DNA of 63,772 bases, the filler included, from Stramenopiles sp. TOSAG23-2 (Eukaryota), in assembly GCA_900128395.1 (NCBI GenBank). It is 9 parts of 9 records of this genome, joined end to end, with 100 filler letters (N's around TTAATTAATTAA, not from the genome) between each part and the next. Parts side by side here need not be neighbours in the genome. Positions count along the whole stretch, not along the records: positions 1 to 11,457 come from LT649934.1; 8 more parts are not named here. One strand, given 5' to 3'. This document shows, piece after piece, positions 1 through 63,772 of the stretch. The position numbers and the translations under genes were made by a program. The notes beneath the pieces were generated by a model. The model was not told the origin of the DNA, ran no database searches, and saw only the letters and a program-made list of their open reading frames with translations. Numbering within the stretch: position 1 is the stretch's first letter; each line of letters starts with the position of its first letter.

Positions 1-2
1 GT

Positions 3-512
3 GAAGCTATTGAATTAGCTAGTTTAACAAACAGTATTGAAGGCTTGTTTTTAGACCCAACAAAAATGGCAGATGCATACCGTGCAAGAGCAGAAGCGTA
101 TATGGCAGATCATGATTACAGTTTAGCAGTGAAAGATTATCGTTCAGTAATGGAGATCGAAACAGATTATGATAGAAAGAATAAAGCAGAAGATGATCAT
201 CGGCAGGCAAAATGGAAAGCAAAAGAGTGGGAAGAAGATAGAGATCATGCTGCAGTACTTGGTATGCCTGTAAATTATCGCGATTTGAATTTACCAAGTC
301 AATGTGCATGGTTAAAAAAGCAACATAGGAAAATGGTGAAAAAGTGGCACCCAGATAAGAGACGGAAGCATAATAAAAAAAGAGCAGAACGTAAATTTGC
401 TGAAGTTGCAGAAGCGAAAAAAGTTTTAAGTCAACAGTTAAATTGTAAACAAGTGGAAAAAGATATGAAAAATAAAGGCAAAAAGCGTAAAAGGCGTGGT
501 AGACGATTGTGA
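3..512 (+). CDS. DnaJ co-chaperone with TPR-like helices and C-terminal J domain (DNAJC3/P58IPK-like), 5' truncated by the window edge
   Basis: Frame open from base 3. TPR-like ADAYRARAEAYMADHDYSLAVKDYR, then a J domain with the HPD motif (KWHPDK...KFAEVAEAKKVL). Confidence 0.8.
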   Translation, partial: EAIELASLTNSIEGLFLDPTKMADAYRARAEAYMADHDYSLAVKDYRSVMEIETDYDRKNKAEDDHRQAKWKAKEWEEDRDHAAVLGMPVNYRDLNLPSQCAWLKKQHRKMVKKWHPDKRRKHNKKRAERKFAEVAEAKKVLSQQLNCKQVEKDMKNKGKKRKRRGRRL

Positions 513-874
513 AAAACAGGGGTGGGTGTGGAAAAAAAGGAGAGTAATATGAAATCACACACCTAAATGTGCAAAAACTACGTACTATGTTAGATGTACA
601 TTGAAACTAATGTCTTTTAATATAATAAAGAATTCACAATTTAAATTAACCATCATAATATTTTATACTCGTACGTCGTATATATTATATTTTTTTCTTT
701 TAATTTTTTACGTACCGAACGTACATTTTGCATTTTATGATAATATTTTTTTACAATTTTAAATGTCTTTCTCCATTTTTTAGTGTCTTCCCATCTTTTA
801 CATTTTTTTTTATTTTATTTGTCAGCGAGTTTTTTTGTCTCACATTCATTCCTTCATGTGTGTAGTTTGACTCC

Positions 875-1490
875 TTAAATAACAGCGTATGCTTTTAAAC
901 TGCTCAGCAAAACATACATGAACCATAAAAAGACCAATGCTGCTGCTGTTATATTTTGTAAGCGTTTTGGACCTCCAAGTTCACCACCTACACTTCTACG
1001 ACGGAAATTTAAGATTGCAAAGCAACAACATGCGCATGTACAGAATACACCAACACTAAAACCTAATGCACCAGCAGGAACTGCAAACCCACCAGCCTGC
1101 AATGCATCGTCAGATATAATACCTTTATATTTAGCTTTCCATTCATCTGTTGGTCCACCATTAGCACCATTAATACCGGCCCAATATAAAGTTGCAATGA
1201 CCCATGGTAAACCTAAACCAAGGAATACATTGACAGAGTTACTACCGGTAATATTCCCAATAGATGCATCAGCATATGGATCCTGTTTTGCCGCTGTCAT
1301 ACTTGCAAATGTATCAGGTAACGATGTTCCAAGTGCAACGAATGTAATTGCTGTAACAGAATCTTTCAAACCAAATAAACAACCAAAGATAGCTGCTGCA
1401 TCACCAATAATAACAGTCACACCACCAATCATAGATAACGAAACAACAAAGCATGCCCATCCTCCGTTTGAGTGATGATGTGATGATGGA
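875..1490 (-). CDS. Na+/Ca2+ exchanger (NCX family), C-terminal alpha-2 half only; 5' part absent
   Basis: NCX motifs GGWACFVVSLSMIG, GLKDSVTAITFVALGTSLPDTFAS, ASIGNITGSNSVNVFLGLGLPW and GGELGGP. Homology extends upstream of the ATG at 1432 to a possible acceptor (TTTACACAG) near 1491. Confidence 0.8.
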
Positions 1491-1707
1491 CTGTGTAAAT
1501 ATACTGTTGTACAGTAGGTTAAATACTGTATTGATCTCGCTATAATAATAGATGTGCAGAAGATGGAATGTGCGAATAGAGGCCGTTAATGTTCACATTG
1601 TTTTTTTGTACTAGGTAGCTAGCTATTATATATTGAAATTATCATACATGCATCGTTACAATCATCACAATCATCCTATTTATTGAATTATTACATATCT
1701 CACATAT

Positions 1708-1753
1708 CCTCTCGTCGGAAAAACGCTAAATTGCCCCTCGGGGCAATTTAAGG
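1708..1753. repeat. Transposon 3' end: 12-bp TIR, 7-bp spacer, 24-bp palindromic inner repeat
   Basis: CCTCTCGTCGGA-aaaacgc-TAAATTGCCCC-tc-GGGGCAATTTA-AGG. Confidence 0.92.
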
Positions 1754-1990
1754 AACAAGGAAATAACATTACAGTAGTGATGTGTTGCTGTTAAAAAGTA
1801 CACGAACACAGCAGCTGCTACCCCCTTTATTTTTGTTAGGCAGAGAGGTAGTTGTATTAAGTATAAGAAAAGTGTATACTGAAAGAGTCGGTCAACTCAA
1901 AGATCATTTGAAGAAATATATATTTACATTATCTTTTTACACAAGCACACTTTACTTACAAAATGCATTCTGAGTATTCCAGCAGAGTTA

Positions 1991-2530
1991 CTACAATCTA
2001 GCTCCATCTGTACCATTTGCACTTCCATTCCATTCATCCGTTCCAATATATTTTTGTTCAACACGATTCTTTTCCACATCTGGTACTTCTTTGCCATGAT
2101 GATACAAATAGAAACAGTCCAATGAGCAATAGCTGGATAAACAGTTGATTTCTTGGCACATGAATTGTGCATTTGGCAAGGATGTACGTGGCAGCCCAGT
2201 TGGTCCTGGCCTATAAGATTCCCCATTACACCATTTTCTGCCAATTTGATTACAAACCTGGCAAGCCTTGTTTGAACGTCCATTAAAAGCTAATGGCAAA
2301 TGACCTGGTTCGTAGTTTCTAGCTTTCAGCCCTCTATTAGCACTATTACGTGGAATACGCATGGATGGATATGAATGGCCATTCGGTTTTTTTTTGCTTG
2401 AGTAAGCTTTCTTCTTTGCAACTTCTTTATCTTGCTGGCCTTTCCTTGAATCAAATTCTTCCATTGTCTCATCTTTACGTTGCGCTTTTGGACGACCTCT
2501 TTGATTTTTTTTATAAAGTGGTAAATGTTG
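1991..2530 (-). CDS. In-frame continuation of the transposase beyond TGA 2531-2533: AT-hook-like RGRP and C-terminal cysteine-rich domain
   Basis: Same frame as 2531..5317. Reads QHLPLYKKNQRGRPKAQRKDETMEEF...HLP...CQVC...CQEINCLSSYCSLDCFYLYH, typical of piggyBac CRD zinc fingers. Confidence 0.8.
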   Translation of the reverse strand, partial: QHLPLYKKNQRGRPKAQRKDETMEEFDSRKGQQDKEVAKKKAYSSKKKPNGHSYPSMRIPRNSANRGLKARNYEPGHLPLAFNGRSNKACQVCNQIGRKWCNGESYRPGPTGLPRTSLPNAQFMCQEINCLSSYCSLDCFYLYHHGKEVPDVEKNRVEQKYIGTDEWNGSANGTDGARL

Positions 2531-5317
2531 TCATAAACCAAGTTTTGATCGTACAATTGATAATTGGAAGTCATGGTGAGAAACAAATACTGGCTTTTTC
2601 ATTCTTGTTGTCCATTTGAAAGTTGGTTTTAAAAATGCTTCAATTTCTTCATCTGTTCGTACATCAACTTCTCTACCCCGTCTAACTTTAAACTTATCAG
2701 CTTCACGTTGGGCAGCCATATCCTTATCCCATTCATCATTGTACTTTTTCATTTCAGCTGCATACATAATTTCATATGCAATATAGGCTTGCGTTGCCCT
2801 TGTATTAATGACCCAGCAAAACATGGCCCATGTCCACTTCATATTGTGCCACATATGTTCACCATCAATTCTATAATACCACCTCTTGCGATCCTGGTTA
2901 TCAACCCCTCCCATGTACTTATTGTAAGCCTCAATCAATGTCAAACATAAAAATGTAATAACCTGTAAAACATACAGCCATACTCTGGTAACAGCATTAT
3001 TATCATTGTTATTATTGTCTGGAGGTGGTTGTACTTGTGCCGCTTCTTGCACTTGTGCCGCTTGTTGCCCATTTTCAGCTATATCCAACCTCTCAGCTTG
3101 ACCTACAGCAGCTCTTTGAGTACGAACATGCACATTCCGCTTCTTTTCTGTCATCATGCATTTTCCATGCGTATCCAACTCAACTTCTTTTGTGGTATAA
3201 AACTTCACCGGATCTTTACCATTATCATAGACATTCACAGCAATCATCCCAAATTTATCATTAGGAATACCTTTGCCAGGAATGTCAAAAATTAATGAAC
3301 GTCCATCATGGATTTGCTCAGCTTTTAAACGTTCTTTATCACTTGGTCGTGTCACTGTTGGAAGTAGTGCCTCTTTTGGAAATCCACGATTTTTATGAAC
3401 AACCTGTGTCATTAATACAGCTGCTTCCACAAAAGCATAATATGGTAATTTAATACCACTGTACAAATTGTCACAATAACATGTTCTCCATTTTCCTTTA
3501 ATGCAATCTTTGTTTAGCATATGCATGCAACGGTTTACAAGTGGGCTACAATCATGACGGACTTTTACTCCCTCTGGGCTATCTGTTCGGAATTTGAACG
3601 TGATCAAGGCTCCAGTTTTAGAGCAACAAATAGCATCTAATAATACGCCATCCCCTTCACGTTTGTACGTAATTCGGGTTTTACCAGCCATGAACGAACC
3701 CTGAAATCCCATTACTATTTCATCAAGCGAAAATCTTTCACCGCAAATGAATACATCTTCACATGCTAACATAAGCGCATCCAACATTGCCCGTGTTAGG
3801 TGTAGAACATCACCTTTAAATTCACCAACTAACGGTACCTCTACATCCGGGTCATTCATTCGAAGGTATGTTTTTAACTTCTCGACTTCCTTGTAAGATC
3901 CGTGTCCACCTAATGCTGCAATAACTTCAGGATTTCCAACCAATGAGTCCCGGGACCAATGGTAACGTAGCTGTGCACGCGGACATACACCATTATATAG
4001 CAAAACTCCTTGTGTCTTTTGCATTGTTTCTATTGTTGGTGCATCCTTAGGGTCATTCCCGGCAGCTATAAAATGATTTCGTGTCCATAGTAGCATCATT
4101 TCATCCCCATTTTTCCCATCAATTTTCCCGATAAAATGATCATAAATATCAACAGGCATCATATCATATTTCCATCCTAAGCTTGGATTAATTTTTGTAT
4201 CTTCATGACCCAATGTACATTCTGGCGGTGAATATTTTTGCTTATTAATTTCATCTAATGGTAACCACTCAGACGCAGCAAATAGTGGATCAGTAGGGTG
4301 TTGTGCAATATTACAACCAACACGTGGTGGACGAAGTGCAGTACCTGGTGGATCATCTGGATGTAGACGAGGTGCTACACTACCTAAAGGTATTGTTTCA
4401 GCAAATTTATACTCAGTTGGGCGTTGTGTTAAAGGGCATTTTGTATAAGCAGCTCTTGATTTATGACCATAGTAACCACAATGTTTACATTGAGGAATCA
4501 CATTTGGTGCATGTGGAACTTGTGCTGCACCTTGTAATAGAGGTTGTAACAAAGGTTGTTGGTCTTCTTGTTCTTCCTCCTCATCATCTGTACCATTGCC
4601 TAAATTAACTGTAACTGGGTCAACCTCATCACCGGGAACATGAAGTGAAGGCACAATATTAGACGCATCATTCACATTACCTTCTATAGGAATTAAAACC
4701 TCTCTTGTTCCTACAACATCGCGATTGGGGTTTTCTGTTGCTGTTGATGCAGTTTCTGTACTATTAGTAGTAGTTGTAGTAGTAGTAGTAGTACTTGTTG
4801 TTGTTGTTACTTCACCATCAACACTTCCATTGCTACTATCACTGGTATTATTATTATTACTTCCTGGATTATTATTATCAGTTGAAGATGATGCGTTAAT
4901 ATTAATATCAACAATGGTATGGTTGATTAATGGCACAGACTCATCATCGTCATTGTCATTTTCATCACTGTTATAATCTCCATCACCGTCTGCAATCAAA
5001 CTATTATTATCTTCCACATCACCTTGTTCTTCTCCCCCGTCTTTGTTGCTATCGATACCAATGATAATACTATTGTTATTGTTATTATTATTATTATTAT
5101 TATTTGTAGCTTGATCATTAGTACGTTGTTTTTTTTTGCTTTTTCTTCGTCGTTTTGAGACAGCCCTTTTTCTTCTTTTCTTATTAGAAAGATTTCTTTC
5201 CCTCTCTTCCTTTTCCTCATCTCTACGTGCTTGTTCTTCGACTACCTTTGCAGTTTTTTTCGTATTTCTACCTGATTTTCGTTGGCCATTTTTGCTACGA
5301 GTTACTCTCATTTTCAA
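2531..5317 (-). CDS. piggyBac-type DDD transposase, N-terminal and catalytic part (928 aa to the first stop)
   Basis: Catalytic motifs FSLDEIVMGFQG, CYCDNLYSG and YNKYMGGVDNQDR. CCHC knuckle CKHCGYYGHKSRAAYTKC. Basic NLS-like and acidic low-complexity N-terminus. Confidence 0.9.
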   Translation of the reverse strand: MKMRVTRSKNGQRKSGRNTKKTAKVVEEQARRDEEKEERERNLSNKKRRKRAVSKRRRKSKKKQRTNDQATNNNNNNNNNNNSIIIGIDSNKDGGEEQGDVEDNNSLIADGDGDYNSDENDNDDDESVPLINHTIVDININASSSTDNNNPGSNNNNTSDSSNGSVDGEVTTTTSTTTTTTTTTNSTETASTATENPNRDVVGTREVLIPIEGNVNDASNIVPSLHVPGDEVDPVTVNLGNGTDDEEEEQEDQQPLLQPLLQGAAQVPHAPNVIPQCKHCGYYGHKSRAAYTKCPLTQRPTEYKFAETIPLGSVAPRLHPDDPPGTALRPPRVGCNIAQHPTDPLFAASEWLPLDEINKQKYSPPECTLGHEDTKINPSLGWKYDMMPVDIYDHFIGKIDGKNGDEMMLLWTRNHFIAAGNDPKDAPTIETMQKTQGVLLYNGVCPRAQLRYHWSRDSLVGNPEVIAALGGHGSYKEVEKLKTYLRMNDPDVEVPLVGEFKGDVLHLTRAMLDALMLACEDVFICGERFSLDEIVMGFQGSFMAGKTRITYKREGDGVLLDAICCSKTGALITFKFRTDSPEGVKVRHDCSPLVNRCMHMLNKDCIKGKWRTCYCDNLYSGIKLPYYAFVEAAVLMTQVVHKNRGFPKEALLPTVTRPSDKERLKAEQIHDGRSLIFDIPGKGIPNDKFGMIAVNVYDNGKDPVKFYTTKEVELDTHGKCMMTEKKRNVHVRTQRAAVGQAERLDIAENGQQAAQVQEAAQVQPPPDNNNNDNNAVTRVWLYVLQVITFLCLTLIEAYNKYMGGVDNQDRKRWYYRIDGEHMWHNMKWTWAMFCWVINTRATQAYIAYEIMYAAEMKKYNDEWDKDMAAQREADKFKVRRGREVDVRTDEEIEAFLKPTFKWTTRMKKPVFVSHHDFQLSIVRSKLGL

Positions 5318-5605
5318 TTAAATAAAAAATATATCATTAACTATTAAAAAAGTACGCAATAAAAGAAATACCATACAAATACAATTACAGATGAACGTTA
5401 GAATCTATATTTTATACACATGTGTGGGTAAATGAGAAAATGTACAAACGTGCACCGTCCGTTTCAAATTTGAATCACTTCTAGATGGAATCATGATATG
5501 ATATATATATGTATACAAAGCTATGGATGTGTAGATTGCTTCTAGCCATTCATTTTTATGGTTGCCATCGAAATCTTCGAGATACAATTTTTTAAAAATT
5601 AGATC

Positions 5606-5644
5606 CCTTAAATTGCCCCCTGGGGCAATTTATCCGACGAGAGG
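5606..5644. repeat. Transposon 5' end: palindromic inner repeat directly abutting the 12-bp TIR
   Basis: CCT-TAAATTGCCCC-ct-GGGGCAATTTA-TCCGACGAGAGG; its reverse complement matches the other end with no spacer. Confidence 0.92.
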
Positions 5645-5736
5645 ATATATATATATACATTTCAAACGATCGATCGATGTAGAGAGAAAAGAGAGAAAGA
5701 CCAACCAACCAAAAAAAAAGACAAAGAAATGCAAAC

Positions 5737-6847
5737 ATGAGTTTAGAACAAAAAGCAGAAATAGCGAGTGGGAAAAACATCGATGATCCTGGTGAACAAG
5801 TAGTTGCAAAAGATTTTGTACCATTATTTAAATTAACGGATGCGAAGTACAATTAAATATTATGATTTATCACATAACGTCATTACCGACCCTGGCATAA
5901 TTACATTAGCGAAAGAGACGGTGCCAAATATGAAAGAATATTGCATTGAATATTTAAATTTAGTAGGTAATTGGTTTACATTGAAAATTGGTGTAAGTCT
6001 TGGTGATGCACTGACTGCCAATGCTTTTGCAAATCATATTAAATTTGAAGATACAAGTGGTTCAACTGTTGGAACATATGGTGGTTGTATATCAGCTGAT
6101 GAGATACGGCATGCTGAAGAATTATTGACCATAAATAATCGAGCAATGTGTGACGTATGTGGTAGTATCATAGCACGTATGATCCTTGCAAATGATGATA
6201 TACATAAAATTAATTTAGCAAGAAATCGTTTTACTAATCGCACTGCAGCATTGATTTGTGAAACCATATTGGATCATGGGTTTATAACTGAGTTAGATTT
6301 AAGTTGTAATAATGTTGATTTACAAGAACCAGACTTGAATAAACGTATTTTTGACTCATGTGGAAAAGCAAAAAAATTAACAAAATTACGATTAGATAGA
6401 AATGGCATTAATAATGATGGAATGTGGTCGATTGTCAGTTTCATTGGCTCCGATCCACCATTAGAAATGTTATCAATCCAAGGGAACAATTTCTATGAGA
6501 AAAAATGCTTTGAAATCTTGGTAAACAATTTAAAACTGAATCGTACGTTGATATGGCTCGATTTAAGATACAATCCTGCCTTTTTAAATCAATTAGTCAT
6601 GACTGGAGATGGATATCCAATGCTGGCATTTCAACTAAATCGCAGCAATAAAGATCTAGTATGCCCCCCATTTCACGATGTAGATATGGAAAATGAAATA
6701 CTAGCGCAGGATCAAGAGTATATGCATAAATTTAGGGAAAGAATGTTGAAAAAAATCCGTATAATGATGGATTCAAGTGGTGAGATGGATCAAGCAAGTA
6801 ACTTATGGTTAGGTAGAGCACAAAATTATGTTGAGCCAGGTGATTGA
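5737..6847 (+). CDS. Leucine-rich repeat protein (RNI/NLRC3-like LRRs), with an apparent frameshift near 5840-5855
   Basis: LxxLxLxxN repeats (YYDLSHNVI, INLARNRF, ELDLSCNNV, LRLDRNGI, LDLRYN) in 5840..6847. The ATG at 5737 opens a 39-codon frame offset by 1 nt. Confidence 0.75.
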
Positions 6848-7030
6848 TTGAATATTGAATCTCTAGGAGGAGCTAAAAATAATATGACGCTTTTTGTACC
6901 ACCGTGGGATAAAATTTTAATTTTTTGTGTTTGTTTAATAATTTACGACGCACACGTATTTTAGTCCCCTCAATATCACATCACAACAACGAATCCCCTC
7001 TCTCTCTGGGCTCTATTAACCCTCCCCTTT

Positions 7031-7507
7031 TTAAACAGGCGCAAATACAGACCAAGCCATCTCATTCACAGCTCTTTGTTTGCTTATACGTTTTGCTTGA
7101 AATTCACACTTTTCCAGGTAAATCTTTTTTCTTTGTAACTCTACTTGATACAATTGCCTTTCCTCTTCCACATAATCGAATCCTTCTTTTGTTTCGTTGT
7201 CATATATTCTACTATCTTTTTTGCTTTCTAAGTTGCTATCATCTCCACAGTAAAATTTAAATTTAGCTTCTTTCGTTTCACCAGTGTATAAATAAGCAGA
7301 TTTCTTTTTATTTCTATGTTTTAACCCAATATCTTTGTTAACAGCTTGTTTTTTATTTACATTTTGAGGACTTTGGGAACATGCGTGATAGTTGATAAGA
7401 AAATTTTTATTTTGTTCAAATGTTTTCTGTTTTTGATTGTACATGTAAATGCTATCATTCTGTGAATGTTGTATACCTTGTTTTCTATTTGCATTGATTT
7501 TATACAT
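7031..7507 (-). CDS. Hypothetical protein (158 aa)
   Basis: ATG-initiated ORF with a plausible charged composition; no recognised motif. Confidence 0.45.
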   Translation of the reverse strand: MYKINANRKQGIQHSQNDSIYMYNQKQKTFEQNKNFLINYHACSQSPQNVNKKQAVNKDIGLKHRNKKKSAYLYTGETKEAKFKFYCGDDSNLESKKDSRIYDNETKEGFDYVEEERQLYQVELQRKKIYLEKCEFQAKRISKQRAVNEMAWSVFAPV

Positions 7508-8101
7508 AATACTTCTATCGATGAAACAAAAATTGGTGACCTCAGATAGGTATTATAATAATATTATATGTGTGTATGATGAAATGGTCCAGATACTGAT
7601 ATAAAATGTTTTTAATAATTACAGAGATGTATGTATATTGATCTTTCTTTCCTTTCTATCTTTTTACCTATTGTAGATAGGACTTAAGCAACGTAATAAT
7701 GGTGTACCACATCTATTGAATATATATATATTTAACCCGGAGTTTTCCCTAATGTGCTAATGGTATGTGTATGTTAATTTTTATAATCTGGATATCCATC
7801 AAGGAAAGTCGACTTATACCAGTAGTGCAGTAGACTGAAAAAACTAGATAGCTGTAGCTACAGTATAGCTAGTAGTAGCAAAGGAGATAAAGATTCTTCA
7901 AGTTAAAATTTGCCATCACTATATTTACCTTATAGAGGCCAAAATCAAGTTAAAATTAAGGTTTTCCATCGATTTTTGTGCCTATTTAGCATATAAATAG
8001 GACTAGATGTTATTTATATGCTAATTTGTATATTTGATAGAGTATATTCTAGTATTTAGTATACAATAAGTACGAAATGACCAATTAAGAAGATGAAGAA
8101 G

Positions 8102-8103
<2 letters not shown>

Positions 8104-8135
<32 letters not shown>
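8104..8135. repeat. Poly(A) run (32 nt)
   Basis: Uninterrupted A tract upstream of the sulfotransferase. Confidence 0.9.
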
Positions 8136-8137
<2 letters not shown>

Positions 8138-8374
8138 TATTTTTCGTTCTTTCTTACGCACGAAGATAAATTATAGTCTAAGGGAATATACTCTGGTGTA
8201 TGCAGATATATCTATACATGTATCATAACTAGAATATAACTGCTTGGGAAAACAAAATACCTACATTAACATAATACATACAGTTGTTATTATATCATAG
8301 CATTTTAAAATACTTGTACCACAGTATCTACATTAACATTATTTAATACCTGTTCAGTTTTACAAAAAGATAAA

Positions 8375-9469
8375 ATGAATGATATATTATTCAATACAGA
8401 AGCATTAATAAAAGCAATACCTTTTGTATGTTTAACAACATATTCCTTATTAAAACGAAATAGGAAAAATTTATTTAAACCACAAAAATATCAAGTACTT
8501 ACAAGAAAATTAGGAGTAAGATATGGTCCACCTGGGTTAGTTGAAGGAATTCCATTTTTTATGGATCGTGAATATTTCAAATCAAATGGCAGAATAAATA
8601 GGACAGAAGAAATTATTACTACATTCAATTCAATATTATCCGTACGTGAGACTGATGTTTTTATTAATACGTTTCCTAAATGTGGCACTACTTGGACAAA
8701 TCAAATTGTTTTATTGTTATTGTTCAAAGGAGATAGTTCATCATGGAAAAACAACCCACATAATTGGGTTGTTATAAATAAAAAAGATAAAAAATCAAAA
8801 TCTTTAACTCCAATAACGTGGCCTGCAAGGCAATATTTTTTTTCTGAAAATCGTGATGTATTTTTGAAGTCATTTGAACAATTATCCAATCCTCGGATTT
8901 TAAAATCACATATGCCTATTCATTTGATGCCAGATAAACATGCAAATCGATGGAATTTAAAAATATTGAAAGGAAGAACTATTTATGTAACACGAAATCC
9001 AAAAGATGCGTTGGTTTCAATGTTTTATCATGCTCAACGTGTATGGAAGTTCAATGGTTCATTTTCTCAATGGTTTAAATTGTGGCTTTCGAATGAAATT
9101 GAATTTGGAAATTGGTTCGATCATACTATTGCATGGTGGTATGCATATAGATTACCTGCAAATAAAGGTAAAATATTATGGATTCATTACGAAGATTTAA
9201 AATTGAACAACCGTGAAACAATTGAGAAAATTGCAAAGTTTTTGTATATTGATGATGTATCTGATGAATTGTACGAAGCTGTGTCTAATAAATCATCGTT
9301 CTCTTCAATGCAAAGTGGGGCAAAGAAACGCGCTTGGTTCTTTCGAAAAGGTTATATTTCTGATTGGAAAAATCATTTCTCAAAAGAGGAAAATGAGAAA
9401 TTTAATAAAATTTATAATGAGAGGATGAAAGATGTAACGAAAGATGGATTGGTGTATAAAGGGATGTAA
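8375..9469 (+). CDS. Cytosolic-type (SULT) PAPS-dependent sulfotransferase
   Basis: 5'-PSB TFPKCGTTW, catalytic ILKSH, 3'-PB RNPKDALVS, C-terminal RKGYISDWKNHF. Confidence 0.93.
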   Translation: MNDILFNTEALIKAIPFVCLTTYSLLKRNRKNLFKPQKYQVLTRKLGVRYGPPGLVEGIPFFMDREYFKSNGRINRTEEIITTFNSILSVRETDVFINTFPKCGTTWTNQIVLLLLFKGDSSSWKNNPHNWVVINKKDKKSKSLTPITWPARQYFFSENRDVFLKSFEQLSNPRILKSHMPIHLMPDKHANRWNLKILKGRTIYVTRNPKDALVSMFYHAQRVWKFNGSFSQWFKLWLSNEIEFGNWFDHTIAWWYAYRLPANKGKILWIHYEDLKLNNRETIEKIAKFLYIDDVSDELYEAVSNKSSFSSMQSGAKKRAWFFRKGYISDWKNHFSKEENEKFNKIYNERMKDVTKDGLVYKGM

Positions 9470-10000
9470 TTAACACTCAGAAAGGGTTAAAAAAAATACC
9501 GAATATTAAAGTTAAATAATTATTTGATAATTTTGCTTCCCGTGGTAAATACTATGCTCAAATACTCTATCATGTGCATATTTCATAATATATAGAGAGC
9601 GCTGACTCAGCCCTCTCATATATACGAGTACACGAGTAAATTTGAGTGTAACATTTAAATCAGTTTTGATTTGAGATGTTAATTTTCGGGAGTAAAAGAA
9701 ATTTATAATACTTATAGTATATATATTTTTAATTAATCTACTCATATATTAATTTATAATATATGAGTAAGAGAAATAACACATATTTTATCATTACGAA
9801 TATAATATATACTTTAATTGCATGTGGTGATTAAATACACTCTCTGATAAATGATTATTTTATACCCGCCACCGAACTTTTTTTAGAACAGCAACACGCG
9901 CGAGGGAATGATTTTTATATATATTTTTTATTAACTGAATATAAAAAATGCATATTTGATAAAAAAAATAGACTTTCTCACTACGTGTGTTTATCTTTTT

Positions 10001-11457
10001 TTAATAATCAAAAGTATACGTCTCATCAAAGTTTGACATACGATCAACAACATCTTCATCATTTTCAAACATATCAAATGCATCATCATCGCCTTTAGGC
10101 AATAAATTTCTAGGAATACCACTTGAAGTTTTTTTTCCATTTAAAAAATGACGATCGCTACCGTCCTTTCCCCAGCCATTGCCATATGCATGAAAACCAC
10201 CAAATGCACTTTTAATTTTTCTACCTTTATATACAACAGTGTCAGAGCTATCAATGGCATAATTTGTAATTTGTCTCCATTTTTCACTTCTCAATACTTT
10301 CAATCGACCAAAAATACTTTTCATTTTAGCACCATTAAAATAGGCATTGCCACTTGAATCCTGGGCATATCCAGCTCCTAACACATTTAACCTGCCAAAA
10401 ACACTATTTAATTTCATCCATTGCTTAGTATTTTTAAAACCATTTGCGTAGAAATAATCATCAAAATTATTTTTGAAATAACCCTGACCTAATGATTCAT
10501 AACCTTCACTTTTATATGAAAGATGCCTAGCAGTTGCATATTGCGGCTCATGACCATCTTCATCTAAATTTACAGATAATTTTTCCCCTTTTTCATTATG
10601 CCAAGACGCAATTGTTGCTCTTCCGTATAGACAGCAGCTACCCATCCACCCATATCTTTTTCTCCTTCTGGTGGTTCTATCATTCCTCTTGTCCATTCTG
10701 GCCCTATTAATCCTGTACGCATTAAATTTCTCTTCTTATTCTTGTTGTTATCAATCGATTGTTGACGATCTATCATACGCCTACCACGTGATTCATATAT
10801 TTTACTTTCATCTGATGTTGCTGACCATAGCGGATTATTTTGATGATTTTTTAATATATGTGGATTGTTTCGATTATAATGACTTATTCGTTTCAAACTT
10901 GGAAATGAAAATGTTAAGTGTGATTTTTTATCGATAATTTGCTCATTTTCCTCCTCCTCATCATCATCATTATTGGATAATCTTCTTCGCAACTTTACAT
11001 CTTTGCATTTACATGTTTTTGAACAACCTACACACTCTTCAAAACAACCAACGCATGAACCAACACACGTTTTCTGGTTTGAATTCATATCATCCCAACC
11101 ATCTTCATCGTCATAAGTAACACGACATTTATGTTTACACATAGTATGATGGCTTGTATCAACAGACGTTAATCTTCTTCTTCTTCTTCGCCTACGATCG
11201 TCATCAGTAGATACACCACATTTTGATCTGCACGACATGTAACTTGCTAATTTACGACCATGTAAATTCTTTGTAATTGCATCTTCGCTTTCCTGCAATC
11301 TTCTTCTACGACGACGACGTCGACGATCATCATCAGCTTCAGGGCAATTTCCAGCCTCACATTTTACAACATCACCATTACATTCAAATGTAGCTTTACA
11401 ACCTCCCCAAACTTTAATTTCTTTCTTTCCTTGGTTATAATTCCAGTTTATACCTTT
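10001..11457 (-). CDS. Secreted-type Cys-rich mosaic protein, 5' truncated by a gap, with a 1-nt frameshift at about 10596
   Basis: Frame open from the gap (KVWGGCKATFECNG, DUF3011/lectin-like). DDDRRRRRRRRL spacers separate Cys-rich modules. Adding one A at 10596-10597 joins ...QQLRLGI to NEKGEKL..., followed by DKNYY-like repeats (LGAGYAQDSSGNAYFNG). Confidence 0.6.
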
Positions 11458-11557
11458 NNNNNNNNNNNNNNNNNNNNNNNNNNNNNNNNNNNNNNNNNNN
11501 NTTAATTAATTAANNNNNNNNNNNNNNNNNNNNNNNNNNNNNNNNNNNNNNNNNNNN
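11458..11557. other. Artificial contig linker
   Basis: N44-TTAATTAATTAA-N44; the insert has stops in all six frames. Confidence 0.98.
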
Positions 11558-11788
11558 TATATACATTATAAGATATAATTATATTAATATATATTTAATA
11601 TACATTTATTTATTATTATTATTGTTAAATAATATATCAATAAAAAATATTATATATTATAATATACATATTATAGATATTATATCTTAACATATATATA
11701 TATACAAAGATTAACCATATTGTCTCCAACTTCTTCCGCGCATCCTTTTCTATTTTTTTGGATTCTTTCAACATCTTTATAACAGAAT

Positions 11789-13402
11789 ATGGCTGCTATT
11801 GTTCAAGATGATACACAAAAGACGTCAAAATCATTTGAGACACCTGTTGTCAAATCAGAAGGAACATTTTTTAAAGAAAGGGAAAGCTTAAAACGTGATG
11901 TGATCGATTGGACATCAGCGAATGGTCTATTAGTACGTAATAAAGACGGGATGTTTACGAATTGCCCAATTACATTAATTCCATCCACATTTCCACAGAA
12001 AGTATATGTGGAAGCTTGTGATGTGGCTATGATATTCAATCGCTTAGTAGATCGAGTTAGTCGTGATATCCCATGGCTTTTGGAGCAATTAAAAGACACT
12101 GCAGCTGGAGATGATTTTATTATGCAACAAATACAAATATGTAAAAAGGTTCATGTTGAAGATATGGAAGAAGGATCCAAAACTTGGAAAAAACAACATT
12201 TGTATTTAGGGTTGAATCGCTCAGATTATATGATTCATGATCCACCGCCCAGTGAGAAAGACGTATCCTTGTTTTCGTCCAATGAAGGGCAAGGTGGTTT
12301 TCTTCAAGTCGAATTAAATACGATTGCATCTTCATTTGGTGCTCTTTCAAATAAAACATGCGCCTTGCATAGGTTCGTGTTACAACGTTATGAGGAAGCA
12401 TCCATTGAATGCTATAAATCAATAGGTAACAATAATATCGACAGAATTGATTCAAATCGTTTACCAACTACAAACAATATTGAAATTTTATCAACAGGAA
12501 TGGCAGAGGCATTTAAACGCTATGCAAAGGAAGTTAATGAAGTTTGTAGGGATGAAAATAACCAACCAAAAGAAAATATTCCAAAAAAATATATTCTATT
12601 TATTGTGCAAGAAAATGAAACAAATACTGTTGATCAAAGAATGCTAGAATATGAACTATTTTACAAACACAATATACATGTTTTACGTCGTTCGCTGACA
12701 AATTTGTCGAAGACAGCAGAAATTGTGGTTACTAGCAACGTCCCAAAGCTATATGTTGATAATAAAACCAAGGAAATATGTGTTGTTTATTTTAGGGACG
12801 GCTATGCACCAGATGCATATCCTACAAATGCTGAGTGGGATGTACGTGAGTTAATTGAAAAATCATATGCTGTCAAATGCCCTAGTATAGCATATCAATT
12901 AGTAGGGGCAAAGAAAATACAACAGGCACTTAGCGTAAAAGGTGTTTTAGAAAGATATTTGTCTTCTAACGAAGTTATTAAAATCCGAAAATGCTTTGCG
13001 GGTTTGTATGAATTAAATGATGATAGTATACTTGCTGCAATAGAACATCCTGAACATTTTGTTTTAAAACCACAACGTGAAGGTGGTGGTAATAATTTTT
13101 ATGGCAAGGATATACCAGAACAATTGAAAAAAATGTCAAAAGTGGAACGTGGGGCATATATATTAATGCAACGGATATTTCCACCGCCGCAAAATGCGTT
13201 AATGTTAACCAAAACTGGAAAAGTAAATTCAGCAAAGGCATTGAGCGAACTTGGTATTTATGGTGCATATTTAGGTGATGGCAAATCGGAATATTTTAAT
13301 GAAAACGCTGGGCATTTATTACGTACAAAAGTTAATGGTACCGATGAAGGTGGTGTTGCTTCAGGGTATGCCGTTTTAGATTCTCCATATTTAGTAATGT
13401 AA
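11789..13402 (+). CDS. GSS: Glutathione synthetase (eukaryotic type)
   Basis: LGLNRSDYM, QVELNTIASSFG, VVYFRDGY, VLKPQREGGGNN, SELGIYG, EGGVASGYAVLDSPYL. Confidence 0.97.
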   Translation: MAAIVQDDTQKTSKSFETPVVKSEGTFFKERESLKRDVIDWTSANGLLVRNKDGMFTNCPITLIPSTFPQKVYVEACDVAMIFNRLVDRVSRDIPWLLEQLKDTAAGDDFIMQQIQICKKVHVEDMEEGSKTWKKQHLYLGLNRSDYMIHDPPPSEKDVSLFSSNEGQGGFLQVELNTIASSFGALSNKTCALHRFVLQRYEEASIECYKSIGNNNIDRIDSNRLPTTNNIEILSTGMAEAFKRYAKEVNEVCRDENNQPKENIPKKYILFIVQENETNTVDQRMLEYELFYKHNIHVLRRSLTNLSKTAEIVVTSNVPKLYVDNKTKEICVVYFRDGYAPDAYPTNAEWDVRELIEKSYAVKCPSIAYQLVGAKKIQQALSVKGVLERYLSSNEVIKIRKCFAGLYELNDDSILAAIEHPEHFVLKPQREGGGNNFYGKDIPEQLKKMSKVERGAYILMQRIFPPPQNALMLTKTGKVNSAKALSELGIYGAYLGDGKSEYFNENAGHLLRTKVNGTDEGGVASGYAVLDSPYLVM

Positions 13403-14100
13403 AATAAAGACCCTGGCACCACATGATGGTAGAATGTGTCTGCCAACCAATTTTTTATACAAAAAAATAAAAAAATATAGATATACTAGAGTGTATATAT
13501 GTATACTTCGTATTAGATACGCGCTAGTATATATATATTATATGTTATTATTTTTGTTAAGTTAATTGAATTCGTAGTAGAAAAATTTGTTTCAACAGAT
13601 GTCTTACTGCAGACGAAACTGTGTACTATAGCTGGGCTAGCTAGATGTACTGTAGTACGAGTTCGTATAAAAGTTAAAAGTACATTTACCATATATATAG
13701 TATAAATTCAATATAAAGATACAGAGTGTGTATATAAATTTACGATTTGATTTCCCTTAAAATATGCCTGGTGATGTAATTCCTCTATAGACTATCCAGG
13801 GCTCCCCCTCCCTGCTCTATCTTATTTATAATTCTAATAATAATAATCTAGTGAGAACAGCTTATTAATAATAATTATTAAAATACTGTACTTCGGTAGC
13901 ATGCCGGGCATGGTGCCATTGCTATGGATGTATAAATTCAATAATACCTGGTAAAATAGATGAATAATCTAGCACAACAATACAAAATAATAAATAAACA
14001 TAACACATATACATATATCAAAAATTAGTAGTAACAAATATATATATATCCTAGATAACAATATTATTTGCTATATGCTTAATAGCTAGATACGAAAATA

Positions 14101-17100
14101 ATGGCAGCAACATGGGGTATGAAAAATGATAAACTCACTAGCTTGCATAATCAGAACGCCGACAATATAATTAATAACTTACTATTATTTAATGAAAATG
14201 ATGAAATTAAAGTAGTGAAGTCTTTATTAGACACTCTTGTTGAAGGGAAATTTGATTTATGGACAAATTGCATTATCAAATCCCCTACTCACATACATAT
14301 AATCATTTTTGGTTTATTGCCAAGATTGAAAATGGATTTGCAAATACATTTATTAGATACATTTATCAATATTGTTGAACGCCACGTTCGGAATGCTGAA
14401 ATTTGTCGAAAATATAAGTTAACTCACCATATTATCACCATGTTATTATCGAAGGAAAAATTTGTAAAAGATATGCTTGAAAAATTAGAAAAACGGTTCA
14501 TAAGATTATTAGAAGCGATTGGAAAGCACTCTATTACAACTTTTGATTTATTCCATTATTTCCGGCCATTTTCTCATCAAAATGGCTCGCAAGTGTCTGA
14601 CGTAATAATTGATACAATGTTAGGGACTGCCATGTCTACACAACAAAATCGTCCACCACCTTGTGTAGATATGGATAGTGGTGGTTCTATTCGAAATGTA
14701 AAAAATGCAAACGATAATCATTTAAATGAAACGAGAAAATCTACCGGTAAATCTACGGCTGCGTTAGCTGCTGCAAAAGCATTTGATCAAGACAATTTTG
14801 ATTCATTCCTTACAACAAGTACTCCAAATGAAGATACTTCAAATAGCAACAAAAACAATAATTATAGTAATTATAATAACCATAACAATAATAGAAAATC
14901 TCATGTAAATATCCATCTTGAAAAAGTCAAAGCAATTGCTAGCAAATTAAATATTATTTCTCAAAATGGAATAGTAATTTTACCAAATATTCGTTCATGG
15001 CCATCTAGTGGTTATACAATTTGTCTATTTTTGCGACCAGAAGGTGTTGTTGATAGGGTCTCTGATCCACTTTTTATATTTCGTGGTAAGGAAGGCCACG
15101 GCGTTTCTGCTTATATAGTTGGAAGACACTTACTGTTGAAGACCATGAATGGAAAAGGGAATGATGTTGAGGTGTTAGTTGAAAATATCATAGATGCAAG
15201 AAGATGGAGGTGGTTATGTATTACACATGTATCCCGTGCGCTATGGCGAAGTAAAATATCTGTATTTATTGATGGCCAAAATGTATTTTCAAAACGCCAG
15301 TCTTACCCCGTTGCAGCATCAATGACCCCACTTAATGCATACATCGGCGGCTTTCAAGGTCAGATGGGTCCTATTTTGGTATTTAATACAGCAATATCAG
15401 ATGCTCAGGTACAAAATTTATTTCATTTAGCTAGTAATCCAAGATTTTCTGTTGGCCCGCCACCAAAGCATTGGAGGCGTGGTTTTTTTCACATTGTTTC
15501 AATTCCATCGCCATCTCCCTCGTTTTTGGCATCTTCTCCTAATAAAAAAATAAATGCAGGAAACAATAGTCCAAAACTTTTGCCAAGGCGCAATAAAACG
15601 GGTATAGATGAAGGTGAGGTACTGTGGAAATCAATATACGATAAAATTATATTTGCATATGATCCTAGACACCGCGTACGACATCGTGGTGAGAATGATA
15701 CTGTAATACAATTACTAGATTTAAGTTGTAATGGTTACAATGGCACGTTGCTGTCGCCAGATCAAGGAACGCGCTTAATTTCCACTAATTTTTTATTGCA
15801 AGATGCAGTAGCATGTGGCGGCGGAGCATTTTGTTTATTTTTACCATTGTTACTTCCTGCTGTACAAAGTGGCAATGACTTTAATTGGCCACTTCATGTG
15901 GTTGATCATGTAAAGTGTGTCACGCCTAGTAGATTTGTTAGAATAGTGAGGCTTTTGTCTGCTTTGTTGCGGAATTCAGATACTAACCTTGTTCAATTAA
16001 GTATATCGAATGGTGTCAACATTTTGTCTTGGATTTTAAAAAATAGTGATACGAATATGATAACATTAGATTTATGGAGTGCAATAAATGAATTAACAAA
16101 TGTAGTTATTCATGGACCAGATCATGCAATGGCATCAGATGCTGTTTCAAGATTGATGTTTAATCTTCAAATATGGTCCTTGGCTACGTTTGAAATTCAA
16201 AGTCAAATTCTAAGCGCACTCCAGTCTAAGCTCTCTTTAGCTTCTTATGTTCTTCGGTCCTCACTTGTACAAAGCTTTTTGGATTCCTTGAAATTGATTT
16301 ACAAACTACGTCCGGCAATGACTAATCGGAATAGCAGTCATTCTACTGATACACATGGTATTTCAGACAGTCAATATTGCTCGCAGGCATGCAAAGGATT
16401 CTCTAGAGATGAACTCTTTGCAATGCGACGAGGTGTCTTGACTTTGATAGAAACATTAGTGACAGAAGATGAAGATAGGAACCTGAATGTTCTATATGAC
16501 CATATTGTAATTCTTCTCAGTTCTGTTCGTGATCGTAAGGTTGTTGTAAATTCAAAAGACATACTTGAATTATTGGTAAATCTGATGGCTCGTTCGGAAA
16601 GGCTACCAAATACTTTACGGTGTCTTGTTTATGCAGCGGCTGGTCAGTGCTTTGTGATGCTCTTAGGTTCCAATGATGAGCATGTTAGGAAATATGGATT
16701 AAAATTGACTCATTTATTATTTGCACAACGTAGACTATATAATCTTAAACAACTTGTGAAAAATAAAGATTCTGGAAATAGCAACAATCCATTGCAGCAA
16801 GACCAAGAGGAAGACAACGAGTTTTCTCAATTAAGACGACAAAAAGGTATGGTTGCTGTCGGGTCTGGCAACGATTATGGCTATCAAGGAAAGTTAAGTG
16901 AGCTTGTTGCCGCTGAAATGAAATATAATTTGTTGCAAAATCCTTATACAATTTCAACCCATATTGGATTAATGGAATTCTTATGCTCTTCTAAATTAGA
17001 AAATCATCTTGTAAAAAATGGGAAACAATATGTAAGTTCGTTACAAAGTGAACATATACATGAAGAAACAAGCTTAGTTTTGGATATTATATTGGAATTA

Positions 17101-20100
17101 ACGATGAAGTCAGATACGTCAAGTAAAATGAAACTAATTGTGCTTCGTGATCTGTGTATTTTGGTACGCGCCAATAAAAGAAATAGAGAGTTGATACGGC
17201 AAAACCCTTTGTATTTAAAGAAAATTATTAGTTTATTGTACGGGGCTTACCATTTTGTAGCGGAGGATAATACTGTTGAAAATGGTCAAAAACTCAACAA
17301 AAATAGGACAATTAGCGATCAAACAAAAAAATCTTTTATTAAAGCACTTTTAAGCCCCACCCAATCTGTGCAGAGCATAGCTTTGTGGATGGATAAATTG
17401 GGAACAATGCAGCCTGAGGAGGCGTGGGATGTAATCTCTGAAATTTTACGGAAGGCGGGCTCTAAATTACAATCTATTAAAGTTCATGTCTATGAAATCA
17501 TGGTAAATTTTGTCACAGAACAATTACCTAGTAAAGTTCCAAATCTTATTTATGAATTTATTATGTCAATAATGGTGGAAATTATTGGTTACAATTGGAT
17601 ATCACTTGAACATTTATTAGTGTCTTTGAAACAAACAAGTGAAGATTATAACAAAGATTTGGCTAAAAATATTGACTCTCCTGAGAAGAAAAATTTAAAT
17701 GTTGGTAAAACTTACTTTAAAACAATTTTTTCGGGAGAGGAGGCTGTGAAAACGTTTTTTCGACAAATAATTTTACGTGTGCTAAAAAGGACTTATAATT
17801 TAGCTAAGCATAAGTTGATTGTCCCAGAAAGATTGCCGAAAGATGGCGCATTGCGATGGGATGGGGCTAGTAAAGCTGCTAAAACTTGGAACGATGTTAT
17901 CCTATTATTGCATTCTACAACAGATTTCGTTCTTGGCGATACCTGGGGAAATGCTAGAAGCGTTGAAACCAATGCTGATGATGTAGAGTTGATTAGTGCT
18001 ACTTTATTGCTTTGGGGTGCGTTAGCTGGCGATTTAGGTTCTAAGCCAGGTTCTGGTGTTGATGAAATTCCCGATGAAGGTTCCCACAATGCAAAGACGG
18101 ACAAGACATATCCATGTACCATTTCAGGAATAATACGTCCGTTGTTTCCAAATGTAGTCCAACGATTGTTGCAATTAGTATTTCATATGCTTCAAATTGA
18201 TTGTCAAGGTATAGAGGCTTTGGGGGCATCAAAAGAAGCTTTTCGGTTCCAACAGTCTGCTGTTCATATCGCTAGTATATTACAACGACTATTGCATATG
18301 ATAAACGTTTTAGACCATGGTGTAAAAAGTGAAGAAGAAAATGAAGACAACGCATTGACTGAGACTCGTGAGAGAAATCAAAAAGTCCTCCTATGGATGA
18401 TACCAATATTACATAGTTTAATATTACGTGTAAGGGGAATCGAAATTTCCATATCAAACGAAGATCCAATTGTCCTTTTTCGGCAAAAAATGGTTGAAAT
18501 AATTGGTGACGTGATTACGTCAGCAGAAGAAATACTTAGACGTAAAGGTGGTGATAAGTTATTTGAAAGTTTAGTAGATTCCCCATTATCAAGTGCTAAT
18601 TTAGATACCAGATTATCAGAGTGGGAAATGTACTTGTGCAATCCAATGTTTTTGAATACAAAAATGAAATTTGAAGAAACAATTGGTACATACAGAAAGC
18701 AACTAAATAATTATCAAACCGAATTATTACGGATATATAAGACTTTAGAGTTGGAAAATGAACTTATTAACGATGATGCAATGGAAAGAATGGCAAATGG
18801 GGAATGGAAAAAAATATTGTCTCAGCACGAAAATGATGACCTGCATCGATTACGAAATAAAGCAAAATTTGAGGCTTGGAAAGATCACAGTGCGAAACGT
18901 CAATCATTTAAAATTTTAAATTCTTTGGCATTATCACACAATCCATGGACATGGAGGGAAACGGATTTGAATGATTCCATCGTTCATAAAAATCAAGCTT
19001 TAACAAGATGCCAATCTTTAAATGCTAGTGAAAATAAATTTCGTATGCGTGTGCGAATAGATGAATTGACAGAAGTGAAAGATTTATTAACAACAATGAC
19101 AGCATTATCGGAAAATAAGATAATGAGTGAAAGCGCTGAAACTATTGATGACATTGACGATGGTTTGCACGCATTGAAGAGTAGAAGTTCCCTGGATGAG
19201 AATTTTACATCTTCTGAATTCAGGGAAGATGATGACGGCGAGAATGATCCAAAGAGAAATTTAAGCGCGAATGATACTACCTTGGTTCAAAACTCTGAGC
19301 TATCTATTGATGCCCATATTCCAGAAGCCAAAATATTAGAGGAAAACGACGATAAATCAAAAACTGAGAAAGTCTTGGAAGCTGCTGAAATCGCATTTGG
19401 GCAATCTTCGTGGCAAAAGGGAAAGAATGAGAAGATTACATTTGGTACCATTGCTGAACTTATTCTCCCAATGTGCGTAGTGAAAGGTCGAGTAGAATTA
19501 AGTTCGGAGGCTTTGTATTTCTACGGTGAAGGTTTTGGTGGTGCGGGTCAGGATACTAGTTCAAAGCAAATTGATGCAAAAGCGTTGTTAAGGGAAAGGT
19601 GGATTGATGATGACAGCTCTAATAAATGTTTTTGCTGTCAAACGGAAATTAAATCAGGTATTATATCCTCAGGGAAACATCATTGTCGGTGTTGTGGGGG
19701 AATTTTTTGTGCTGAGTGTACCAAACATGAATGTGTTTTGCCATCCCTTGGTTTTCATGAACCCGTTCGCGTTTGTGAAAAGTGTTTTGAACGAGAGCAA
19801 AAGAAGCGCGGTGGTGAAGGTGTCTTATCCATCGTAGCACAGCATTATAGTCGAGTTTTAGAAAGTGCCACAACATCTACGTTAGAATCTTTAAAAACAA
19901 GGCGCATATTATTAAATGATATAATTGACATAAGAGCTCAAAGGTATTTACTGCGACCTTGTGCTTTAGAAATTGTTGCCAATGAGCGTCGCACGGCATA
20001 TTTATTTAATTTTGTTCGAGGGAAAACAGATACAGAAAGATTTTTTCAAAAATTAATGTCCCATAAACCACTACAGCTAGCATCCTTTGGTTTGTTTGGT

Positions 20101-22251
20101 ATTGGCGTATCTTTGAGTTCTTTATCCCCAAAAAACATTTTAAGTCGTACCAATTGGACGACTAAATGGAAAAAGCGCGAGATATCTAACTTTGAATACT
20201 TAATGAAAATCAATACCATTGCAGGCCGTACATACAATGATTTGACCCAGTATCCTGTCTTCCCATGGATTATCAGGGATTATGAAAGCAATGCTTTAAA
20301 TTTAAGTGATGCTAGTATTTTTCGTGATTTAAAGAAACCAATTGGTGCTCTTAACCCCGTGCGATTAAATGAGTTTATTTCACGTTATGAACAATTGAAA
20401 GAAGATCCTGGTATGATAACACCATTCATGTATGGGACACATTATTCTAATTTAGGATCCGTGCTTTATTATCTAATTCGTTTAGAACCATTTACCAAAT
20501 ATTCTCGAGATCTGCAAGGGGGCAAATTAGATCATGCAGAAAGGTTGTTTCATTCAATTTCGGAAACATGGGGTAACGTTCTAAATAACCCAAATGATTT
20601 AAAAGAATTGATACCTGAATTTTTTTATCTAGCAGAAATGTTTGAAAATGTCAATAAGGTTGACCTTGGAAATAGACAAGATGGTACAAGGTTGGGGCAT
20701 GTCAAACTTCCTCCTTGGGCTAAAACCCCAGAAGATTTTGTTCGAATTAATCGGGAAGCTCTTGAATCTGAATACGTGTCTTCAAATTTGCATAATTGGA
20801 TAGACTTGATATTTGGATACAAGCAAACAGGTGATGAAGCCTCTAATGCATTCAACGTATTTTACCATTTAACTTACGAAGGTGCAGTTGATGTGGATGC
20901 AATACAAGATCCGATCCAGCGTAGATCTGTTGAGACACAAATTGCTAATTTTGGTCAGATGCCTTCACAAATTTTTTCACGTCCACACCCAATGAGGATA
21001 TCGCTAAAAGAATCTTTACAATCGTCTGATGGAGTTGTTATTGGTTTGTACCAAGTTGTTCAAGGGCCAGTATCAGTAATCTTATTGTCTCCGGAGAAGG
21101 ATGAAGTTATAGCAATAAATGATACCGGCTATGCAACTACACTTGAGTTTTTACAAGAGAAGCCTTCTTTCATCAATGGTAAAAACTTCCCATACACGTT
21201 TACGTTGAGTAATAGCCAAACGTTTCGTCCATTGGGTGACTTCCCGCCCCCTCGATCGAAACGTGTGATTCTTGGCCCAAAGGGACGTTCCGTAATAAGT
21301 GGTGGATTTTTTGACTGGACAATTAAAGTTACCAATTTAAATTATAAACCTTCTTCTGTTACAGCAGTGAACAATAGTCTTCCTATAATACAAAGTATTT
21401 ATCATCATAGAAGCCATGTCACATGTCTTTCTTCTGATATTCTTTCGAAACCTAGAAAAAGTGATGAAGATGGAGATGCATATGTTGTTGCTGGAAGCAA
21501 CGATGGCACTATTACGATTTGGGAGTTCATGACACCTAAAAGTCATGATGGAAAATTTGATGTGCTTACAAAATTATCCAATAACTTCAGTGTTATCGAT
21601 GATGTTTCTGGACCCCTGCAATGGATTCATGGTCATAGAGCCAAAGTTACATGCGTTGCACTACAAGTAGATCTTGGTATTGTAATCTCTGGTACATCAA
21701 ATGGTATCTGCTTAATGCATGATGTTTGGAGCGGTGATTTTTTGCGGTCCTTAAACGTCATACAATGGGAAGAAGGCTGGGGTGAAAATGAAGAACAAAC
21801 AGAAAAACGAAATACTAGTAGAAATCTGGAAATTTCTAGTATAATAACGGGCCTGTCGATTAGTAAAACTGGCAAAATTGTCATTGCAACTGAATCGTGT
21901 GTTCATATATTTAGATTAAATGGTGTACACATTTGTGGGAAGCAATTTAATGAGAAGATTCTATTTACTCATATTTCGGCTGATTCCAGATTTATTATCG
22001 TTATAACGCAATTTTTGGCAACAGGATTTTGGATGCATAATTTTGATATTTTACAAACGTTTTGTCTTGTAGATAAAAGCATGGGTGAACACATTGTAGA
22101 AAGTGCCGCCGGTACTATTCTTGTCAACAGTAATATAACGTCTAGTGCTTTGTCAAATGAGGGGAAAGCGCTTTTCGTAGGCTTACAAAATGGCAGTATA
22201 TTGTGTGTCAATTGCAAATTGAATTGGAACAGAATGGCATCGAAAGTATGA
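14101..22251 (+). CDS. BEACH-domain protein (neurobeachin/LRBA-like: ConA-like, helical region, PH with inserted FYVE, BEACH, WD40)
   Basis: BEACH motifs ISNFEYLMKINTIAGRTYNDLTQYPVFPW, ELIPEFFY and WIDLIFGYKQ. FYVE WIDD..CFCC..KHHCRCCG..C..C..RVCEKC. C-terminal WD repeats. Single 2,716-aa ORF. Confidence 0.95.
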   Translation: MAATWGMKNDKLTSLHNQNADNIINNLLLFNENDEIKVVKSLLDTLVEGKFDLWTNCIIKSPTHIHIIIFGLLPRLKMDLQIHLLDTFINIVERHVRNAEICRKYKLTHHIITMLLSKEKFVKDMLEKLEKRFIRLLEAIGKHSITTFDLFHYFRPFSHQNGSQVSDVIIDTMLGTAMSTQQNRPPPCVDMDSGGSIRNVKNANDNHLNETRKSTGKSTAALAAAKAFDQDNFDSFLTTSTPNEDTSNSNKNNNYSNYNNHNNNRKSHVNIHLEKVKAIASKLNIISQNGIVILPNIRSWPSSGYTICLFLRPEGVVDRVSDPLFIFRGKEGHGVSAYIVGRHLLLKTMNGKGNDVEVLVENIIDARRWRWLCITHVSRALWRSKISVFIDGQNVFSKRQSYPVAASMTPLNAYIGGFQGQMGPILVFNTAISDAQVQNLFHLASNPRFSVGPPPKHWRRGFFHIVSIPSPSPSFLASSPNKKINAGNNSPKLLPRRNKTGIDEGEVLWKSIYDKIIFAYDPRHRVRHRGENDTVIQLLDLSCNGYNGTLLSPDQGTRLISTNFLLQDAVACGGGAFCLFLPLLLPAVQSGNDFNWPLHVVDHVKCVTPSRFVRIVRLLSALLRNSDTNLVQLSISNGVNILSWILKNSDTNMITLDLWSAINELTNVVIHGPDHAMASDAVSRLMFNLQIWSLATFEIQSQILSALQSKLSLASYVLRSSLVQSFLDSLKLIYKLRPAMTNRNSSHSTDTHGISDSQYCSQACKGFSRDELFAMRRGVLTLIETLVTEDEDRNLNVLYDHIVILLSSVRDRKVVVNSKDILELLVNLMARSERLPNTLRCLVYAAAGQCFVMLLGSNDEHVRKYGLKLTHLLFAQRRLYNLKQLVKNKDSGNSNNPLQQDQEEDNEFSQLRRQKGMVAVGSGNDYGYQGKLSELVAAEMKYNLLQNPYTISTHIGLMEFLCSSKLENHLVKNGKQYVSSLQSEHIHEETSLVLDIILELTMKSDTSSKMKLIVLRDLCILVRANKRNRELIRQNPLYLKKIISLLYGAYHFVAEDNTVENGQKLNKNRTISDQTKKSFIKALLSPTQSVQSIALWMDKLGTMQPEEAWDVISEILRKAGSKLQSIKVHVYEIMVNFVTEQLPSKVPNLIYEFIMSIMVEIIGYNWISLEHLLVSLKQTSEDYNKDLAKNIDSPEKKNLNVGKTYFKTIFSGEEAVKTFFRQIILRVLKRTYNLAKHKLIVPERLPKDGALRWDGASKAAKTWNDVILLLHSTTDFVLGDTWGNARSVETNADDVELISATLLLWGALAGDLGSKPGSGVDEIPDEGSHNAKTDKTYPCTISGIIRPLFPNVVQRLLQLVFHMLQIDCQGIEALGASKEAFRFQQSAVHIASILQRLLHMINVLDHGVKSEEENEDNALTETRERNQKVLLWMIPILHSLILRVRGIEISISNEDPIVLFRQKMVEIIGDVITSAEEILRRKGGDKLFESLVDSPLSSANLDTRLSEWEMYLCNPMFLNTKMKFEETIGTYRKQLNNYQTELLRIYKTLELENELINDDAMERMANGEWKKILSQHENDDLHRLRNKAKFEAWKDHSAKRQSFKILNSLALSHNPWTWRETDLNDSIVHKNQALTRCQSLNASENKFRMRVRIDELTEVKDLLTTMTALSENKIMSESAETIDDIDDGLHALKSRSSLDENFTSSEFREDDDGENDPKRNLSANDTTLVQNSELSIDAHIPEAKILEENDDKSKTEKVLEAAEIAFGQSSWQKGKNEKITFGTIAELILPMCVVKGRVELSSEALYFYGEGFGGAGQDTSSKQIDAKALLRERWIDDDSSNKCFCCQTEIKSGIISSGKHHCRCCGGIFCAECTKHECVLPSLGFHEPVRVCEKCFEREQKKRGGEGVLSIVAQHYSRVLESATTSTLESLKTRRILLNDIIDIRAQRYLLRPCALEIVANERRTAYLFNFVRGKTDTERFFQKLMSHKPLQLASFGLFGIGVSLSSLSPKNILSRTNWTTKWKKREISNFEYLMKINTIAGRTYNDLTQYPVFPWIIRDYESNALNLSDASIFRDLKKPIGALNPVRLNEFISRYEQLKEDPGMITPFMYGTHYSNLGSVLYYLIRLEPFTKYSRDLQGGKLDHAERLFHSISETWGNVLNNPNDLKELIPEFFYLAEMFENVNKVDLGNRQDGTRLGHVKLPPWAKTPEDFVRINREALESEYVSSNLHNWIDLIFGYKQTGDEASNAFNVFYHLTYEGAVDVDAIQDPIQRRSVETQIANFGQMPSQIFSRPHPMRISLKESLQSSDGVVIGLYQVVQGPVSVILLSPEKDEVIAINDTGYATTLEFLQEKPSFINGKNFPYTFTLSNSQTFRPLGDFPPPRSKRVILGPKGRSVISGGFFDWTIKVTNLNYKPSSVTAVNNSLPIIQSIYHHRSHVTCLSSDILSKPRKSDEDGDAYVVAGSNDGTITIWEFMTPKSHDGKFDVLTKLSNNFSVIDDVSGPLQWIHGHRAKVTCVALQVDLGIVISGTSNGICLMHDVWSGDFLRSLNVIQWEEGWGENEEQTEKRNTSRNLEISSIITGLSISKTGKIVIATESCVHIFRLNGVHICGKQFNEKILFTHISADSRFIIVITQFLATGFWMHNFDILQTFCLVDKSMGEHIVESAAGTILVNSNITSSALSNEGKALFVGLQNGSILCVNCKLNWNRMASKV

Positions 22252-22978
22252 GAGAATAAAAGGGTATGATGATATGATAAGAGAGGAGTAGAGGGCTTAT
22301 AGCTTATATAGCGTGGTTAAAATATACGCGAAGTTTGTATGATCATACTTCGTATTTCGTATATTGATATTCGTATTTAAATATAATTTAAAGTTTACGC
22401 AGAAGTTATTTACTAAAATTATAAATTAAAAAATGTGCGTATATATTAACTTATTTTTTAATTTTCGTATGAATGATGGTTAAAATCTAAGTTAAATAAT
22501 AATTTTAGTTCTCGTGGTAAATACTATTTTTCGTATATATATATTATACCTTTATATTATCGTATATAATAAGGGAGTAAAAGAAATTTATACGTATTTT
22601 AAATAATATATGAGTAAGAGAACATTTTATAATATATATAAGAATGCGCAACAGAATGAGATTCATCATGTGAATACTGTATGCTGCAAAAAACTATTAT
22701 CCAAAGAGGATATCATTCAAAATCATAGTCACCGGGCGATCACTTTCCAATTTAACCAGGCTAGGGACGATGACGTATACAATGATAAATCAACTTTGAA
22801 AACAGTTCCTTTTGTAGTACACACTTCAGATGGGAAGAATTTACCTCCACACGTGCAGACTAACCAACAAAACATCAGGGAGCAAAAACCCAAGATTTAT
22901 CACTTGTCAACGTTACTAACTCAATAATTTTGTGCATTGCAACCACAACCTATTGTCACCCAAGACAATGGTTGCTAT

Positions 22979-23078
22979 NNNNNNNNNNNNNNNNNNNNNN
23001 NNNNNNNNNNNNNNNNNNNNNNTTAATTAATTAANNNNNNNNNNNNNNNNNNNNNNNNNNNNNNNNNNNNNNNNNNNN
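22979..23078. other. Artificial contig linker
   Basis: N44-TTAATTAATTAA-N44. Confidence 0.98.
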
Positions 23079-23211
23079 AAAACGTTTGAAATGGTTGTTG
23101 GTTGTACTTCATATTCTTTTATTCTTTCTTTGTTTTTTTTAATCAAAAGCAACAATGGACTAACATTTAATATTGAATGTTTAATATATTGATTGTTAAT
23201 CCTATATGCAG

Positions 23212-26028
23212 GGCGGTGGAATATATGTTGACATTCAATTGGCTGAATTAGTACTCTTCCATTGTGTATTTCAAGGCAATACTGGTAAGAATGGTGGTGC
23301 CCTTTACATTAAAAGTTGGAACGCAAGAAAAAAAACATTATCTATTTTTAACACATCGTTTGTTCAAGCTTCAGATACAATAGTATTTGATGCCACGCCA
23401 GTTGTACCGTGTGTATCTCCATCAGGTTGTATATCAGGGCAAGGAGGCTTTGTTTCAAGTTACAACTCCGCTGCATGTAGTCAGTTGACATGTGGCGATT
23501 GTCCAAAAGGAATGCATCGGGCATCGACTACTAGTAATGACTGCTTAACTTGCACCGTCGGAAAATTTACAGAGCAATCTGGGCAACTGTTATGCAAAGA
23601 TTGTAGTGCTGGCATGTATAATTTAAAAATCGGGGCATCCATCTGTAAAAATTGTGAAAAAGGTAAATATTGCACTGGTGGAGCGGCGGTTTATAAAGCT
23701 TGTGAGCTAGGTTCGTACCAAGATCAAACAGGCAAAGCCAAATGTAAAGTCTGCCCAGGCGGACGCTACCAGCAATCAACGAAGACAGGACAAACTGATG
23801 TATCTGTCTGTTATTTTTGTGTCCCAGGTACATATTTACCTGAATCAAATCAATCTAGTAGTCATACAAGTAGTAACCAATGCCTTCTTTGTAAAAAAGG
23901 AATGTATGGCCCAGTTAGCGGTTCAAGCGAGTGCACCAAATGCGATATTGGAAAATACTTCTATGCAACAAAGCCTGGCCAAATTAAGGAATCTGAAGCA
24001 TGTAAAAAATGTGCCGGTAATACATACACGGATGATGATGGGCAATTAAAATGTAAGATGTGTCCGCAAAACAAACCTGCAAATGAGGGCCACACAGGAT
24101 GCAAAGGAGGAGGCTCAAATTTATATGCCGCACCAACAAACATACATGTTTACCCAAACCCAACTGATCCATATCATTTAAATATTGAATGGAAACCTCC
24201 TGTTGGTAAAAATTTAACTTTAACAAATAAATTTATCACAGTGAATCCAGTTGATAGTATAACTACAAAGATAGACAACGGTGGCATAGCAAAAGTGTCA
24301 GCGTATTTAAATGAAACGAGCACTGGTAGTTTATCGTATCGTGTTGCCGATCGTGTGTATCAAATAGAACTATATATTGAAGATGGATCCGGCAACCGTA
24401 TAAGTGAAAAAGCAGAATTTCGTATACCATGGCAAACAACAGAGAGTTGCAGAAGTAGTAGCTTATATTTAAACACAAATTCGAAAACATTGGTAAATTG
24501 GCAATGCAAAGCATGTCCATTGCATGCCTCATGCGAAGGTTTAATAACTTCATCCGATATCAAAGCAAAGTTTGGCAATTGGAGGGATACAGAGGATAAT
24601 AAATTTTACAATTGTTTACGCCCACAATCGTGTCTTGGTGCACCAAACGATGCGTTAGTATCACGTTTTCCTATTGAAGCCTCCGTGAAGAATTCAACTG
24701 AAGGTTGTGCAAAACATTTTAAAGGCCGTTTATGTGCATCATGTAAGAAAGGTTTTGCTCGTAGTAAAAAACGCGGTTCATGTTCAAGATGCAAAGAACC
24801 AGACAATATATTGTTGTTTATCGGTGCTGGCGTAGTTGGATTAATTGGCACATGCATTTTAATTCGCATTACGGTATTTAAACCACGGGAAGTACATTTT
24901 TCCGATGGTGTCAAAAAGATATTCCTTTCGTATCTACAGTTGGCTTCACTAGCATCTGCTGCTAACGTACCGTGGACAGAAACGTTTCGTCAATTGTTTG
25001 CCATTCAAAAAATATCAACAAGTATTGCTGATGCATTTTTATCACTTGATTGTGTCTTAGAATATACGCCGACATGGAACGTTTTTTTAATAAAGTTGTT
25101 TGGGGTGTTACTTTTACCAATCTTAATGTTACCTGTAGCGTATGTTGGAATACGATTTTGCTGTAAACGGTTCCGTCAGGATGATAGTAATTGGACAGAT
25201 CAATTCATAGCAACGTTAGTATTGTTATGGTATTTAGCATTTCCATCAATTGTACAAAAGTTAACAATGTTGATAACGTGTACAGGGAAAATAAATAATA
25301 AACAATACCTTGTTGTTGATCCAGAAATTGTTTGTTGGGAAGGTGTACATCTTCAAATTGCATCCGTATTCGGTGTAGTTGGATTAATAATGTATGTCAT
25401 CGGTTTACCATTTTTGGGGTTGTACATATTAAAAAATACTGATCGTTCAACGCCAAGTGCACAGTTAAGATATGGCATCCTTTACGATGGATACTCCAAG
25501 AAGTTTTGGTACTGGGAAATAACTGTGGTACTACGTAAACTTGCCATTATATTGATTGGCGAATTTTTAGATGGACAAAATCAGATTTTATCAATGTTGT
25601 TGGTATTATTTATTGTTATATATATTACAGCAACTTGCCAACCGTTTGAGAATGTGGAATTGCTTCGTTTAGAACTAGCATCGTTGGCCGTATGTTTCAT
25701 CACCTTTTGGATAGGTAGTTTGTTTTTAGAAGAAAGTGCAACGTGTCGTGATGGGTCAGTTTTTGTTTGTCAAGCTGGTGCAATTATAGTATTACTTTTG
25801 AATGTTGTTGCTGCAATATATTTAGGCGGTACATATGTTCAAGAGAAAGTAAAAGAAAAGAAGGAATTGATGATGAATTTTTTTCGTAGCAGTAAGCTTT
25901 TCTCTTGTTGTTGTAAAGGAGAGAGTGAACCACCAATTCGTAGAGAATCCTTGTATGAGATGGTGGAAGACGATGGAGGTGGTTTTGGACAAATTAATGT
26001 GGGAGATGATACATACCATGAGCTTTAG
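23212..26028 (+). CDS. Terminal exon of a large cell-surface membrane protein (ephrin-receptor-like/GCC2-GCC3 Cys repeats, FN3-like domain, multi-pass TM C-terminus)
   Basis: Repeated CxxCxxGxY units, APTNIHVYP...IEWKPP, and a hydrophobic C-terminus with YGILYDGY..WYWEITVVLRKL. Preceded by a branch-like GACTAAC (23158-23164) and a CAG acceptor (23209-23211), so the ORF-track ATG is probably intronic. Confidence 0.85.
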   Translation, partial: GGGIYVDIQLAELVLFHCVFQGNTGKNGGALYIKSWNARKKTLSIFNTSFVQASDTIVFDATPVVPCVSPSGCISGQGGFVSSYNSAACSQLTCGDCPKGMHRASTTSNDCLTCTVGKFTEQSGQLLCKDCSAGMYNLKIGASICKNCEKGKYCTGGAAVYKACELGSYQDQTGKAKCKVCPGGRYQQSTKTGQTDVSVCYFCVPGTYLPESNQSSSHTSSNQCLLCKKGMYGPVSGSSECTKCDIGKYFYATKPGQIKESEACKKCAGNTYTDDDGQLKCKMCPQNKPANEGHTGCKGGGSNLYAAPTNIHVYPNPTDPYHLNIEWKPPVGKNLTLTNKFITVNPVDSITTKIDNGGIAKVSAYLNETSTGSLSYRVADRVYQIELYIEDGSGNRISEKAEFRIPWQTTESCRSSSLYLNTNSKTLVNWQCKACPLHASCEGLITSSDIKAKFGNWRDTEDNKFYNCLRPQSCLGAPNDALVSRFPIEASVKNSTEGCAKHFKGRLCASCKKGFARSKKRGSCSRCKEPDNILLFIGAGVVGLIGTCILIRITVFKPREVHFSDGVKKIFLSYLQLASLASAANVPWTETFRQLFAIQKISTSIADAFLSLDCVLEYTPTWNVFLIKLFGVLLLPILMLPVAYVGIRFCCKRFRQDDSNWTDQFIATLVLLWYLAFPSIVQKLTMLITCTGKINNKQYLVVDPEIVCWEGVHLQIASVFGVVGLIMYVIGLPFLGLYILKNTDRSTPSAQLRYGILYDGYSKKFWYWEITVVLRKLAIILIGEFLDGQNQILSMLLVLFIVIYITATCQPFENVELLRLELASLAVCFITFWIGSLFLEESATCRDGSVFVCQAGAIIVLLLNVVAAIYLGGTYVQEKVKEKKELMMNFFRSSKLFSCCCKGESEPPIRRESLYEMVEDDGGGFGQINVGDDTYHEL

Positions 26029-26469
26029 AGCAGCAGTCCCTTAATATAGTTCGTAGAGAGAGTTTTAAATGATATATATATACAAAAACTTTTATTTAAC
26101 AAGATGCCCATCATCAACTATTAAAATATTAGCATGGGAATATGATAGCATTCACTTTAACCTTATTATTAATATTTATTTTTTTCCATTCCCTATCCCG
26201 TCCATCCAGAATGACATGAAAATAAATCGGAAGAAGAATAATTATTAATTTAGAATAAAAAACAACATATAAAACATAATTTATATTTATAAAATGATAG
26301 AAAGCACCAGCACCAACATAAAATTTCAATATATACAACGTATAAAAGATTTTATAATTTCGTTTGCGGAATATTATTTACTCAATATTTCTTATTTTAC
26401 GTATGTAGAAAATAATTATTAACACAATATTATATTCAAATACAATATAATTATTATTACGTATATAAA

Positions 26470-27426
26470 ATGAATAATCAATCACCATTTATTACAATAA
26501 TAATTTTAATAATAATAATAATATTTAATACAATCAATCATATCCATGCAAATAATAATATTAATAATAATGATCAAATAATAAATGCGATGAATATGAA
26601 ATGGGGGAAAGTGCCAGGTGGTGAATTTTATATCGGAACAAATAAACCAGAAATACCATTAGATGATGAAAGTCCAGAAAGAAAAGCTACTGTGGAACCA
26701 TTTGAAATGATGATATATGAAGCAAGTAATGAAAATTATTGGGCATTTGCCAATGCAACTGGATATGTATCGGACAGTGAACAATTTAAATGGTCTTTTG
26801 TTTTTGAAAATATGTTGCCAGCACGTATAAAAGATGAAATTACACAAAGTGCAGCGGCTGCCCCATGGTGGTTACCAGTACCCGATGCAACCTGGCGCGC
26901 ACCTGAAGGGGAAGGATCTAACATTTTAAAACGTTTAAACCATCCTGTTGTACATGTATCTTGGAATGATGCACAAGAATTTTGTAAATTTATTGGTGGT
27001 CGTTTGCCTACTGAAATTGAATGGGAACGAGCTGCTCGTGGAGGAAAACGTGGACGTATGTATCCGTGGGGCAATAAATTAATGCCAAGGGGTAAACATA
27101 GATGTAATATATGGCATGGAGATTTTCCAAAAAAAAATACGGAAGATGATGGCTACATGTGGTCTGCACCAATAGATGCATTTGGCCCTCAAAATAAATA
27201 TGGATTTTATAATATAGTAGGAAATGTATGGGAATGGGTGGAAGATGATTGGATACCAAATCATGGAAAAAAACAACAAGGTATGACATATGATAAATGT
27301 AAAAAAGGTGGATCATATATGTGCCATAAATCGTATTGTTTTCGTTATCGTGTAGCTGCTCGTAGTCATAATAGTGCTGATAGTGCTGCAAGTAATTTAG
27401 GATTTCGATGTGCCAGAGATTTGTAA
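26470..27426 (+). CDS. SUMF1: Formylglycine-generating enzyme (sulfatase-modifying factor 1)
   Basis: Signal peptide; HPVVHVSWNDA, RLPTEIEWE, GNVWEW; catalytic SYMCHKSYCFRYR; NLGFRCA. Confidence 0.95.
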   Translation: MNNQSPFITIIILIIIIIFNTINHIHANNNINNNDQIINAMNMKWGKVPGGEFYIGTNKPEIPLDDESPERKATVEPFEMMIYEASNENYWAFANATGYVSDSEQFKWSFVFENMLPARIKDEITQSAAAAPWWLPVPDATWRAPEGEGSNILKRLNHPVVHVSWNDAQEFCKFIGGRLPTEIEWERAARGGKRGRMYPWGNKLMPRGKHRCNIWHGDFPKKNTEDDGYMWSAPIDAFGPQNKYGFYNIVGNVWEWVEDDWIPNHGKKQQGMTYDKCKKGGSYMCHKSYCFRYRVAARSHNSADSAASNLGFRCARDL

Positions 27427-27603
27427 AAAATATAGTAGGAGGAAGGGAGAGAGAGAAAAGGTGTTTATAAAAATAAATATTTTTGTAAAAAATCTGTTTT
27501 TTTATTGAACAAAGAATGTAATATTTTATTAAAATAAATGATGGTTATTACATTTTTAAAAATTTTATTAATTGCGTACTTCTCTCTCTCTCACTCCCTC
27601 ACT

Positions 27604-30051
27604 CTACACTTTCAACGGCTGTTTCAAACGAATACTTCGTAATGTAGCATCTTTACTCAATTCAAATTTAGCTTTATAACCATGTGGCATATCATATGAA
27701 CGAATTCCATCAAGTGTTAATGTTGTATCCCAACCTAACGATAATACAGTCATTGCATTGCACCATCCATGCCTACCTTCATATAATGGTTTATATAATT
27801 TGTTAACAACCGGTTCTCTAACTAAATATTGAATATATGGGGAATCAGAATCAAATGTATGGGCATCATTTAAATTATGTGAAATATTATAAATACTTCC
27901 TTTATCTATATCTAACATTCCAGCTTCATCAAGTACACGTTTCACAACTTCTGGATGTATCATAGCTGCATTGCTCATCCATGCCGTGGAACCAGTACCT
28001 GTACAAGCTAATAAGCCGGAACTTAGTTTTTTTTTATAATTTCCTTCATCTTCCCCATCTAAAAACAATGCATGTGATACAGGATGACTTGGATCACGTT
28101 CAGCAAAGAAAATTTCATTTAATGCATAATGATCTAAATCTTCAATGGCATCACCAAGTGGACTTATTAATGTTACTTTCAACCGTTTGTGCATTTTCCA
28201 ATGAAATGCTTGTTTCTTTAATACTAAATGTAATAACTTATCAAATGTACGTGTAGTATTATTCATTGTGTAGCAACATAAAGCACCTTTACTTCCTTTT
28301 CCATCTGTATTAATCCCAACCAGAGGTATATCTGGTGATTTTATTTGAGATGCTAATTTTAAAAATGTGCCATCACCACCGGCAGCTATCATACAATCAA
28401 ATTGATCCATTGTCGTTAAATCAAATTCATTATCTACATTACGTTCCGCACGTTTAACCGTGTATTGAATATTTCTCTGTTCCAATACATTTAACATATG
28501 TTCAATAGTTGCTTCATGTACAAAATGTCGTTCCTTTAATAATTCTACATTAAATCCTTGATCTTTCAATATATTATCCATTGTTTTTTCATCATCATTT
28601 TCATTATTATTTAATAATATTAATTTTTCGGTTAAACTTTGATATCTAGATTTTTTTAATAAAATACCAACATTTGATACAGAAATAATATTTTGATCAC
28701 CATAATCTTTATTGTTATTGTTATTATAGTAATCATCATCTTTTGGTGCTATTTTTCTTTCAACAATTTTTAAATCGTTATAATTATCTTCTTCTTTTGT
28801 TATTATATTTTTCTTATGATTATTATTGCTGACAAAATTATCTTTAATTTCACTATAACTTTGTTCTCTTATTAATTCATTCTCTGCATGTCTATCATCC
28901 GTAAATTGATCTAATTTATTTAAATCATCTTCCATATCTTTTTCTTTCTCAATATTATTATTATTATTATTATTATTACTTTCTAATGAAACACTTAATT
29001 TATCAATTGCATCAATACTATCATTATTATTTTTCATATGTTTAATATATTCATCATCCATTGTATTTACAAATTTTGGATGGTTTGGTATTAAACGTTT
29101 GACACGTCTAGATTCTTCCAATAAACTTTGAGTATTATATACATTACGTACAATTTTCGTATATTCTTCTTGTCCATTATTTTTATGCAAATTATTGCTT
29201 CGTGTATGATCCCATGGACATATCGAACGAAAATATTCAAAAGTTGGAAAAATTTCATCTGGATTATATGGATTACGTCTTGTATAATGTAATATTTGTC
29301 CATTATTAATTTGATCTTGTTTATCATTTGAATATCCTAATGACGTAAAACGACCTTGACTCATTCTTTCTAAACGTAATCGAAATGCCCACATGACTTC
29401 GCCATGACAAACAACTATTGCTTTTTCATCTGGACATTCACGATGAAGCATAGTTAAAAAACGATCAACTCTTTGTGCAACATTTGCTAAACTTTCTCCT
29501 CCAGGAGGACTCCAAAAAAATCGATCACGGTCCCTTCGTTTTAATTCATGGCTAAATTTTTTAATTCGTTCTTCTTGGGACATGAGATCCAATTGGCCCC
29601 AATCTCTTTCTCTTAAAAATACTTCAGCAAACCAATTGCATTCTTTTGGAAAATCCAATAATGCAGCTGTTTCCATAGCCCGTATGTATTCACTTGTATA
29701 ATGTCGGTTAAATGAATTAATATCAAAATTTTGCTTTATCCAACTGCCAGCTGCTCTAGATTGAGCACGTCCTTTATCTGTTAAACGCCATAACGATGAA
29801 TGACGTTTCAAAAATTCACCTTCGTATAATGAATGATCCCCAGATAAAGACAATTGCCTTGCAACATTCCCTTCTGATTCACCATGCCGAACTAATATTA
29901 AATCTAATACGCGTGCCTGGCGTGTTGTTCCATTATTATTATTACTACTAGTAGTAGTAGTATAAGCAGCAACCAACTTTTTATAATATGATGGTCTTAT
30001 AGAGGATGATGATTGTCTTGAAACATGATGCAGAAGAAATTGTTTCAACAT
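27604..30051 (-). CDS. Fusion of a histidine phosphatase (PGM-like) domain and an NADK2-type NAD kinase domain, with a putative mitochondrial presequence (815 aa)
   Basis: N-terminal LVRHGESEGN, RAMETA, LRERDWG, PPGGES, VVCHGEV. C-terminal AAGGDGTFLK, GINTD, ALNEIF, SSGLLACTGTGSTAW. Acid-free R/S-rich N-terminus from ATG 30051. Confidence 0.88.
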   Translation of the reverse strand: MLKQFLLHHVSRQSSSSIRPSYYKKLVAAYTTTTSSNNNNGTTRQARVLDLILVRHGESEGNVARQLSLSGDHSLYEGEFLKRHSSLWRLTDKGRAQSRAAGSWIKQNFDINSFNRHYTSEYIRAMETAALLDFPKECNWFAEVFLRERDWGQLDLMSQEERIKKFSHELKRRDRDRFFWSPPGGESLANVAQRVDRFLTMLHRECPDEKAIVVCHGEVMWAFRLRLERMSQGRFTSLGYSNDKQDQINNGQILHYTRRNPYNPDEIFPTFEYFRSICPWDHTRSNNLHKNNGQEEYTKIVRNVYNTQSLLEESRRVKRLIPNHPKFVNTMDDEYIKHMKNNNDSIDAIDKLSVSLESNNNNNNNNIEKEKDMEDDLNKLDQFTDDRHAENELIREQSYSEIKDNFVSNNNHKKNIITKEEDNYNDLKIVERKIAPKDDDYYNNNNNKDYGDQNIISVSNVGILLKKSRYQSLTEKLILLNNNENDDEKTMDNILKDQGFNVELLKERHFVHEATIEHMLNVLEQRNIQYTVKRAERNVDNEFDLTTMDQFDCMIAAGGDGTFLKLASQIKSPDIPLVGINTDGKGSKGALCCYTMNNTTRTFDKLLHLVLKKQAFHWKMHKRLKVTLISPLGDAIEDLDHYALNEIFFAERDPSHPVSHALFLDGEDEGNYKKKLSSGLLACTGTGSTAWMSNAAMIHPEVVKRVLDEAGMLDIDKGSIYNISHNLNDAHTFDSDSPYIQYLVREPVVNKLYKPLYEGRHGWCNAMTVLSLGWDTTLTLDGIRSYDMPHGYKAKFELSKDATLRSIRLKQPLKV

Positions 30052-30161
30052 GATGATGAGTAGTATAAGCAGCAACCAACTTTTTATAATATGATGGTCT
30101 TATAGAGGATGATGATTGTCTTGAAACATGATGCAGAAGAAATTGTTTCAACATGATGATG
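29956..30161. repeat. Perfect 103-bp tandem duplication covering the start codon and presequence of the phosphatase-NADK gene
   Basis: 29956-30058 is identical to 30059-30161. Confidence 0.92.
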
Positions 30162-30732
30162 ACTATTAAATTGAAAAAAAAAAATGTTAAAATTAGATAT
30201 ATACGTGATACCAAAAATGTCAAGAAAATATATATTAATATATATAGAGAGATATACATAAATAAGCATCTTCCTTTCTTCCATTATATATATACACACA
30301 CATAGCAATAAAAGTTGTAGATATTTTATGTGTGTTTTTATTTTGTGTTTTTTCTTCGTTTTCGCACATTTTCCGATTTCACCTATCAAATGGCCATAGT
30401 TTACCAGGTATGATAAAAGTTGATGGAGAGGTGGAGAGGTCGTGCACAGATTAGCATATGAATAAGATGAAGTGCTATTTATATACTAAATAGATAAATA
30501 TATTACGATATGTGTGTGTGTGTGAGATTAATATGACGTATGCATATATATTATAAAATCAGGTCTCAACAAACCTGTTTTTCAAGAAGTAAATACTGTA
30601 CGATATGCAACATATGTGTGTATAATATTTAAATTAATATGACGTATGCAGTATGCATATATATACGAGCGCTTCGTATAAAATTTCCTCTCTCTCTCCA
30701 CAATAATACATGTTTTCAATTTTTTCAATTTT

Positions 30733-31561
30733 TTAACCAGCATTTACAAAAGCTATTTGTGTTCTTGATGCATTAATTTTCCAAACATCAATTGCTTCAT
30801 ATTCCTCTAAACAATTTTCAATTTGATCTTGTGTAAATCCTTTCGTTACCAATGTTTTCTCTACGGAAGCATAATTAATAGTAGTTTCACCACGTTCTGT
30901 GGCATAATCACGAATAATGGAATATACTCTAGTTGTGACATCTTCACCTATAAATTCTTCCTCTTCCATTAATGCTGATTTGCACATATGTACTAAACGT
31001 ATCGCCTCTTCTACATCTTCATGGCTTACTGCTTTACTGAAACGTAAACGTGCTAATGCTTGTGCTAAACGTAATATCGATAATAATTGACGTGCTGTCA
31101 TGACACTTTGTTGACCTGCATCACGTGCATTTTCCGCATCTCGTGCTCTCATATCGACATATGCTTGTACGATGTATGATGTTAATGCAGGTGGTATAGA
31201 TGGTTGTAATTTCCGTGCTTGGGAGATATATGCACGTATGAATTTGGAACTTAAAGGTTCAAAATCTAATTCTGGGTGCATACTATTTTGATGTACATAT
31301 GTTACATGCCGTGCTAATGACATGTCGGAATCCATATCTGCTTTATCCAAAATTAAAAACAATAAATCAAAACGTGACAACAATGCAGCAGGTAGATTAA
31401 TATTTTCACTAGGTGTTTTACGTCGATTGTACCTACCATACAATGGATTTGCTGCTGCTAAAATGGCAGTACGTGCATTTAACGTCGTCGTAATCCCTGC
31501 TTTTGCAATGGATACCGTTTGCTGTTCCATAACCTCGTGAATAGCGGTACGATCGCCATCT

Positions 31562-31593
<32 letters not shown>

Positions 31594-33009
31594 ACCCATA
31601 TCTGCTAATACCAATGCACCACCTTCTAATGCCATTTCCCCTGTAACAGGATCTTTGCAGATAGCTGCGGTTAAACCTACACCACTACTACCTTTACCAG
31701 TAGTATATACACATCGTGGTGCAACTTGACAAATATGTTTTAATAATTGTGATTTTGCAACTCCTGGATCTCCCATTAATAATACATTAATATCCCCACG
31801 AATTTTCATTCCATCTCTCATTTCTTTCGTCACACCACCAACTAATTGCAATAACAATGCTTTTTTAATATCCTCATGTCCAAAAATTTCAGGTGCTAAT
31901 GAACGTGACAATTTGGAATAAATATTCGGATCCTCCGATGCTGCTTCGACTAATTCTTTCATTTCCTCCGTCAATTGAAAATCATCGTAACTTTTTTTAT
32001 CTAAATCAATATCCATCGCTTCCAAATACGTATCTGCAATTAAACCGGCGCGTATGGCACGGACACCAGTAAATGGTGTTGGTAAAAATATACCACTAAT
32101 CGTGGTTACCTCTCCAGCATTTACTTTACGGGTTAAATCCCCTCTTGCTATTACGGTCATGCTGCGTGGAATATGACCAACTGGAACTTGATTTGGTAAT
32201 TCTTGAATTTTAATTTCTTGATAACGTACAAATTTAGATCCACGTGTTTGCATATATAATTTACCACTTGAATTATTTGCTTGGCATTCTTGTGAAGGAC
32301 ACATGGCACATGGCATGAAATGTTTACCAATCACTTCTTGATAAATTTCATAACCACAACTATCACACGTATACGTAGCAATTGATACCATCGGTTTGAC
32401 GCCTGATACGCGGGTTACAATACCTTTAATACGCACACTACTTCCTATTTGGCTAGCACTTAATTTTCGTAAAGAAACTGCACTTGTTTTAAAAGGTGGG
32501 ATAACATTTAACTCATATCTACGTGTTAATTCCGGTGGAAAACTTGGTCGTTGATTTTGTTGATTGCCGACACCACCGTTTAATCCATCCATTTGTTGCT
32601 GGTTCAATTCTGCTTGAACACGCGTTGCTTGCAATGTATCAAATACATCTTCCACGATATCAATCCCGTCGCTAGGTTCCATACCAACCATTAATTCATC
32701 AATAGCATTTTTAAATACTTCCAAATAACGATGTGTATTTCGTTGAATTTTATCAACAAACTCTGCATCACCAGTATACGTCATAACATCATCTAATTCA
32801 ACTATCACACGTTTCCGCCTTCGATCTGCAACGTCTTGCAACATATTCATATATTTATGTATATGCGTATCTGAAGTAATATATTTTTCCAAAAATTCCA
32901 CTGCCCTGTTTTTATCATCGTCATAATCAATAGTATTCCCAATACCACTACGATTTTGATTATCCCCTGGATTGCCTAAATCCAAGTCTAAATCTCCAAA
33001 TGCATCCAT
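30733..33009 (-). CDS. MCM7: DNA replication licensing factor MCM7
   Basis: PPELTRRYE, Zn finger YTCDSCG...CPSQEC, QVPVGHIPR, Walker A MGDPGVAKSQ, IDEFDKM, SRFD. Confidence 0.97.
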
Positions 33010-33706
33010 TGTTCTATATTATTGTTCTAATAATAACACTACTACTAATTATTATTATTATCGTTGTTGTTGTTGACAATGGACAATATTACAATATATA
33101 TATATTGAACTAATTTGATATTATTTTGGTTCGTATTGATTCTGTTGTTTGTTCAATTATACCACTTTTGTGTATATTTTCTATGTTGTTTGTTTTAACA
33201 AATTTGAAATTGATATTCAAAACAGAACGCGAAATATGACTTAATTGGACGATTTCCATGTTATGAATAGGGTTATGTTTTGACGCAAAGAACATCGTAT
33301 ATCATTGATAACATTGTATATATAGATTATGATGAGACGTAAAAATTATAATATAAGGAAGTTTTCGAAGATATTTGTTTTTGTGGGAAATTTGGATGAA
33401 TGTGTTTACAGGTAAATAGCATTATTGCCGATATCCACCTTGGGTAACAGGTAAATAGCACCAATTAATACTTTTAATAGGAGAATAGCATTGGATATAG
33501 GAGTATTGTCTTTTTAATTAAAACTAACATTATCGGGTATTTGTTTGGTTTGATATTGTTAATGCAGTTAAAAATATCTATTTTTCCCTTCTAAATTTAC
33601 GTAAATATTTGTTTCATTTCTTCATTTCTTTCATTTATTGAATTTATACTAAATAGAATATCATATCAAAATTTAATGTGTTATTTTTTTTGGATATAAA
33701 AATACC

Positions 33707-34047
33707 ATAGTAGGTGAAAAAGCTACTCCTTCATAAAGTTGTAAGTCACATCCTTTAATTAAGCTGTATTGTTTTATATCATTATTGAACTTAACTTTCC
33801 ATTTTCTGTCCAGACCAAAATTTTTTTGCTTGTCTTTCAGCGTTGTTCTCCTTCTTCAAAGTGTTCTCCAGAATGCTGTTCACTTCCTTCTTCGTAGGTA
33901 ATACTTTCGTCCCCCTTTTCTTAGCATTATTCTTCTTGTGTTTGTTTTCACTCTTCTTATTTTCATTACTTTTCTCCTCGGCGTCAGCATCACTATCATC
34001 ATTTCTTAATGCATTATTAACTGCGTCCTTTCCATCATGTGTCCAAT
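33707..34047 (-). CDS. Probable internal exon of an unidentified spliced gene
   Basis: About 110 open codons on the minus strand (DWTHDGKDAVNNALRNDD...YEGVAFSPT), bounded by an ATTACAG acceptor-like site and a GTATTT donor-like site. No motif recognised. Confidence 0.35.
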
Positions 34048-34370
34048 CTGTAATCTATATTATATATGATGGTATGCACATGCTATATTATATTGATCAT
34101 ATGAATCCAAAATGATTTTTCGTGTTTTTTTTCACTCAACAATAAAATCATAATACCTGGTTGTATGTTGATACTATTTTATACCTTACTGTTTGTGTCT
34201 TACACCACACGGAATATCAAATAAACCTTCCTTTCACGTAGTCTTTTCATAGGCATTAAAGGGTGAAAAGTACAGTACAAATTGTCATAGGTAAATAAAG
34301 GCTAATTTGCTAATTTGTAACTGACGACTGACGAAGAAGAGCACAAGTACTACGCAGTGCTATACCCTCT

Positions 34371-34410
34371 AATACATGCAAAAAATGTACAATACATGCA
34401 AAAAATGTAC
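34371..34410. repeat. 20-bp tandem duplication
   Basis: AATACATGCAAAAAATGTAC x2. Confidence 0.9.
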
Positions 34411-34497
34411 ACTTAATAAAATAACAAAATAACACTATTCACTATAGGAAATATGTAAATATCGTTTTCTAAAATGCCAATTTTATTTTTCATATAT

Positions 34498-34597
34498 NNN
34501 NNNNNNNNNNNNNNNNNNNNNNNNNNNNNNNNNNNNNNNNNTTAATTAATTAANNNNNNNNNNNNNNNNNNNNNNNNNNNNNNNNNNNNNNNNNNNN
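34498..34597. other. Artificial contig linker
   Basis: N44-TTAATTAATTAA-N44. Confidence 0.98.
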
Positions 34598-34898
34598 AAA
34601 TCAATTGTTTGGTTATCTGCATCTGTATTAGGGACGAACGCTTTCGTTTCTTTTTTTTCAACCGGCGTTGTTGAATTCAACACGATTTCTTTTGATGGAA
34701 ATTGTTTTTTAGGCGATGGTGACTTTGGTAATTTACCAATGCATAAATTTAAAAATGTAGCTATTTTTGAAGGTATTCGCCCTTGAAGCCACATCAAGCA
34801 ATTTTGAAAGGAAAATTCCATCCTCCACTTCGTAATACGATTATTAGTCGTATTATTAATATTGTTGTTGTTGTTGTTGTTGTTGTTGTTAATCCCAT

Positions 34899-34930
<32 letters not shown>

Positions 34931-35475
34931 TTAGTACTATCATTATTAATTTTGCCACTATCGAAGTTACTGTTTCGAGGAATGTATTCAACACTTACAA
35001 AACAAACAAAATTACCGTAGTCAAATTGAGAAACTCTTTCAATTTTTCCAAGATAGTCCATATTTTTTTTATCGCCTCGTTTCCTAATCATCCTTCCTAC
35101 CATCTCTTCATTGCAAAGAGACAAAAATTTATCCTCATTTTTATTTAGCCAAGAATCTTCATAAAGAATTTGAAATGGCAATTTCTCACCAACAATAGCT
35201 TTAATTCCAGTTGGAACAGGCTCAACCAATGCCATTAATATTTTTCGAAATGGATTCCATTCTTCAGACCCATCTGTGTATACTACTCTACATTCAATAC
35301 GTTTTAAAGGAATATATCTCGTTTCAAGTATTGTTCCTATCCATTGACCGAAACCCGGGAAATTTTTTTTTATGTGTAAATTTTGCAATGAACCTATTCC
35401 TTTGAGTTTTTCTATATACTCACCATTTGCAATTAAAAAGTATTCTTTATCGACAAAAGGGTATGCAATTGCCAT
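34598..35475 (-). CDS. Hypothetical protein, 3' truncated by a gap; two possible Tudor/SH3-like beta segments
   Basis: ATG-initiated ORF running into the gap. IKKNFPGFGQWIGTI...VVYTDGSEEW resembles Tudor-like folds. Poly-S and poly-N tracts. Confidence 0.6.
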
Positions 35476-36183
35476 GATTTATTATCGGTTCCTCTCTTTA
35501 TCTCTCTGTGTCTGTCTGCCTTGTAATATCTGCTCAAAACTTTGTTATACATATCTGCTCACAACTTGTTATATCTATTTATCCAGGGGGTAGGGGTATC
35601 TTTATATATTCACATAAAATTATTGGTTGTGGTGTGTGGGGTGGTGATGGTGGATGGTGGTTTAAGTTAAAGTATACAGTAGGTATAGTATAGCTAGTTC
35701 AGATGATAGCTATAATTTTAGAATAATATGGAAATAGCATTAGCCCACAAAAAAAATATATGGTAAAATACGCCACATTAAACATTTTCCGAGAATATGC
35801 CGTAAATGTGCAAATGTTACACAGCAAGTGTTATTCATCTTTTTTCCTGAAGATTGAATGCAACACCGTACCATCTAGATACAATGTGTATAAGGTTTAT
35901 GGTAAACTTTCGTATTTATGGGTTTTCTGCTATAAGTGTGCGCCGCGAGAGCTCTTTTTCTATCAATTTTTTTTTTAATTTGCACATTTATTGAATTTAT
36001 TTTTGTTGTTGTTATGAAAAATAAATAAAAATATCCGATAATAATATTTACATGTTGTGAAAAAAAAAATAATTGTAAAGAAGAGATGACACATCATGAT
36101 GTGGGATAAATACGAAAAGAAAGAACAAAGAATATGATTTCTCCTTTTATATTCTTTATTTATTAATTGCATAAAGTAAAAAA

Positions 36184-36793
36184 ATGAGCCGTCCATTAAC
36201 TGCATTAGCTGCAATAACACGATTAAATATCATAGAGAGAAAAAAAAAAGAAGTGTTAAATAATAATGATGTAAAACAAAATATTCATATATGTATACAT
36301 TTATTAGGATGTGATGTAATAGGTGAAGGCACAACGCCAAAGGAAACATATTGCATTTTTCGTCCTTTGCTATCAGAACTTCATAAAATTTTTGAAAACG
36401 AGATATTAAAAGTTACTTTATTATTAAATGGCGTTAACTTTAATATGGAAGAAAAATCTTTAAATATTACTATTGAAGATGTAGTAGAAGAAACGGAAAA
36501 GCACGAAGCAAAATTAGAATGTGAAACTTTAACACTTGTATATTGCCCTGGATTATATCACTTATCTGAATTAGCAAAATCATACCCGCCAGACCTATTG
36601 TTAGCTTTTAATGCTGGTATATGGGGTTATGATGATTGGATACCAACATTGAAATATATTTTATTAGATCAATCATCTAAATTGAATAATGTACCATTTG
36701 TAATTACTAGTTATAATAAATTAGAAGCGGAGGATGATGAAGATGTTTTGTTGAGATTATTAAAAATAGAAAATGATGAAGTATATGAAGGGG

Positions 36794-36824
<31 letters not shown>

Positions 36825-36987
36825 TATTGGTATAAATGTTGATGTGGATAAATATTGTATATGGTCTGTTGAAGAAAATGAACATGCTGATCAAAGTACA
36901 AAACGACCTAGCACACACGAAGGAGAATTTTTGACTGATAATGCATATTGGATGTGTTTCATTGGATGTCGAGCAAGGAAGGATTAA
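36184..36987 (+). CDS. MSS51/ZMYND15 C-terminal-domain-like protein, without a MYND finger
   Basis: IHLLG, GLYH...PDLLLAFNAGIWGYDDWIPTL, PFVITSYNKLEAEDD. Confidence 0.65.
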
Positions 36988-37206
36988 AGAAAAAAACTGT
37001 TGGTAAAAAATAATAAAACTATCATAGACGAAGTATGATATGATAAATACATTTTACGAACCCGTCGTATATTGATTTTGATGTTTTTACGTAAATATTC
37101 ATACAGTGTCTCTATCAAAAATAGACTGCATATATAAAAAAATTATTTATTTCTCTTTTCTTCCGTACGCAGCACGCAGCAGCGTGGAATTATCTCCCGC
37201 TCAAGA

Positions 37207-38070
37207 TCAAAGATCAGCTCTCTCCATAGTTTTTTGCCTTTTCAAATTTAAATATTCGAAACTATCATCCACAACTTTATCATGCCATGGCAATAAATGT
37301 TTCATACCACTACAATTACTACCACTATTTGCAAATGATTTTGTAAAATTACATGGTTTCACAACTAACTCATGAAGGTGATTATCAATGCATTGTAACA
37401 ACTTTTTCCCAACAAATTCATTTCCTTCCGTACTAAAATGCAATCCATCATTAAAAAATGTTTTCCAATTTGGTTCATTTAAAAATAATTGAAATAGATC
37501 AAGAACTGGAATTTTATATTTTTTTCCAATTGAAATTACTATATCACGATACAATTTTGTGACAGGATTTCTTCGTTGGGCAATACCTGTAGCACCTTCT
37601 TTACCATATCGTTCAATTTGAAACCTTAAACGTGCATCGACATCAATTGGCGGTGGTGCAATTAATATTATTTTTAATTCATCACCATACATATTGTTTA
37701 AAAAATTAATAATTGCTTCAATATTTTGACCATACAAATGCAAAGGAACGTGATGTCTTGGATTTAATTCTTTAATACAACTATCATTTGCACCGAAAAA
37801 AATGGTGACTAATTTAACACGATCACTTTTTACAAATACATGGGGTAATGCTGGTACAGCCCATCTGGTAGTATAGCCACTAAAACCACGATTTACTACA
37901 TCTGCTCTACGTGCAAATCGGTGGGTTACATAACATCCAAAGCCTTTTTTCTCCGGGTCAAAACTACCTTGTGTAATTGAATCACCAAATAATATAATTT
38001 TTGGAATTTTCATTGAATATGTATATCCCCTATCATCATTGTTTGTGGTCGATATTATTGTTTTACTCAT
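37207..38070 (-). CDS. IAH1: SGNH/GDSL esterase, isoamyl acetate-hydrolysing esterase-like
   Basis: LFGDSIT, VNRGFSGYTTRW, FFGANDS, DGLH. First ATG is at 38070; the ORF-track start is TTG. Confidence 0.88.
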   Translation of the reverse strand: MSKTIISTTNNDDRGYTYSMKIPKIILFGDSITQGSFDPEKKGFGCYVTHRFARRADVVNRGFSGYTTRWAVPALPHVFVKSDRVKLVTIFFGANDSCIKELNPRHHVPLHLYGQNIEAIINFLNNMYGDELKIILIAPPPIDVDARLRFQIERYGKEGATGIAQRRNPVTKLYRDIVISIGKKYKIPVLDLFQLFLNEPNWKTFFNDGLHFSTEGNEFVGKKLLQCIDNHLHELVVKPCNFTKSFANSGSNCSGMKHLLPWHDKVVDDSFEYLNLKRQKTMERADL

Positions 38071-38802
38071 TTTATATATTTTTGCATCCAATAATTATTG
38101 TTCATATGTACAATTGATTTTCATATCTTACTGAAAAGCATAATATGTGTAATAGACATCTGCAATATATAAATATAAAAACATTTTTTATTTTTTAGAT
38201 CAATATAAATATACAGTAAATAAAATAATAAAAAATCATCATCAAAAAAAAAAAAAAAAAAGAAGATGAAAAAAACCAAAAAAAGTGCAAACCTAAAAAT
38301 ATTATTAAAAAAATAATTGTAAAATACCTTAACCTCTTGCAACATTTTGATAGGGGACATTTGCAAAATTAACATTCATAAAATACGCCCTACTACTACG
38401 GTCCGATTACGCTAGACTATAAGTGCGTAGGGGTACAACGATACAACGATGGAACAATTTCTTAATGTCAAATTACCATATACTAAGAAGTATAAACATC
38501 TTGAATTGAGAATTCTCACATCATCAATTTGGGCATTTGGTTCTTCTACTAGTGCACTACCTATTTTTACAGTTATAATATATCTATCCGGATTATTGAT
38601 GAAAGGTATAAATATACAAGAATAAAACAATTTGTCTAAGGATATACCAAGAGCAACAAATTCGTATATATATATATATATACATACATATAGTTTCTTA
38701 TATTCAAATAGAGAACATTGAAGACCAGGAATATATACGCACATACAAAATATATATAGCTTGATATATAGATAGATAGATATATATTGTATATATACCA
38801 AA

Positions 38803-38862
38803 ATGGATGATGCAGATGCAGCATATGAGTCCTTGAAATGGGCGAAAGAAATGTATCATAAA

Positions 38863-38903
<41 letters not shown>

Positions 38904-41900
38904 TAATAATAACGATAGCGATATAAGTGACTATGGGGAAGATGTTGATAATGTCGATATAATGAATGATGTTACTATAGATTTTAACAATAATGAAGAT
39001 ATGAATAGTGTTGATAATGGAACCATTGGTATGAATGATTTAGATAATTTAGTATCTCCCAACTCTATGGTTGCTTCTGGTGGATTTAGAGGTGACCAAA
39101 CCGTAAAACTTGCCGAGTTAGAACAGCGCTTAAAAATCGCAAACGAACGCGCAGAAAGATGGAGGCAACAAGCTGAAAAACTAGATTCAAGTGGCGTTTT
39201 AGATCCTATACGTCGCGCCTCTGACGTCGAGCGCTACCAAGCCCAAGTAAAAACATTGAGGAAGGAATTATGGGCGGCAAGGAAAGAAACGGAGGATTGG
39301 AAATTAAAAGAAGCCTCTGGAAGAGCAGAAATTGTTGCCTTGCGCTCTGCAAATAGTCGTTTAAAATCGAGATTAAAAGAAGCAGAAAATTTACAAGATA
39401 TTGTATCTAAAAGCTCCGATAGTAGTAAAAATGAGAAAGTAGAAGAGTTGACAGTTGCATTGGAAATTGCAAAACGTGAATTGACACGAGCTGACGATGA
39501 AATTGCGGACTTACGCATGGTATCCATTAAAGGTGATTCAGAAACAACAAGTTTAAAAGAAAAAATCAAAGCATTAGAAAATGAAAATATTAAATTAGAA
39601 AAACGGTTACAAGATGAATTAAATGATATTCGTCGTAATAATAACAATATAAACAATAGAAGAATGAGACACCAACCACAAAGTAATAATTATATCCCAG
39701 ATTCAGATGATGATGATTTAGACTCGGATGAAGATAGAAGTGTTGGTGCAACTACATTTAGTCGACAAATGAATAATAATAACAATAATAACGGGATGTA
39801 TGGCAGTCCAATGTCAAATAATAGGAATAGAGCACAACCAACTTCCCCTGTCGATAATGTTATCAAATCAATTCCAGAGCAAGTTGCAATTCGATTGCGT
39901 CGAGCGGCACAATTGAATCAAGAATTGCAACAGCGTATGTTTGCAGCAGAGGAAGAAGTCGAACGTTTGAAACAATTAGAGGATGGTCGATTTGAAAATT
40001 TAGAAGAAGAAAATAGATTGTTACAACGGAAAATCAATGATTTGAAAGAGGAAGTTGTTACACATCAAAATTCCTTGATTGCTGCTGATGCAGATTATCA
40101 AGAATTAAAAGCTATGCATGCTACAGAAGTAGCAGAATTGAAAAAGGAGCACACGGCAGTAGCAACGACATTGGCAATATTATCAAAAGATACTAAAGAA
40201 GTAGAAAGGTTAAAGGCAAAAAAAGTAGCTGCTGAAAAGGCGGAGAAAGATGCAAAAGCAAAATTGGCAAGTGAGCGCAAACGGCAAGTGTCGGCACAAG
40301 ATGCATTTGAACAGGAACAAGCTGCGGAGACGAAAGTTAGGGAAGAAGCGGCTTTAGTGGAACAAGCTAAACGGATACAAGACCAACACAGAAAACAAAT
40401 GGAAGAAGCGTTGAAAAAAAAAGAGGAAGAATTAAAGAAATTTTTGGAATTAGAAATGGCAGAGTTAAATAAAGAACGTGCTGCGCAGCAAAAAGCAAAG
40501 GAAGAAGCAGAACGATTACTGATGGAATCGCAAAAAGAATTAAGAAATATGGAAGGGGATGCTGAAAAAATGAAACGGGAGCATGATGAAGCTATGGAAG
40601 AACGATTAGCAGAAGAGCAACGCATGGCCGAAGCAATAGTAGAACAAGAACGTGCGAAAGCGGAGGAAGCAGCAAAAGTACATATTGAAGAACAAAAATT
40701 ATTGTGGGAGGAAAAATTGAAACTAACTGAAGATCGTTTAGCTAGGCAACATGAAATGGAGGTAAATACAATTAATAGCTTAGCAAATGAAAATGAAGAA
40801 CAAGTCAAAGCGATGAAATTAGAAATGGAAAGAATGCAAGTTGAACATAAAGAAAAAACAATAGCAGAAGAGCGAGAACGAGAGAGAAAACAAAGGGAAT
40901 GGGAGGAAATGGAATTTAAAAAGAAACGTGAACAAGAAAATGAATTATTCGAAATGGAAAAAGCAATGCGTAAAGCTAAGTTAGAACATGATGAAATGCT
41001 AGAAAAGGCTAAAAAAAAGAGCAGCAAAAAGGTAAAGGAAGCATTGAAAAAACAAGAGGCAGAAATGAAACGGCAAAAACAATTGCACGATGAAAAACAA
41101 CGTAAATTACAATTAGATTTGGAAGGGGATAAGAAAAAGCACGAGGCGGAATTGAAAAAACACGCCGAGGATGTAAAACGAAAGGAAGAATCATATCAAA
41201 GAGAATTAGAACAGCAAAAGAAACGTACGGAACAAATAAAACGAGAAAATGAATTAAAATTGCAAAAAGAGAAAGAATTAGCAGAAAAGCATGCTAGGCA
41301 ACAAAAGGAGGAAATAGCCAAAGCAAAAAAACTCCATGATGATAAATTAAAAGAAGCTAAATCGACATATGAAAATGAAATGAAAGATGCGAAGAAAATG
41401 CATGATCAGCACATGGAAAATACGCACAAACAGCTTGCGGCATCTTCTAGTGTTATTCATATATTAAACAAACGACAAGAAAAGAAAAAACGCAATGTTT
41501 TAAAATTTGCACATTCATGGAAAGGTAAGGCAGGGAAAAAAGGTGCGGAAAGAAAGGCAGAAGATGACATCCAAGAACGTGCTCGACAACATAGGGAAGA
41601 ATTGAAAAAAATGGGGCAAGATTTAGAGAAAAAAGTTGCAATGCAAAAAAAAAGTATAGAAGAGTTTGAAAAAAGAAGTGAAGAGGAATTTAAACGTAAA
41701 TTGCGTCAGCATGAAGAGGAATTAAAACGCAAGGAAGAGTTTCAAGAGCGTGAATTGAAAAAACGACAAAAAGAACACGAGGAACTAATGCGAGAAGCAA
41801 AATCACAACATAGCAAAGAGCTAGAACGACAATTACAAGACAATGAAAGGAAGGTCAAACAGGCGCAACGATTACTAGACGAGAAACACAAGGCACACGA

Positions 41901-44900
41901 GGCGGAGATTGAGCGAATACGGAAAGAGCAACAAAAATTTGAAAAGGAAAAAAATATTGAGTTTGAACGCCAATTAAAGAGGCAAGAGGAAGAAATGAAA
42001 CGCCAAGAACGTGAGGCGGAGCGTGAATTAGAAAGGAAAAGAAAAGAACACGATGCGTTGATGGCACATGCGTTGACAAATGCGAGCGCCCAAATGGATA
42101 GACAATTAGCTGAAAATGAGAGAAAATTGGCCGAGGCAGAACGTATTGCTAATGAAAAAGCTAGGAAACATATGGAAGACGTAGAACGCATGAAACATGA
42201 ACATGAAGAATACTTAAGAAAGAAGCACGAAGGTACAGAAGCACGCTTAGAAGCGAGGGATAGGGAACTGAAGGAGAAGGAACAAGAGAAGAAAAGAGAA
42301 TTAGAGAAACGCCAACAAGAGCATGATGAACTAATGAAAGAGGCAAGCAAAACACATAGTGCTGCATTAAATAAAGCCTTGGAAGAAAATGAACGGAAAC
42401 TAAGGGAAGCACAAAAGGCTACTGATGAAAAACATGCAAAACACCAAGAAGAATTGAAGCGGCTTAAAAAAGAGCAGGAGAAATATTTACAGGAAAAGCA
42501 TAAGAAAAATGAAGCATTGATTGAAAAATTAAAACATGATCAAGTTTTACAAGTAGAAAAAGCAAAAAAGCAACATGCCATCACGATGAAATTCTTATCA
42601 AAAATGGAACAGAAAGGAAAAGAACGTACAAATATGGCAAAACGCTTAGGTGGCAAGTGGCGAAATATAACTGGCAAACGAAAAGAAGTCAATAAAGTCA
42701 AAGAAGAAGCGATGGCTAAGGTAAGGGCAGCTGAAGAGCATCAACAAAAAACGGCGGCTGCATTGAAGGCAAAGGAGGAGAAACTACGCCAAGAACTAGA
42801 ACGTGAGAAACAAAAAATGAATGCTGTGATGGAAGAAGAGGAAAGAAAACGTCGTGAGTTGGAAGAGAATCTATCAGCAGATAAAGCCAAATTGGAAAAG
42901 CTGCAGGAGGAGCATAAATCGAAGGCATCGACAAAATCATTCAATAATGTCATGTCTAAATGGGCTAATAGAAGCAAAGAGCGCAAAAAGGCATTGCAAT
43001 TGCAGAAGGAAAGGGAAGAGGCAGATCGCAAGTTAAAGAAAGAGGAGGCAGATAGAATAAAGGTGGAGAAGCAATTGAAAGCACAGGAAATGGCCATGAA
43101 AAATCAAGAAAGTACGTTAAAGGAGAAAGAGGAGGAGCATAGAAGATTCAAGGAGGAACAAGAAGCTAAATTAGCAGAAGCAAAGGACAAACAAAAGCAA
43201 TTAGAAGAGGAAACAAAGGAAAAAGCGCGGACGTTGGAAAGGCAGAAACGTTATGCAGAGGAAGAAAAAAAGAAACAAGAAGACAAATTCAAGAAAGAAC
43301 AAGAAGAATTGCAACAAAAATTAAAAAAGCAACAAAACGAAATGAGCAAAAAATTACAAGAACAACAAGCACAGCTGGAAAAGGAGAAGAAGAAAATGGA
43401 AGAAAACCTAAAGAAGCAAAAAGAAAAGATGAAACGTTTGGAGTTGGAAAGCAAGCGTAGCTCAAATAACTTAAAAAAGAGGATGGAGTTAGAAACTGAA
43501 CGGGAAAAAGAACTTGCTATGCAACAGGCATATGATAAATCAGAATTAGAAGCTGCTAAAAAGTTAAAAGTGGAGCATGAAGCCGCTGCAAAAAAATTAA
43601 AAGAAGACCATGATAAAGCAGCCATGTTGTTAAAGAAAGAACGAGAAGAAAAATTAAAATCTGTTGAAGAAAAAGAAGAATTATTGAAGAAGGAACGTGC
43701 GGAACACAAGCGTATGCAACAGGAAATGAAAGCTCAGTCGGAGAATGTATTGCAGGAAGAGAAAAAATTGGCTGCATTGGAAAGGAAGAAATCAAATCTT
43801 AGGGAATCAAAGTTAAAAGAAGAGTTGAAAGTTGTTAAAGAGAAAGCATTGAAAGCAAAGATGGGAAATTTGTTGGGAAACAAAATGGCTGGTCTCAAGA
43901 TGAAGAAAAATTCCTTGATACGCAAATTTGCAAGTAAATGGAAGAAAAAAAGTGATTTAAATAAAGCATTAAGTAAGGTAGAAAAAACATTACTTGCCGA
44001 GCGAGAAGCAGCGGAAGCAAAGGCATTGGCACATAAGAAATTACAATTAAAGTTAACGAAATTGGAAAAGGAGGTAAGCGAAAGCAAAAAGTTAATAGCT
44101 AAGAAGGAAACGGAATATAAAGAAAAATTAGAAACGTTGGAAAAATCACATCAAGAAAAAATAACCATCATGGAAAAACAGGCAGCGGAATTGAAAGTTT
44201 TGGCTGAAGAAGCTGAAGGTAAAAAAGGATCATTAGAAAGTGAAACAAAAGTCATGGTCAAACGTTTGGTAGACAAGGTGGAAGGAAAAAATGATTTATT
44301 GCATCGTGCTAGAATACGAGTAGCTAAACTAGAAGCTGAACGGAATGTATTAAAGAAAAAATTAGAGCAATATCGTTCCAGGGAAGCAATGATTGCCGAA
44401 GAAGCTGCAACGGAGGCAGAAAGACAGGTGATAGCATTGACAAAATTACGCAAACAAGTTGAAGAAGATAGTGAGCATATGGATAATTTAAATGCTTTGC
44501 AACGTAGCTTTGATCCAGATATACTTGTAATGACGCATAAAAAGAAATTAATGCAAGAACAGCAAATGCAATATTTAAATAGTGTACAGCAGCAGCAACA
44601 ACAACAACAACGTCAATCACCGTCACCAACGTTAGATATGCCACAAAGGCCAATCATTGATACATATTCATCGCCGGCTGGTAAAATGTTTGATACTTTC
44701 TTAGACGCAACAAATGAGGTTAGAAATAATATCAATCGTGCTGATACATTTGATATATTTTCAGGTGTACCAAGAGGTATGCCAAATAGTCCTTCGCAAC
44801 AAATTCAACATCAACAAAAAATGCAACAGATTCAAAATTTGAAACAACAATTGGAACAATTGCAACAACAAGGAATATCATCATCATCTTCTCGTCGTAA

Positions 44901-45369
44901 TTCACCAACTGCTAGTTTTGAAACAAAACTCGATAATTTCAATACAAATAATAATAATAATAATAATAATAATAGTAATAATGGTTCGATGGAAAATAAT
45001 ATTAATAATGTATACCCAACACAACGTCAACAAGAAGGTCATGAAAAAATGGCCTATTTAAATCGTTTACAAATGGAAGTGCAAAATGCTAGAAAAGAAG
45101 TGGATGCTGCTAAAGAGGCTATACGGATACAAAATGCACGTTATTCAAATCTAAGACCCGAAAATAATTTCAAAAAATTAAGTATGGGTGATCGACTTTT
45201 GCAACATAGAATGGAAGTTCCAATGGAAGGAATATTTAATAATACTGATGTGAACAGGTTACCATCCCGTCATGGTGGACAAACGAAAATTGCTAGTAGC
45301 GTATCTAAGAATAGAGTGCATATTACCAGGCAAGGCAGTGTTTACATAGATACAGATGACAACATTTAA
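38803..45369 (+). CDS. Giant coiled-coil protein (2,188 aa)
   Basis: Long E/K/Q/R-rich helical ORF with N-rich termini and three 91-aa internal repeats. Confidence 0.85.
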
Positions 45370-45619
45370 AAAGAGAGAAAGTATCATACGGTTCGTATAC
45401 AATATGATATGATATGATATATATACGCTTCGTACGTATTATAATATTATACCAAAATATACCAGGTATATTATATATTTTTAACCATCAAATATATATC
45501 ACATATACTCGTATATATATATATAAATATGTAACCACTTTTATATATAAAGGATAAAAATCGTCATATATATTATATTTATAATATAAACTTTTATATT
45601 TCACATTATTAATATTATC

Positions 45620-45826
45620 TCATGGTTTTTCTTTACCCTTATTGGCTGATGCTTCACGTCTTAATTCTTCGACTACTGTTGCTAATGCTTCAGGATTAAT
45701 CCCTTTCTCTGTCAAACTAACTAATATAGACAAGGTCTCCTTATCTAAACCAGTATCTAATATATTGGACATTTCATGTAATACATTTAACGTTTCCTTT
45801 ATTTCTGTTGAATTTGACGAAGACAT
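45620..45826 (-). CDS. MZT1: Mitotic-spindle organizing protein 1 (MOZART1/GIP)
   Basis: ETLNVLHEMSNILDTGLDKETLSILVSLTEKGINPEALATVVEELR. Confidence 0.93.
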   Translation of the reverse strand: MSSSNSTEIKETLNVLHEMSNILDTGLDKETLSILVSLTEKGINPEALATVVEELRREASANKGKEKP

Positions 45827-45985
45827 TATTTTTTTTTTTACAAACTAAAAGTTATACCTTTATATAATTCTAAACCAAAACAGATCAAAACACAATAATG
45901 CAAAAAAACAAAAAAAACGAAACGAAACGAATGAAATTATGTACGTTATTATTTTAATATGAATCTATTGATCTGTATATATATA

Positions 45986-46085
45986 NNNNNNNNNNNNNNN
46001 NNNNNNNNNNNNNNNNNNNNNNNNNNNNNTTAATTAATTAANNNNNNNNNNNNNNNNNNNNNNNNNNNNNNNNNNNNNNNNNNNN
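45986..46085. other. Artificial contig linker
   Basis: N44-TTAATTAATTAA-N44. Confidence 0.98.
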
Positions 46086-46697
46086 GAACAAAAAAAACGT
46101 ACTTTTGGTAATATTATATTTATAGCACTCCATCCAGGCACTCTTGCACAAACGTTATTAATACCGCGGCTATGAGATTTGCAACAATAATGCGTGTGCC
46201 CCTATTATGTACCTGCCTGCGTGGAGAGGGATGTGGATATATAATGATTAATATATATATCTTTATTCATATACTACCAACTACATTATACCTATATGTA
46301 CTATGTGTATACAGTATATATATTATAAAATAATAACACTGCACATAATTGAAATCATCAGCAATCAGCAGACGACCGCAGCATAAGCACAGTGTGCATA
46401 GTAATAGTATAGTGCTATAGTTTAGTATTATGAGTGGGGGGAGAAAACAAACAACAACACGCGAATTATTAATAATAATCAATCAAAAAGATTTGTTCGA
46501 ATTGAAAATATAATAGATAGATATACATACATAGACAGATATAGAAAGGAAGCCAGAGAGTAAGTTGCAATACTTTATATTGTACAACATTTATAATAAT
46601 ACCGTCGTGTGTGTGTGTTTTCATGATTATATAACCTGTATACTTTTGTTTTAGAAAAAGAAGGGGAAACAAGAACAAGCATTTTTTTTTTTTTACA

Positions 46698-47798
46698 ATG
46701 GCATCACATCTATCTGAATATGAAAAGAAACGTTTGGGTATGTTAATTATTTCTCTCCTTATCTATCTCTCTCACACACACACACACAGATCGTCTGTAA
46801 AAATAAACAGTGATTACTAACGTCAATATTATTTAATAGCAAATATTAAACGTAATAAAGCTGTGTTGAAAAAATTAGGTTTAGGTCCATCATTATCAAA
46901 AAGAAAACGTAATACTAATAATAATAATGTGCGAACACCATCAACGAAGAAGAAGAAAAAAGCAACACCTTTACGAAAAAAAGTGAAAAAAATACTATCA
47001 GTAAGAAAATCTTCACGATTATTAAAAGGTGTGAAAGTGGAAAACTATTTAAAAGAAAAAGTCATTGTAGATGATACCAAGACAAAAGAAGAAGTACAAA
47101 GGTACGTGGCAAAGAAAAAAAAGCAAACAACAGATGAGATTATGGAAAAATCACGTAATTGGTTAAAAGAAACAAAAAAATTATTAAAAATGAATCAAAT
47201 TAAAAGTGAAGTAGGTTCATCATCATCATCATCAAATAATGTGTTCAAAACACAAGCGATACAAAAATGGGGTGAAGGGGTATTATTATGCCCTGGTGCA
47301 TCATCGGATACGTTTGATTGGGAAACATATTATTTATCAAGACTATCAACACCGCCACCTACTAAATCTCCGCAACTATTACTTCAAGAATATTATAATG
47401 ATGATCCTTGGAAATTATTATGTGCATGTGCCTTGATGAGTCGTGTCTCGTCAGCAAAAACAAAAGAAAAAGCAATTAAATTATTTTTTGAACATTATCC
47501 TGACCCAACTTCATGTATTGATGCCAATCCAACATTAGTGCATCAATATATAGCTCCATTAGGATTGTTTGAAAATCGTTTTCGATCTATAGTTGAGATT
47601 AGTAGAAAATTTCTCTCCATCGGTCTTGTATTTAATGTAGGGCTAACACCTGAATTTAAAATTTATGGCATAGGTGAGTTTGGTGTTGATAGCTTTCAAT
47701 TGTTTTGTAGAGATGTTGTTGGGCTAGAAAATCCAAATTATACTGCAAAAGATAAAAATTTACAGCGGTACATATTTTGGAGAAAGAAGAATTTGTAA
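46698..47798 (+). CDS. MBD4-like HhH-GPD DNA glycosylase, no MBD domain; exons 46698-46737 and 46840-47798
   Basis: Spliced N-terminus MASHLSEYEKKRLANIKRNKAVLKKLGL. Glycosylase motifs LLQE...DPWKLL, PLGL, HhH IYGIGEFGVDSFQLFC and KDKNLQRYIFW. Confidence 0.85.
46738..46839 (+). other. 102-nt spliceosomal intron
   Basis: GTATGT donor, TACTAAC branch point (46815-46821), TAG acceptor. Removing it restores the frame. Confidence 0.9.
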
Positions 47799-48123
47799 AT
47801 TTGTAATAATTAACCGTATATGAAAACATGAAAAACACACACAGCACACAAAAGATACAAAAGACACATGAATCAAATTCCAAGTATGCATAGAAATTTT
47901 GCAGATTACAGAGGGGGGTTTGGATTATCTCTTGATTCTTGATAATCGGGGCACAAAATATTTTATGGATATGGGATATGGGGACGATTTATTTAAAGAA
48001 CACGCGAAATATATTGATGGTTAAATAATTTTAATTTTTTATACGAATAATAATTAAATATTAACTTTTTTTTTTTACTATATTTTTAATTTTTCCTAAA
48101 AACTTTTTTTTTATACACACTCT

Positions 48124-51100
48124 TTAGAAAAACAAATCAGCTCGCGGTGATAACACAAGTTTACGATCGGCAGCTTCATCTTTCGATACAGCACCGCCAG
48201 TACTTGTACTAGCACCTACTTTTGGCTCTTGGTCTTCACCCTTGGATCCAGTTTCAGCTGCAGCGACTTTTACTGGACCTTGAGCACCAGAAATACCACC
48301 GTCATTAGGGCTTTTGCCTAATCCAGTTGCACCAGAAGCATGGATTGGTTTAGGTACACTTCCACCAGTTGCTCCTAGTTCTTCTGGTACTTGTTGTGTC
48401 ACATTCTTTTTCTCAGCATCTATTATTTTCTTTTTGCGTTCTTGAACCATTTTACGAATGGTATCTACATTGGTTTTGTTATCTATTGCCTTGATTACTA
48501 CTGGTTGAACAGGCACAGCTCTTGCTTTTGTTTTCTCATCCCCTTGTCTGATCAATTCTTTTAAACCAGTTGTTTGAACTTCATCACTGCCTGTAACAGG
48601 TGCGGAACCATCACCTAATGTCACGGAACCATCTACATTTACTATTGGTGTTTTGCCATTTAATTCAATCGTTGATAATTTACCATCTTTCAAATCCGAA
48701 CAGCAATAAATACCAGTCTTTTTCTGGAAATTACAGTAACCACCTTCATTCGCTGTGCCACAACCTTCTCCTTTCATGGATGCAATAAAAACGTTGAAAC
48801 CAGATGCAGCGCCATATTTAGCCTTTCCAGCTTTTACTGGAACAGTTGATGTAAAACCACAAGCACATACATCGAAACCACCACTCATACTATTTCTAAC
48901 TTCCTCCTCAGAACATACATGTGCCTTCATGTTCACACCTTTGATTGGTGCACGACATTTAGCAGCAGCTTGAGCAAAGGTAAATTGACCTTTAGCATAC
49001 CAAATTGCTTTTTGAAGTGGCGAATCAACTTTTTCGTTATTGATACCTAATTTTTCCAATATAGCAAGTGGTGTTGAGCCGATTGGCAATAAATCTTTAG
49101 GATCTACACTGCTTTCAATTGCTTTTTCAATACCAACTTTCTCTGCTTCAAAGTCCTTTTCTTTCATGAATCTACGTGGTATTGGGCCAGCTCCATTTTT
49201 AAACGATGCAGATTTTGCAGATAAGAAAGCATCCAAAGCTAAGCGTGCATGTCTCGCTTTCTCTTCTGTTTTTTCAACTGCTATCGTTGTTTTATTAGCA
49301 TCATCTTGCAACGAGGCTACCAAGTCACAACGCTTAATTACCAACATTGCAGTTGCGTTTGCTCTTTCATTAGCACCGGAAACTACACTTGCATCTTCTG
49401 CTTGTGGACTTGCGCCATATTGTTTTACTTTTTCGTCATATTCTGCTTTTGCGCTATCCGCTTCTCTGCGTGCATATTTACATTCACTGAGGGCTTTTAC
49501 CAATTTTTCATTGATATGATACAATGACGATTTTGCTTTTGGTACTGCTAACAATGTTTTCACTAATACATTCTTCAATTCTTTAGTTTCTGGAGCATCA
49601 CGTGGATTGATTGCTACCACTTTAGGTAGGTCAACAACATTTTCTTTCTTCTCTTCCAATGGGAGTCCTTTCACTACAGAATCCATTCCAGCTGCTTTTA
49701 ATACAGCTTTAGTCTCCGTTACTTTGTCTCTTGCGGCATCTGCATTAGCACTTGCTACGTTAATTTTCTTTTGAAGATTATCAACTGCGGTTTTAGCTGC
49801 TTTTACACGATTGTCAGCATCAATAACAATGGCATCACCAAGACTTGGATCAGCACGGCTTTTTTGCATTGTTTGGGCATATACTAATTGCGCTGCTGCA
49901 AGTTCTTTGTTTAAGCGAGGTTTTTCGACAATTAAATTATTCAAATCATTTTCGATACGTTTGCGCATCTTAATAGCATACACTATTTGCTTTGGGGCTG
50001 GTGGTGGAGTATTTACTGCACCAGTTGCACCAGTAGCACCAGTAGCACCTGTGGATGCAACACCTACATTTAATTGACCTTGGTTGAATAATTTTTCAGC
50101 TTCTGCTTCTACTGCGCCAGTTGCACCAGTTCCGCCAGTTCCGCCAGTTCCACCAGTTCCGCCAGTAGATGCGCTACCAGTACGTCCCGTGACAGTTGGA
50201 ACCTTCTTCTTTTTTGGTTTCTTTGGAGCTTTGACCTTTTTCGAAGTTTTGTTAACGGCTTCAGTACTACCAGTTGCAGCAGTTGCTGATCTTTCCGTTT
50301 CTTCTACAAGTTTTGCAGCTTTCTTTTCTGCTTCTTTCTCTGCTGCTAATTCCTCATCAGATTTATCATTCTCTGCACGAGGTCCATCAATAGCTTCTTG
50401 TGCTAATTTTGCTGCTTTCGCTGCCTTGATCAATCGTTGTTTTTTCAACTCAACAGAAATACGGTGCTCACCTTCTGCGCTACCACCCGTTGCACTTTTA
50501 TTCAAACCGTCCACGGTTTCTTCAGCAACACTTTCATTCTTCGATGCTTCTAACATTTTCTTTTTTGCTTTTGCTTTTGCCATGACCTGTCTTGCTTCAA
50601 TTGCTGTTGCACTGTTACCTGTCATACCACTAGCAGCTGCGCCCGTGATAGCCTCAACATCCAATTTTGGTGCGGCATTTCCAGTTGCCTCCACGCCACC
50701 ATCAGCGCCAGTAGCACCACTTGCTGCTTGTCGCCTTGCTTCTGCTGCTGTTTCTGCATCTTTCTCTTCATCACGTTGTACATCCAATGCAGTTTCTTCT
50801 TGTGCCATAACCATTTCAAGGGCACGTGCACCACGTTCTTGATGTACGTAATCTGCTAATGTTTTTTCAGCAGCAACTCGGATTGCTTTTTGCCCAGCTT
50901 CAGCCATTGCGTATTTAGATTGAGCTGCTTTGATAGCTAATCCGATATCTTGTATGTCTTCTGTTACATTCGCAATTTCACTATGCAATGCGCTGACAGA
51001 TGCACGTCTATTAGCAACGTTACTTGTCAAATTCTTATCATCCGTATCGTTTGCTGTTTTCTTCAATGCCAGAGCTGCTCGTAATGCACCATCTGCAACT

Positions 51101-54100
51101 TGCAAATCACCTTTTAATTTTTCTAATTGGTGTTGAAGTTCGAATTTATTTACAACACGAGTTAGATATTGATAATGCGCATTTGCTTGTTTCAATACTG
51201 CAGCGGCTACCTTTTTGCTTTTCTTCGTCTCTTGCCATGCAATAATTGCATGCATGAATTTTCCTTTTGTCATTGGAACAGAAGCGTTTGCCGCTTTCAC
51301 GCGAAGTTTCGCTTTTTCAACTTCTTCTTTGCAATGTTCCTCCAACGATTTAAATTCACTTGGATTGTTTGCACCTCCACAACCATTTTCTAGATCCAAT
51401 TCACGCAAGTAAAGATTCTTCCCAGCAGCATCAACTTCTGCAAGTGCTTTAACCAAATCTTTTTTCACATTTCCAAAGTTTGTACCAGCTTGTTGTTCTC
51501 TTGCAGTACCATTTCTATCCCCGACTTGAGCTTGCTCGATAAATCTACCTGAAGCTGCTTTACGTTTCAAAGCCTTTTGATATGGTGTATCCGTACTCAA
51601 AATGCCAGCATCTGCTTCAATATCACCATGTGATTTTGCTTTACCAGCTTTCAATGGTGGTACGACAACTGCATGTTTTGGCTTTTTGTTCAACTTCTCC
51701 TCTGGTTCTACTGGCAATGGTGGCAAACCTTTTTGTGCCCGTTCATAATTAATTTGTGCAACACGTGCAACTTCATTTTGTGTTTTTTTAGCTAACAATT
51801 CGTAATCAACTTTTTTACTTTCGCTTACAACACCATTTTCACAATCATTTTTGCAACGTTTTTTCAAAGCTTTATTTTGTGCTGTAACAGCAGCATGTAC
51901 TTGCGGCGTAACAACATCAACTTGTGCAGCACTACCTTGTACTGAAGCATCATCTTTTCTCAATTGGATCAATTTTTTACGAATTGGTCTAATTTGAGAC
52001 GAAATTTTAGCCACAGTCACGTTGTCACCTTCTGCAATTGCTTTATGCATCGCAATTTCTAATTTACGCAAACTTGCTTCATCTTTTGAAATTAACTTTT
52101 GCAATCGAACAGTTTCTTGTTTGATCAAATGGTCATTCGTTCTTTGATTTTCATCTTTTGCAACGTCATCGATTTTATTTCCATCGGTTGCGTTCTTGGC
52201 ACCACCAGTCATCGATGGATCTTCGTTCGCTGCACCAGTCGCACCAGTCGCTCCAGTTGCAGATACAACTTGAGCAAGTTTGAAGTCGATCTTGACTTGC
52301 GTTACGTGTTTCAAACCACTACCTTTAAACATTGCTAGTAAATCATCTGGTTTTTTTAACTGCTCTTTGAACTTAGTATCAATGGAAGCTGCTACAGCTA
52401 CACTAGGTGCTGCAATTTCAAATTCAATGTCTATGCCTACAATTGATGCATTTCCTAATTGTAAAAATCCATCCATTGAAATGTAGGAATCAGATGACAA
52501 CTCAATGAACTCGTCTACTGCATCGTCAATACCTGATTTTGGACCTGTAGCTTCTTCACCATCTGCATCTTTGCCACCATTATTAGCATCCTCTTGCAAT
52601 GGATCTTTGTATGATAATATATTTACTTGAGTAACATCTACATCAGCAATTTCTGCGATTACATTACGAACTTGCAATTTTGCTTCCTCATCGAAAGATT
52701 CTGCGGAATATCCACCAAGTGTAAGAGATACTTTGGAACGTAAGCGTTTTGGGAAACGTTTCAATACGGAAATATGTTCTGCAGATGGTTTGTCATCTTC
52801 GTTCACGGTGTCCAATACAGATTTTGTACTTTTCTCCAACTCTTCTTGTTTCTTGATACCATCAACGTCTTTTGATTTGAGTGTATTCAAAGCTTCTTTT
52901 ACACGAGACAACTTCTCTTTCTCGCTTTGCTCTACTTGTTGAATATCAGCAACTTCATCTTTTTGTTGTTCTGCATCTGAAACGGCGCCAGGTGTGTTCT
53001 TATCTTGTGCCTCACGCATACGTTGTTTCAATGCTGTTGTGGCATCCTTTTCTTGTTGTTCCTCTTTTAGTAAACGTTTTGTTTCTGATTCGACAGCTGT
53101 TTTAATCGTAGTTTCAACTTTGCCAAGGGTTCTCTTTGCATTGATGGTATCCGCTTCTTTCTTTGCCATCGTATCTGTAGCTACATCAAGGCGTTTCTTA
53201 AGTTGTTTTTGTTCTTCCTTGTTACCCTCTTTTTGTGCTTTTTGGATTTGCAATTTAAGTAGCTTGGATTCGTCCTTTAATTTCGCAGCATTTTCCTTAT
53301 CAACGGTTTCCAATTTCTCTGCTTTTTCACCTTCTTTTTCAATCTGTTTCACTGTATCAACCATATCAGCAGATTCAACATCAATAGGCGCAACATCTTC
53401 ACCACCGGTGGAACCAGTGCTACCTGTCGCTCCAGTCATCATACTAGCAGTCAATGGAGATATCTCGGTTGGCAATTGTCCAGGTTTATCTGTACAACTA
53501 CCATCCTCCGTTTTTGGCTCGTAACATCTACCCAATGATTCACACCAAAGCATACCTTCATTTTTCCAATCGCAACCTTTTTTCAAGGATGAACTGATCA
53601 TAGCTTCTGTAACTGGATGGTTATTGCGTCTTTTTGGAATACCAAGCATGGCATCATCTAATACTTCAACTTTTTTATTCTTCTTTTGCAATGCCAATTC
53701 ATTAACAGCTGCTTTGTCTTTTAAGTTCATGGTGCGCTTTTCAATTGCTAATGCAGCTGCAAAGTCTGCACCCATGCCAGAGGCACCGGATACACCAGTG
53801 GAGGCAGCGCCAAATGCACCAGTTGCGCCAGTTGCGCCAGTAGAACCAGATGCACCAGAAATACCAGTCAATCCCGTCATTCCCGTCATTGCAGTTCCAC
53901 CAGTTCCGCCAGTCTCTTCATCATCATCCTCTTTATCGGGCATTTCCCCGAAACCAGAATCAGAATGATCAATAGCAGGGCCAACTCTTCTACCAGCTGG
54001 TTCAATGGTACCAGGTTCTTCCTTCATCAAATTTGGAACAGCTTTGCTACCTAAGATATCTCCAGTAGTCCTTAATACATCTGCATTAACACGCATGCCG

Positions 54101-57100
54101 CCAGGTGTACCCGCTTTCTTTTCATGTAAAGCAGCACCACTGGATATATTACCTTCGTAACGCATGTCAAGAATAGCTGCTTCAGCAATTTTCTGGCTTC
54201 TTTCAGCATCTTCGATCATTTTATTCGAGTTTAAAATATTTTGTTCGCTTGTTTTGATACGTTTATTTGCAGCAGTTAAATTCGCTTCTGCATTTTTCAA
54301 TAAAGTAGTTGCATTTTTGCCATCAATACTAGCTTGTTTTGCCATTGCTCTTGCACGTACAACCCTTTGAAGTGCATCTCTTGCAGTTGCATTTGCATCT
54401 TGTTTACGTGCGTTTAAACTTTCCATCTCAGCTTGTAATTTGGATAATTCAGTTACACTAAAGTTCAAACGTTTCTCAGTCGTAGCAAGTATTTTCTCTG
54501 AAGCATTGACTTTTTTCTCTGCTTGTGCAACTTGTCCTTTCACACCTGCAATTGTTGCTTGATCTTGATTGCCTGCAGTAGCACTTTTCAACACATTTTC
54601 TTCCGTAACAGCTTCTGCTTCTTCTGCTTTCAAATTGCTTTTGTCTTTTTTCAATTGTGATGTTAAGGATGAAACAATACTGTCCAGACTTTCGACTTGG
54701 ATTTTATGTCTTTGAATTTTACCAGTGACTTCTTTCAACTCTTCCAATGCCTCTTTGCGATTTTTAAATGCTGCTTTTGCTAAAACTTCTGAATTACGTG
54801 CTAGGCGAGTTGCATTTGCAATGCGGCCTTGTGCTACTTTCATCAACGTCAAAGCAGTGTTTTTTGATTTGGTAGAATGTCCTCGTGTAATGTATGCATC
54901 TCTACGGATTTGTTTTGCTTTTTCCGTTTGGTTTTTGCTCAATTCAGAATAATTTTGTGCAATGTTGGCACTTTTCTCTGCTTTGATTCTAGCATGCATT
55001 GCTATCGCAGCTTCATTGGCATCGTTGGTCGCATCATTGAAGCGTTGGCATGCAACACGTGCATTGGATACCAATAATGCTTTTTTCGCTTCCATTTCTG
55101 GTGCCATATCAAGCTCAATGAAAGATGTTTCATTTGCCTCTGTTTCATTTGCCTTTTCAAATTTCTTCAATTTGAACACAGCATGGTCACAAGCACGTTT
55201 CCATGCATCTGCTGATTTGCGCAATTTTAAAATACTTTCAAAACTAGATGGGTCATCTTCTGGTGCATCGTCTTGCATTGGGTAGGTATATGTAATACCA
55301 ACACCAAACCACATTTCACCACCATCAACACTACCTTGCACGGTAACTGATTGTGGCATAGAGACGCCATTTTCAACTTGTGCAGGTGGAGTGCATTTTA
55401 AATATTGCCCAATTTTTTTCGTAACAGGATCTTTTCCACGTACCATGACACCAGATACAACGCGATCCATAAATTTACAACGATAAAAATCCGATTGTGC
55501 CGCTACTTGTAAATTTTCTGATTTGAACAATGCAGGTGCTAATGTTTTACCATCTACTTGGAAACTACCTTTGATTGGTCCAGGGATCAAAACAGGTTCG
55601 CCTTTTGCGCCTTGCTCTTCTGCTTTTTTCTCTGCTTCCTTTGCAGTCAATTCTTCAATTGCTTTTGCATGTTGTTCCTTAATCGAATCCATCGTGGATT
55701 CATGTTTGTTTACAATATTTGTATGGTGTACCTTACGATCTTTACGAAGTGCTTTCAATTGTTCATGATGTTGCGAAGCAACACGTTCCATTGCATCTTG
55801 ATGTTGTGATAAGATTAATTTTACTTTATCCTCGTTCACATTTTTCTCACTTTTACCACCATTAATAGCATTGACACTTTCTTCCGTTTCCATCGATGCC
55901 TTTTGGTTTGCATGTCTTTTCTTTGCCTCTGCTAAACTTTTAACATGTCGTACATGAATTTTGTTTAAACTTGCTTCGTGTGCTAAATGAATTTTTGCCA
56001 ATGCTTCTTTATGAGTTGCATGTATTAAATCAACGGCACCATTTCTTGCTGCTTGTATGACTTCATCTAACGTTCCCGCTTTTGGTCCCATGTATGCTCT
56101 TGCAACTGCATTTTTAATCTTTGCCAATGCATTTTCATGTTGTGCTTTCACGTGTTCCATACTTGCTTTGTGTGTTGCAACTACACGTCTCACAGCAGCA
56201 GTATGTGCTGGTGATTGTGGTTTAGATGTTGCAATGATTTTAGCTAAACCGGCTATACGTGATCTAATCTCTTCTAATTCTGGTTTTACTTTATCACCCA
56301 TGCGTAAAATATCCATCGTTGCGGCGGATACTGGTTTCAATCCATTCAAGCAACGTGTACATTTACCTGTCTTGCTATCTGTTTCTGCGCACTTTAAACT
56401 ACAACCATTATTTTTTAACAAAGCTTTGCGTTCTACCGCATTAATGGTAGCTAAACGTTGTGGTAACTTTGCCATAGCAAATGTCTTTGCTAAAACTTTT
56501 TCTACATTGCCTTTCTTCTCTTTCAAGACAGCTAACATTCTCACAACAGTTTCGCGGTTGTTTGTCAAACGAGTGATCAAACGAGAGAATAATGATGCTT
56601 GTAACTCACATTCTTTCGTTGTATCCATTAATAATTTTGTTTCTGCTTCATATACTTTACGTAAAGCACTTAATGCATCTTCTGATAGTGGTAACTTTAA
56701 ATTGTTATTTTGTACAATCTTATGATTTACTTTTGCCAATTCTTTCTTATCTTTTTCAATTTCACTTTGCAAACTTTCTTGTAAATCATTTGCTTTACTA
56801 TTAGTCTTCTTCCTATCATCACTACTCCTACGCACTGCTACTACGTTTTTATGTTTATTCCTATTTTTACTATTACTATTAGCATTTAATAAGTTATTAT
56901 TATCATCAATCTTATTATTGCTTTTGAAACCAACCAACTCCAACAAGGATGTAGCTAAGCTTTTCGTTGCTTTGCTTTCCAATTGTCTGGTAGCATTTAA
57001 AAGTCTACCTTTGGTTGCTTTCAATTTGGTACTAGCACGTTCCGTTTGTAAACGACATGACGTTTCCATAGCTGAACGTTCCTTCAATAAAGTATTAAGT

Positions 57101-57291
57101 TCTTTATGAAGTCTTGTTTGTATACCAGTTAATTGATCTTCCGCATTTTGTAAAGGTTGCTCCTCTCCTAATAATTTATTTGCTAATACTTCTAACTCTG
57201 CTTTCATCGATAACTCAGATGAGTTAACATGTGAAAACGTTGCTACTAATAATATTAAACAACATATCAAAAGGTTATATACGGATGTCAT
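48124..57291 (-). CDS. Giant secreted mosaic protein (3,055 aa): coiled coils, IPT/TIG-like and SEA-like segments, GAT/GGT Gly-X-Thr linkers, C-terminal Link-like module
   Basis: Signal peptide MTSVYNLLICCLILLVATFSHVNS from ATG 57291. TGATGATG repeats. Link-like FTFAQAAAKCR...HVCSEEEV...GFDVCACGF...GIYCC. Confidence 0.85.
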   Translation of the reverse strand: MTSVYNLLICCLILLVATFSHVNSSELSMKAELEVLANKLLGEEQPLQNAEDQLTGIQTRLHKELNTLLKERSAMETSCRLQTERASTKLKATKGRLLNATRQLESKATKSLATSLLELVGFKSNNKIDDNNNLLNANSNSKNRNKHKNVVAVRRSSDDRKKTNSKANDLQESLQSEIEKDKKELAKVNHKIVQNNNLKLPLSEDALSALRKVYEAETKLLMDTTKECELQASLFSRLITRLTNNRETVVRMLAVLKEKKGNVEKVLAKTFAMAKLPQRLATINAVERKALLKNNGCSLKCAETDSKTGKCTRCLNGLKPVSAATMDILRMGDKVKPELEEIRSRIAGLAKIIATSKPQSPAHTAAVRRVVATHKASMEHVKAQHENALAKIKNAVARAYMGPKAGTLDEVIQAARNGAVDLIHATHKEALAKIHLAHEASLNKIHVRHVKSLAEAKKRHANQKASMETEESVNAINGGKSEKNVNEDKVKLILSQHQDAMERVASQHHEQLKALRKDRKVHHTNIVNKHESTMDSIKEQHAKAIEELTAKEAEKKAEEQGAKGEPVLIPGPIKGSFQVDGKTLAPALFKSENLQVAAQSDFYRCKFMDRVVSGVMVRGKDPVTKKIGQYLKCTPPAQVENGVSMPQSVTVQGSVDGGEMWFGVGITYTYPMQDDAPEDDPSSFESILKLRKSADAWKRACDHAVFKLKKFEKANETEANETSFIELDMAPEMEAKKALLVSNARVACQRFNDATNDANEAAIAMHARIKAEKSANIAQNYSELSKNQTEKAKQIRRDAYITRGHSTKSKNTALTLMKVAQGRIANATRLARNSEVLAKAAFKNRKEALEELKEVTGKIQRHKIQVESLDSIVSSLTSQLKKDKSNLKAEEAEAVTEENVLKSATAGNQDQATIAGVKGQVAQAEKKVNASEKILATTEKRLNFSVTELSKLQAEMESLNARKQDANATARDALQRVVRARAMAKQASIDGKNATTLLKNAEANLTAANKRIKTSEQNILNSNKMIEDAERSQKIAEAAILDMRYEGNISSGAALHEKKAGTPGGMRVNADVLRTTGDILGSKAVPNLMKEEPGTIEPAGRRVGPAIDHSDSGFGEMPDKEDDDEETGGTGGTAMTGMTGLTGISGASGSTGATGATGAFGAASTGVSGASGMGADFAAALAIEKRTMNLKDKAAVNELALQKKNKKVEVLDDAMLGIPKRRNNHPVTEAMISSSLKKGCDWKNEGMLWCESLGRCYEPKTEDGSCTDKPGQLPTEISPLTASMMTGATGSTGSTGGEDVAPIDVESADMVDTVKQIEKEGEKAEKLETVDKENAAKLKDESKLLKLQIQKAQKEGNKEEQKQLKKRLDVATDTMAKKEADTINAKRTLGKVETTIKTAVESETKRLLKEEQQEKDATTALKQRMREAQDKNTPGAVSDAEQQKDEVADIQQVEQSEKEKLSRVKEALNTLKSKDVDGIKKQEELEKSTKSVLDTVNEDDKPSAEHISVLKRFPKRLRSKVSLTLGGYSAESFDEEAKLQVRNVIAEIADVDVTQVNILSYKDPLQEDANNGGKDADGEEATGPKSGIDDAVDEFIELSSDSYISMDGFLQLGNASIVGIDIEFEIAAPSVAVAASIDTKFKEQLKKPDDLLAMFKGSGLKHVTQVKIDFKLAQVVSATGATGATGAANEDPSMTGGAKNATDGNKIDDVAKDENQRTNDHLIKQETVRLQKLISKDEASLRKLEIAMHKAIAEGDNVTVAKISSQIRPIRKKLIQLRKDDASVQGSAAQVDVVTPQVHAAVTAQNKALKKRCKNDCENGVVSESKKVDYELLAKKTQNEVARVAQINYERAQKGLPPLPVEPEEKLNKKPKHAVVVPPLKAGKAKSHGDIEADAGILSTDTPYQKALKRKAASGRFIEQAQVGDRNGTAREQQAGTNFGNVKKDLVKALAEVDAAGKNLYLRELDLENGCGGANNPSEFKSLEEHCKEEVEKAKLRVKAANASVPMTKGKFMHAIIAWQETKKSKKVAAAVLKQANAHYQYLTRVVNKFELQHQLEKLKGDLQVADGALRAALALKKTANDTDDKNLTSNVANRRASVSALHSEIANVTEDIQDIGLAIKAAQSKYAMAEAGQKAIRVAAEKTLADYVHQERGARALEMVMAQEETALDVQRDEEKDAETAAEARRQAASGATGADGGVEATGNAAPKLDVEAITGAAASGMTGNSATAIEARQVMAKAKAKKKMLEASKNESVAEETVDGLNKSATGGSAEGEHRISVELKKQRLIKAAKAAKLAQEAIDGPRAENDKSDEELAAEKEAEKKAAKLVEETERSATAATGSTEAVNKTSKKVKAPKKPKKKKVPTVTGRTGSASTGGTGGTGGTGGTGATGAVEAEAEKLFNQGQLNVGVASTGATGATGATGAVNTPPPAPKQIVYAIKMRKRIENDLNNLIVEKPRLNKELAAAQLVYAQTMQKSRADPSLGDAIVIDADNRVKAAKTAVDNLQKKINVASANADAARDKVTETKAVLKAAGMDSVVKGLPLEEKKENVVDLPKVVAINPRDAPETKELKNVLVKTLLAVPKAKSSLYHINEKLVKALSECKYARREADSAKAEYDEKVKQYGASPQAEDASVVSGANERANATAMLVIKRCDLVASLQDDANKTTIAVEKTEEKARHARLALDAFLSAKSASFKNGAGPIPRRFMKEKDFEAEKVGIEKAIESSVDPKDLLPIGSTPLAILEKLGINNEKVDSPLQKAIWYAKGQFTFAQAAAKCRAPIKGVNMKAHVCSEEEVRNSMSGGFDVCACGFTSTVPVKAGKAKYGAASGFNVFIASMKGEGCGTANEGGYCNFQKKTGIYCCSDLKDGKLSTIELNGKTPIVNVDGSVTLGDGSAPVTGSDEVQTTGLKELIRQGDEKTKARAVPVQPVVIKAIDNKTNVDTIRKMVQERKKKIIDAEKKNVTQQVPEELGATGGSVPKPIHASGATGLGKSPNDGGISGAQGPVKVAAAETGSKGEDQEPKVGASTSTGGAVSKDEAADRKLVLSPRADLFF

Positions 57292-57464
57292 TTTTTTTAA
57301 ATCAAATCTCTCGTCGTTTTTTTTAACTACTATAGATATATTCCTAAAATCAAACAACAAAAATTAATTATAAAATTAATATGTTCTTCCCCTATAAGAT
57401 TTATATATATATATATTCACGTGTGTCGCACACCAAACTATCAATGTAAATATAAATATATTCC

Positions 57465-57564
57465 NNNNNNNNNNNNNNNNNNNNNNNNNNNNNNNNNNNN
57501 NNNNNNNNTTAATTAATTAANNNNNNNNNNNNNNNNNNNNNNNNNNNNNNNNNNNNNNNNNNNN
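57465..57564. other. Artificial contig linker
   Basis: N44-TTAATTAATTAA-N44. Confidence 0.98.
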
Positions 57565-59041
57565 TATAATCAATCCGTTCCAATGCCATGGGATTACTTT
57601 TAGTATCAATAAATGTAAGACCTAAAGGAACATCCCCTGTTGTAAATTTTCCATGACCAATAAAGTGCACAAATCTATACACATTTGTTTGTATTTTGGT
57701 TTTAAAATCATCTACTGTACCTTGAAATATTTCGGCATCAGTTATGTTTTTGATTTTCTCGGCTTCTGCAATGCTCTCCTTAAAATCTACAGCAAGAAAA
57801 ATTATCCCCTTTTCACCATTATATGACATGTTGGCAATACGATGTTTCTCAATTTTACTGTTTTCTAATGTTTTAAGACGCGCAGTAAGTTTTTTAATAT
57901 CATTGGCATTTTTTTGGACTTGATTTATCAATGTTTGAATCTTTTTACATTCAATTGAAAACTGCTCTACATATTTCTTTTGCTCCTCTGTGAATTCCTG
58001 GAATATATCTTGCTGTTCTTTTAATTCTTTTATACATTGAAGATTTAATGTATTTAAAGCATTATTGCATACAATTAAATGTTTACCATTTTGCTCCCGA
58101 TTTTTCATTTCTTCCTCAGAATTTACTGGACTACCATCATGAAATGTTACTAATGGTATTCCTATTTTTTGGCTTAATTCCCATAATTGATCAGCCATTG
58201 GCCCGGCATCCATATCGCCAGTTAAATTGCCATATTCATCACGCCATACATAAATATATAATTCTAAATCTTCGGTCACTGATTTTAATATATCATTAGG
58301 ACATGTTTCCATAATTAATTTAAAATTTGGATCGCTAGTAACTTTTAATTGACGTGCTTTTAATGTACCAAATTCACCATGGTTTGCTTTTATTTCGTCG
58401 AACTTATTAATATTATATAGGAACTCGCTACCTGAGACTAAGATATCAGTTGAAGCAGTACCAATTTCAGCTGCTTCACCTACTACTTTACCATATTCAT
58501 TCTGTTGATCCCGTTGGCGTTTTTTTTTCCGTATACCTTTTCTAAATAGCTCTTGTTTCCGTTGGCGGTTTTGTTGTCGTATTGTAATCTTATGTGCATT
58601 GTCATTATTAGCAGATTTAAATATTTTATGATCATCGTGTGCATAAAGAGTCACAGTAAAATCTTTGAATGTTAGTTTTAATTGATCTAATGAGTTTTTC
58701 TTGCTTGCTACCTCTGCTTTGTTCGTTTCATTATTATACCATAATGTAATCGGCCCAAAACTTTGCTTGGCTTCATTCCCTATTTGAATACCTATGTTAT
58801 ACTGAACATTAATTTTTTTACTTTTTTCTTTATCAAACCAATTGACACAAAATTTAAATAGTGAGTCTTCTGTACTTGTATTTGTACAACTTAATTTTAT
58901 ACATTTATCATCTACGTCCACTAAACAATTTTTGTTAATGCGGTGTTCCATCTTTAGTTGTTGAAATTTAAGTTCGCCTGCAGTTTGTGGAGATATCTTT
59001 ATAATTGTACTGTTTCCATTGTTGTTGTTGTTGTTGTTGTT
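57565..59041 (-). CDS. Partial protein (open at both gaps) with a coiled coil and the start of a CHAT-like (caspase-fold) domain
   Basis: Frame open across the whole 1,477-bp contig. GIIFLAVD..EAEKIK..GTVDDFKTKIQ..RFVHFIGHG..GLTF. Confidence 0.6.
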
Positions 59042-59141
59042 NNNNNNNNNNNNNNNNNNNNNNNNNNNNNNNNNNNNNNNNNNNNTTAATTAATTAANNN
59101 NNNNNNNNNNNNNNNNNNNNNNNNNNNNNNNNNNNNNNNNN
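59042..59141. other. Artificial contig linker
   Basis: N44-TTAATTAATTAA-N44. Confidence 0.98.
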
Positions 59142-59753
59142 ATCTAATGGTGGTGGAGATGGAACGATGATAAATCGAAAAAAAAATAGTTTTGAAGTTG
59201 GTCAAATGTGAGTTTTTTTTTTGTACGGTGTATGAATGATTGTACCCACATCTCGTGTATTATATCTTGATTATTAAAATATTTGAATGGGGTCTGAGGT
59301 GTGAGGAAAGGAGGAGAGGAGCGAGAGTTTTAAATCGACGAGACGAGAGTCGTAACGATTAAAATATAACATGCGTTTTAAAATATGTGGTCCTACACCG
59401 TGGTCCGTGGTTACGTGTTTTCATGTTGTTTTTTACACACAATTTATAAAAAATACGTACTTCGTAATAAAATTTTAAAAAATAAATATCTACGGGTAGA
59501 TCATATAAATGTGATATGATATTTTATGTGTGTGTGTTATATAATTACGAGTTCGTATTATTTTTTAATATTTTATATTTTTACGAAGAGTACGCGTATA
59601 TGTTACGCTTGTTCATATTAGTTTTTATATATAATGTTTTAAAATTTGAAATATGTCTTCATATATTAAAATCCCAAGAAGTGATGCTCTCTTTTAATTT
59701 TATATACGAATCGTATATTTTATACGCCATCTCAGTGACCCCAGTGCAAAAAT

Positions 59754-60618
59754 TCACACATCTACCATTTCAATTTCATGTTCATGATGTGGTACCATTT
59801 CATCATCTGAAAACAATTCAATTTCTTCTTCCTCTTCTACATCGTATTTTGCATTTCCACTTCTTCTAGTAGACGATGATGGCAACACATGAGACATTTC
59901 CACTACAACTCGACTACTACGACTGCTACTTTTACCATATTTACTTTTACTTCGTGATGATTTTTTTTTGTTTTTTTTACGTTTATTACGACGTTTTTTA
60001 CTACTACTACTACTACTACCTTTACGGCCAAACTTTTTATATTTACTTTTTTTATTATCATATTGATAATCATCCATTGAATCTTCAGGGAATTTCTTTG
60101 AAAGGACATTTAATGCTTCAGCACCTTGCCCTTTTGTAAAGACCCAAAATCGTCGTGGATCGACACGACCACATATTGTATAAATTGGTAATAAATCAAA
60201 ATCATCTTTAAATGTATTGAAATCACGATATACAAGTCCACCAGGTATACAACATGCTAAACTAGTAGCAGCTGCTAAATACAACATGATTTCTTTTAAA
60301 TGAAATTTAATACGATCAATTGTTGCATCGGAAAAACATTTCACAGTGGCTATAATAGCACATAACACAACTAGACATAAATGCAACGCAATACGAAATG
60401 CTGCTTCAATAACACCGCAAGGAGACTCAATTGCACAACCATGAAATAAAAATATACATTGATAAACGTAAAAGACGGTATCATCATCATCCTCCTCGTC
60501 GTCCATTTCATCCTCCTCTGAACTACTTGAATTATCTCCAGAAGAGGATGATGCTGAAGTCGAAGATAATTTTTTCTCTTTTTGACTCTTTCGTTTTGTT
60601 TTATTGTTGTTTATATTG
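59754..60618 (-). CDS. Hypothetical membrane protein, 5' truncated by a gap
   Basis: Frame open to the gap. Two to three hydrophobic Cys-rich segments and a K/S-rich tail. Confidence 0.6.
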
Positions 60619-60718
60619 NNNNNNNNNNNNNNNNNNNNNNNNNNNNNNNNNNNNNNNNNNNNTTAATTAATTAANNNNNNNNNNNNNNNNNNNNNNNNNN
60701 NNNNNNNNNNNNNNNNNN
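60619..60718. other. Artificial contig linker
   Basis: N44-TTAATTAATTAA-N44. Confidence 0.98.
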
Positions 60719-61129
60719 GATTCACATCATAAAATTAAAAAAAGTAATACAACTGCTTAAAAAATATAGAGGAGACACACACTCTTTTAAAAATAACATT
60801 TTTATATATAAAAATATTTTATGGGATTTCTGTACATCATACGAAAACCGTACGGACCCGGTTCCGTATTTTTTTTAATTTTAAGATACACACAACAAAC
60901 ATACGAATCGTATATTTTTTTGACCTTTTACCCCCCACACATATACTGATATAATTCTCTTCCTTTTTTGCAAAACATTTATATGTGTGCTTATAAAGAT
61001 CCTATAAAAAATATTACGTAGAAAACGTGGTGTATGTACATGGTACTATGAACTTTTAATGCTATAATATTCCAATGCTGTTTTATTTATCTCTCCACAT
61101 CCATTTGACACAAGACCGACATTTGCATT

Positions 61130-62195
61130 TTATCTAAGAAGTAATGGGGGATAAACTGGTTCATCATTCATCCAATTTCCATTGTGAAATACAGTACCAT
61201 TTGCAAGTGTCATTTTACCATATCCGTGTCTTTTACCAAATTTCCATACGCCACCATATACGTCGCCATTAGCATATGTCATTGTACCTATTCCGTGGTA
61301 CATATAATCATCCCATTCGCCCACGTAGGTTTTGCGTTTGTCACCACTAGCATATTTCTTTATGCCTCTTCCATGCTTCGGCATTTGTTTTAATCTACCA
61401 ACTGGTTGATCGTTCATCCAGTTCCCATCGTGAAATACGGTACCATTTGCAAGTGCCATTTTACCATATCCGTGTCTCTTACCAAATTTCCATGCGCCAC
61501 TGTGTACCGCGCCATCAGCATATGTCATTGTACCTATTCCATGGTGCATATGCTCATTCCATTCACCGATATATACGTCACCACTAGCATATTTCATTGT
61601 GCCATTTCCATGCCTCGCATCGTTTTCGTATTCCCCATTGTATATATCACCATTAGCAAACTTACAAGTTCCTTTCCCATTTGCTTTATGATCTTTCCAT
61701 TCGCCAAAATATACATTACCATTAGCAAATTCATATCTGCCTTTTCCATGGAAAACGCCATGTTTATATTCACCATCATATATTGTACCATCAGCATATG
61801 TATCTTTACCTTCCCCGTGCATCTTGTCATTTTTCCATTCACCGACATATACTTTACCATAATCTGTATATGCACCTTTTCCATGTTTTTTATCATCTTT
61901 CCACTCACCATCATATACAGTTTGATCAGCATATACACACTCGCCTTCTCCATTTCTCTTATCATCTTTCCATTCACCATTGTATGTATTACCATCAGCA
62001 TACTCACATCTACCTGTTCCATGTCGCTTGTCCTCTCTCCATTCACCGACGTACACAGTGCCTGTAGGAGATTTATATGCCCCGTGGCCATGTTTCTTAT
62101 CATCTACCCATTCACCATCGTACATGTGACCATTAGAACACAAATATGTACCTTTTCCATGCTTTTTACCGTCTCTCCAGTCACCAGTGTATGCG
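61130..62195 (-). CDS. MORN-repeat protein, 5' truncated by a gap
   Basis: More than 12 YxGEWxxxKxHGxG repeats; the last module is duplicated. Confidence 0.92.
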
Positions 62196-62295
62196 NNNNN
62201 NNNNNNNNNNNNNNNNNNNNNNNNNNNNNNNNNNNNNNNTTAATTAATTAANNNNNNNNNNNNNNNNNNNNNNNNNNNNNNNNNNNNNNNNNNNN
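62196..62295. other. Artificial contig linker
   Basis: N44-TTAATTAATTAA-N44. Confidence 0.98.
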
Positions 62296-62381
62296 TATCA
62301 ACTACTCGTAGCAGTTGATGAAAAACGAACATCATAGGAAGGCGGAGAATTATATAATAAATATATATTTTAGTTTCTACA

Positions 62382-63320
62382 TTATTTTACACTTCTTATT
62401 ACTGGTATTTGTTCGCTTATACAGACCATTACCTCTCTATTTCCTTCATATGCTTCTCTACCATGACTCCATAGATAATTATCAAGTATGACTAAATCTC
62501 CAGTTTTTAAATCAATTGTTTTCATTGCTTTTTCATATATATGACCAAGTTCATGAAGTTCATCATCTGTCATTTCTTCCCCATTTCCCCAACGAGCATG
62601 GAAAGGGCGGTGTTCCCGAGGCAAATGCTGCCAAGGTGCATATATTTCTGTTTCTTCATAGAGGCTTGCATGTTGTGTATAAATCTGGGACATTAATAAT
62701 TTATCCTTCGCCACGCTTCGTGGGTGCATCGCATAGCTTGCCATAGTTTGTACAGTTTGCATTGAACCATCCTCCAACCAATTTACATCACAATGTTCGC
62801 CACCAAACTTTTTCTTTGCTATTTTTGCTGCTTCTTCACGATCTGTTGTATGAAAAATTTGTTGCCAATTTGTATATTCAACTCCTTCACTAAATGCATC
62901 ATTCATATTACGAATATATTTCGTACCACCATCAAATTTTTTTTTCAATTTTGTAGGAAGTAAACTTGTCACTAATTTATTATCAGAAATTAAAGTTTTA
63001 CCACCACTTGGTGCAGCTTCTTTTGCATAAAAAGCAATGATTTCAGGGACAAAATCAGAATATGCCATTTCATTGTGCTGGTACACTGGAAGTTCGGGGG
63101 GTTCTAAATTGACAGTTAGCACACCATCCTCTAATTCATCTCGGGATGTCAATCCACCATCGTATTTGCCAATTGTGAAGAAGGGGATAATTGACTTCAC
63201 AGCTTTTACAAGATCTTTGTTATTTTGAATGTGCAATCCTGGTATCAACGCAAACCCATTTGTTTGAAAATCTTCTCGCGCAACACGGAAAAGTACATCT
63301 TTTGCCACTTTCCTTTTCAT
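62382..63320 (-). CDS. Fe(II)/2-oxoglutarate dioxygenase, TauD/clavaminate synthase-like
   Basis: HxE facial triad QHNEMAYS, GGKT, and GDLVILDNYLWSHGREAYEGNR. Confidence 0.9.
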   Translation of the reverse strand: MKRKVAKDVLFRVAREDFQTNGFALIPGLHIQNNKDLVKAVKSIIPFFTIGKYDGGLTSRDELEDGVLTVNLEPPELPVYQHNEMAYSDFVPEIIAFYAKEAAPSGGKTLISDNKLVTSLLPTKLKKKFDGGTKYIRNMNDAFSEGVEYTNWQQIFHTTDREEAAKIAKKKFGGEHCDVNWLEDGSMQTVQTMASYAMHPRSVAKDKLLMSQIYTQHASLYEETEIYAPWQHLPREHRPFHARWGNGEEMTDDELHELGHIYEKAMKTIDLKTGDLVILDNYLWSHGREAYEGNREVMVCISEQIPVIRSVK

Positions 63321-63772
63321 TGTTTCAGCTTACATAATCCCCAAGTAATCCTACGTTATATTTAATTGTTATTTTGTACTCGTATGTATGTATATATATA
63401 TATATATATATAGATATAAGTAGTTTGTTGGTTGTTGGTAGTTATTATCTTCTGTCTTATTTGTTTTCATTATGTGTTGTATGTTTTATTATCAATTCTT
63501 AATCAAATAATTTTAATAAAATTTTTCAAAAATAATTCTAACTGCCACGATTATTATTTCACGTCGATTTTTTTATAATATTTAAAACGATACACTATTG
63601 ATTTTTAAAATTAATAGCAGATTTTACTATTAGGAGAATATCAATGAGTTCGTAATGAGCTAGACGAAATCCTAGGAAATCTCTGATCATCGATTTTTCA
63701 CTCTATCAACTGACACATAATTTATACTTGAAAGGGAAATTAGAATATATCAAAATCATACTCAAATCAATT

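Follow-up and report, generated by a model that had tools for sequence, protein, structure and literature searches.

TAT/ATA flanks in a piggyBac-superfamily transposon family of a marine stramenopile suggest a dinucleotide target duplication

A marine protist with an AT-rich, intron-poor nuclear genome (Stramenopiles sp. TOSAG23-2, GCA_900128395.1) carries a transposon that encodes a transposase of the piggyBac type, and the flanks of this transposon family depart from the target known for piggyBac. Because the ends are fixed as TAT-CC...GG-ATA (the hyphens marking the CC and GG termini) and the base beyond them varies freely, all copies can be reconciled only with a direct duplication of two bases. 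We favor, with modest confidence, the reading that this is a piggyBac-superfamily element whose duplication is neither TTAA nor ATAT but two bases long, either TA, or AT within TATA.

Results

The window, that is, the whole stretch of DNA analysed (63,772 nucleotides, filler included), holds an element whose length is 3,937 bp counted from CC to GG and 3,943 bp with the invariant TAT and ATA (Table 1). The first-pass annotation had reported perfect 12-bp CC...GG terminal inverted repeats (TIRs) with ATAT on both sides, the right one entering an (AT)n tract, and we recovered all of these features, with ATAT at 1704-1707 and 5645-5648. When up to two mismatches were allowed, the TIR sequence matched three times in the window, two of the matches being exact, against a shuffle mean of 0.71; with ATAT included, the inverted repeat reaches 20 nt at 95%. 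The subterminal palindrome matched twice, compared with 0.00 expected. The element is therefore built like piggyBac, with 12-bp CC...GG TIRs and subterminal palindromes spaced asymmetrically, at 7 and 0 bp.

Table 1. Features of the window copy and its flanks (window coordinates)
Feature	Position	Strand	Remark
Left TIR, CCTCTCGTCGGA	1708-1719	+	exact 12 bp
Right TIR, same 12-mer CCTCTCGTCGGA inverted	5633-5644	-	exact 12 bp
Left subterminal 24-bp palindrome, TAAATTGCCCCnnGGGGCAATTTA	1727-1750	+	7-bp spacer to TIR
Right subterminal 24-bp palindrome, TAAATTGCCCCnnGGGGCAATTTA	5609-5632	+	abuts TIR, 0-bp spacer
Invariant TAT adjoining left end	1705-1707	+	precedes CC at 7/7 ends
Invariant ATA adjoining right end	5645-5647	+	same pattern at 7/7 ends
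(AT)6 tract, host flank	5645-5656	+	begins with right-hand ATAT
Transposase reading frame	2534-5311	-	ATG 5309-5311, 926 codons
Transposase N-terminus, basic, poly-N/poly-T low-complexity region	within 2534-5311	-	
CCHC knuckle in transposase frame	4436-4489	-	
Catalytic D532	3722-3724	-	DDD core
Catalytic D616	3470-3472	-	DDD core
Catalytic D806	2900-2902	-	DDD core
Premature TGA, codon 929	2531-2533	-	X4 copy has CGA (Arg)
C-terminal part of frame behind premature stop	1991-2530	-	colinear with P0001 and P0002
Cysteine-rich domain, residues 1019-1073	2099-2263	-	aligns to piggyBat C-terminus
Natural TAG stop	1991-1993	-	

The minus-strand frame matches PF13843 (DDE_Tnp_1_7; E 7.9e-13, 48.9 bits, cut-off 22.4), the sole Pfam family found for it at E <= 0.01. 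Single-sequence phmmer against the PDB gave no hits, and the structural matches came with profiles: a profile of 30 relatives found the piggyBat transposase (9c0f, E 5.3e-54) and piggyBac (6x67, E 2.6e-40), both matches including the C-terminal cysteine-rich part. All 30 aligned relatives have the three catalytic aspartates, whose counterparts in the solved piggyBac chain 6x67 are D268, D346 and D447, as counted from the printed alignment. These results bear out the earlier claim of a piggyBac-superfamily transposase with a DDD triad and, together with ends that lack TTAA, that of a divergent piggyBac lineage.

Two groups of putative target-contact residues behave differently in the profile alignment. 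Y798 and N799 are invariant in the 30 sequences and align with piggyBac Y439 and N440, although the 6x67 stretch around these residues scores only 9.6 bits; the YN motif also aligns strongly with piggyBat. According to PMC7351741, Y439 and N440 contact T-3 and A-2 of TTAA. The piggyBac omega-loop residues R275, Y283 and K290 are contacts to the TTAA hairpin; these align with Q539, R548 and G555 here, whereas piggyBat keeps R, Y and K. The omega-loop motif of the clade is I-x-Y-K-x-E-G-D-G. This pattern suggests that the contacts with the central T and A have been kept and the three omega-loop hairpin contacts replaced, which would place the change in the omega loop.

The transposon had also been called complete, a description that does not hold for its gene, where an in-frame TGA stands ahead of the cysteine-rich domain. 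The contig of run X4 differs from the window by A>G at 2533, which turns TGA into CGA in a copy about 95% identical, and the relatives P0001 and P0002 have P and S, respectively, at this codon. An intron spanning the stop was ruled out, as both relatives read colinearly straight through it. TGA as a sense codon was likewise ruled out: since it ends three of the 17 ORFs checked in the window (and is absent inside long ORFs), it is an ordinary stop here. The window copy carries a CGA-to-TGA nonsense change, and because codon 929 is TGA its cysteine-rich domain is not expected to be made. This domain is encoded in frame and kept in relatives, across which its Cys/His columns are nearly invariant; in the window copy it would be translated only if TGA were read through. 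By analogy with piggyBac, it would be expected to bind the 24-bp subterminal palindromes. Like the MITEs described below, the window copy would presumably need an intact copy to provide transposase.

The flank comparison covers seven ends, which represent four or more insertion sites (the window copy, loci L001 and L002, and the X1/X2 contigs). All seven read TAT-CC (equivalently GG-ATA) and none carries TTAA, which upholds the earlier suggestion of a target specificity other than TTAA. The fourth base outward, read inward, is A, A, G, C, A, G and C; the five ends outside the window account for G, C, A, G and C. L001 is flanked by ...TTGTGTAT-CC on one side and GG-ATAGCAG... on the other (GTAT and ATAG), and the single end of L002, GG-ATATGTGC, reads ATAT. 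One end in the X1/X2 contigs has ...GGCCGG followed by TAT-CC (GTAT), and one in the X2 contigs has GG-ATA followed by GTTGTT (ATAG). The three flank strings from run contigs that represent other copies or contexts are absent from the window. TAT occupies 3.1% of window positions, and the chance of finding it at five further ends is ~3e-8. The points at which contigs branch off or begin are 1705, and not 1704, on the left (X1, X2 and X4) and 5647 on the right (X2 and X4).

Two of these insertions (window and L001) are complete pairs, and TA or AT are the only direct repeats that they have in common; three ends are single 30-letter loose-end consensus strings from Logan contigs, among the rows listed. 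The independence of the ends is limited, as X1 is possibly the source of the window and X2 and X3 are closely related, and the X1/X2 left flank and X2 right flank were counted as ends and not paired as one copy. None of the X2 contig pieces listed crosses the right junction of the window, so the pairing of the window's two flanks rests on X1 contigs; in both X1 and X2, another contig has different sequence ahead of the right flank at 5645. Among the listed contig rows of X1, X2, X4 and X5, no empty site joining 1707 to ~5645 was found, which is not evidence of absence. In X5, where the contig comparison left out one joint and eight loose ends at repeats, the flanks are covered by contigs and the element interior has mostly little or no coverage, an observation too weak to count as a finding.

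Copies of the autonomous type, copies with internal deletions and MITEs of ~550 bp all belong to the family. L001 is a complete MITE of 551 bp with intact TIRs at both ends; 132 bp (94%) and 55 bp (94.5%) of it match the two ends of the window element. In X1, a deletion joins 1943 to 3650, and loose ends of the MITE type occur at 1813 and 1839. Past mobility of the family is evident from its MITE and deletion derivatives and from insertion sites that differ between data sets. A scan with the 16-mer TIR pattern CCTCTCGTCGGAWAAA found at least 120 stretches in genome contigs and six in viral contigs; 126 of the 128 loci are chance matches without an adjoining palindrome, and among the matches listed only L001 and L002 have one. 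Viral contigs searched with the clade alignment gave 105 pattern matches, none confirmed. L002 was judged not to be orthologous to the left junction of the window, with which it has only seven flank bases (CACATAT) in common.

Discussion

A dinucleotide duplication could have arisen in two ways. If TA is duplicated, the terminal T and A would be part of the mobile element and its TIR would be 13 bp long (TCCTCTCGTCGGA); alternatively, the target would be TATA and AT would be duplicated. The DDD transposase would cut at the CC...GG termini; relative to the terminal C, the central T-A has the register that it has in TTAA. The duplication's size is deduced from filled sites, in which TA, AT within TATA and no duplication at all would look alike. 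Moreover, PMC7351741 states that the active-site positions of the piggyBac dimer mandate a 4-bp offset, which speaks against a 2-bp stagger in a piggyBac relative.

Insertion without any target duplication, as in Spy elements, would make TAT/ATA part of a 15-bp TIR (TATCCTCTCGTCGGA). TAT and ATA are indeed inverted repeats without exception at the seven ends, no common direct repeat lies further out (A versus T in the window, only a 1-bp G in L001), and eukaryotic cut-and-paste elements without target duplication have been published (PMC4122938). However, in superfamily TIRs the first C is described as highly conserved and the terminal G as important for function (PMC5381638), whereas CC and GG would here lie inside TAT and ATA, and the exact placement of T-A in the TTAA register also tells against this account, which we regard as unlikely.

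It is also conceivable, if quite unlikely, that the 4-nt hairpin and 4-bp offset geometry of piggyBac has been kept, with the 3'-OH at the terminal G and an ATAT-like target that has a TA centre and relaxed outer bases, and that the 5' four-nucleotide flaps of the donor are ligated in. The base beside the element would then always be T/A, and the outer base could differ between sides. The conservation of terminal CC/GG, of T-A in the TTAA register and of Y798 and N799 agrees with such a scheme, as do the mandated offset mentioned above, the 4-base 5' overhangs centred on TA that PiggyMac cuts are reported to leave (PMC3077386), the perfect ATAT/ATAT of the window copy, and the outer positions G...G at both the L001 and the X1/X2 ends. 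However, every insertion would then require flap retention or biased mismatch repair. If a relaxed target were simply duplicated over 4 bp, some bases other than T/A would be expected beside CC/GG, and these are seen at none of the seven ends.

The first-pass annotation took ATAT itself as the target duplication. A strict 4-bp ATAT rule would demand that the flanks of other copies have mutated, and we consider it very unlikely. ATAT stands on each side of the window copy and at the single L002 end, and it is among the rare non-TTAA flanks of single piggyBac-like copies in PMC5381638. However, the window copy alone has ATAT on both sides because it landed in the (AT)n tract, so that its flanks are uninformative. 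Four of the seven ends differ from ATAT, all at the outermost of the four positions and none at the inner three (p = (1/4)^4 = 0.004 if the mutations were random), and L001, with both TIRs intact, has GTAT and ATAG, which do not form a 4-bp direct repeat. The flanks of other copies, on which the annotation had proposed to check its claim, thus essentially refute it: TAT/ATA is fixed and the fourth base varies. A canonical TTAA element with altered flanks, or with true ends further out, is hardly tenable, even though TTAA is the rule in the 157 piggyBac-like elements surveyed in PMC5381638, as no end carries TTAA and the copies diverge directly outside TAT/ATA.

The preferred dinucleotide reading has to be set against known systems. 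PiggyBac of Trichoplusia ni (IFP2; 6x67/6x68) and piggyBat (9c0f) share with the element a homologous transposase with a DDD triad and a C-terminal cysteine-rich domain (encoded behind the TGA in the window copy), short C...G TIRs, and a subterminal palindromic repeat unequally spaced from the two ends. In piggyBac, the TIR has 13 bp, the repeat 19 bp and the spacers 3 and 31 bp (PMC5381638), compared with 12, 24, and 7 and 0 bp here. The differences extend to the flanks (NTAT-CC versus TTAA-CCC), to a 4-bp direct duplication that, unlike in piggyBac, is missing in one of the two complete copies, to the omega-loop positions R275, Y283 and K290 (Q, R and G here), and to the protein, which at ~1,100 residues (594 and 578 in piggyBac and piggyBat) has a long N-terminus of low complexity and an additional N-terminal CCHC knuckle. 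A TA duplication, if correct, would be common to this family and the Tc1/mariner group (IS630-Tc1-mariner); its DD34E/D transposase was tried and rejected as a candidate, being of an unrelated family, with PF13843 as the only Pfam hit at the threshold given above.

PiggyMac, which excises IESs in Paramecium, is a piggyBac-family enzyme whose sites are set by a conserved TA and not by TTAA, as we propose here, and its excision is reported to leave one TA (PMC3077386). PiggyMac is domesticated and excision-only, acting on IESs, whereas the present element is a true transposon, as shown by its TIRs, a gene of its own and its MITE derivatives. Homology between the two is at the superfamily level, and the likeness is drawn from flanks, not cut geometry. 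It would be tempting to go further and see in the clade a free-living piggyBac lineage whose target recognition is confined to the central TA of the ancestral TTAA, with NTAT flanks, a retained 4-nt hairpin geometry and a remodelled omega loop without outer-base contacts, as a transposon counterpart of the TA-centred cleavage by PiggyMac; we hold this idea to be speculative and rather doubtful.

Single piggyBac-like copies with TTTT, ATAG, TTAT, ATAT or ATAA flanks have been reported and attributed by the authors to mutation (PMC5381638); those are single copies, whereas here the same TAT/ATA recurs at every end of one family. Our literature search, outside which lay most subscription journals and Repbase Reports, found no paper on piggyBac lineages that regularly duplicate a target other than TTAA. 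Queries on piggyBac with non-TTAA targets led to canonical piggyBac or Pokey only, those on piggyBac with a TA duplication to Tc1/mariner-type elements, and those on piggyBacA/X or PiggyBac-A/-X, which the first-pass annotation had named as subgroups that target ATAT, to vector (plasmid) names or bare RepeatMasker labels. PiggyBac-A and PiggyBac-X are RepeatMasker/Dfam classes for named sub-lineages of the superfamily, and one of them may already cover the clade of this element.

TTAA targeting and seamless excision are the reason why piggyBac is favored as a genome-engineering vector. The two, as coupled properties, are treated as a hallmark of the whole superfamily (PMC5381638, PMC7351741). 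The consistent TAT/ATA flanks within one family indicate that members of the superfamily can come to use another target; they also caution against trusting a target duplication read off one copy in a microsatellite. Given an active intact member, the family would offer a natural experiment on the coupling of target choice and hairpin geometry, a possible link to TA-based IES excision in ciliates, and a candidate orthogonal integrase. Should the lineage indeed recognise TA only, it would be a natural start for a piggyBac-type integration tool that is orthogonal and has a far more frequent target.

Results

The element lies once in the window, as judged by pattern searches with its terminal inverted repeat (TIR) and its palindrome, in the intergenic space between a membrane-protein gene (875-1432, minus strand) and a leucine-rich-repeat (LRR) gene. 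The terminal 12-mer has two exact matches in the window and an unrelated two-mismatch match at 44888 (shuffle mean 0.71 at ≤2 mismatches), and the palindrome has two matches, with 0.00 expected. ATAT stands at both 1704-1707 and 5645-5648, the right-hand one opening an (AT)6 tract. The first-pass annotation had taken this ATAT as the target duplication, in place of TTAA, of a complete piggyBac-like transposon.

Features of the element, its transposase gene and its setting (window positions unless a locus is named)
Feature	Position	Strand	Remark
Left TIR, 12-mer CCTCTCGTCGGA	1708-1719	+	direct reading of 1500-5900
Right TIR, exact reverse complement of CCTCTCGTCGGA	5633-5644	-	direct reading
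Left 24-bp palindrome TAAATTGCCCCnnGGGGCAATTTA	1727-1750		7 bp from left TIR
Right 24-bp palindrome TAAATTGCCCCnnGGGGCAATTTA	5609-5632		directly abuts right TIR
Omega-loop motif F-Q-G...I-x-Y-K-x-E-G-D-G	3647-3703	-	vs F-R-G...K-P-x-K-Y-G in piggyBac/piggyBat
CCHC-type N-terminal knuckle CKHCGYYGHKSRAAYTKC	4436-4489	-	no Pfam match
LRR_6 (RNI-like) leucine-rich-repeat gene	5840-6847	+	start 195 bp from right end of element
Alternating-run flanks	1694-1707, 5645-5656; L001 591-600; L002 78-92

Further ends of the family came from metagenome contigs scanned for TIR plus palindrome, which yielded two loci. One, L001, is a complete 551-bp MITE whose ends match the element over 132 bp (94%) and 55 bp (94.5%), with ...GCTTTGTGTAT before its CC and ATAGCAGTTG... 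after its GG; the other, L002, is one end only, with ATATGTGCAT... after GG. Contigs assembled from the sequencing runs X1, X2 and X4 branch or begin at 1705 and 5647, not at 1704 and 5648: an X1 and X2 contig reads ...AGAGGCCGG and then on from 1705 (TATCC...), and an X2 contig follows the right end through 5647 (...GGATA) into GTTGTTTAC....

Read inward, TAT adjoins CC at all seven ends, which represent at least four insertion sites (window, L001, L002 and the X1/X2 contigs), and the base one step further out varies (A, A, G, C, A, G and C). The recurrence of TAT at the five further ends is not chance (TAT occupies 3.1% of window positions, giving a probability of ~3e-8). Because the copies are unlike one another beyond TAT/ATA, the element extends no further outward. 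A strict ATAT rule would require the four misfits to be mutations, every one of them at the outermost base of the 4-mer (p = 0.004), and two of them in L001, where both TIRs are still intact. With four of seven ends departing from it at that same base, ATAT as a target duplication is not borne out; that the target has changed is supported, as TTAA is found at none of the seven.

In the two complete pairs of ends, those of the window copy and L001, the direct repeats abutting the element comprise only a TA or AT dinucleotide. A 4-bp direct repeat is seen in the window copy alone, and there every reading of the duplication would give ATAT because of the (AT)n tract. We lean slightly towards a dinucleotide duplication within an invariant T-A-T / A-T-A context. 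Duplication of TA, which takes the element as T-CC...GG-A, is somewhat more likely than that of AT, for which the element is CC...GG within a T-AT-A target; a 15-bp TIR without any duplication is a further possibility. No empty site was found: no contig joint crosses the element among the joints and loose ends listed for X1, X2, X4 and X5, a marine metagenome, with one joint at a repeat in X5 left aside. A 330-nt contig of X4 that joins 931-1167 directly to 6627-6719, with one other letter, was rejected as an empty site. The 5,459 bp that it passes over comprise the element, the intergenic stretches on either side and the initial ~790 bp of the LRR gene; a genuine deletion or rearrangement in that relative, or a chimeric contig, may account for it.

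Two side observations concern the flanks. Alternating pyrimidine-purine runs adjoin the element at four of seven flanks (CACATAT twice, TGTGTAT and TATATAT), too few to speak of a target preference. Also, in an X1 and X2 contig, the window's right flank from 5645 is preceded by other sequence (...TTAATTAAATAT), a string absent from the window, and the right junction of the element is spanned by no listed contig piece in X2; the alternative sequence could stem from another haplotype, a paralogue of the flank or a rearrangement between strains.

The long minus-strand frame runs from an ATG at 5309-5311 to a TAG at 1991-1993, with a TGA at 2531-2533 as its lone interruption. PF13843 (DDE_Tnp_1_7, the piggyBac transposase family) is the only Pfam match of the 928-residue ORF (E 7.9e-13). 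A PDB search with the single transposase sequence found nothing; a profile of 30 relatives matched the transposase structures of piggyBat (9c0f, E 5.3e-54) and piggyBac (6x67, E 2.6e-40), in an alignment extending into the C-terminal cysteine-rich domain. D532, D616 and D806 are invariant in the 30 relatives and stand opposite D268, D346 and D447 of 6x67 (numbers counted from the printed alignment), which confirms the three DDD motifs reported at first pass. The element is real and, judged by homology, a member of the piggyBac superfamily.

The TGA does not mark an intron, as two relatives, P0001 (931 aa) and P0002 (875 aa), are colinear through the site, with P and S, respectively, in place of the TGA and similar residues to either side. 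Nor is it a sense codon: TGA ends 3 of the 17 ORFs checked and occurs nowhere inside ORFs of 2,716 and 3,078 codons. In an X4 contig, a copy ~95% identical to the window element has A>G at 2533 (plus strand), giving CGA, Arg; the X1 and X2 contigs agree with the window there (records 5 and 10, no other letters). Since the TGA is neither intron nor sense codon and the X4 copy reads CGA, a nonsense change costs the window copy residues 930-1107, including the cysteine-rich domain (2099-2263), and the copy cannot be called complete. Among 25 listed substitutions between the window and X4 copies within 1991-2846, the 21 scorable changed codons comprise 8 synonymous and 13 nonsynonymous ones. The CCHC knuckle is kept in the close clade (consensus CxxCxxxGHKSxRAxxKCPL) and is not known as a component of canonical piggyBac transposases.

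The transposase is rare. A word search of 5.8 billion proteins gave four relatives at E ≤ 1e-3, the best 47% identical, and 1.84 billion representatives held 302 at E ≤ 1e-3 and six at E ≤ 1e-30. The closest are metagenomic proteins, with a diatom and a prasinophyte among the more distant. Other forms of the element occur in X1: one has an internal deletion (joint 1943>3650), and there are contigs diverging from the element at 1813, 1839 and 2419, of which those at 1813 and 1839 match the L001 MITE type. In addition, in the visible part of an X2 contig, which does not reach the terminus, a different subterminal sequence (...CCTTAAATGGGTCGATTTAA) gives way to the element at 1753 and inward of it, suggesting a sister family with another palindrome.

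The host DNA is eukaryotic and nuclear, ~33% G+C, with long uninterrupted ORFs and genes that include a BEACH-domain protein, MCM7, glutathione synthase and sulfatase-modifying factor. The small runs X1, X2 and X3 contain the window almost whole, X1 being a possible source, and X5 has contigs identical to the flanks of the element (records 23 and 24). Two long ORFs, 38803-45369 (plus strand, 2,188 codons) and 48124-57360 (minus strand, 3,078 codons), lack any Pfam match; the former is E/K/R/Q-rich and coiled-coil-like with poly-N runs, and lies where GC and AT skew are strong (40-44 kb).

Discussion

A survey of 157 piggyBac-like elements treats TTAA as a general feature and puts five single-copy exceptions (TTTT, ATAG, TTAT, ATAT, ATAA) down to mutation (PMC5381638). 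As it lacks TTAA flanks, the element is not canonical piggyBac-like, and the evidence supports a variant of the superfamily with a changed target. The nearest functional parallel is PiggyMac, whose cuts at Paramecium IESs leave 4-base overhangs with a conserved TA at the centre (PMC3077386), although PiggyMac itself is a domesticated, excision-only enzyme. Our literature search found no description of a regular non-TTAA flank in any piggyBac lineage. PiggyBac-A and PiggyBac-X are class names in RepeatMasker and Dfam, and a prior description of such a lineage in Repbase or Dfam is possible.

The obvious counterpart of the piggyBac internal repeats is the pair of 24-bp palindromes with unequal spacing. 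By analogy with piggyBac, the cysteine-rich domain would bind them; if so, the truncated protein of the window copy could not use the palindromes.

According to the structural account of piggyBac (PMC7351741), a nick at the terminal G is followed by a 4-nt TTAA hairpin, reopening and joining to TTAA, and at the joining step the protein reads the four target bases in unpaired form. N440 contacts A-2, V414, L416 and Y439 form the T-3 pocket, and the omega loop holds on to the hairpin through R275, Y283 and K290 (PMC7351741). Compared with piggyBac, the window element keeps the terminal C and G, and its flank is N-T-A-T rather than T-T-A-A, with T-3 and A-2 in the same register. Opposite Y439 and N440 stand Y798 and N799, invariant in the clade, and opposite R275, Y283 and K290 stand Q539 (also invariant), R548 and G555. 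PiggyBat retains R, Y and K at the omega-loop positions, whereas the window clade does not. By a rough regular expression, the DE...G motif was located in 97 of 173 collected relatives, and by the same rough measure EGDG occurs in 54 of these 97, and the R275 position is Q in 62 and R in three. Because EGDG and Q recur across the motif-bearing relatives, the remodelled omega loop marks a large protist/algal subgroup, beyond the window element alone. Judged from the alignments, this pattern of kept and replaced residues fits a lineage that would still read the central TA, and no longer the outer bases.

Follow-up and report, generated by a model that had tools for sequence, protein, structure and literature searches.

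A probable young nonsense mutation between the catalytic core and the Cys-rich domain of a piggyBac-like transposase in Stramenopiles sp. TOSAG23-2

The single in-frame TGA that interrupts the transposase gene of a piggyBac-like DNA transposon in Stramenopiles sp. TOSAG23-2 is very probably a derived CGA>TGA nonsense mutation, by which the DNA-end-binding domain was lost and a non-autonomous copy was left behind. The element was analysed in a stretch of 63,772 nucleotides, filler included, from assembly GCA_900128395.1 (the window). An earlier note on this DNA had offered two readings of the stop. The first, an inactivating nonsense mutation, is favoured by a sister copy with CGA at this codon and by relatives that are open here. 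The second, regulated readthrough, fared badly, as the stop is not conserved, no stimulatory structure was found and only the C at +4 fits.

Ends, target site and predicted transposase of the element

The element and its ends are as follows.

1705..5647, no strand assigned: whole piggyBac-like DNA transposon, 3.9 kb, including the edge TA (1705-1706 and 5646-5647); delimited by inverted repeats and flank divergence
1705..1719, plus strand: left terminal repeat TATCCTCTCGTCGGA; identical inverted 15-mer at 5647..5633
1727..1750, plus strand: left subterminal 24-nt palindrome with arms of 11 nt, set 7 nt inward of the terminal repeat; repeat search
5609..5632, minus strand: right subterminal 24-nt palindrome, abutting the terminal repeat; repeat search
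5633..5647, minus strand: right terminal repeat, same as the left; 15-mer identity

One copy of the element was found on searching the window. Where contigs in sequencing runs X1 and X2 stem from other insertions, their sequence ceases to match the window immediately outside 1705 and 5647. The spacers from repeat to palindrome are asymmetric (7 nt on the left, 0 nt on the right). The plan of a 15-nt terminal repeat followed by a subterminal palindrome is found also at the related loci L001, L003 and L010, and the start TATC(C/T)C is common to L001, L003 and 12 further loci.

In the window ATAT stands on both sides of the element, and the direct repeat is TA, not TTAA. Elsewhere the edges read GTAT/GTAC (L001), CTAT/ATAC (L003) and GTAT/ATAG (the other insertion in X1/X2), TA alone being shared; TTAA was present at the edges of 0/14 related loci with recognisable ends. 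The superfamily is described as using TTAA in general, with rare exceptions that include ATAT (PMC5381638, excerpt). The flanks argue for integration of this clade at TA rather than TTAA. The piggyBac-related clade to which the element belongs is undescribed, and if the TA target choice holds, it would lend itself well to the study of target reading by piggyBac-type enzymes. The element is itself of some use, being very young and nearly intact, with clear ends and a conserved N-terminal knuckle.

The following features were assigned in the transposase frame ahead of the stop.

2534..5311, minus strand: transposase frame before the stop, 926 codons, with low-complexity N-terminus, CCHC-like knuckle and DDD core; Pfam PF13843 and family profile against PDB
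4457..4489, minus strand: N-terminal Cys-x2-Cys...His...Cys knuckle (CKHCGYYGHKS...); conserved in the relatives P0002, P0003 and P0023
3722..3724, minus strand: first presumed catalytic Asp, in SLDEI; invariant column in alignment A1, aligned with SLDE of piggyBat
3470..3472, minus strand: second presumed catalytic Asp, in CDNLY; invariant column in A1, aligned with MDNYY of piggyBat
2900..2902, minus strand: third presumed catalytic Asp, in YNKYMGGVDNQD; aligned with YNKHMKGVDRAD of piggyBat and conserved in relatives

The part upstream of the stop matched Pfam PF13843 (DDE_Tnp_1_7) with an E value of 7.9e-13 and 48.9 bits (cut-off 22.4), over profile positions 36-246 of 349 only, and the same family was present in 5/5 transposase homologues checked. 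When the family profile was compared with the PDB, piggyBat 9c0f (E 1.7e-9) and piggyBac 6x67 (E 7.3e-6) were recovered, the GGVDNQD stretch of the element aligning with KGVDRAD of piggyBat. The Asp residues of SLDEI, CDNLY and GGVDNQD are taken by us to be catalytic from what is known of the family. With its DDE_Tnp_1_7 core and three Asp, the predicted transposase belongs to the piggyBac superfamily. An exact look-up of the three ORF products of the window in the protein collection returned none of them, and no close relatives were found in prokaryote genomes and viral contigs.

The interrupted reading frame

The stop and the features behind it are given below.

2531..2533, minus strand: in-frame TGA, codon 927, followed by C; TGA in runs X1 and X2, CGA in the sister contig of run X4
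1994..2530, minus strand: 179 open codons past the TGA, comprising a basic linker and the Cys-rich domain; 12 relatives have colinear C-termini
2489..2500, minus strand: RGRP, AT-hook-like core; GRP at the aligned place in relatives
2099..2263, minus strand: Cys-rich domain, C-x2-C ... C-x4-C-x4-C-x3-C-x4-H (CQVC ... LYH); invariant columns
1991..1993, minus strand: TAG closing the read-through frame; ORF reading

The description from which the analysis started, two ORFs in one frame split by a single TGA at 2531-2533, was reproduced by ORF listing and translation: on the minus strand, ORFs 5317..2534 and 2530..1994 share a frame and TGA 2533..2531 is their sole separator. The length of 1,108 aa proposed for the fused product was likewise obtained from the TTG used as start by the ORF lister; from the first ATG at 5311 the product has 1,106 aa, and counted from this ATG the TGA is codon 927 and the TAG codon 1107. 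The layout was also correctly given as core, then RGRP linker (2500..2489), then Cys-rich domain (Cys/His cluster 2263..2099). The stop lies exactly at the boundary of core and linker, directly after the conserved FQLSIVRSKLGL motif, in the minus-strand context GGT TTA TGA CAA CAT TTA with C as the +4 letter.

Within the 1,106 codons the TGA is the sole defect, the three catalytic Asp and all invariant Cys/His being intact. The Cys-rich domain columns (C,C,C,C,C,C,H) are invariant across 14 sequences and are all kept in the window copy. A GRP motif occurs at the place aligned with RGRP in P0027, P0037, P0043, P0067 and P0090, and also in P0004 and P0005. The downstream 179-codon frame was open in 1/200,000 mononucleotide shuffles (analytic P = 2e-6), and the other two frames over the same stretch have 2 and 17 stops. 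This openness only shows that the stretch is coding now or was so until recently; it says nothing on readthrough of the TGA. A Pfam search of the downstream part gave no family at E<=0.01. The AlphaFold model of the 179 aa had a mean pLDDT of 62, with 10-residue block means of 71-86 for residues 71-100, 50-62 for residues 101-120 and 87-88 for residues 121-140. Foldseek comparison of this model with the PDB gave nothing at E<=0.001, the best match being piggyBat (E 0.86), with the PiggyMac Cys-rich domain at E 4.2.

TGA is used as a terminator by the host. It closes ORFs at 512, 6847 and 22251, in agreement with the ends of host genes listed in the earlier note, and it ends the Pfam-supported host ORFs of a BEACH protein (22251), a GDSL lipase (37207) and an LRR protein (6847). 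In-frame TGA is absent from long host ORFs of 2721, 2197 and 3079 codons.

Codon 927 in reads, sister copy and relatives

Runs X1 and X2 come from two studies, of which X1 may be the source data, and are small (8.8 and 6.6 million letters of contigs). Their contigs covering the stop carry TGA without differing letters, no alternative letter was seen at 2533, and no intact donor copy was seen in these partial data sets. In X2, an unbranched contig (1705-3758) starts exactly at the meeting point of two different left flanks. Contig depth was 8.14 against 4.63 in the flank in X2 and 12.4 against 6.6 in X1, depth not being equal to copy number. Because the contig joins two left flanks at raised depth, the TGA-bearing sequence is suggested to be present at two or more loci, and hence to have moved after the mutation. 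In the RNA run X20, contigs were found only at 3021-3171 and 3271-3421 (9/30 bins covered), away from the stop.

A sister copy about 95-97% identical to the element was found in run X4 (record 23, 3111 nt, depth 22.9). This contig spans 1705-2602, with 44 differing letters, and 2734-4731, with 54. At 2533 it has G for A on the plus strand, which makes codon 927 CGA (Arg). Its downstream frame is kept, the single indel within 1994-2530 being +3 nt; in place of the 131 nt at 2603-2733 the contig has 143 nt, 12 more, and the indels that are not a multiple of three (+7, -1) all lie in the untranslated tail. X4 is without cover at 1400-1701 and 5779-5900, gaps from which no conclusion is drawn. Past the stop, window and X4 differ by at least 12 non-synonymous and at least 5 synonymous codons among the differences listed, none on a conserved column; 70 further rows lie outside this list and the lineage of each change is not assignable, so that the comparison has no power for selection either way.

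In alignment A2, 12/12 relative rows (11 distinct proteins, 22-42% identical to the window) can be read without a stop past the third catalytic Asp and on into the Cys-rich domain. The stop column holds P, K, S and P in the four closest relatives, each followed by a conserved Q. The raw DNA of L001, L002 and L003 has one open frame across the stop point (3/3). A metagenome scan gave 58 loci, the best 36% identical and too distant for proper dN/dS; of these, only L001, L002 and L003 matched a regular expression that required core and Cys-rich domain in one frame, its motif being too strict for distant loci. The clade occurs in marine and other aquatic metagenomes. Small word shares were seen in 15 marine, seawater or aquatic metagenome runs and give no basis for a habitat claim.

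Other explanations of the TGA were weighed against these data. It is extremely improbable that the TGA is a sequencing or assembly error, or that the UGA encodes selenocysteine. The error allowed for in the earlier note was not borne out, the X1 and X2 contigs agreeing on TGA. As to selenocysteine, a search of 1500-5800 for SECIS or other Rfam families at E<=1 returned nothing but a chance miRNA match (E 0.88), and the relatives carry P, K, S or R at the site, not Cys. No more can be said for an in-frame GT..AG mini-intron at 2538..2497 that would remove the stop and join ...SKLG to RPKAQ...: GT at 2538-2537 and AG at 2498-2497 do bound 42 nt, a multiple of three, but the relatives are colinear in raw DNA here and share the Q after the stop column, the X4 copy is open with CGA, and none of the host genes examined in the window needs an intron. 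The BEACH protein is a single ORF of 2721 codons; the Pfam families of MCM7, glutathione synthase, a sulfotransferase and an FGE-sulfatase are each covered in full by one ORF, and the start of MCM7 and the end of HhH-GPD are plain. Introns of 21 or 54 nt before the third Asp were dropped along with the 42-nt one, relatives being colinear. An exon hunt for NAD-kinase in the window gave no result.

The two readings in which the stop is read through share several supporting points. UGA-C as a tetranucleotide is reported to allow exceptionally high readthrough in yeast (PMC4748822, excerpt). The frame is otherwise without defect, and there is the hint of the TGA sequence at two sites with no intact copy seen in X1/X2. 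Longer 3′ consensus motifs for readthrough exist, and only their first bases are matched by the context of this stop. No stimulatory RNA structure was detected in a 146-nt segment beginning just ahead of the stop (MFE -16.7, mean of shuffles -19.8, z +0.94). Readthrough that is programmed and selected, and that sets the ratio of a Cys-rich-less form to full-length transposase, is highly unlikely. The position of the stop at a domain boundary, directly after a conserved motif, would suit it, but the conservation of the stop expected of such a mechanism is absent: the stop is missing in 12/12 aligned relatives and in the X4 copy. Sense codons in sister copies, CGA for instance, had been named beforehand as evidence against readthrough, and CGA is what the X4 contig carries. 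A literature search for a piggyBac transposase with stop-codon readthrough gave, among the matches listed and as judged from titles and abstract beginnings, vector uses or unrelated work.

It is less far-fetched, though still unlikely, that a derived TGA leaks through its UGA-C context and gives mostly truncated and only occasional full-length transposase, in a weakly autonomous element that is tolerated rather than selected. Only the +4 C fits a known stimulator, and an unseen intact copy acting in trans would explain the second locus equally well, X1 and X2 being small. Moreover, with a stop so far ahead of the usual end, the mRNA may be subject to nonsense-mediated decay. There is a slightly smaller chance that the TGA element, present at two or more sites without an intact copy, transposed by way of the leaky UGA-C and is a self-throttled autonomous, TA-integrating piggyBac-like element.

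For a young nonsense mutation, which we consider very probable, the following course is proposed. The host would be an AT-rich, intron-poor marine eukaryote with a 3.9-kb DNA transposon of the piggyBac superfamily. The single intronless gene of this transposon would normally yield one polypeptide consisting of knuckle, DDD core, basic GRP linker and Cys-rich domain. In the lineage of the window, X1 and X2, a C>T transition at a CpG would have turned codon 927, once CGA (Arg), into TGA. Translation would then stop after ...FQLSIVRSKLGL, giving a 926-aa protein that lacks linker and Cys-rich domain. The Cys-rich domain of piggyBac is reported to bind palindromic internal repeats and to be essential for cleavage, joining and transposition (PMC5861402 and PMC7351741, excerpts), so the truncated product is most likely inactive. 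With its transposase truncated the copy would therefore be non-autonomous, a young pseudogene movable only by transposase supplied in trans. We infer the direction of change, which rests on outgroups with other sense codons, as well as the loss of activity and the mobilisation in trans. As it has only one lesion, this copy is very young. Defective copies are reported to be common in the superfamily, with stops or frameshifts in 43/107 query sequences and 64 potentially functional (PMC5381638, excerpt). As a readthrough candidate the element carries little weight; it would exemplify the type of nonsense mutation, confined to one lineage, by which many transposon copies die. The lesson is that a long open frame after a UGA-C does not suffice for recoding to be called.

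Comparison with known systems

The element shares with piggyBac of Trichoplusia ni, the PBLEs and piggyBat a DDE_Tnp_1_7 core and three Asp. A basic linker leads to a putative C-terminal Cys-rich domain, whose invariant Cys/His pattern stands where piggyBac has its own Cys-rich domain, a cross-brace zinc finger. As in piggyBac and the PBLEs, there is a single intronless gene, and a short terminal repeat is combined with a subterminal palindrome at unequal spacers; the ends of piggyBac are given as a 13-bp TIR and a 19-bp internal repeat (PMC5381638 and PMC7351741, excerpts). The relation is nevertheless distant, PF13843 being covered in part and the PDB matches reaching the E values given above. 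The element also differs in its TA flanks (ATAT in the window) and in ends that start with TATC, where a conserved C is described (PMC5381638, excerpt), and its N-terminus is long, of low complexity, and carries a CCHC-like knuckle. Its Cys-rich part has neither a Pfam match nor a significant fold match.

PiggyMac, the domesticated enzyme of Paramecium, resembles the element in being a piggyBac-family enzyme that acts at sites with only a central TA conserved (PMC3408717, excerpt), and shows that the family can do without TTAA specificity. PiggyMac is a host gene that excises IESs, whereas the present case is a transposon with its own ends.

Programmed readthrough systems, of the retroviral gag-pol type or the cellular UGA-C type, similarly have UGA followed by C and a long conserved frame behind it (PMC4748822, excerpt); in the element, by contrast, the stop is not conserved among relatives and no downstream structure is found. 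The defective PBLE copies (PMC5381638, excerpt) likewise have a stop within an otherwise recognisable transposase. The element differs from these in having a single lesion, one that removes exactly the presumed DNA-binding C-terminus.

The interrupted frame and its genomic setting

The transposase gene is carried on the minus strand of a 3.9-kb transposon (1705-5647). Its frame opens with the ATG at 5311 and runs for 926 codons to the TGA at 2533..2531 (codon 927; GGT TTA TGA CAA CAT TTA), past which 179 codons are open up to the TAG at 1993..1991. The split frame was thus correctly located and described in the earlier note. The part before the TGA matches the piggyBac-type domain PF13843 (E 7.9e-13), and the part after it carries the following features.

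2500..2489, minus strand: RGRP
2263..2099, minus strand: Cys/His cluster

The downstream open frame is far from a chance outcome, as 1 of 200,000 shuffles remained open over it; the other two frames of this stretch contain 2 and 17 stops.

The window is AT-rich (GC 27-42% in 2-kb bins) and its eukaryotic genes sit in long uninterrupted ORFs, including those for a 2721-codon BEACH/FYVE protein, MCM7 with a winged helix, a eukaryotic glutathione synthase, a sulfotransferase, an FGE-sulfatase-type enzyme and others. Introns were unnecessary at the host gene ends inspected. Host ORFs end in TGA at 512, 6847, 22251 and 37207, and the very long ones contain no in-frame TGA. TGA is therefore a stop codon in this organism, confirming the earlier view that it is not reassigned. 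Runs containing the element comprise two coded organism labels and, at small word shares, many marine, seawater and aquatic metagenomes.

Two giant ORFs, at 38776-45369 (plus strand, 2197 codons) and 48124-57363 (minus strand, 3079 codons), had no Pfam match at E<=1e-5; the former lies in a stretch whose strand skew is extreme (at 40-44 kb, about 0.5 for AT and about 0.33 for GC). Runs of 44 N occur as eight regular pairs with 12 bases between partners (11458-11557, 22979-23078, 34498-34597, 45986-46085, 57465-57564, 59042-59141, 60619-60718 and 62196-62295). They are all distant from the element and look like masking, not assembly gaps.

The stop codon in relatives and in a sister copy

A word-indexed search gave five homologues (P0002 at 46% identity, P0003 at 32%, the other three at 29-40%), an exhaustive HMMER search 341 proteins at E<=0.001, eight of them at E<=1e-30, and a metagenome scan 58 loci with a top identity of 36%. 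The window was aligned with 12 rows reaching the C-terminus, which represent 11 distinct proteins because the protein P0024 is encoded by metagenome locus L001. From the YN..GGVD motif via the linker into the Cys-rich domain all 12 relatives are free of stops, against the conserved stop expected under readthrough. The window has SKLGL-stop-QHLP here; at the same place the four closest relatives have SKLNL-P-QIEP, SKLGF-K-QEVE, SKLGL-S-QVHP and SKLGL-P-QAHQ, and the raw DNA of loci L001, L002 and L003 shows one open frame across this point. Across 14 sequences the domain's six Cys and its His do not vary, and the window retains them all. The frame beyond the stop thus belongs to the ordinary, conserved transposase, and the stop itself is confined to the lineage of the window.

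Contigs of four sequencing runs were compared with 1400-5900. X1 is possibly the source run; X2 comes from another study and has another organism label. Their contigs over the stop site (records 4 and 9) have no differing letters, and TGA stands in each of them, which rules out a sequencing error. The left flank is common to X1, X2 and the window, indicating the same insertion. The 2025 run X4 has a 3111-nt contig (depth 22.9, flanks without cover) with 44 differing letters in 1705-2602 and 54 in 2734-4731. At 2533 it has G for A on the plus strand, giving CGA, arginine. Its frame is kept: the sole indel within 1994-2530 is +3 nt, 2603-2733 is replaced by a stretch 12 nt longer, and indels of +7 and -1 fall in the untranslated tail. 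Among the X4 substitutions listed (21 in 1994-2530), 5 codons are synonymous and 12 non-synonymous, counted without assignment to a lineage; none of those listed creates a stop or touches an invariant column. Upstream of the stop, all three changes listed are synonymous.

The earlier note had weighed regulated readthrough against an inactivating nonsense mutation and had named CGA in a sister copy as a finding against the former. The X4 codon, with the restriction of the stop to the window's lineage, supports the nonsense mutation. The change would be CGA to TGA, a C>T transition at a CpG, in this direction because every relative has a sense codon. Most probably this is a young copy, struck by a nonsense mutation, of a piggyBac-related element not described before; the phenomenon is ordinary, the family mildly interesting.

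Readthrough and other explanations of the stop

Selected, programmed readthrough is very improbable. The C after UGA, a context of exceptionally high readthrough in yeast according to an excerpt of PMC4748822, is the only positive recoding feature found. The stop lacks conservation, and the 146 nt from just before it fold no better than shuffles (-16.7 vs -19.8 kcal/mol, z +0.94). In the excerpts of the literature matches listed for piggyBac with readthrough, stop codon and transposase, only vector use or unrelated matters appeared. Selenocysteine or a sequencing error, taken jointly, is still harder to credit, as no SECIS or other Rfam element matched at E<=1 in 1500-5800 and the X1 and X2 contigs agree on TGA. 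Equally implausible is a 42-nt GT..AG mini-intron (2538..2497) that would excise the stop in frame; relatives are colinear and have the same Q right behind the stop position, and the interval is open in the X4 copy.

Some UGA-C readthrough in the TGA copy, making it a leaky hypomorph, is unlikely, though less so than these. The stop is the sole lesion among 1,106 transposase codons, and no intact copy was seen in X1 or X2, which are small runs (8.8 and 6.6 million letters). An unbranched X2 contig (1705-3758) begins exactly where two left flanks meet, at a depth of 8.14 vs 4.63 for the flank (12.4 vs 6.6 in X1), although contig depth does not equal copy number. Provided that contigs of such assemblies end at every point where copies differ, both insertions share one sequence, TGA included, and the element would have moved after the mutation. 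However, transposase supplied in trans by an uncaptured copy explains such movement equally well; with this alternative and the depth caveat, leakiness is kept improbable and programmed readthrough more so.

Element ends, target site and relation to piggyBac

An identical 15-mer, TATCCTCTCGTCGGA, is present at both ends, each with a 24-nt palindrome (11-nt arms) on its inner side; the spacer between the two measures 7 nt at the left end and 0 nt at the right. X1 and X2 contigs of another insertion match the window precisely as far as 1705 and 5647 and continue into other sequence from there, which independently confirms the boundaries.

All 14 related loci with recognisable ends (L001, L003, L005, L008-L011, L016, L017, L020, L022, L025, L035 and L041) start with TATC(C/T)C, with unrelated sequence beyond the TA. 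An 18-24-nt palindrome follows this end in at least four members (the window, L001, L003 and L010).

Positions of TATC(C/T)C ends
Window: 1705-1750 and 5609-5647
L001: 371-409 and 4101-4144
L003: 2903-2940 and 6415-6458

The edges are ATAT on both sides in the window, GTAT and GTAC in L001, CTAT and ATAC in L003, and GTAT and ATAG at the second insertion in X1/X2. TA is the sole direct repeat common to all element flanks, and TTAA flanks none of them. A TA duplication, with element ends starting TC, would be the simplest reading of these sequences. The CTA...TAG flanks of several elements hint at a CTAG-like target.

X1 and X2 contigs also give signs that the same cells contain more members of the family. 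A contig joining 1943 to 3650 is an internal-deletion derivative whose 3650-3758 part, present in both runs, has 4 differences; at 1705 and at 5647 there are other flanks as well, a contig of X1 departs from the window before 2419, and summed depth is 25-42 at the end repeats and 4-9 at flanks. In the marine poly(A) metatranscriptome X20, 151-nt contigs match the transposase core at 3021-3171 and 3271-3421 with 1 difference each. They hint weakly at marine transcription of the element or of an almost identical copy; these contigs lie outside the stop, and DNA carry-over is possible.

A CCHC-like knuckle (C-x2-C-G-x-x-G-H-K-S ... C; 4457-4489, minus strand) lies amid the low-complexity N-terminus and is conserved in the homologues P0002, P0003 and P0023; canonical piggyBac is not known to have such a feature. 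A Gln/Ala/Asn-rich insertion (about 2960-3110, minus strand) just ahead of the third catalytic Asp is missing in all relatives and is spanned gap-free by the X4 contig.

By its domain, three Asp and general architecture the transposase is a piggyBac superfamily member, and the short terminal repeat and palindromic subterminal repeat with unequal spacers are also piggyBac-like. In contrast to the superfamily, no TTAA duplication, one of its defining features, is found. TTAA is a general superfamily feature in the excerpts of PMC5381638, with rare single exceptions, including ATAT, mostly ascribed to mutation. Among the literature matches listed, none describes a piggyBac clade with TA flanks. 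The flanks suggest a piggyBac-related lineage integrating at TA; as an excerpt on PiggyMac indicates (PMC3408717), enzymes of the family can work on sites in which only a central TA is conserved.

Follow-up and report, generated by a model that had tools for sequence, protein, structure and literature searches.

NAD kinase is the only known route to NADP, most bacteria and protists are not known to have a gene assigned to NADP phosphatase, and the enzymes that return NADP to NAD are known only patchily. One of them, MESH1, has an HD fold. Passages of PMC12557515 name as known NADP-to-NAD enzymes an archaeal fusion of the inositol-monophosphatase type, nocturnin and MESH1 in animals and, as of 2025, CCR4C in chloroplasts, with nocturnin and CCR4C having an endonuclease/exonuclease/phosphatase fold, and the reference list of the same paper includes a 1987 report of mitochondrial NADP phosphatase activity. 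MJ0917 of Methanocaldococcus jannaschii is presented there as a bifunctional NADP phosphatase/NAD kinase on one polypeptide and, according to passages of PMC4072752, plant and algal NAD kinases of subfamily II have acquired N-terminal catalytic domains, DSPc and PTPc phosphatases among them, through gene fusion.

Within the window, by which we mean the whole analysed stretch of 63,772 nucleotides from Stramenopiles sp. TOSAG23-2, a single uninterrupted ORF in the standard code (27604..30051, minus strand) encodes P0001, a fusion of a histidine phosphatase with an NADK2-type NAD kinase (815 aa plus stop). The nearest in-frame stop upstream of M1 lies 16 codons away, with no earlier ATG. A basic N-terminal extension is followed by the phosphatase (aa 45-330), an N/D-rich linker (aa 331-455) and the kinase (aa 456-815). 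The preliminary description of this DNA had claimed such an uninterrupted frame with both sets of catalytic motifs intact, and both points hold, the motifs being conserved also across 16 aligned fusion proteins. It had further taken the fusion to be possibly undescribed, and in the literature that we searched no paper describes a histidine phosphatase-NAD kinase fusion, although such proteins are already present in databases under the automatic names 'phosphoglycerate mutase' or 'PhoE/NAD kinase'.

Each of the described systems shares something with P0001 and departs from it elsewhere. MJ0917 (NCBIfam NF010678) is a precedent for an NADP phosphatase and an NAD kinase on one polypeptide, but it pairs a phosphatase of the inositol-monophosphatase fold with a classical rather than an NADK2-type kinase; as the earlier contrast with MJ0917 implied, Pfam finds no inositol-monophosphatase domain in P0001, whose phosphatase is His_Phos_1. 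Nocturnin, CCR4C and MESH1 would carry out the same reaction as that proposed here, NADP(H) to NAD(H), but their folds are unrelated and neither of the domains concerned is found in P0001 by Pfam, in agreement with the separation from nocturnin and MESH1 drawn at the outset. The plant and algal subfamily II enzymes show that NAD kinases can gain N-terminal catalytic domains, but these have the cysteine-based PTP/DSP fold and the kinases belong to a chloroplast-type subfamily. A parallel in design is PFK-2/FBPase-2 (PFKFB), in which a kinase and a branch-1 histidine phosphatase likewise share one chain and in which, as would be the case here, the phosphatase undoes the product of the kinase. 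The phosphatase domain has FBPase-2 among its best matches (E 1e-7 by sequence, E 1.3e-11 by structure), but identity is only 21-25%, P0001 has the opposite domain order, with its phosphatase N-terminal and its kinase C-terminal, the substrate differs, and the kinase is an NAD kinase with no 6PF2K Pfam match at E<=0.1.

The kinase domain (aa 456-815, 27607..28686, minus strand) is, on alignment and profile evidence, a member of the NADK2 (C5orf33) family, as had been suspected. In a PDB sequence search its best solved relative was human mitochondrial NADK2 (7r4j, 7n29; E 5e-33), aligning over aa 459-628 and 642-811 and thus with both halves of the domain, whereas classical NAD kinases scored E 1e-4 or worse, and PF01513 matched aa 525-608 with 45.9 bits against a cut-off of 25.5. 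The NAD kinase signature lies in AAGGDGT (aa 556-562, 28366..28386, minus strand), of which G558-T562 are invariant in the 16 fusion proteins, and is followed by GINTDG (aa 579-584), ALNEIF (aa 643-648, with NE at 645-646), SSG (aa 677-679) and TGTGSTAW (aa 684-691, 27979..28002, minus strand); GGDGT, NTD and SSG are invariant and TGxGS is conserved across the same alignment. The column of W691 also holds a Trp in human NADK2, presumably the Trp-319 of PMC3535332. P0001 thus keeps the GGDG, NE and conserved Trp of the human enzyme, which has no phosphatase domain. The C5orf33 signature, as far as it is set out in passages of PMC3535332, comprises GGDG, NE/D, a motif 1 of the form PX-GXN(T/S)DP, a motif 2 and a conserved Trp; P0001 deviates in motif 1, which reads PLVGINTDG and so ends in G instead of the P of NTDP found in 14 of 15 aligned homologues. 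From family membership we infer NAD(H) kinase activity for this domain.

The phosphatase domain (aa 45-330, 29062..29919, minus strand) matches His_Phos_1 (PF00300) over aa 51-242 with 101.1 bits against a cut-off of 21.7, and past the Pfam core it continues into a conserved beta subdomain at the C-terminus (aa 243-330, about 80 aa), an extra feature of its clade. Its alignments place R55 and the presumed nucleophile H56 in VRHGESEGN (aa 54-62, 29866..29892, minus strand) and a second catalytic His, H216, in VCHGEV (aa 214-219, 29395..29412, minus strand), while SEYIRAMETA (aa 120-129) and LRERDWG (aa 146-152) contain R124 and E148; the catalytic roles of these five residues are presumed from general knowledge of the superfamily. 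R55, R124, E148 and H216 are invariant across the 16 fusion proteins, H216 also in the alignment of bacterial and eukaryotic members, and 15 of the 16 keep H56, the exception being P0014, in which Pro takes its place. This conserved set marks the domain as branch-1, and the AF2 model (pLDDT 86.4) has the corresponding alpha/beta fold: Foldseek against the PDB gave 328 chains at E<=0.001, with branch-1 enzymes throughout among the matches listed. No close solved structure was found in that search, in which the query-normalised TM-scores were 0.48-0.54 and phosphoserine phosphatase PspA, FBPase-2, CobC and dPGM ranked about equal at E near 1e-11. Likewise, none of the curated NCBIfam models is reached by the domain. 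The database name phosphoglycerate mutase is not borne out, as the dPGM equivalog models all score far below their cut-offs (TIGR01258, 29.7 bits against 81.7), and identity with CobC (TIGR03162), the best-scoring curated bacterial model both for this domain and for the homologue at bacterial locus L001, fails at 63.9 bits against 162.9, with the C-terminal subdomain as a further difference.

The fusion is real and conserved across eukaryotic lineages. It is carried by oomycetes (Pythium, Phytophthora, Globisporangium, Aphanomyces), by haptophytes (Diacronema, Prymnesium) and by Rhodelphis marinus, with a partial form in Entosiphon sulcatum, so that the distribution of the joint Pfam architecture proposed for checking does extend to several lineages, and 16 fusion proteins can be aligned end to end. 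The phosphatase domains of the fusions form one clade (21 rows, SH-aLRT 95) in an unrooted tree whose backbone, with support of 80-89, is drawn open. In 29 relatives that were long or of unusual length, among them proteins of 1294, 1442 and 1959 aa, Pfam found no other fusion partner, only His_Phos_1, joined in 4 of them by NAD_kinase. Relatives in the ESM Atlas were confined to clusters automatically named phosphoglycerate mutase, none of 17 pattern matches in viral contigs was a true relative, and a word-limited search for stand-alone NADK2 in fusion-bearing taxa gave 30 shorter matches, none from a named oomycete or haptophyte.

The same phosphatase also occurs alone, mostly in Patescibacteria, as proteins of about 268 aa. 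At least 1500 shorter homologues were found, the best 120 of which share 49-58% identity with the 286-aa domain across about 95% of its length, and bacterial and eukaryotic clade members have 45 invariant columns in common. Same-strand NAD genes lie beside the phosphatase at 9 of 79 bacterial loci (L001, L003, L014, L019, L026, L028, L044, L046 and L051), where they encode PncA, a NadD-like protein, NAD kinase, Nudix, PncB, Prs, NadE and ADP-ribosylglycohydrolase. At L001 and L003 the gene directly upstream encodes a bacterial-type NAD kinase; this type of operon kinase is not NADK2-like (24% identity, E 0.013), so that the phosphatase must have become associated with kinases of two separate lineages. 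Fusion in eukaryotes and operon in bacteria thus lend two independent supports to a link with pyridine-nucleotide metabolism. The other 70 loci have no NAD genes within 6 kb; among them an NrtR-type NAD regulator is the upstream neighbour at L013 and Nudix genes are neighbours at L023 and L039, the neighbours at most of the other scanned loci being unrelated.

The best-supported mechanism, which we put forward tentatively and at somewhat less than an even chance, is that P0001 is a bifunctional NAD(H) kinase/NADP(H) 2'-phosphatase, probably mitochondrial, that sets the organellar NADP/NAD ratio. One polypeptide would then hold two opposing enzymes of NADP metabolism, the C-terminal domain phosphorylating the adenosine 2'-hydroxyl of NAD(H) to give NADP(H) and the N-terminal domain removing the same 2'-phosphate, in the manner of PFK-2/FBPase-2 but outside that family. 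The phosphatase chemistry would proceed through a phospho-His56 intermediate with R55, R124, E148 and H216; that NADP(H) is its substrate we infer from the gene fusion and the gene neighbourhood, and 2'-phospho-adenylate breakdown products such as 2',5'-ADP or 2'-phospho-ADP-ribose might be used instead. The protein would probably be imported through its N-terminal extension (aa 1-48, 29908..30051, minus strand), the 51 residues ahead of the phosphatase core containing 7 R/K, 1 D/E and 14 S/T. A basic, acid-poor extension of 35-108 aa is present in 19 of 23 fusion homologues. The presequence-like character attributed to this N-terminus therefore stands as a matter of composition, which is also what the mitochondrial location is read from. 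In Patescibacteria, members of the same clade would act as stand-alone enzymes and as parts of NAD salvage operons.

The tight, uncharacterised phosphatase clade is in this respect a candidate for the long-sought NADP phosphatase, an easily expressed family of about 270 aa that genomic context ties in two independent ways to NAD kinase and NAD salvage. A possible history, though less likely than not, is that it is a dedicated and hitherto overlooked NADP(H) 2'-phosphatase family, stand-alone in Patescibacteria and some Actinomycetota, which was exchanged between bacteria and eukaryotes and, early in eukaryote evolution, fused a single time to the mitochondrial NAD kinase of one lineage, giving the PFKFB-like substrate-cycle switch for organellar NADP/NAD that stramenopiles, haptophytes, Rhodelphis and euglenozoans carry today. 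If the proposed function is true, P0001 would be the second case in which a metabolite pool is regulated by a kinase and a histidine phosphatase sharing one chain, the reduced genomes of Patescibacteria would gain an extra NAD-recycling step, and two widespread names would have to be corrected, 'phosphoglycerate mutase' as given to the fusions and 'NAD+ kinase' as given to the stand-alone phosphatases.

Several observations count against NADP(H) as the substrate. A kinase and a phosphatase on one chain would run a futile cycle unless regulated, and we identified no regulatory feature; P0014 has lost the nucleophile His; and CobC, the closest model, removes a 5'- and not a 2'-phosphate. The 70 loci without NAD genes weigh on the same side, as do the enzymes cleaving nucleosides or nucleotides that often flank the bacterial gene: NDT-like or Nudix proteins are immediate neighbours at L014, L044 and L046, an inosine-uridine nucleoside hydrolase-like protein at L019, a nucleoside phosphorylase at L052, and LOG-type proteins at L050, L057 and L062 by cluster assignment, with only the L062 member scanned.

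Co-occurrence across genomes weighs on both sides, the enrichment of NAD genes among all carriers being a further tie to NAD(P) metabolism. NAPRTase (PncB, PF04095) was found in 15 of 50 carriers of the phosphatase but in only 2 of 285 non-carriers (odds ratio 61, Fisher p 6e-12), a statistic that, like the other carrier comparisons given here, ignores the shared ancestry of the genomes. The non-carriers belong to an even sample of 301 genomes of the phylum Patescibacteria, which also contains 16 carriers, and inside this sample alone the PF04095 counts were 2 of 16 against 2 of 285 (p 0.015). For NAD kinase (PF01513) over cut-off, the corresponding figures were 18 of 55 carriers and 39 of 285 non-carriers (p 0.0013), falling to 14 of 50 carriers (p 0.019) without the five operon genomes that had been chosen first. 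Inside the even sample no NAD kinase enrichment among carriers was found, with 1 of 16 carriers against 39 of 285 non-carriers over cut-off and 4 of 16 against 69 of 285 at E<=1e-3 (p 1.0). A PF01513 match was absent from 35 of all 55 carriers examined, a count blurred by incomplete MAGs and by the weak sensitivity of the Pfam model, to which the operon kinase of genome G001 itself gives only 21 bits. The phosphatase thus co-occurs more strongly with PncB than with NAD kinase.

The much stronger tie to PncB agrees better with a phosphatase acting on another intermediate of pyridine-nucleotide recycling, most likely the 5'-phosphate of NMN or NaMN, releasing the riboside, or else ADP-ribose phosphate, the fusion to NADK2 then reflecting shared pathway regulation and not a common metabolite. 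CobC does this to alpha-ribazole-5'-phosphate, an N-ribosyl phosphate derived from NaMN, and its place as the best NCBIfam model points the same way, as do the NDT-like, Nudix, nucleoside hydrolase-like, LOG-type and nucleoside phosphorylase genes among the immediate neighbours. We nevertheless consider this rather unlikely, as the CobC score falls far short of the cut-off, the position directly after an NAD kinase gene at L001 and L003 would be left unexplained, and it is not obvious why a mononucleotide phosphatase should be fused to a mitochondrial NAD kinase and the fusion be kept in several eukaryotic lineages.

Were the enzyme instead a general or unrelated small-molecule phosphatase, acting for instance on a sugar phosphate or phosphoserine, both the NADK2 fusion and the NAD operons would be mechanistically meaningless. 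The 70 loci without nearby NAD genes and the near-equal ranking of PspA, FBPase-2, CobC and dPGM in Foldseek would fit such an enzyme, but identity of about 50% between bacterial and eukaryotic members and the 45 invariant columns point to one constrained substrate, and the three separate associations with NAD, namely the NADK2 fusion, the operon with a bacterial-type NAD kinase and the NrtR neighbour, together with the PncB enrichment in carriers, make it improbable.

It is quite improbable that the domain controls the attached kinase, whether as a protein phosphatase or as a regulatory module without catalysis, on the model of PGAM5 of animal mitochondria. PGAM5-type protein phosphatases do have the same fold, and P0014 keeps the domain after loss of the nucleophile, but the catalytic residues are invariant in 15 of the 16 fusion proteins, and stand-alone bacterial members, about 50% identical, occur in genomes with no detectable NAD kinase, a pattern of conservation that a protein substrate would not show. 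Very small, too, is the likelihood of a repair enzyme or mutase that corrects misphosphorylated products, shifting or taking off a 3'-phosphate of NAD for instance, much as cofactor-dependent phosphoglycerate mutase (dPGM) shifts a phosphate from position 2 to 3. dPGM has this fold, and its mutase tail caps the active site, as the long conserved C-terminal extension (aa 243-330) could also do; 3'-NADP, moreover, occurs in nature according to the abstract of PMC5491322. The TIGR01258 score quoted above, however, speaks against a mutase.

Returning to P0001 as a single polypeptide, its domains are joined by a low-complexity linker rich in N, D, K and E (aa 331-455, 28687..29061, minus strand), which varies in length and is unalignable among the 16 fusion proteins; with 26 N and 19 D, besides 14 K and 12 E, it has the N/D-rich character first ascribed to it. 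RNA contigs from four seawater libraries (X1, X4, X7, X11) cover 27615-28552, 29069-29283 and 29462-29766. That two separate genes were read as one through a gene-model or assembly artefact is hardly credible, for although these contigs lie on both halves and none bridges 28690-29068, where repeats were skipped, the linker is open in the gene's frame only (no stops, against 4 to 41 in each of the other five frames; the chance of 125 open codons, given its base composition, is about 1e-7), P0002, its best homologue, shares 51% identity across 94% of the length, and transcript-derived homologues in MMETSP and Trinity records span both domains.

The gene at window positions 27604-30051 on the minus strand is an unbroken open reading frame (ORF) of 815 amino acids in the standard code, with the closest in-frame stop 16 codons before its first ATG. 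In Pfam, aa 51-242 match His_Phos_1 with 101.1 bits, above the cut-off of 21.7, and aa 525-608 match NAD_kinase with 45.9 bits, above that of 25.5. Every motif named in the preliminary description was located, namely RHG (aa 55-57), R124, E148 and HG (aa 216-217) in the phosphatase domain and GGDGT (aa 558-562), NE (aa 645-646) and TGTGSTAW (aa 684-691) in the kinase domain. The kinase had been called NADK2-like, and human mitochondrial NADK2 is indeed the top solved relative of the C-terminal part (E 5e-33, aa 459-628 and 642-811), with classical NAD kinases among the sequences of solved structures at E 1e-4 or worse. The linker (aa 331-455), described as N/D-rich, has a high content of N, D, K and E and holds no stop in the gene's frame versus 4-41 in the other five; the chance of 125 open codons at its base composition is about 1e-7. 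The claim of one uninterrupted ORF was thus confirmed, the linker being open in the gene's frame alone. As judged from its sequence, the chain holds two intact catalytic domains, of which the C-terminal one belongs to the NADK2 type and the N-terminal one to branch 1 of the histidine phosphatases. The surrounding genes are ordinary eukaryotic ones without visible introns, and G+C of the window is approximately 30-35%. By eye, the flanking ORFs resemble a secreted formylglycine-generating-enzyme-like protein (26470-27426, plus strand) and an MCM-type helicase subunit (30733-33009, minus strand). Further along, a 2188-aa, E/K/Q-rich ORF with a coiled-coil-like sequence (38803-45369, plus strand) accounts for the strong purine skew at 40-44 kb.

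A word-indexed protein search returned 35 relatives of similar length, most with both Pfam domains, the best of which (P0002) is 51% identical across 94% of the query. By their source-given names, fusion proteins occur in oomycetes (Pythium oligandrum, Phytophthora boehmeriae, P. cactorum, Globisporangium splendens and Aphanomyces), haptophytes (Diacronema lutheri and Prymnesium parvum), Rhodelphis marinus and, in a partial form, Entosiphon sulcatum; with 16 proteins aligned, the fusion is borne out as real and conserved. Transcript assemblies of relatives (MMETSP and Trinity records) traverse both domains, so that in relatives the two are documented on one mRNA; for the window gene, four seawater RNA libraries supply contigs over each half but none across 28690-29068. 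R55, R124, E148, H216, GGDGT, NTD and SSG are invariant in the 16 aligned proteins and H56 is present in 15, while the linker is of variable length and unalignable. The fusion homologue P0014, an MMETSP transcript, has RPG in place of RHG and hence lacks the presumed nucleophile His, the remaining domain being conserved. The presequence-like N-terminus also recurs, as 19 of 23 fusion proteins carry 35-108 residues before the phosphatase core, with many R/K and S/T and few D/E, a composition compatible with a mitochondrial presequence.

The phosphatase domain (aa 45-330) belongs to a clade of its own, hitherto unstudied. At least 1500 shorter proteins match it, and the best 120 of these are mainly stand-alone proteins of 265-275 aa with 49-58% identity across some 95% of the domain's 286 aa, so that the conserved C-terminal part outside the Pfam core belongs to the domain; the named sources among these 120 are Patescibacteria (Candidatus Buchananbacteria, Uhrbacteria and 'Patescibacteria group'). 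An alignment of 14 bacterial and eukaryotic members has 45 invariant columns in common. With the whole fusion protein as query, an exhaustive search gave 2779 cluster representatives with E of 1e-3 or below, 327 of them with E of 1e-30 or below, and among 29 long or odd-length forms Pfam detected no partner domain besides NAD_kinase. No curated NCBIfam model was reached (best CobC, 63.9 bits against a cut-off of 162.9), and an assignment as dPGM was rejected (TIGR01258, 29.7 bits, below the cut-off of 81.7). In the AlphaFold2 model (pLDDT 86.4, pTM 0.84), a small beta subdomain is added to the usual core. Among its Foldseek matches, phosphoserine phosphatase PspA, FBPase-2, CobC and dPGM stand about level (E near 1e-11, query-normalised TM-scores 0.48-0.54), and neither NCBIfam nor Foldseek yielded a close characterised relative. 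In a quick maximum-likelihood tree of 97 phosphatase domains, built without bacterial ORFs shorter than 255 or longer than 345 aa and without profile matches below 180 positions, all 18 fusion domains and three short forms make up one clade (SH-aLRT 95), and under midpoint rooting with a weak backbone all eukaryote-like sequences group with that of bacterial locus L013 among Patescibacteria.

Scanning one genome per prokaryotic species gave 79 loci encoding the phosphatase, mainly from Patescibacteria, with a few from Actinomycetota and one each from a Planctomycetaceae MAG, Armatimonadota and Binatia; none of the viral contigs searched encodes a relative. After ORFs were called, clustered and annotated, the phosphatase was found among same-strand NAD genes in nine of the 79 (L001, L003, L014, L019, L026, L028, L044, L046 and L051). 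The gene types in these nine are nicotinamidase-like PncA, NadD-like nucleotidyltransferase, NAD kinase, ADP-ribose-pyrophosphatase-like Nudix protein, the NAPRTase PncB (NF003704, 445 bits, cut-off 379), ribose-phosphate diphosphokinase, glutamine-dependent NadE (NF002730, 799 bits) and ADP-ribosylglycohydrolase. In L001 the NAD kinase (5080-5889) immediately precedes the phosphatase (5989-6792), and L003 has the same order. This kinase is of bacterial type, with matches up to E 2.5e-20 to NCBIfam NAD kinase models and about 1e-8 to PDB NAD kinases, and the copies in L044 and L046 exceed the cut-offs of PF01513 and PF20143; an NADK2-like identity was rejected (only 24% identity, E 0.013). The phosphatase clade is thus recurrently linked to NAD genes, via two different kinds of NAD kinase. 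The gene next upstream in L013 encodes an NrtR-type Nudix regulator of NAD metabolism. Neighbours in the other loci are diverse and, where function is readable, mostly unrelated; those that recur include Nudix proteins (L023, L039), RpiB (L004), a nucleoside phosphorylase (L052) and, by cluster assignment with the L062 member alone scanned, LOG-type proteins (L050, L057, L062).

Of 301 Patescibacteria genomes sampled evenly, 16 have the phosphatase, 73 have PF01513 (40 above cut-off) and only four have NAPRTase (PF04095), two of these four being carriers of the phosphatase. In a second set of 50 carriers reached via the loci, and in tests that ignore shared ancestry, NAPRTase occurs in 15 versus 2 of 285 non-carriers (odds ratio 61, p 6e-12) and above-cut-off NAD kinase in 14 versus 39 of 285 (p 0.019), or in 18 of 55 carriers with the five first-examined operon genomes added (p 0.0013). 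Within the 301-genome sample, again with shared ancestry ignored, NAD kinase is not enriched in carriers (4/16 vs 69/285). These counts rest on incomplete MAGs, and Pfam is weak for such divergent kinases. A fair reading is that the phosphatase clade is bound to the NAD salvage pathway, with NAD kinase part of the tie within operons and a recognisable one absent from most carriers.

Here we propose the fusion as a candidate bifunctional kinase/phosphatase of a cofactor pool. The kinase domain would produce NADP(H), the phosphatase would strip the 2'-phosphate from NADP(H) or a derived 2'-phospho-adenylate through phospho-His56, and the protein would work in mitochondria under regulation, so that ATP is not simply burnt. 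We hold this joint reading tentatively, at a little under an even chance. The bifunctional NAD(H) kinase/NADP(H) phosphatase first suggested is partly supported, by its two intact domains and, from the present analysis, by the links to NAD genes; NADP(H) as the phosphatase substrate and action in mitochondria are inferred parts. The main rival is that the phosphatase acts on some other intermediate of the pathway, for instance NMN or NaMN. This would agree with the likeness to CobC, with the tie to PncB being the stronger one and with neighbours that cleave nucleosides, yet it accounts less well for the fusion, and we consider it unlikely, if worth keeping in mind. An unrelated phosphatase seems less probable again, a protein phosphatase or regulatory module would be surprising, a repair enzyme or mutase more so, and an artefact is scarcely credible.

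The proposed kinase/phosphatase resembles PFK-2/FBPase-2 in its way of working without being a member, as Pfam finds no 6PF2K domain and the domain order is opposite. Archaeal MJ0917 is a parallel in proposed function, but the fusion has another phosphatase fold and another kinase subtype. Nocturnin, CCR4C and MESH1, given as NADP(H) phosphatases in passages of PMC12557515, have unrelated folds, and Pfam detects no domain of their types in the fusion protein. Passages on protist C5orf33 homologues and their motifs leave a phosphatase domain unmentioned (PMC3535332). NAD kinases of algae can carry PTP/DSP-type phosphatase domains at the N-terminus (passages of PMC4072752), but these proteins differ in phosphatase fold and kinase subfamily. 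Full-text literature searches turned up no account of a histidine phosphatase fused to NAD kinase, in keeping with the suggestion that it was possibly undescribed; however, the architecture is already in public databases under automatic names, and the sequence itself is therefore not new. The novelty lies in the reading and in its support from bacteria. As a candidate family for NADP(H) dephosphorylation, the phosphatase clade can be tested directly.

Several further features of the bacterial loci were observed. In three loci of Patescibacteria (L014:2435-3814 and L028:3008-4402 by domain scan, L026:2500-3894 by cluster membership and length), NadD-like nucleotidyltransferase and NAD kinase are fused in a single protein of 460-465 aa, whereas L001 encodes them separately. 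A MoaA-like radical SAM protein (about 315 aa, weak curated-model matches) is encoded next after the phosphatase at L001:6810-7751, L003:3582-4517, L026:6816-7766, L044:6801-7760 and L046:6798-7607, and second downstream at L051:7899-8876. Nucleoside- or nucleotide-cleaving enzymes often adjoin the phosphatase (L014:6927-7691, L044:4667-5815, L046:4695-5843, L062:7299-8018, L019:4334-5365), being nucleoside 2-deoxyribosyltransferase-like (Nudix-fused in L046), LOG-type or inosine-uridine nucleoside hydrolase-like. Long minus-strand antisense ORFs of cluster c5 overlap or adjoin the phosphatase gene (L007:4259-5377, L016:4688-5929, L019:5335-6669, L040:6210-7100). The cluster is mixed, since L016 contributes an HflX-like GTPase and the L007 representative has no Pfam match; the L019 ORF, which supplanted the real phosphatase gene in ORF calling, is in all likelihood a compositional artefact.

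Variant forms also occur. Clastostelium recurvatum has a stand-alone eukaryotic phosphatase of 345 aa, and in Pelomyxa schiedti the domain is tandemly duplicated in P0029 (577 aa) and P0030 (599 aa), neither of which has a kinase; in both proteins the second copy apparently lacks the RERD motif. A Solirubrobacteraceae MAG encodes a 633-aa form (L073:4876-6774) with the phosphatase at aa 378-566 and no Pfam match in the N-terminal 377 or so residues. Many stand-alone histidine phosphatases of about 268 aa, 38 of the best 120 listed, bear the JGI name 'NAD+ kinase' (for example P0038, P0051 and P0053, with PF00300 alone recorded), a name probably transferred from the eukaryotic fusion proteins.
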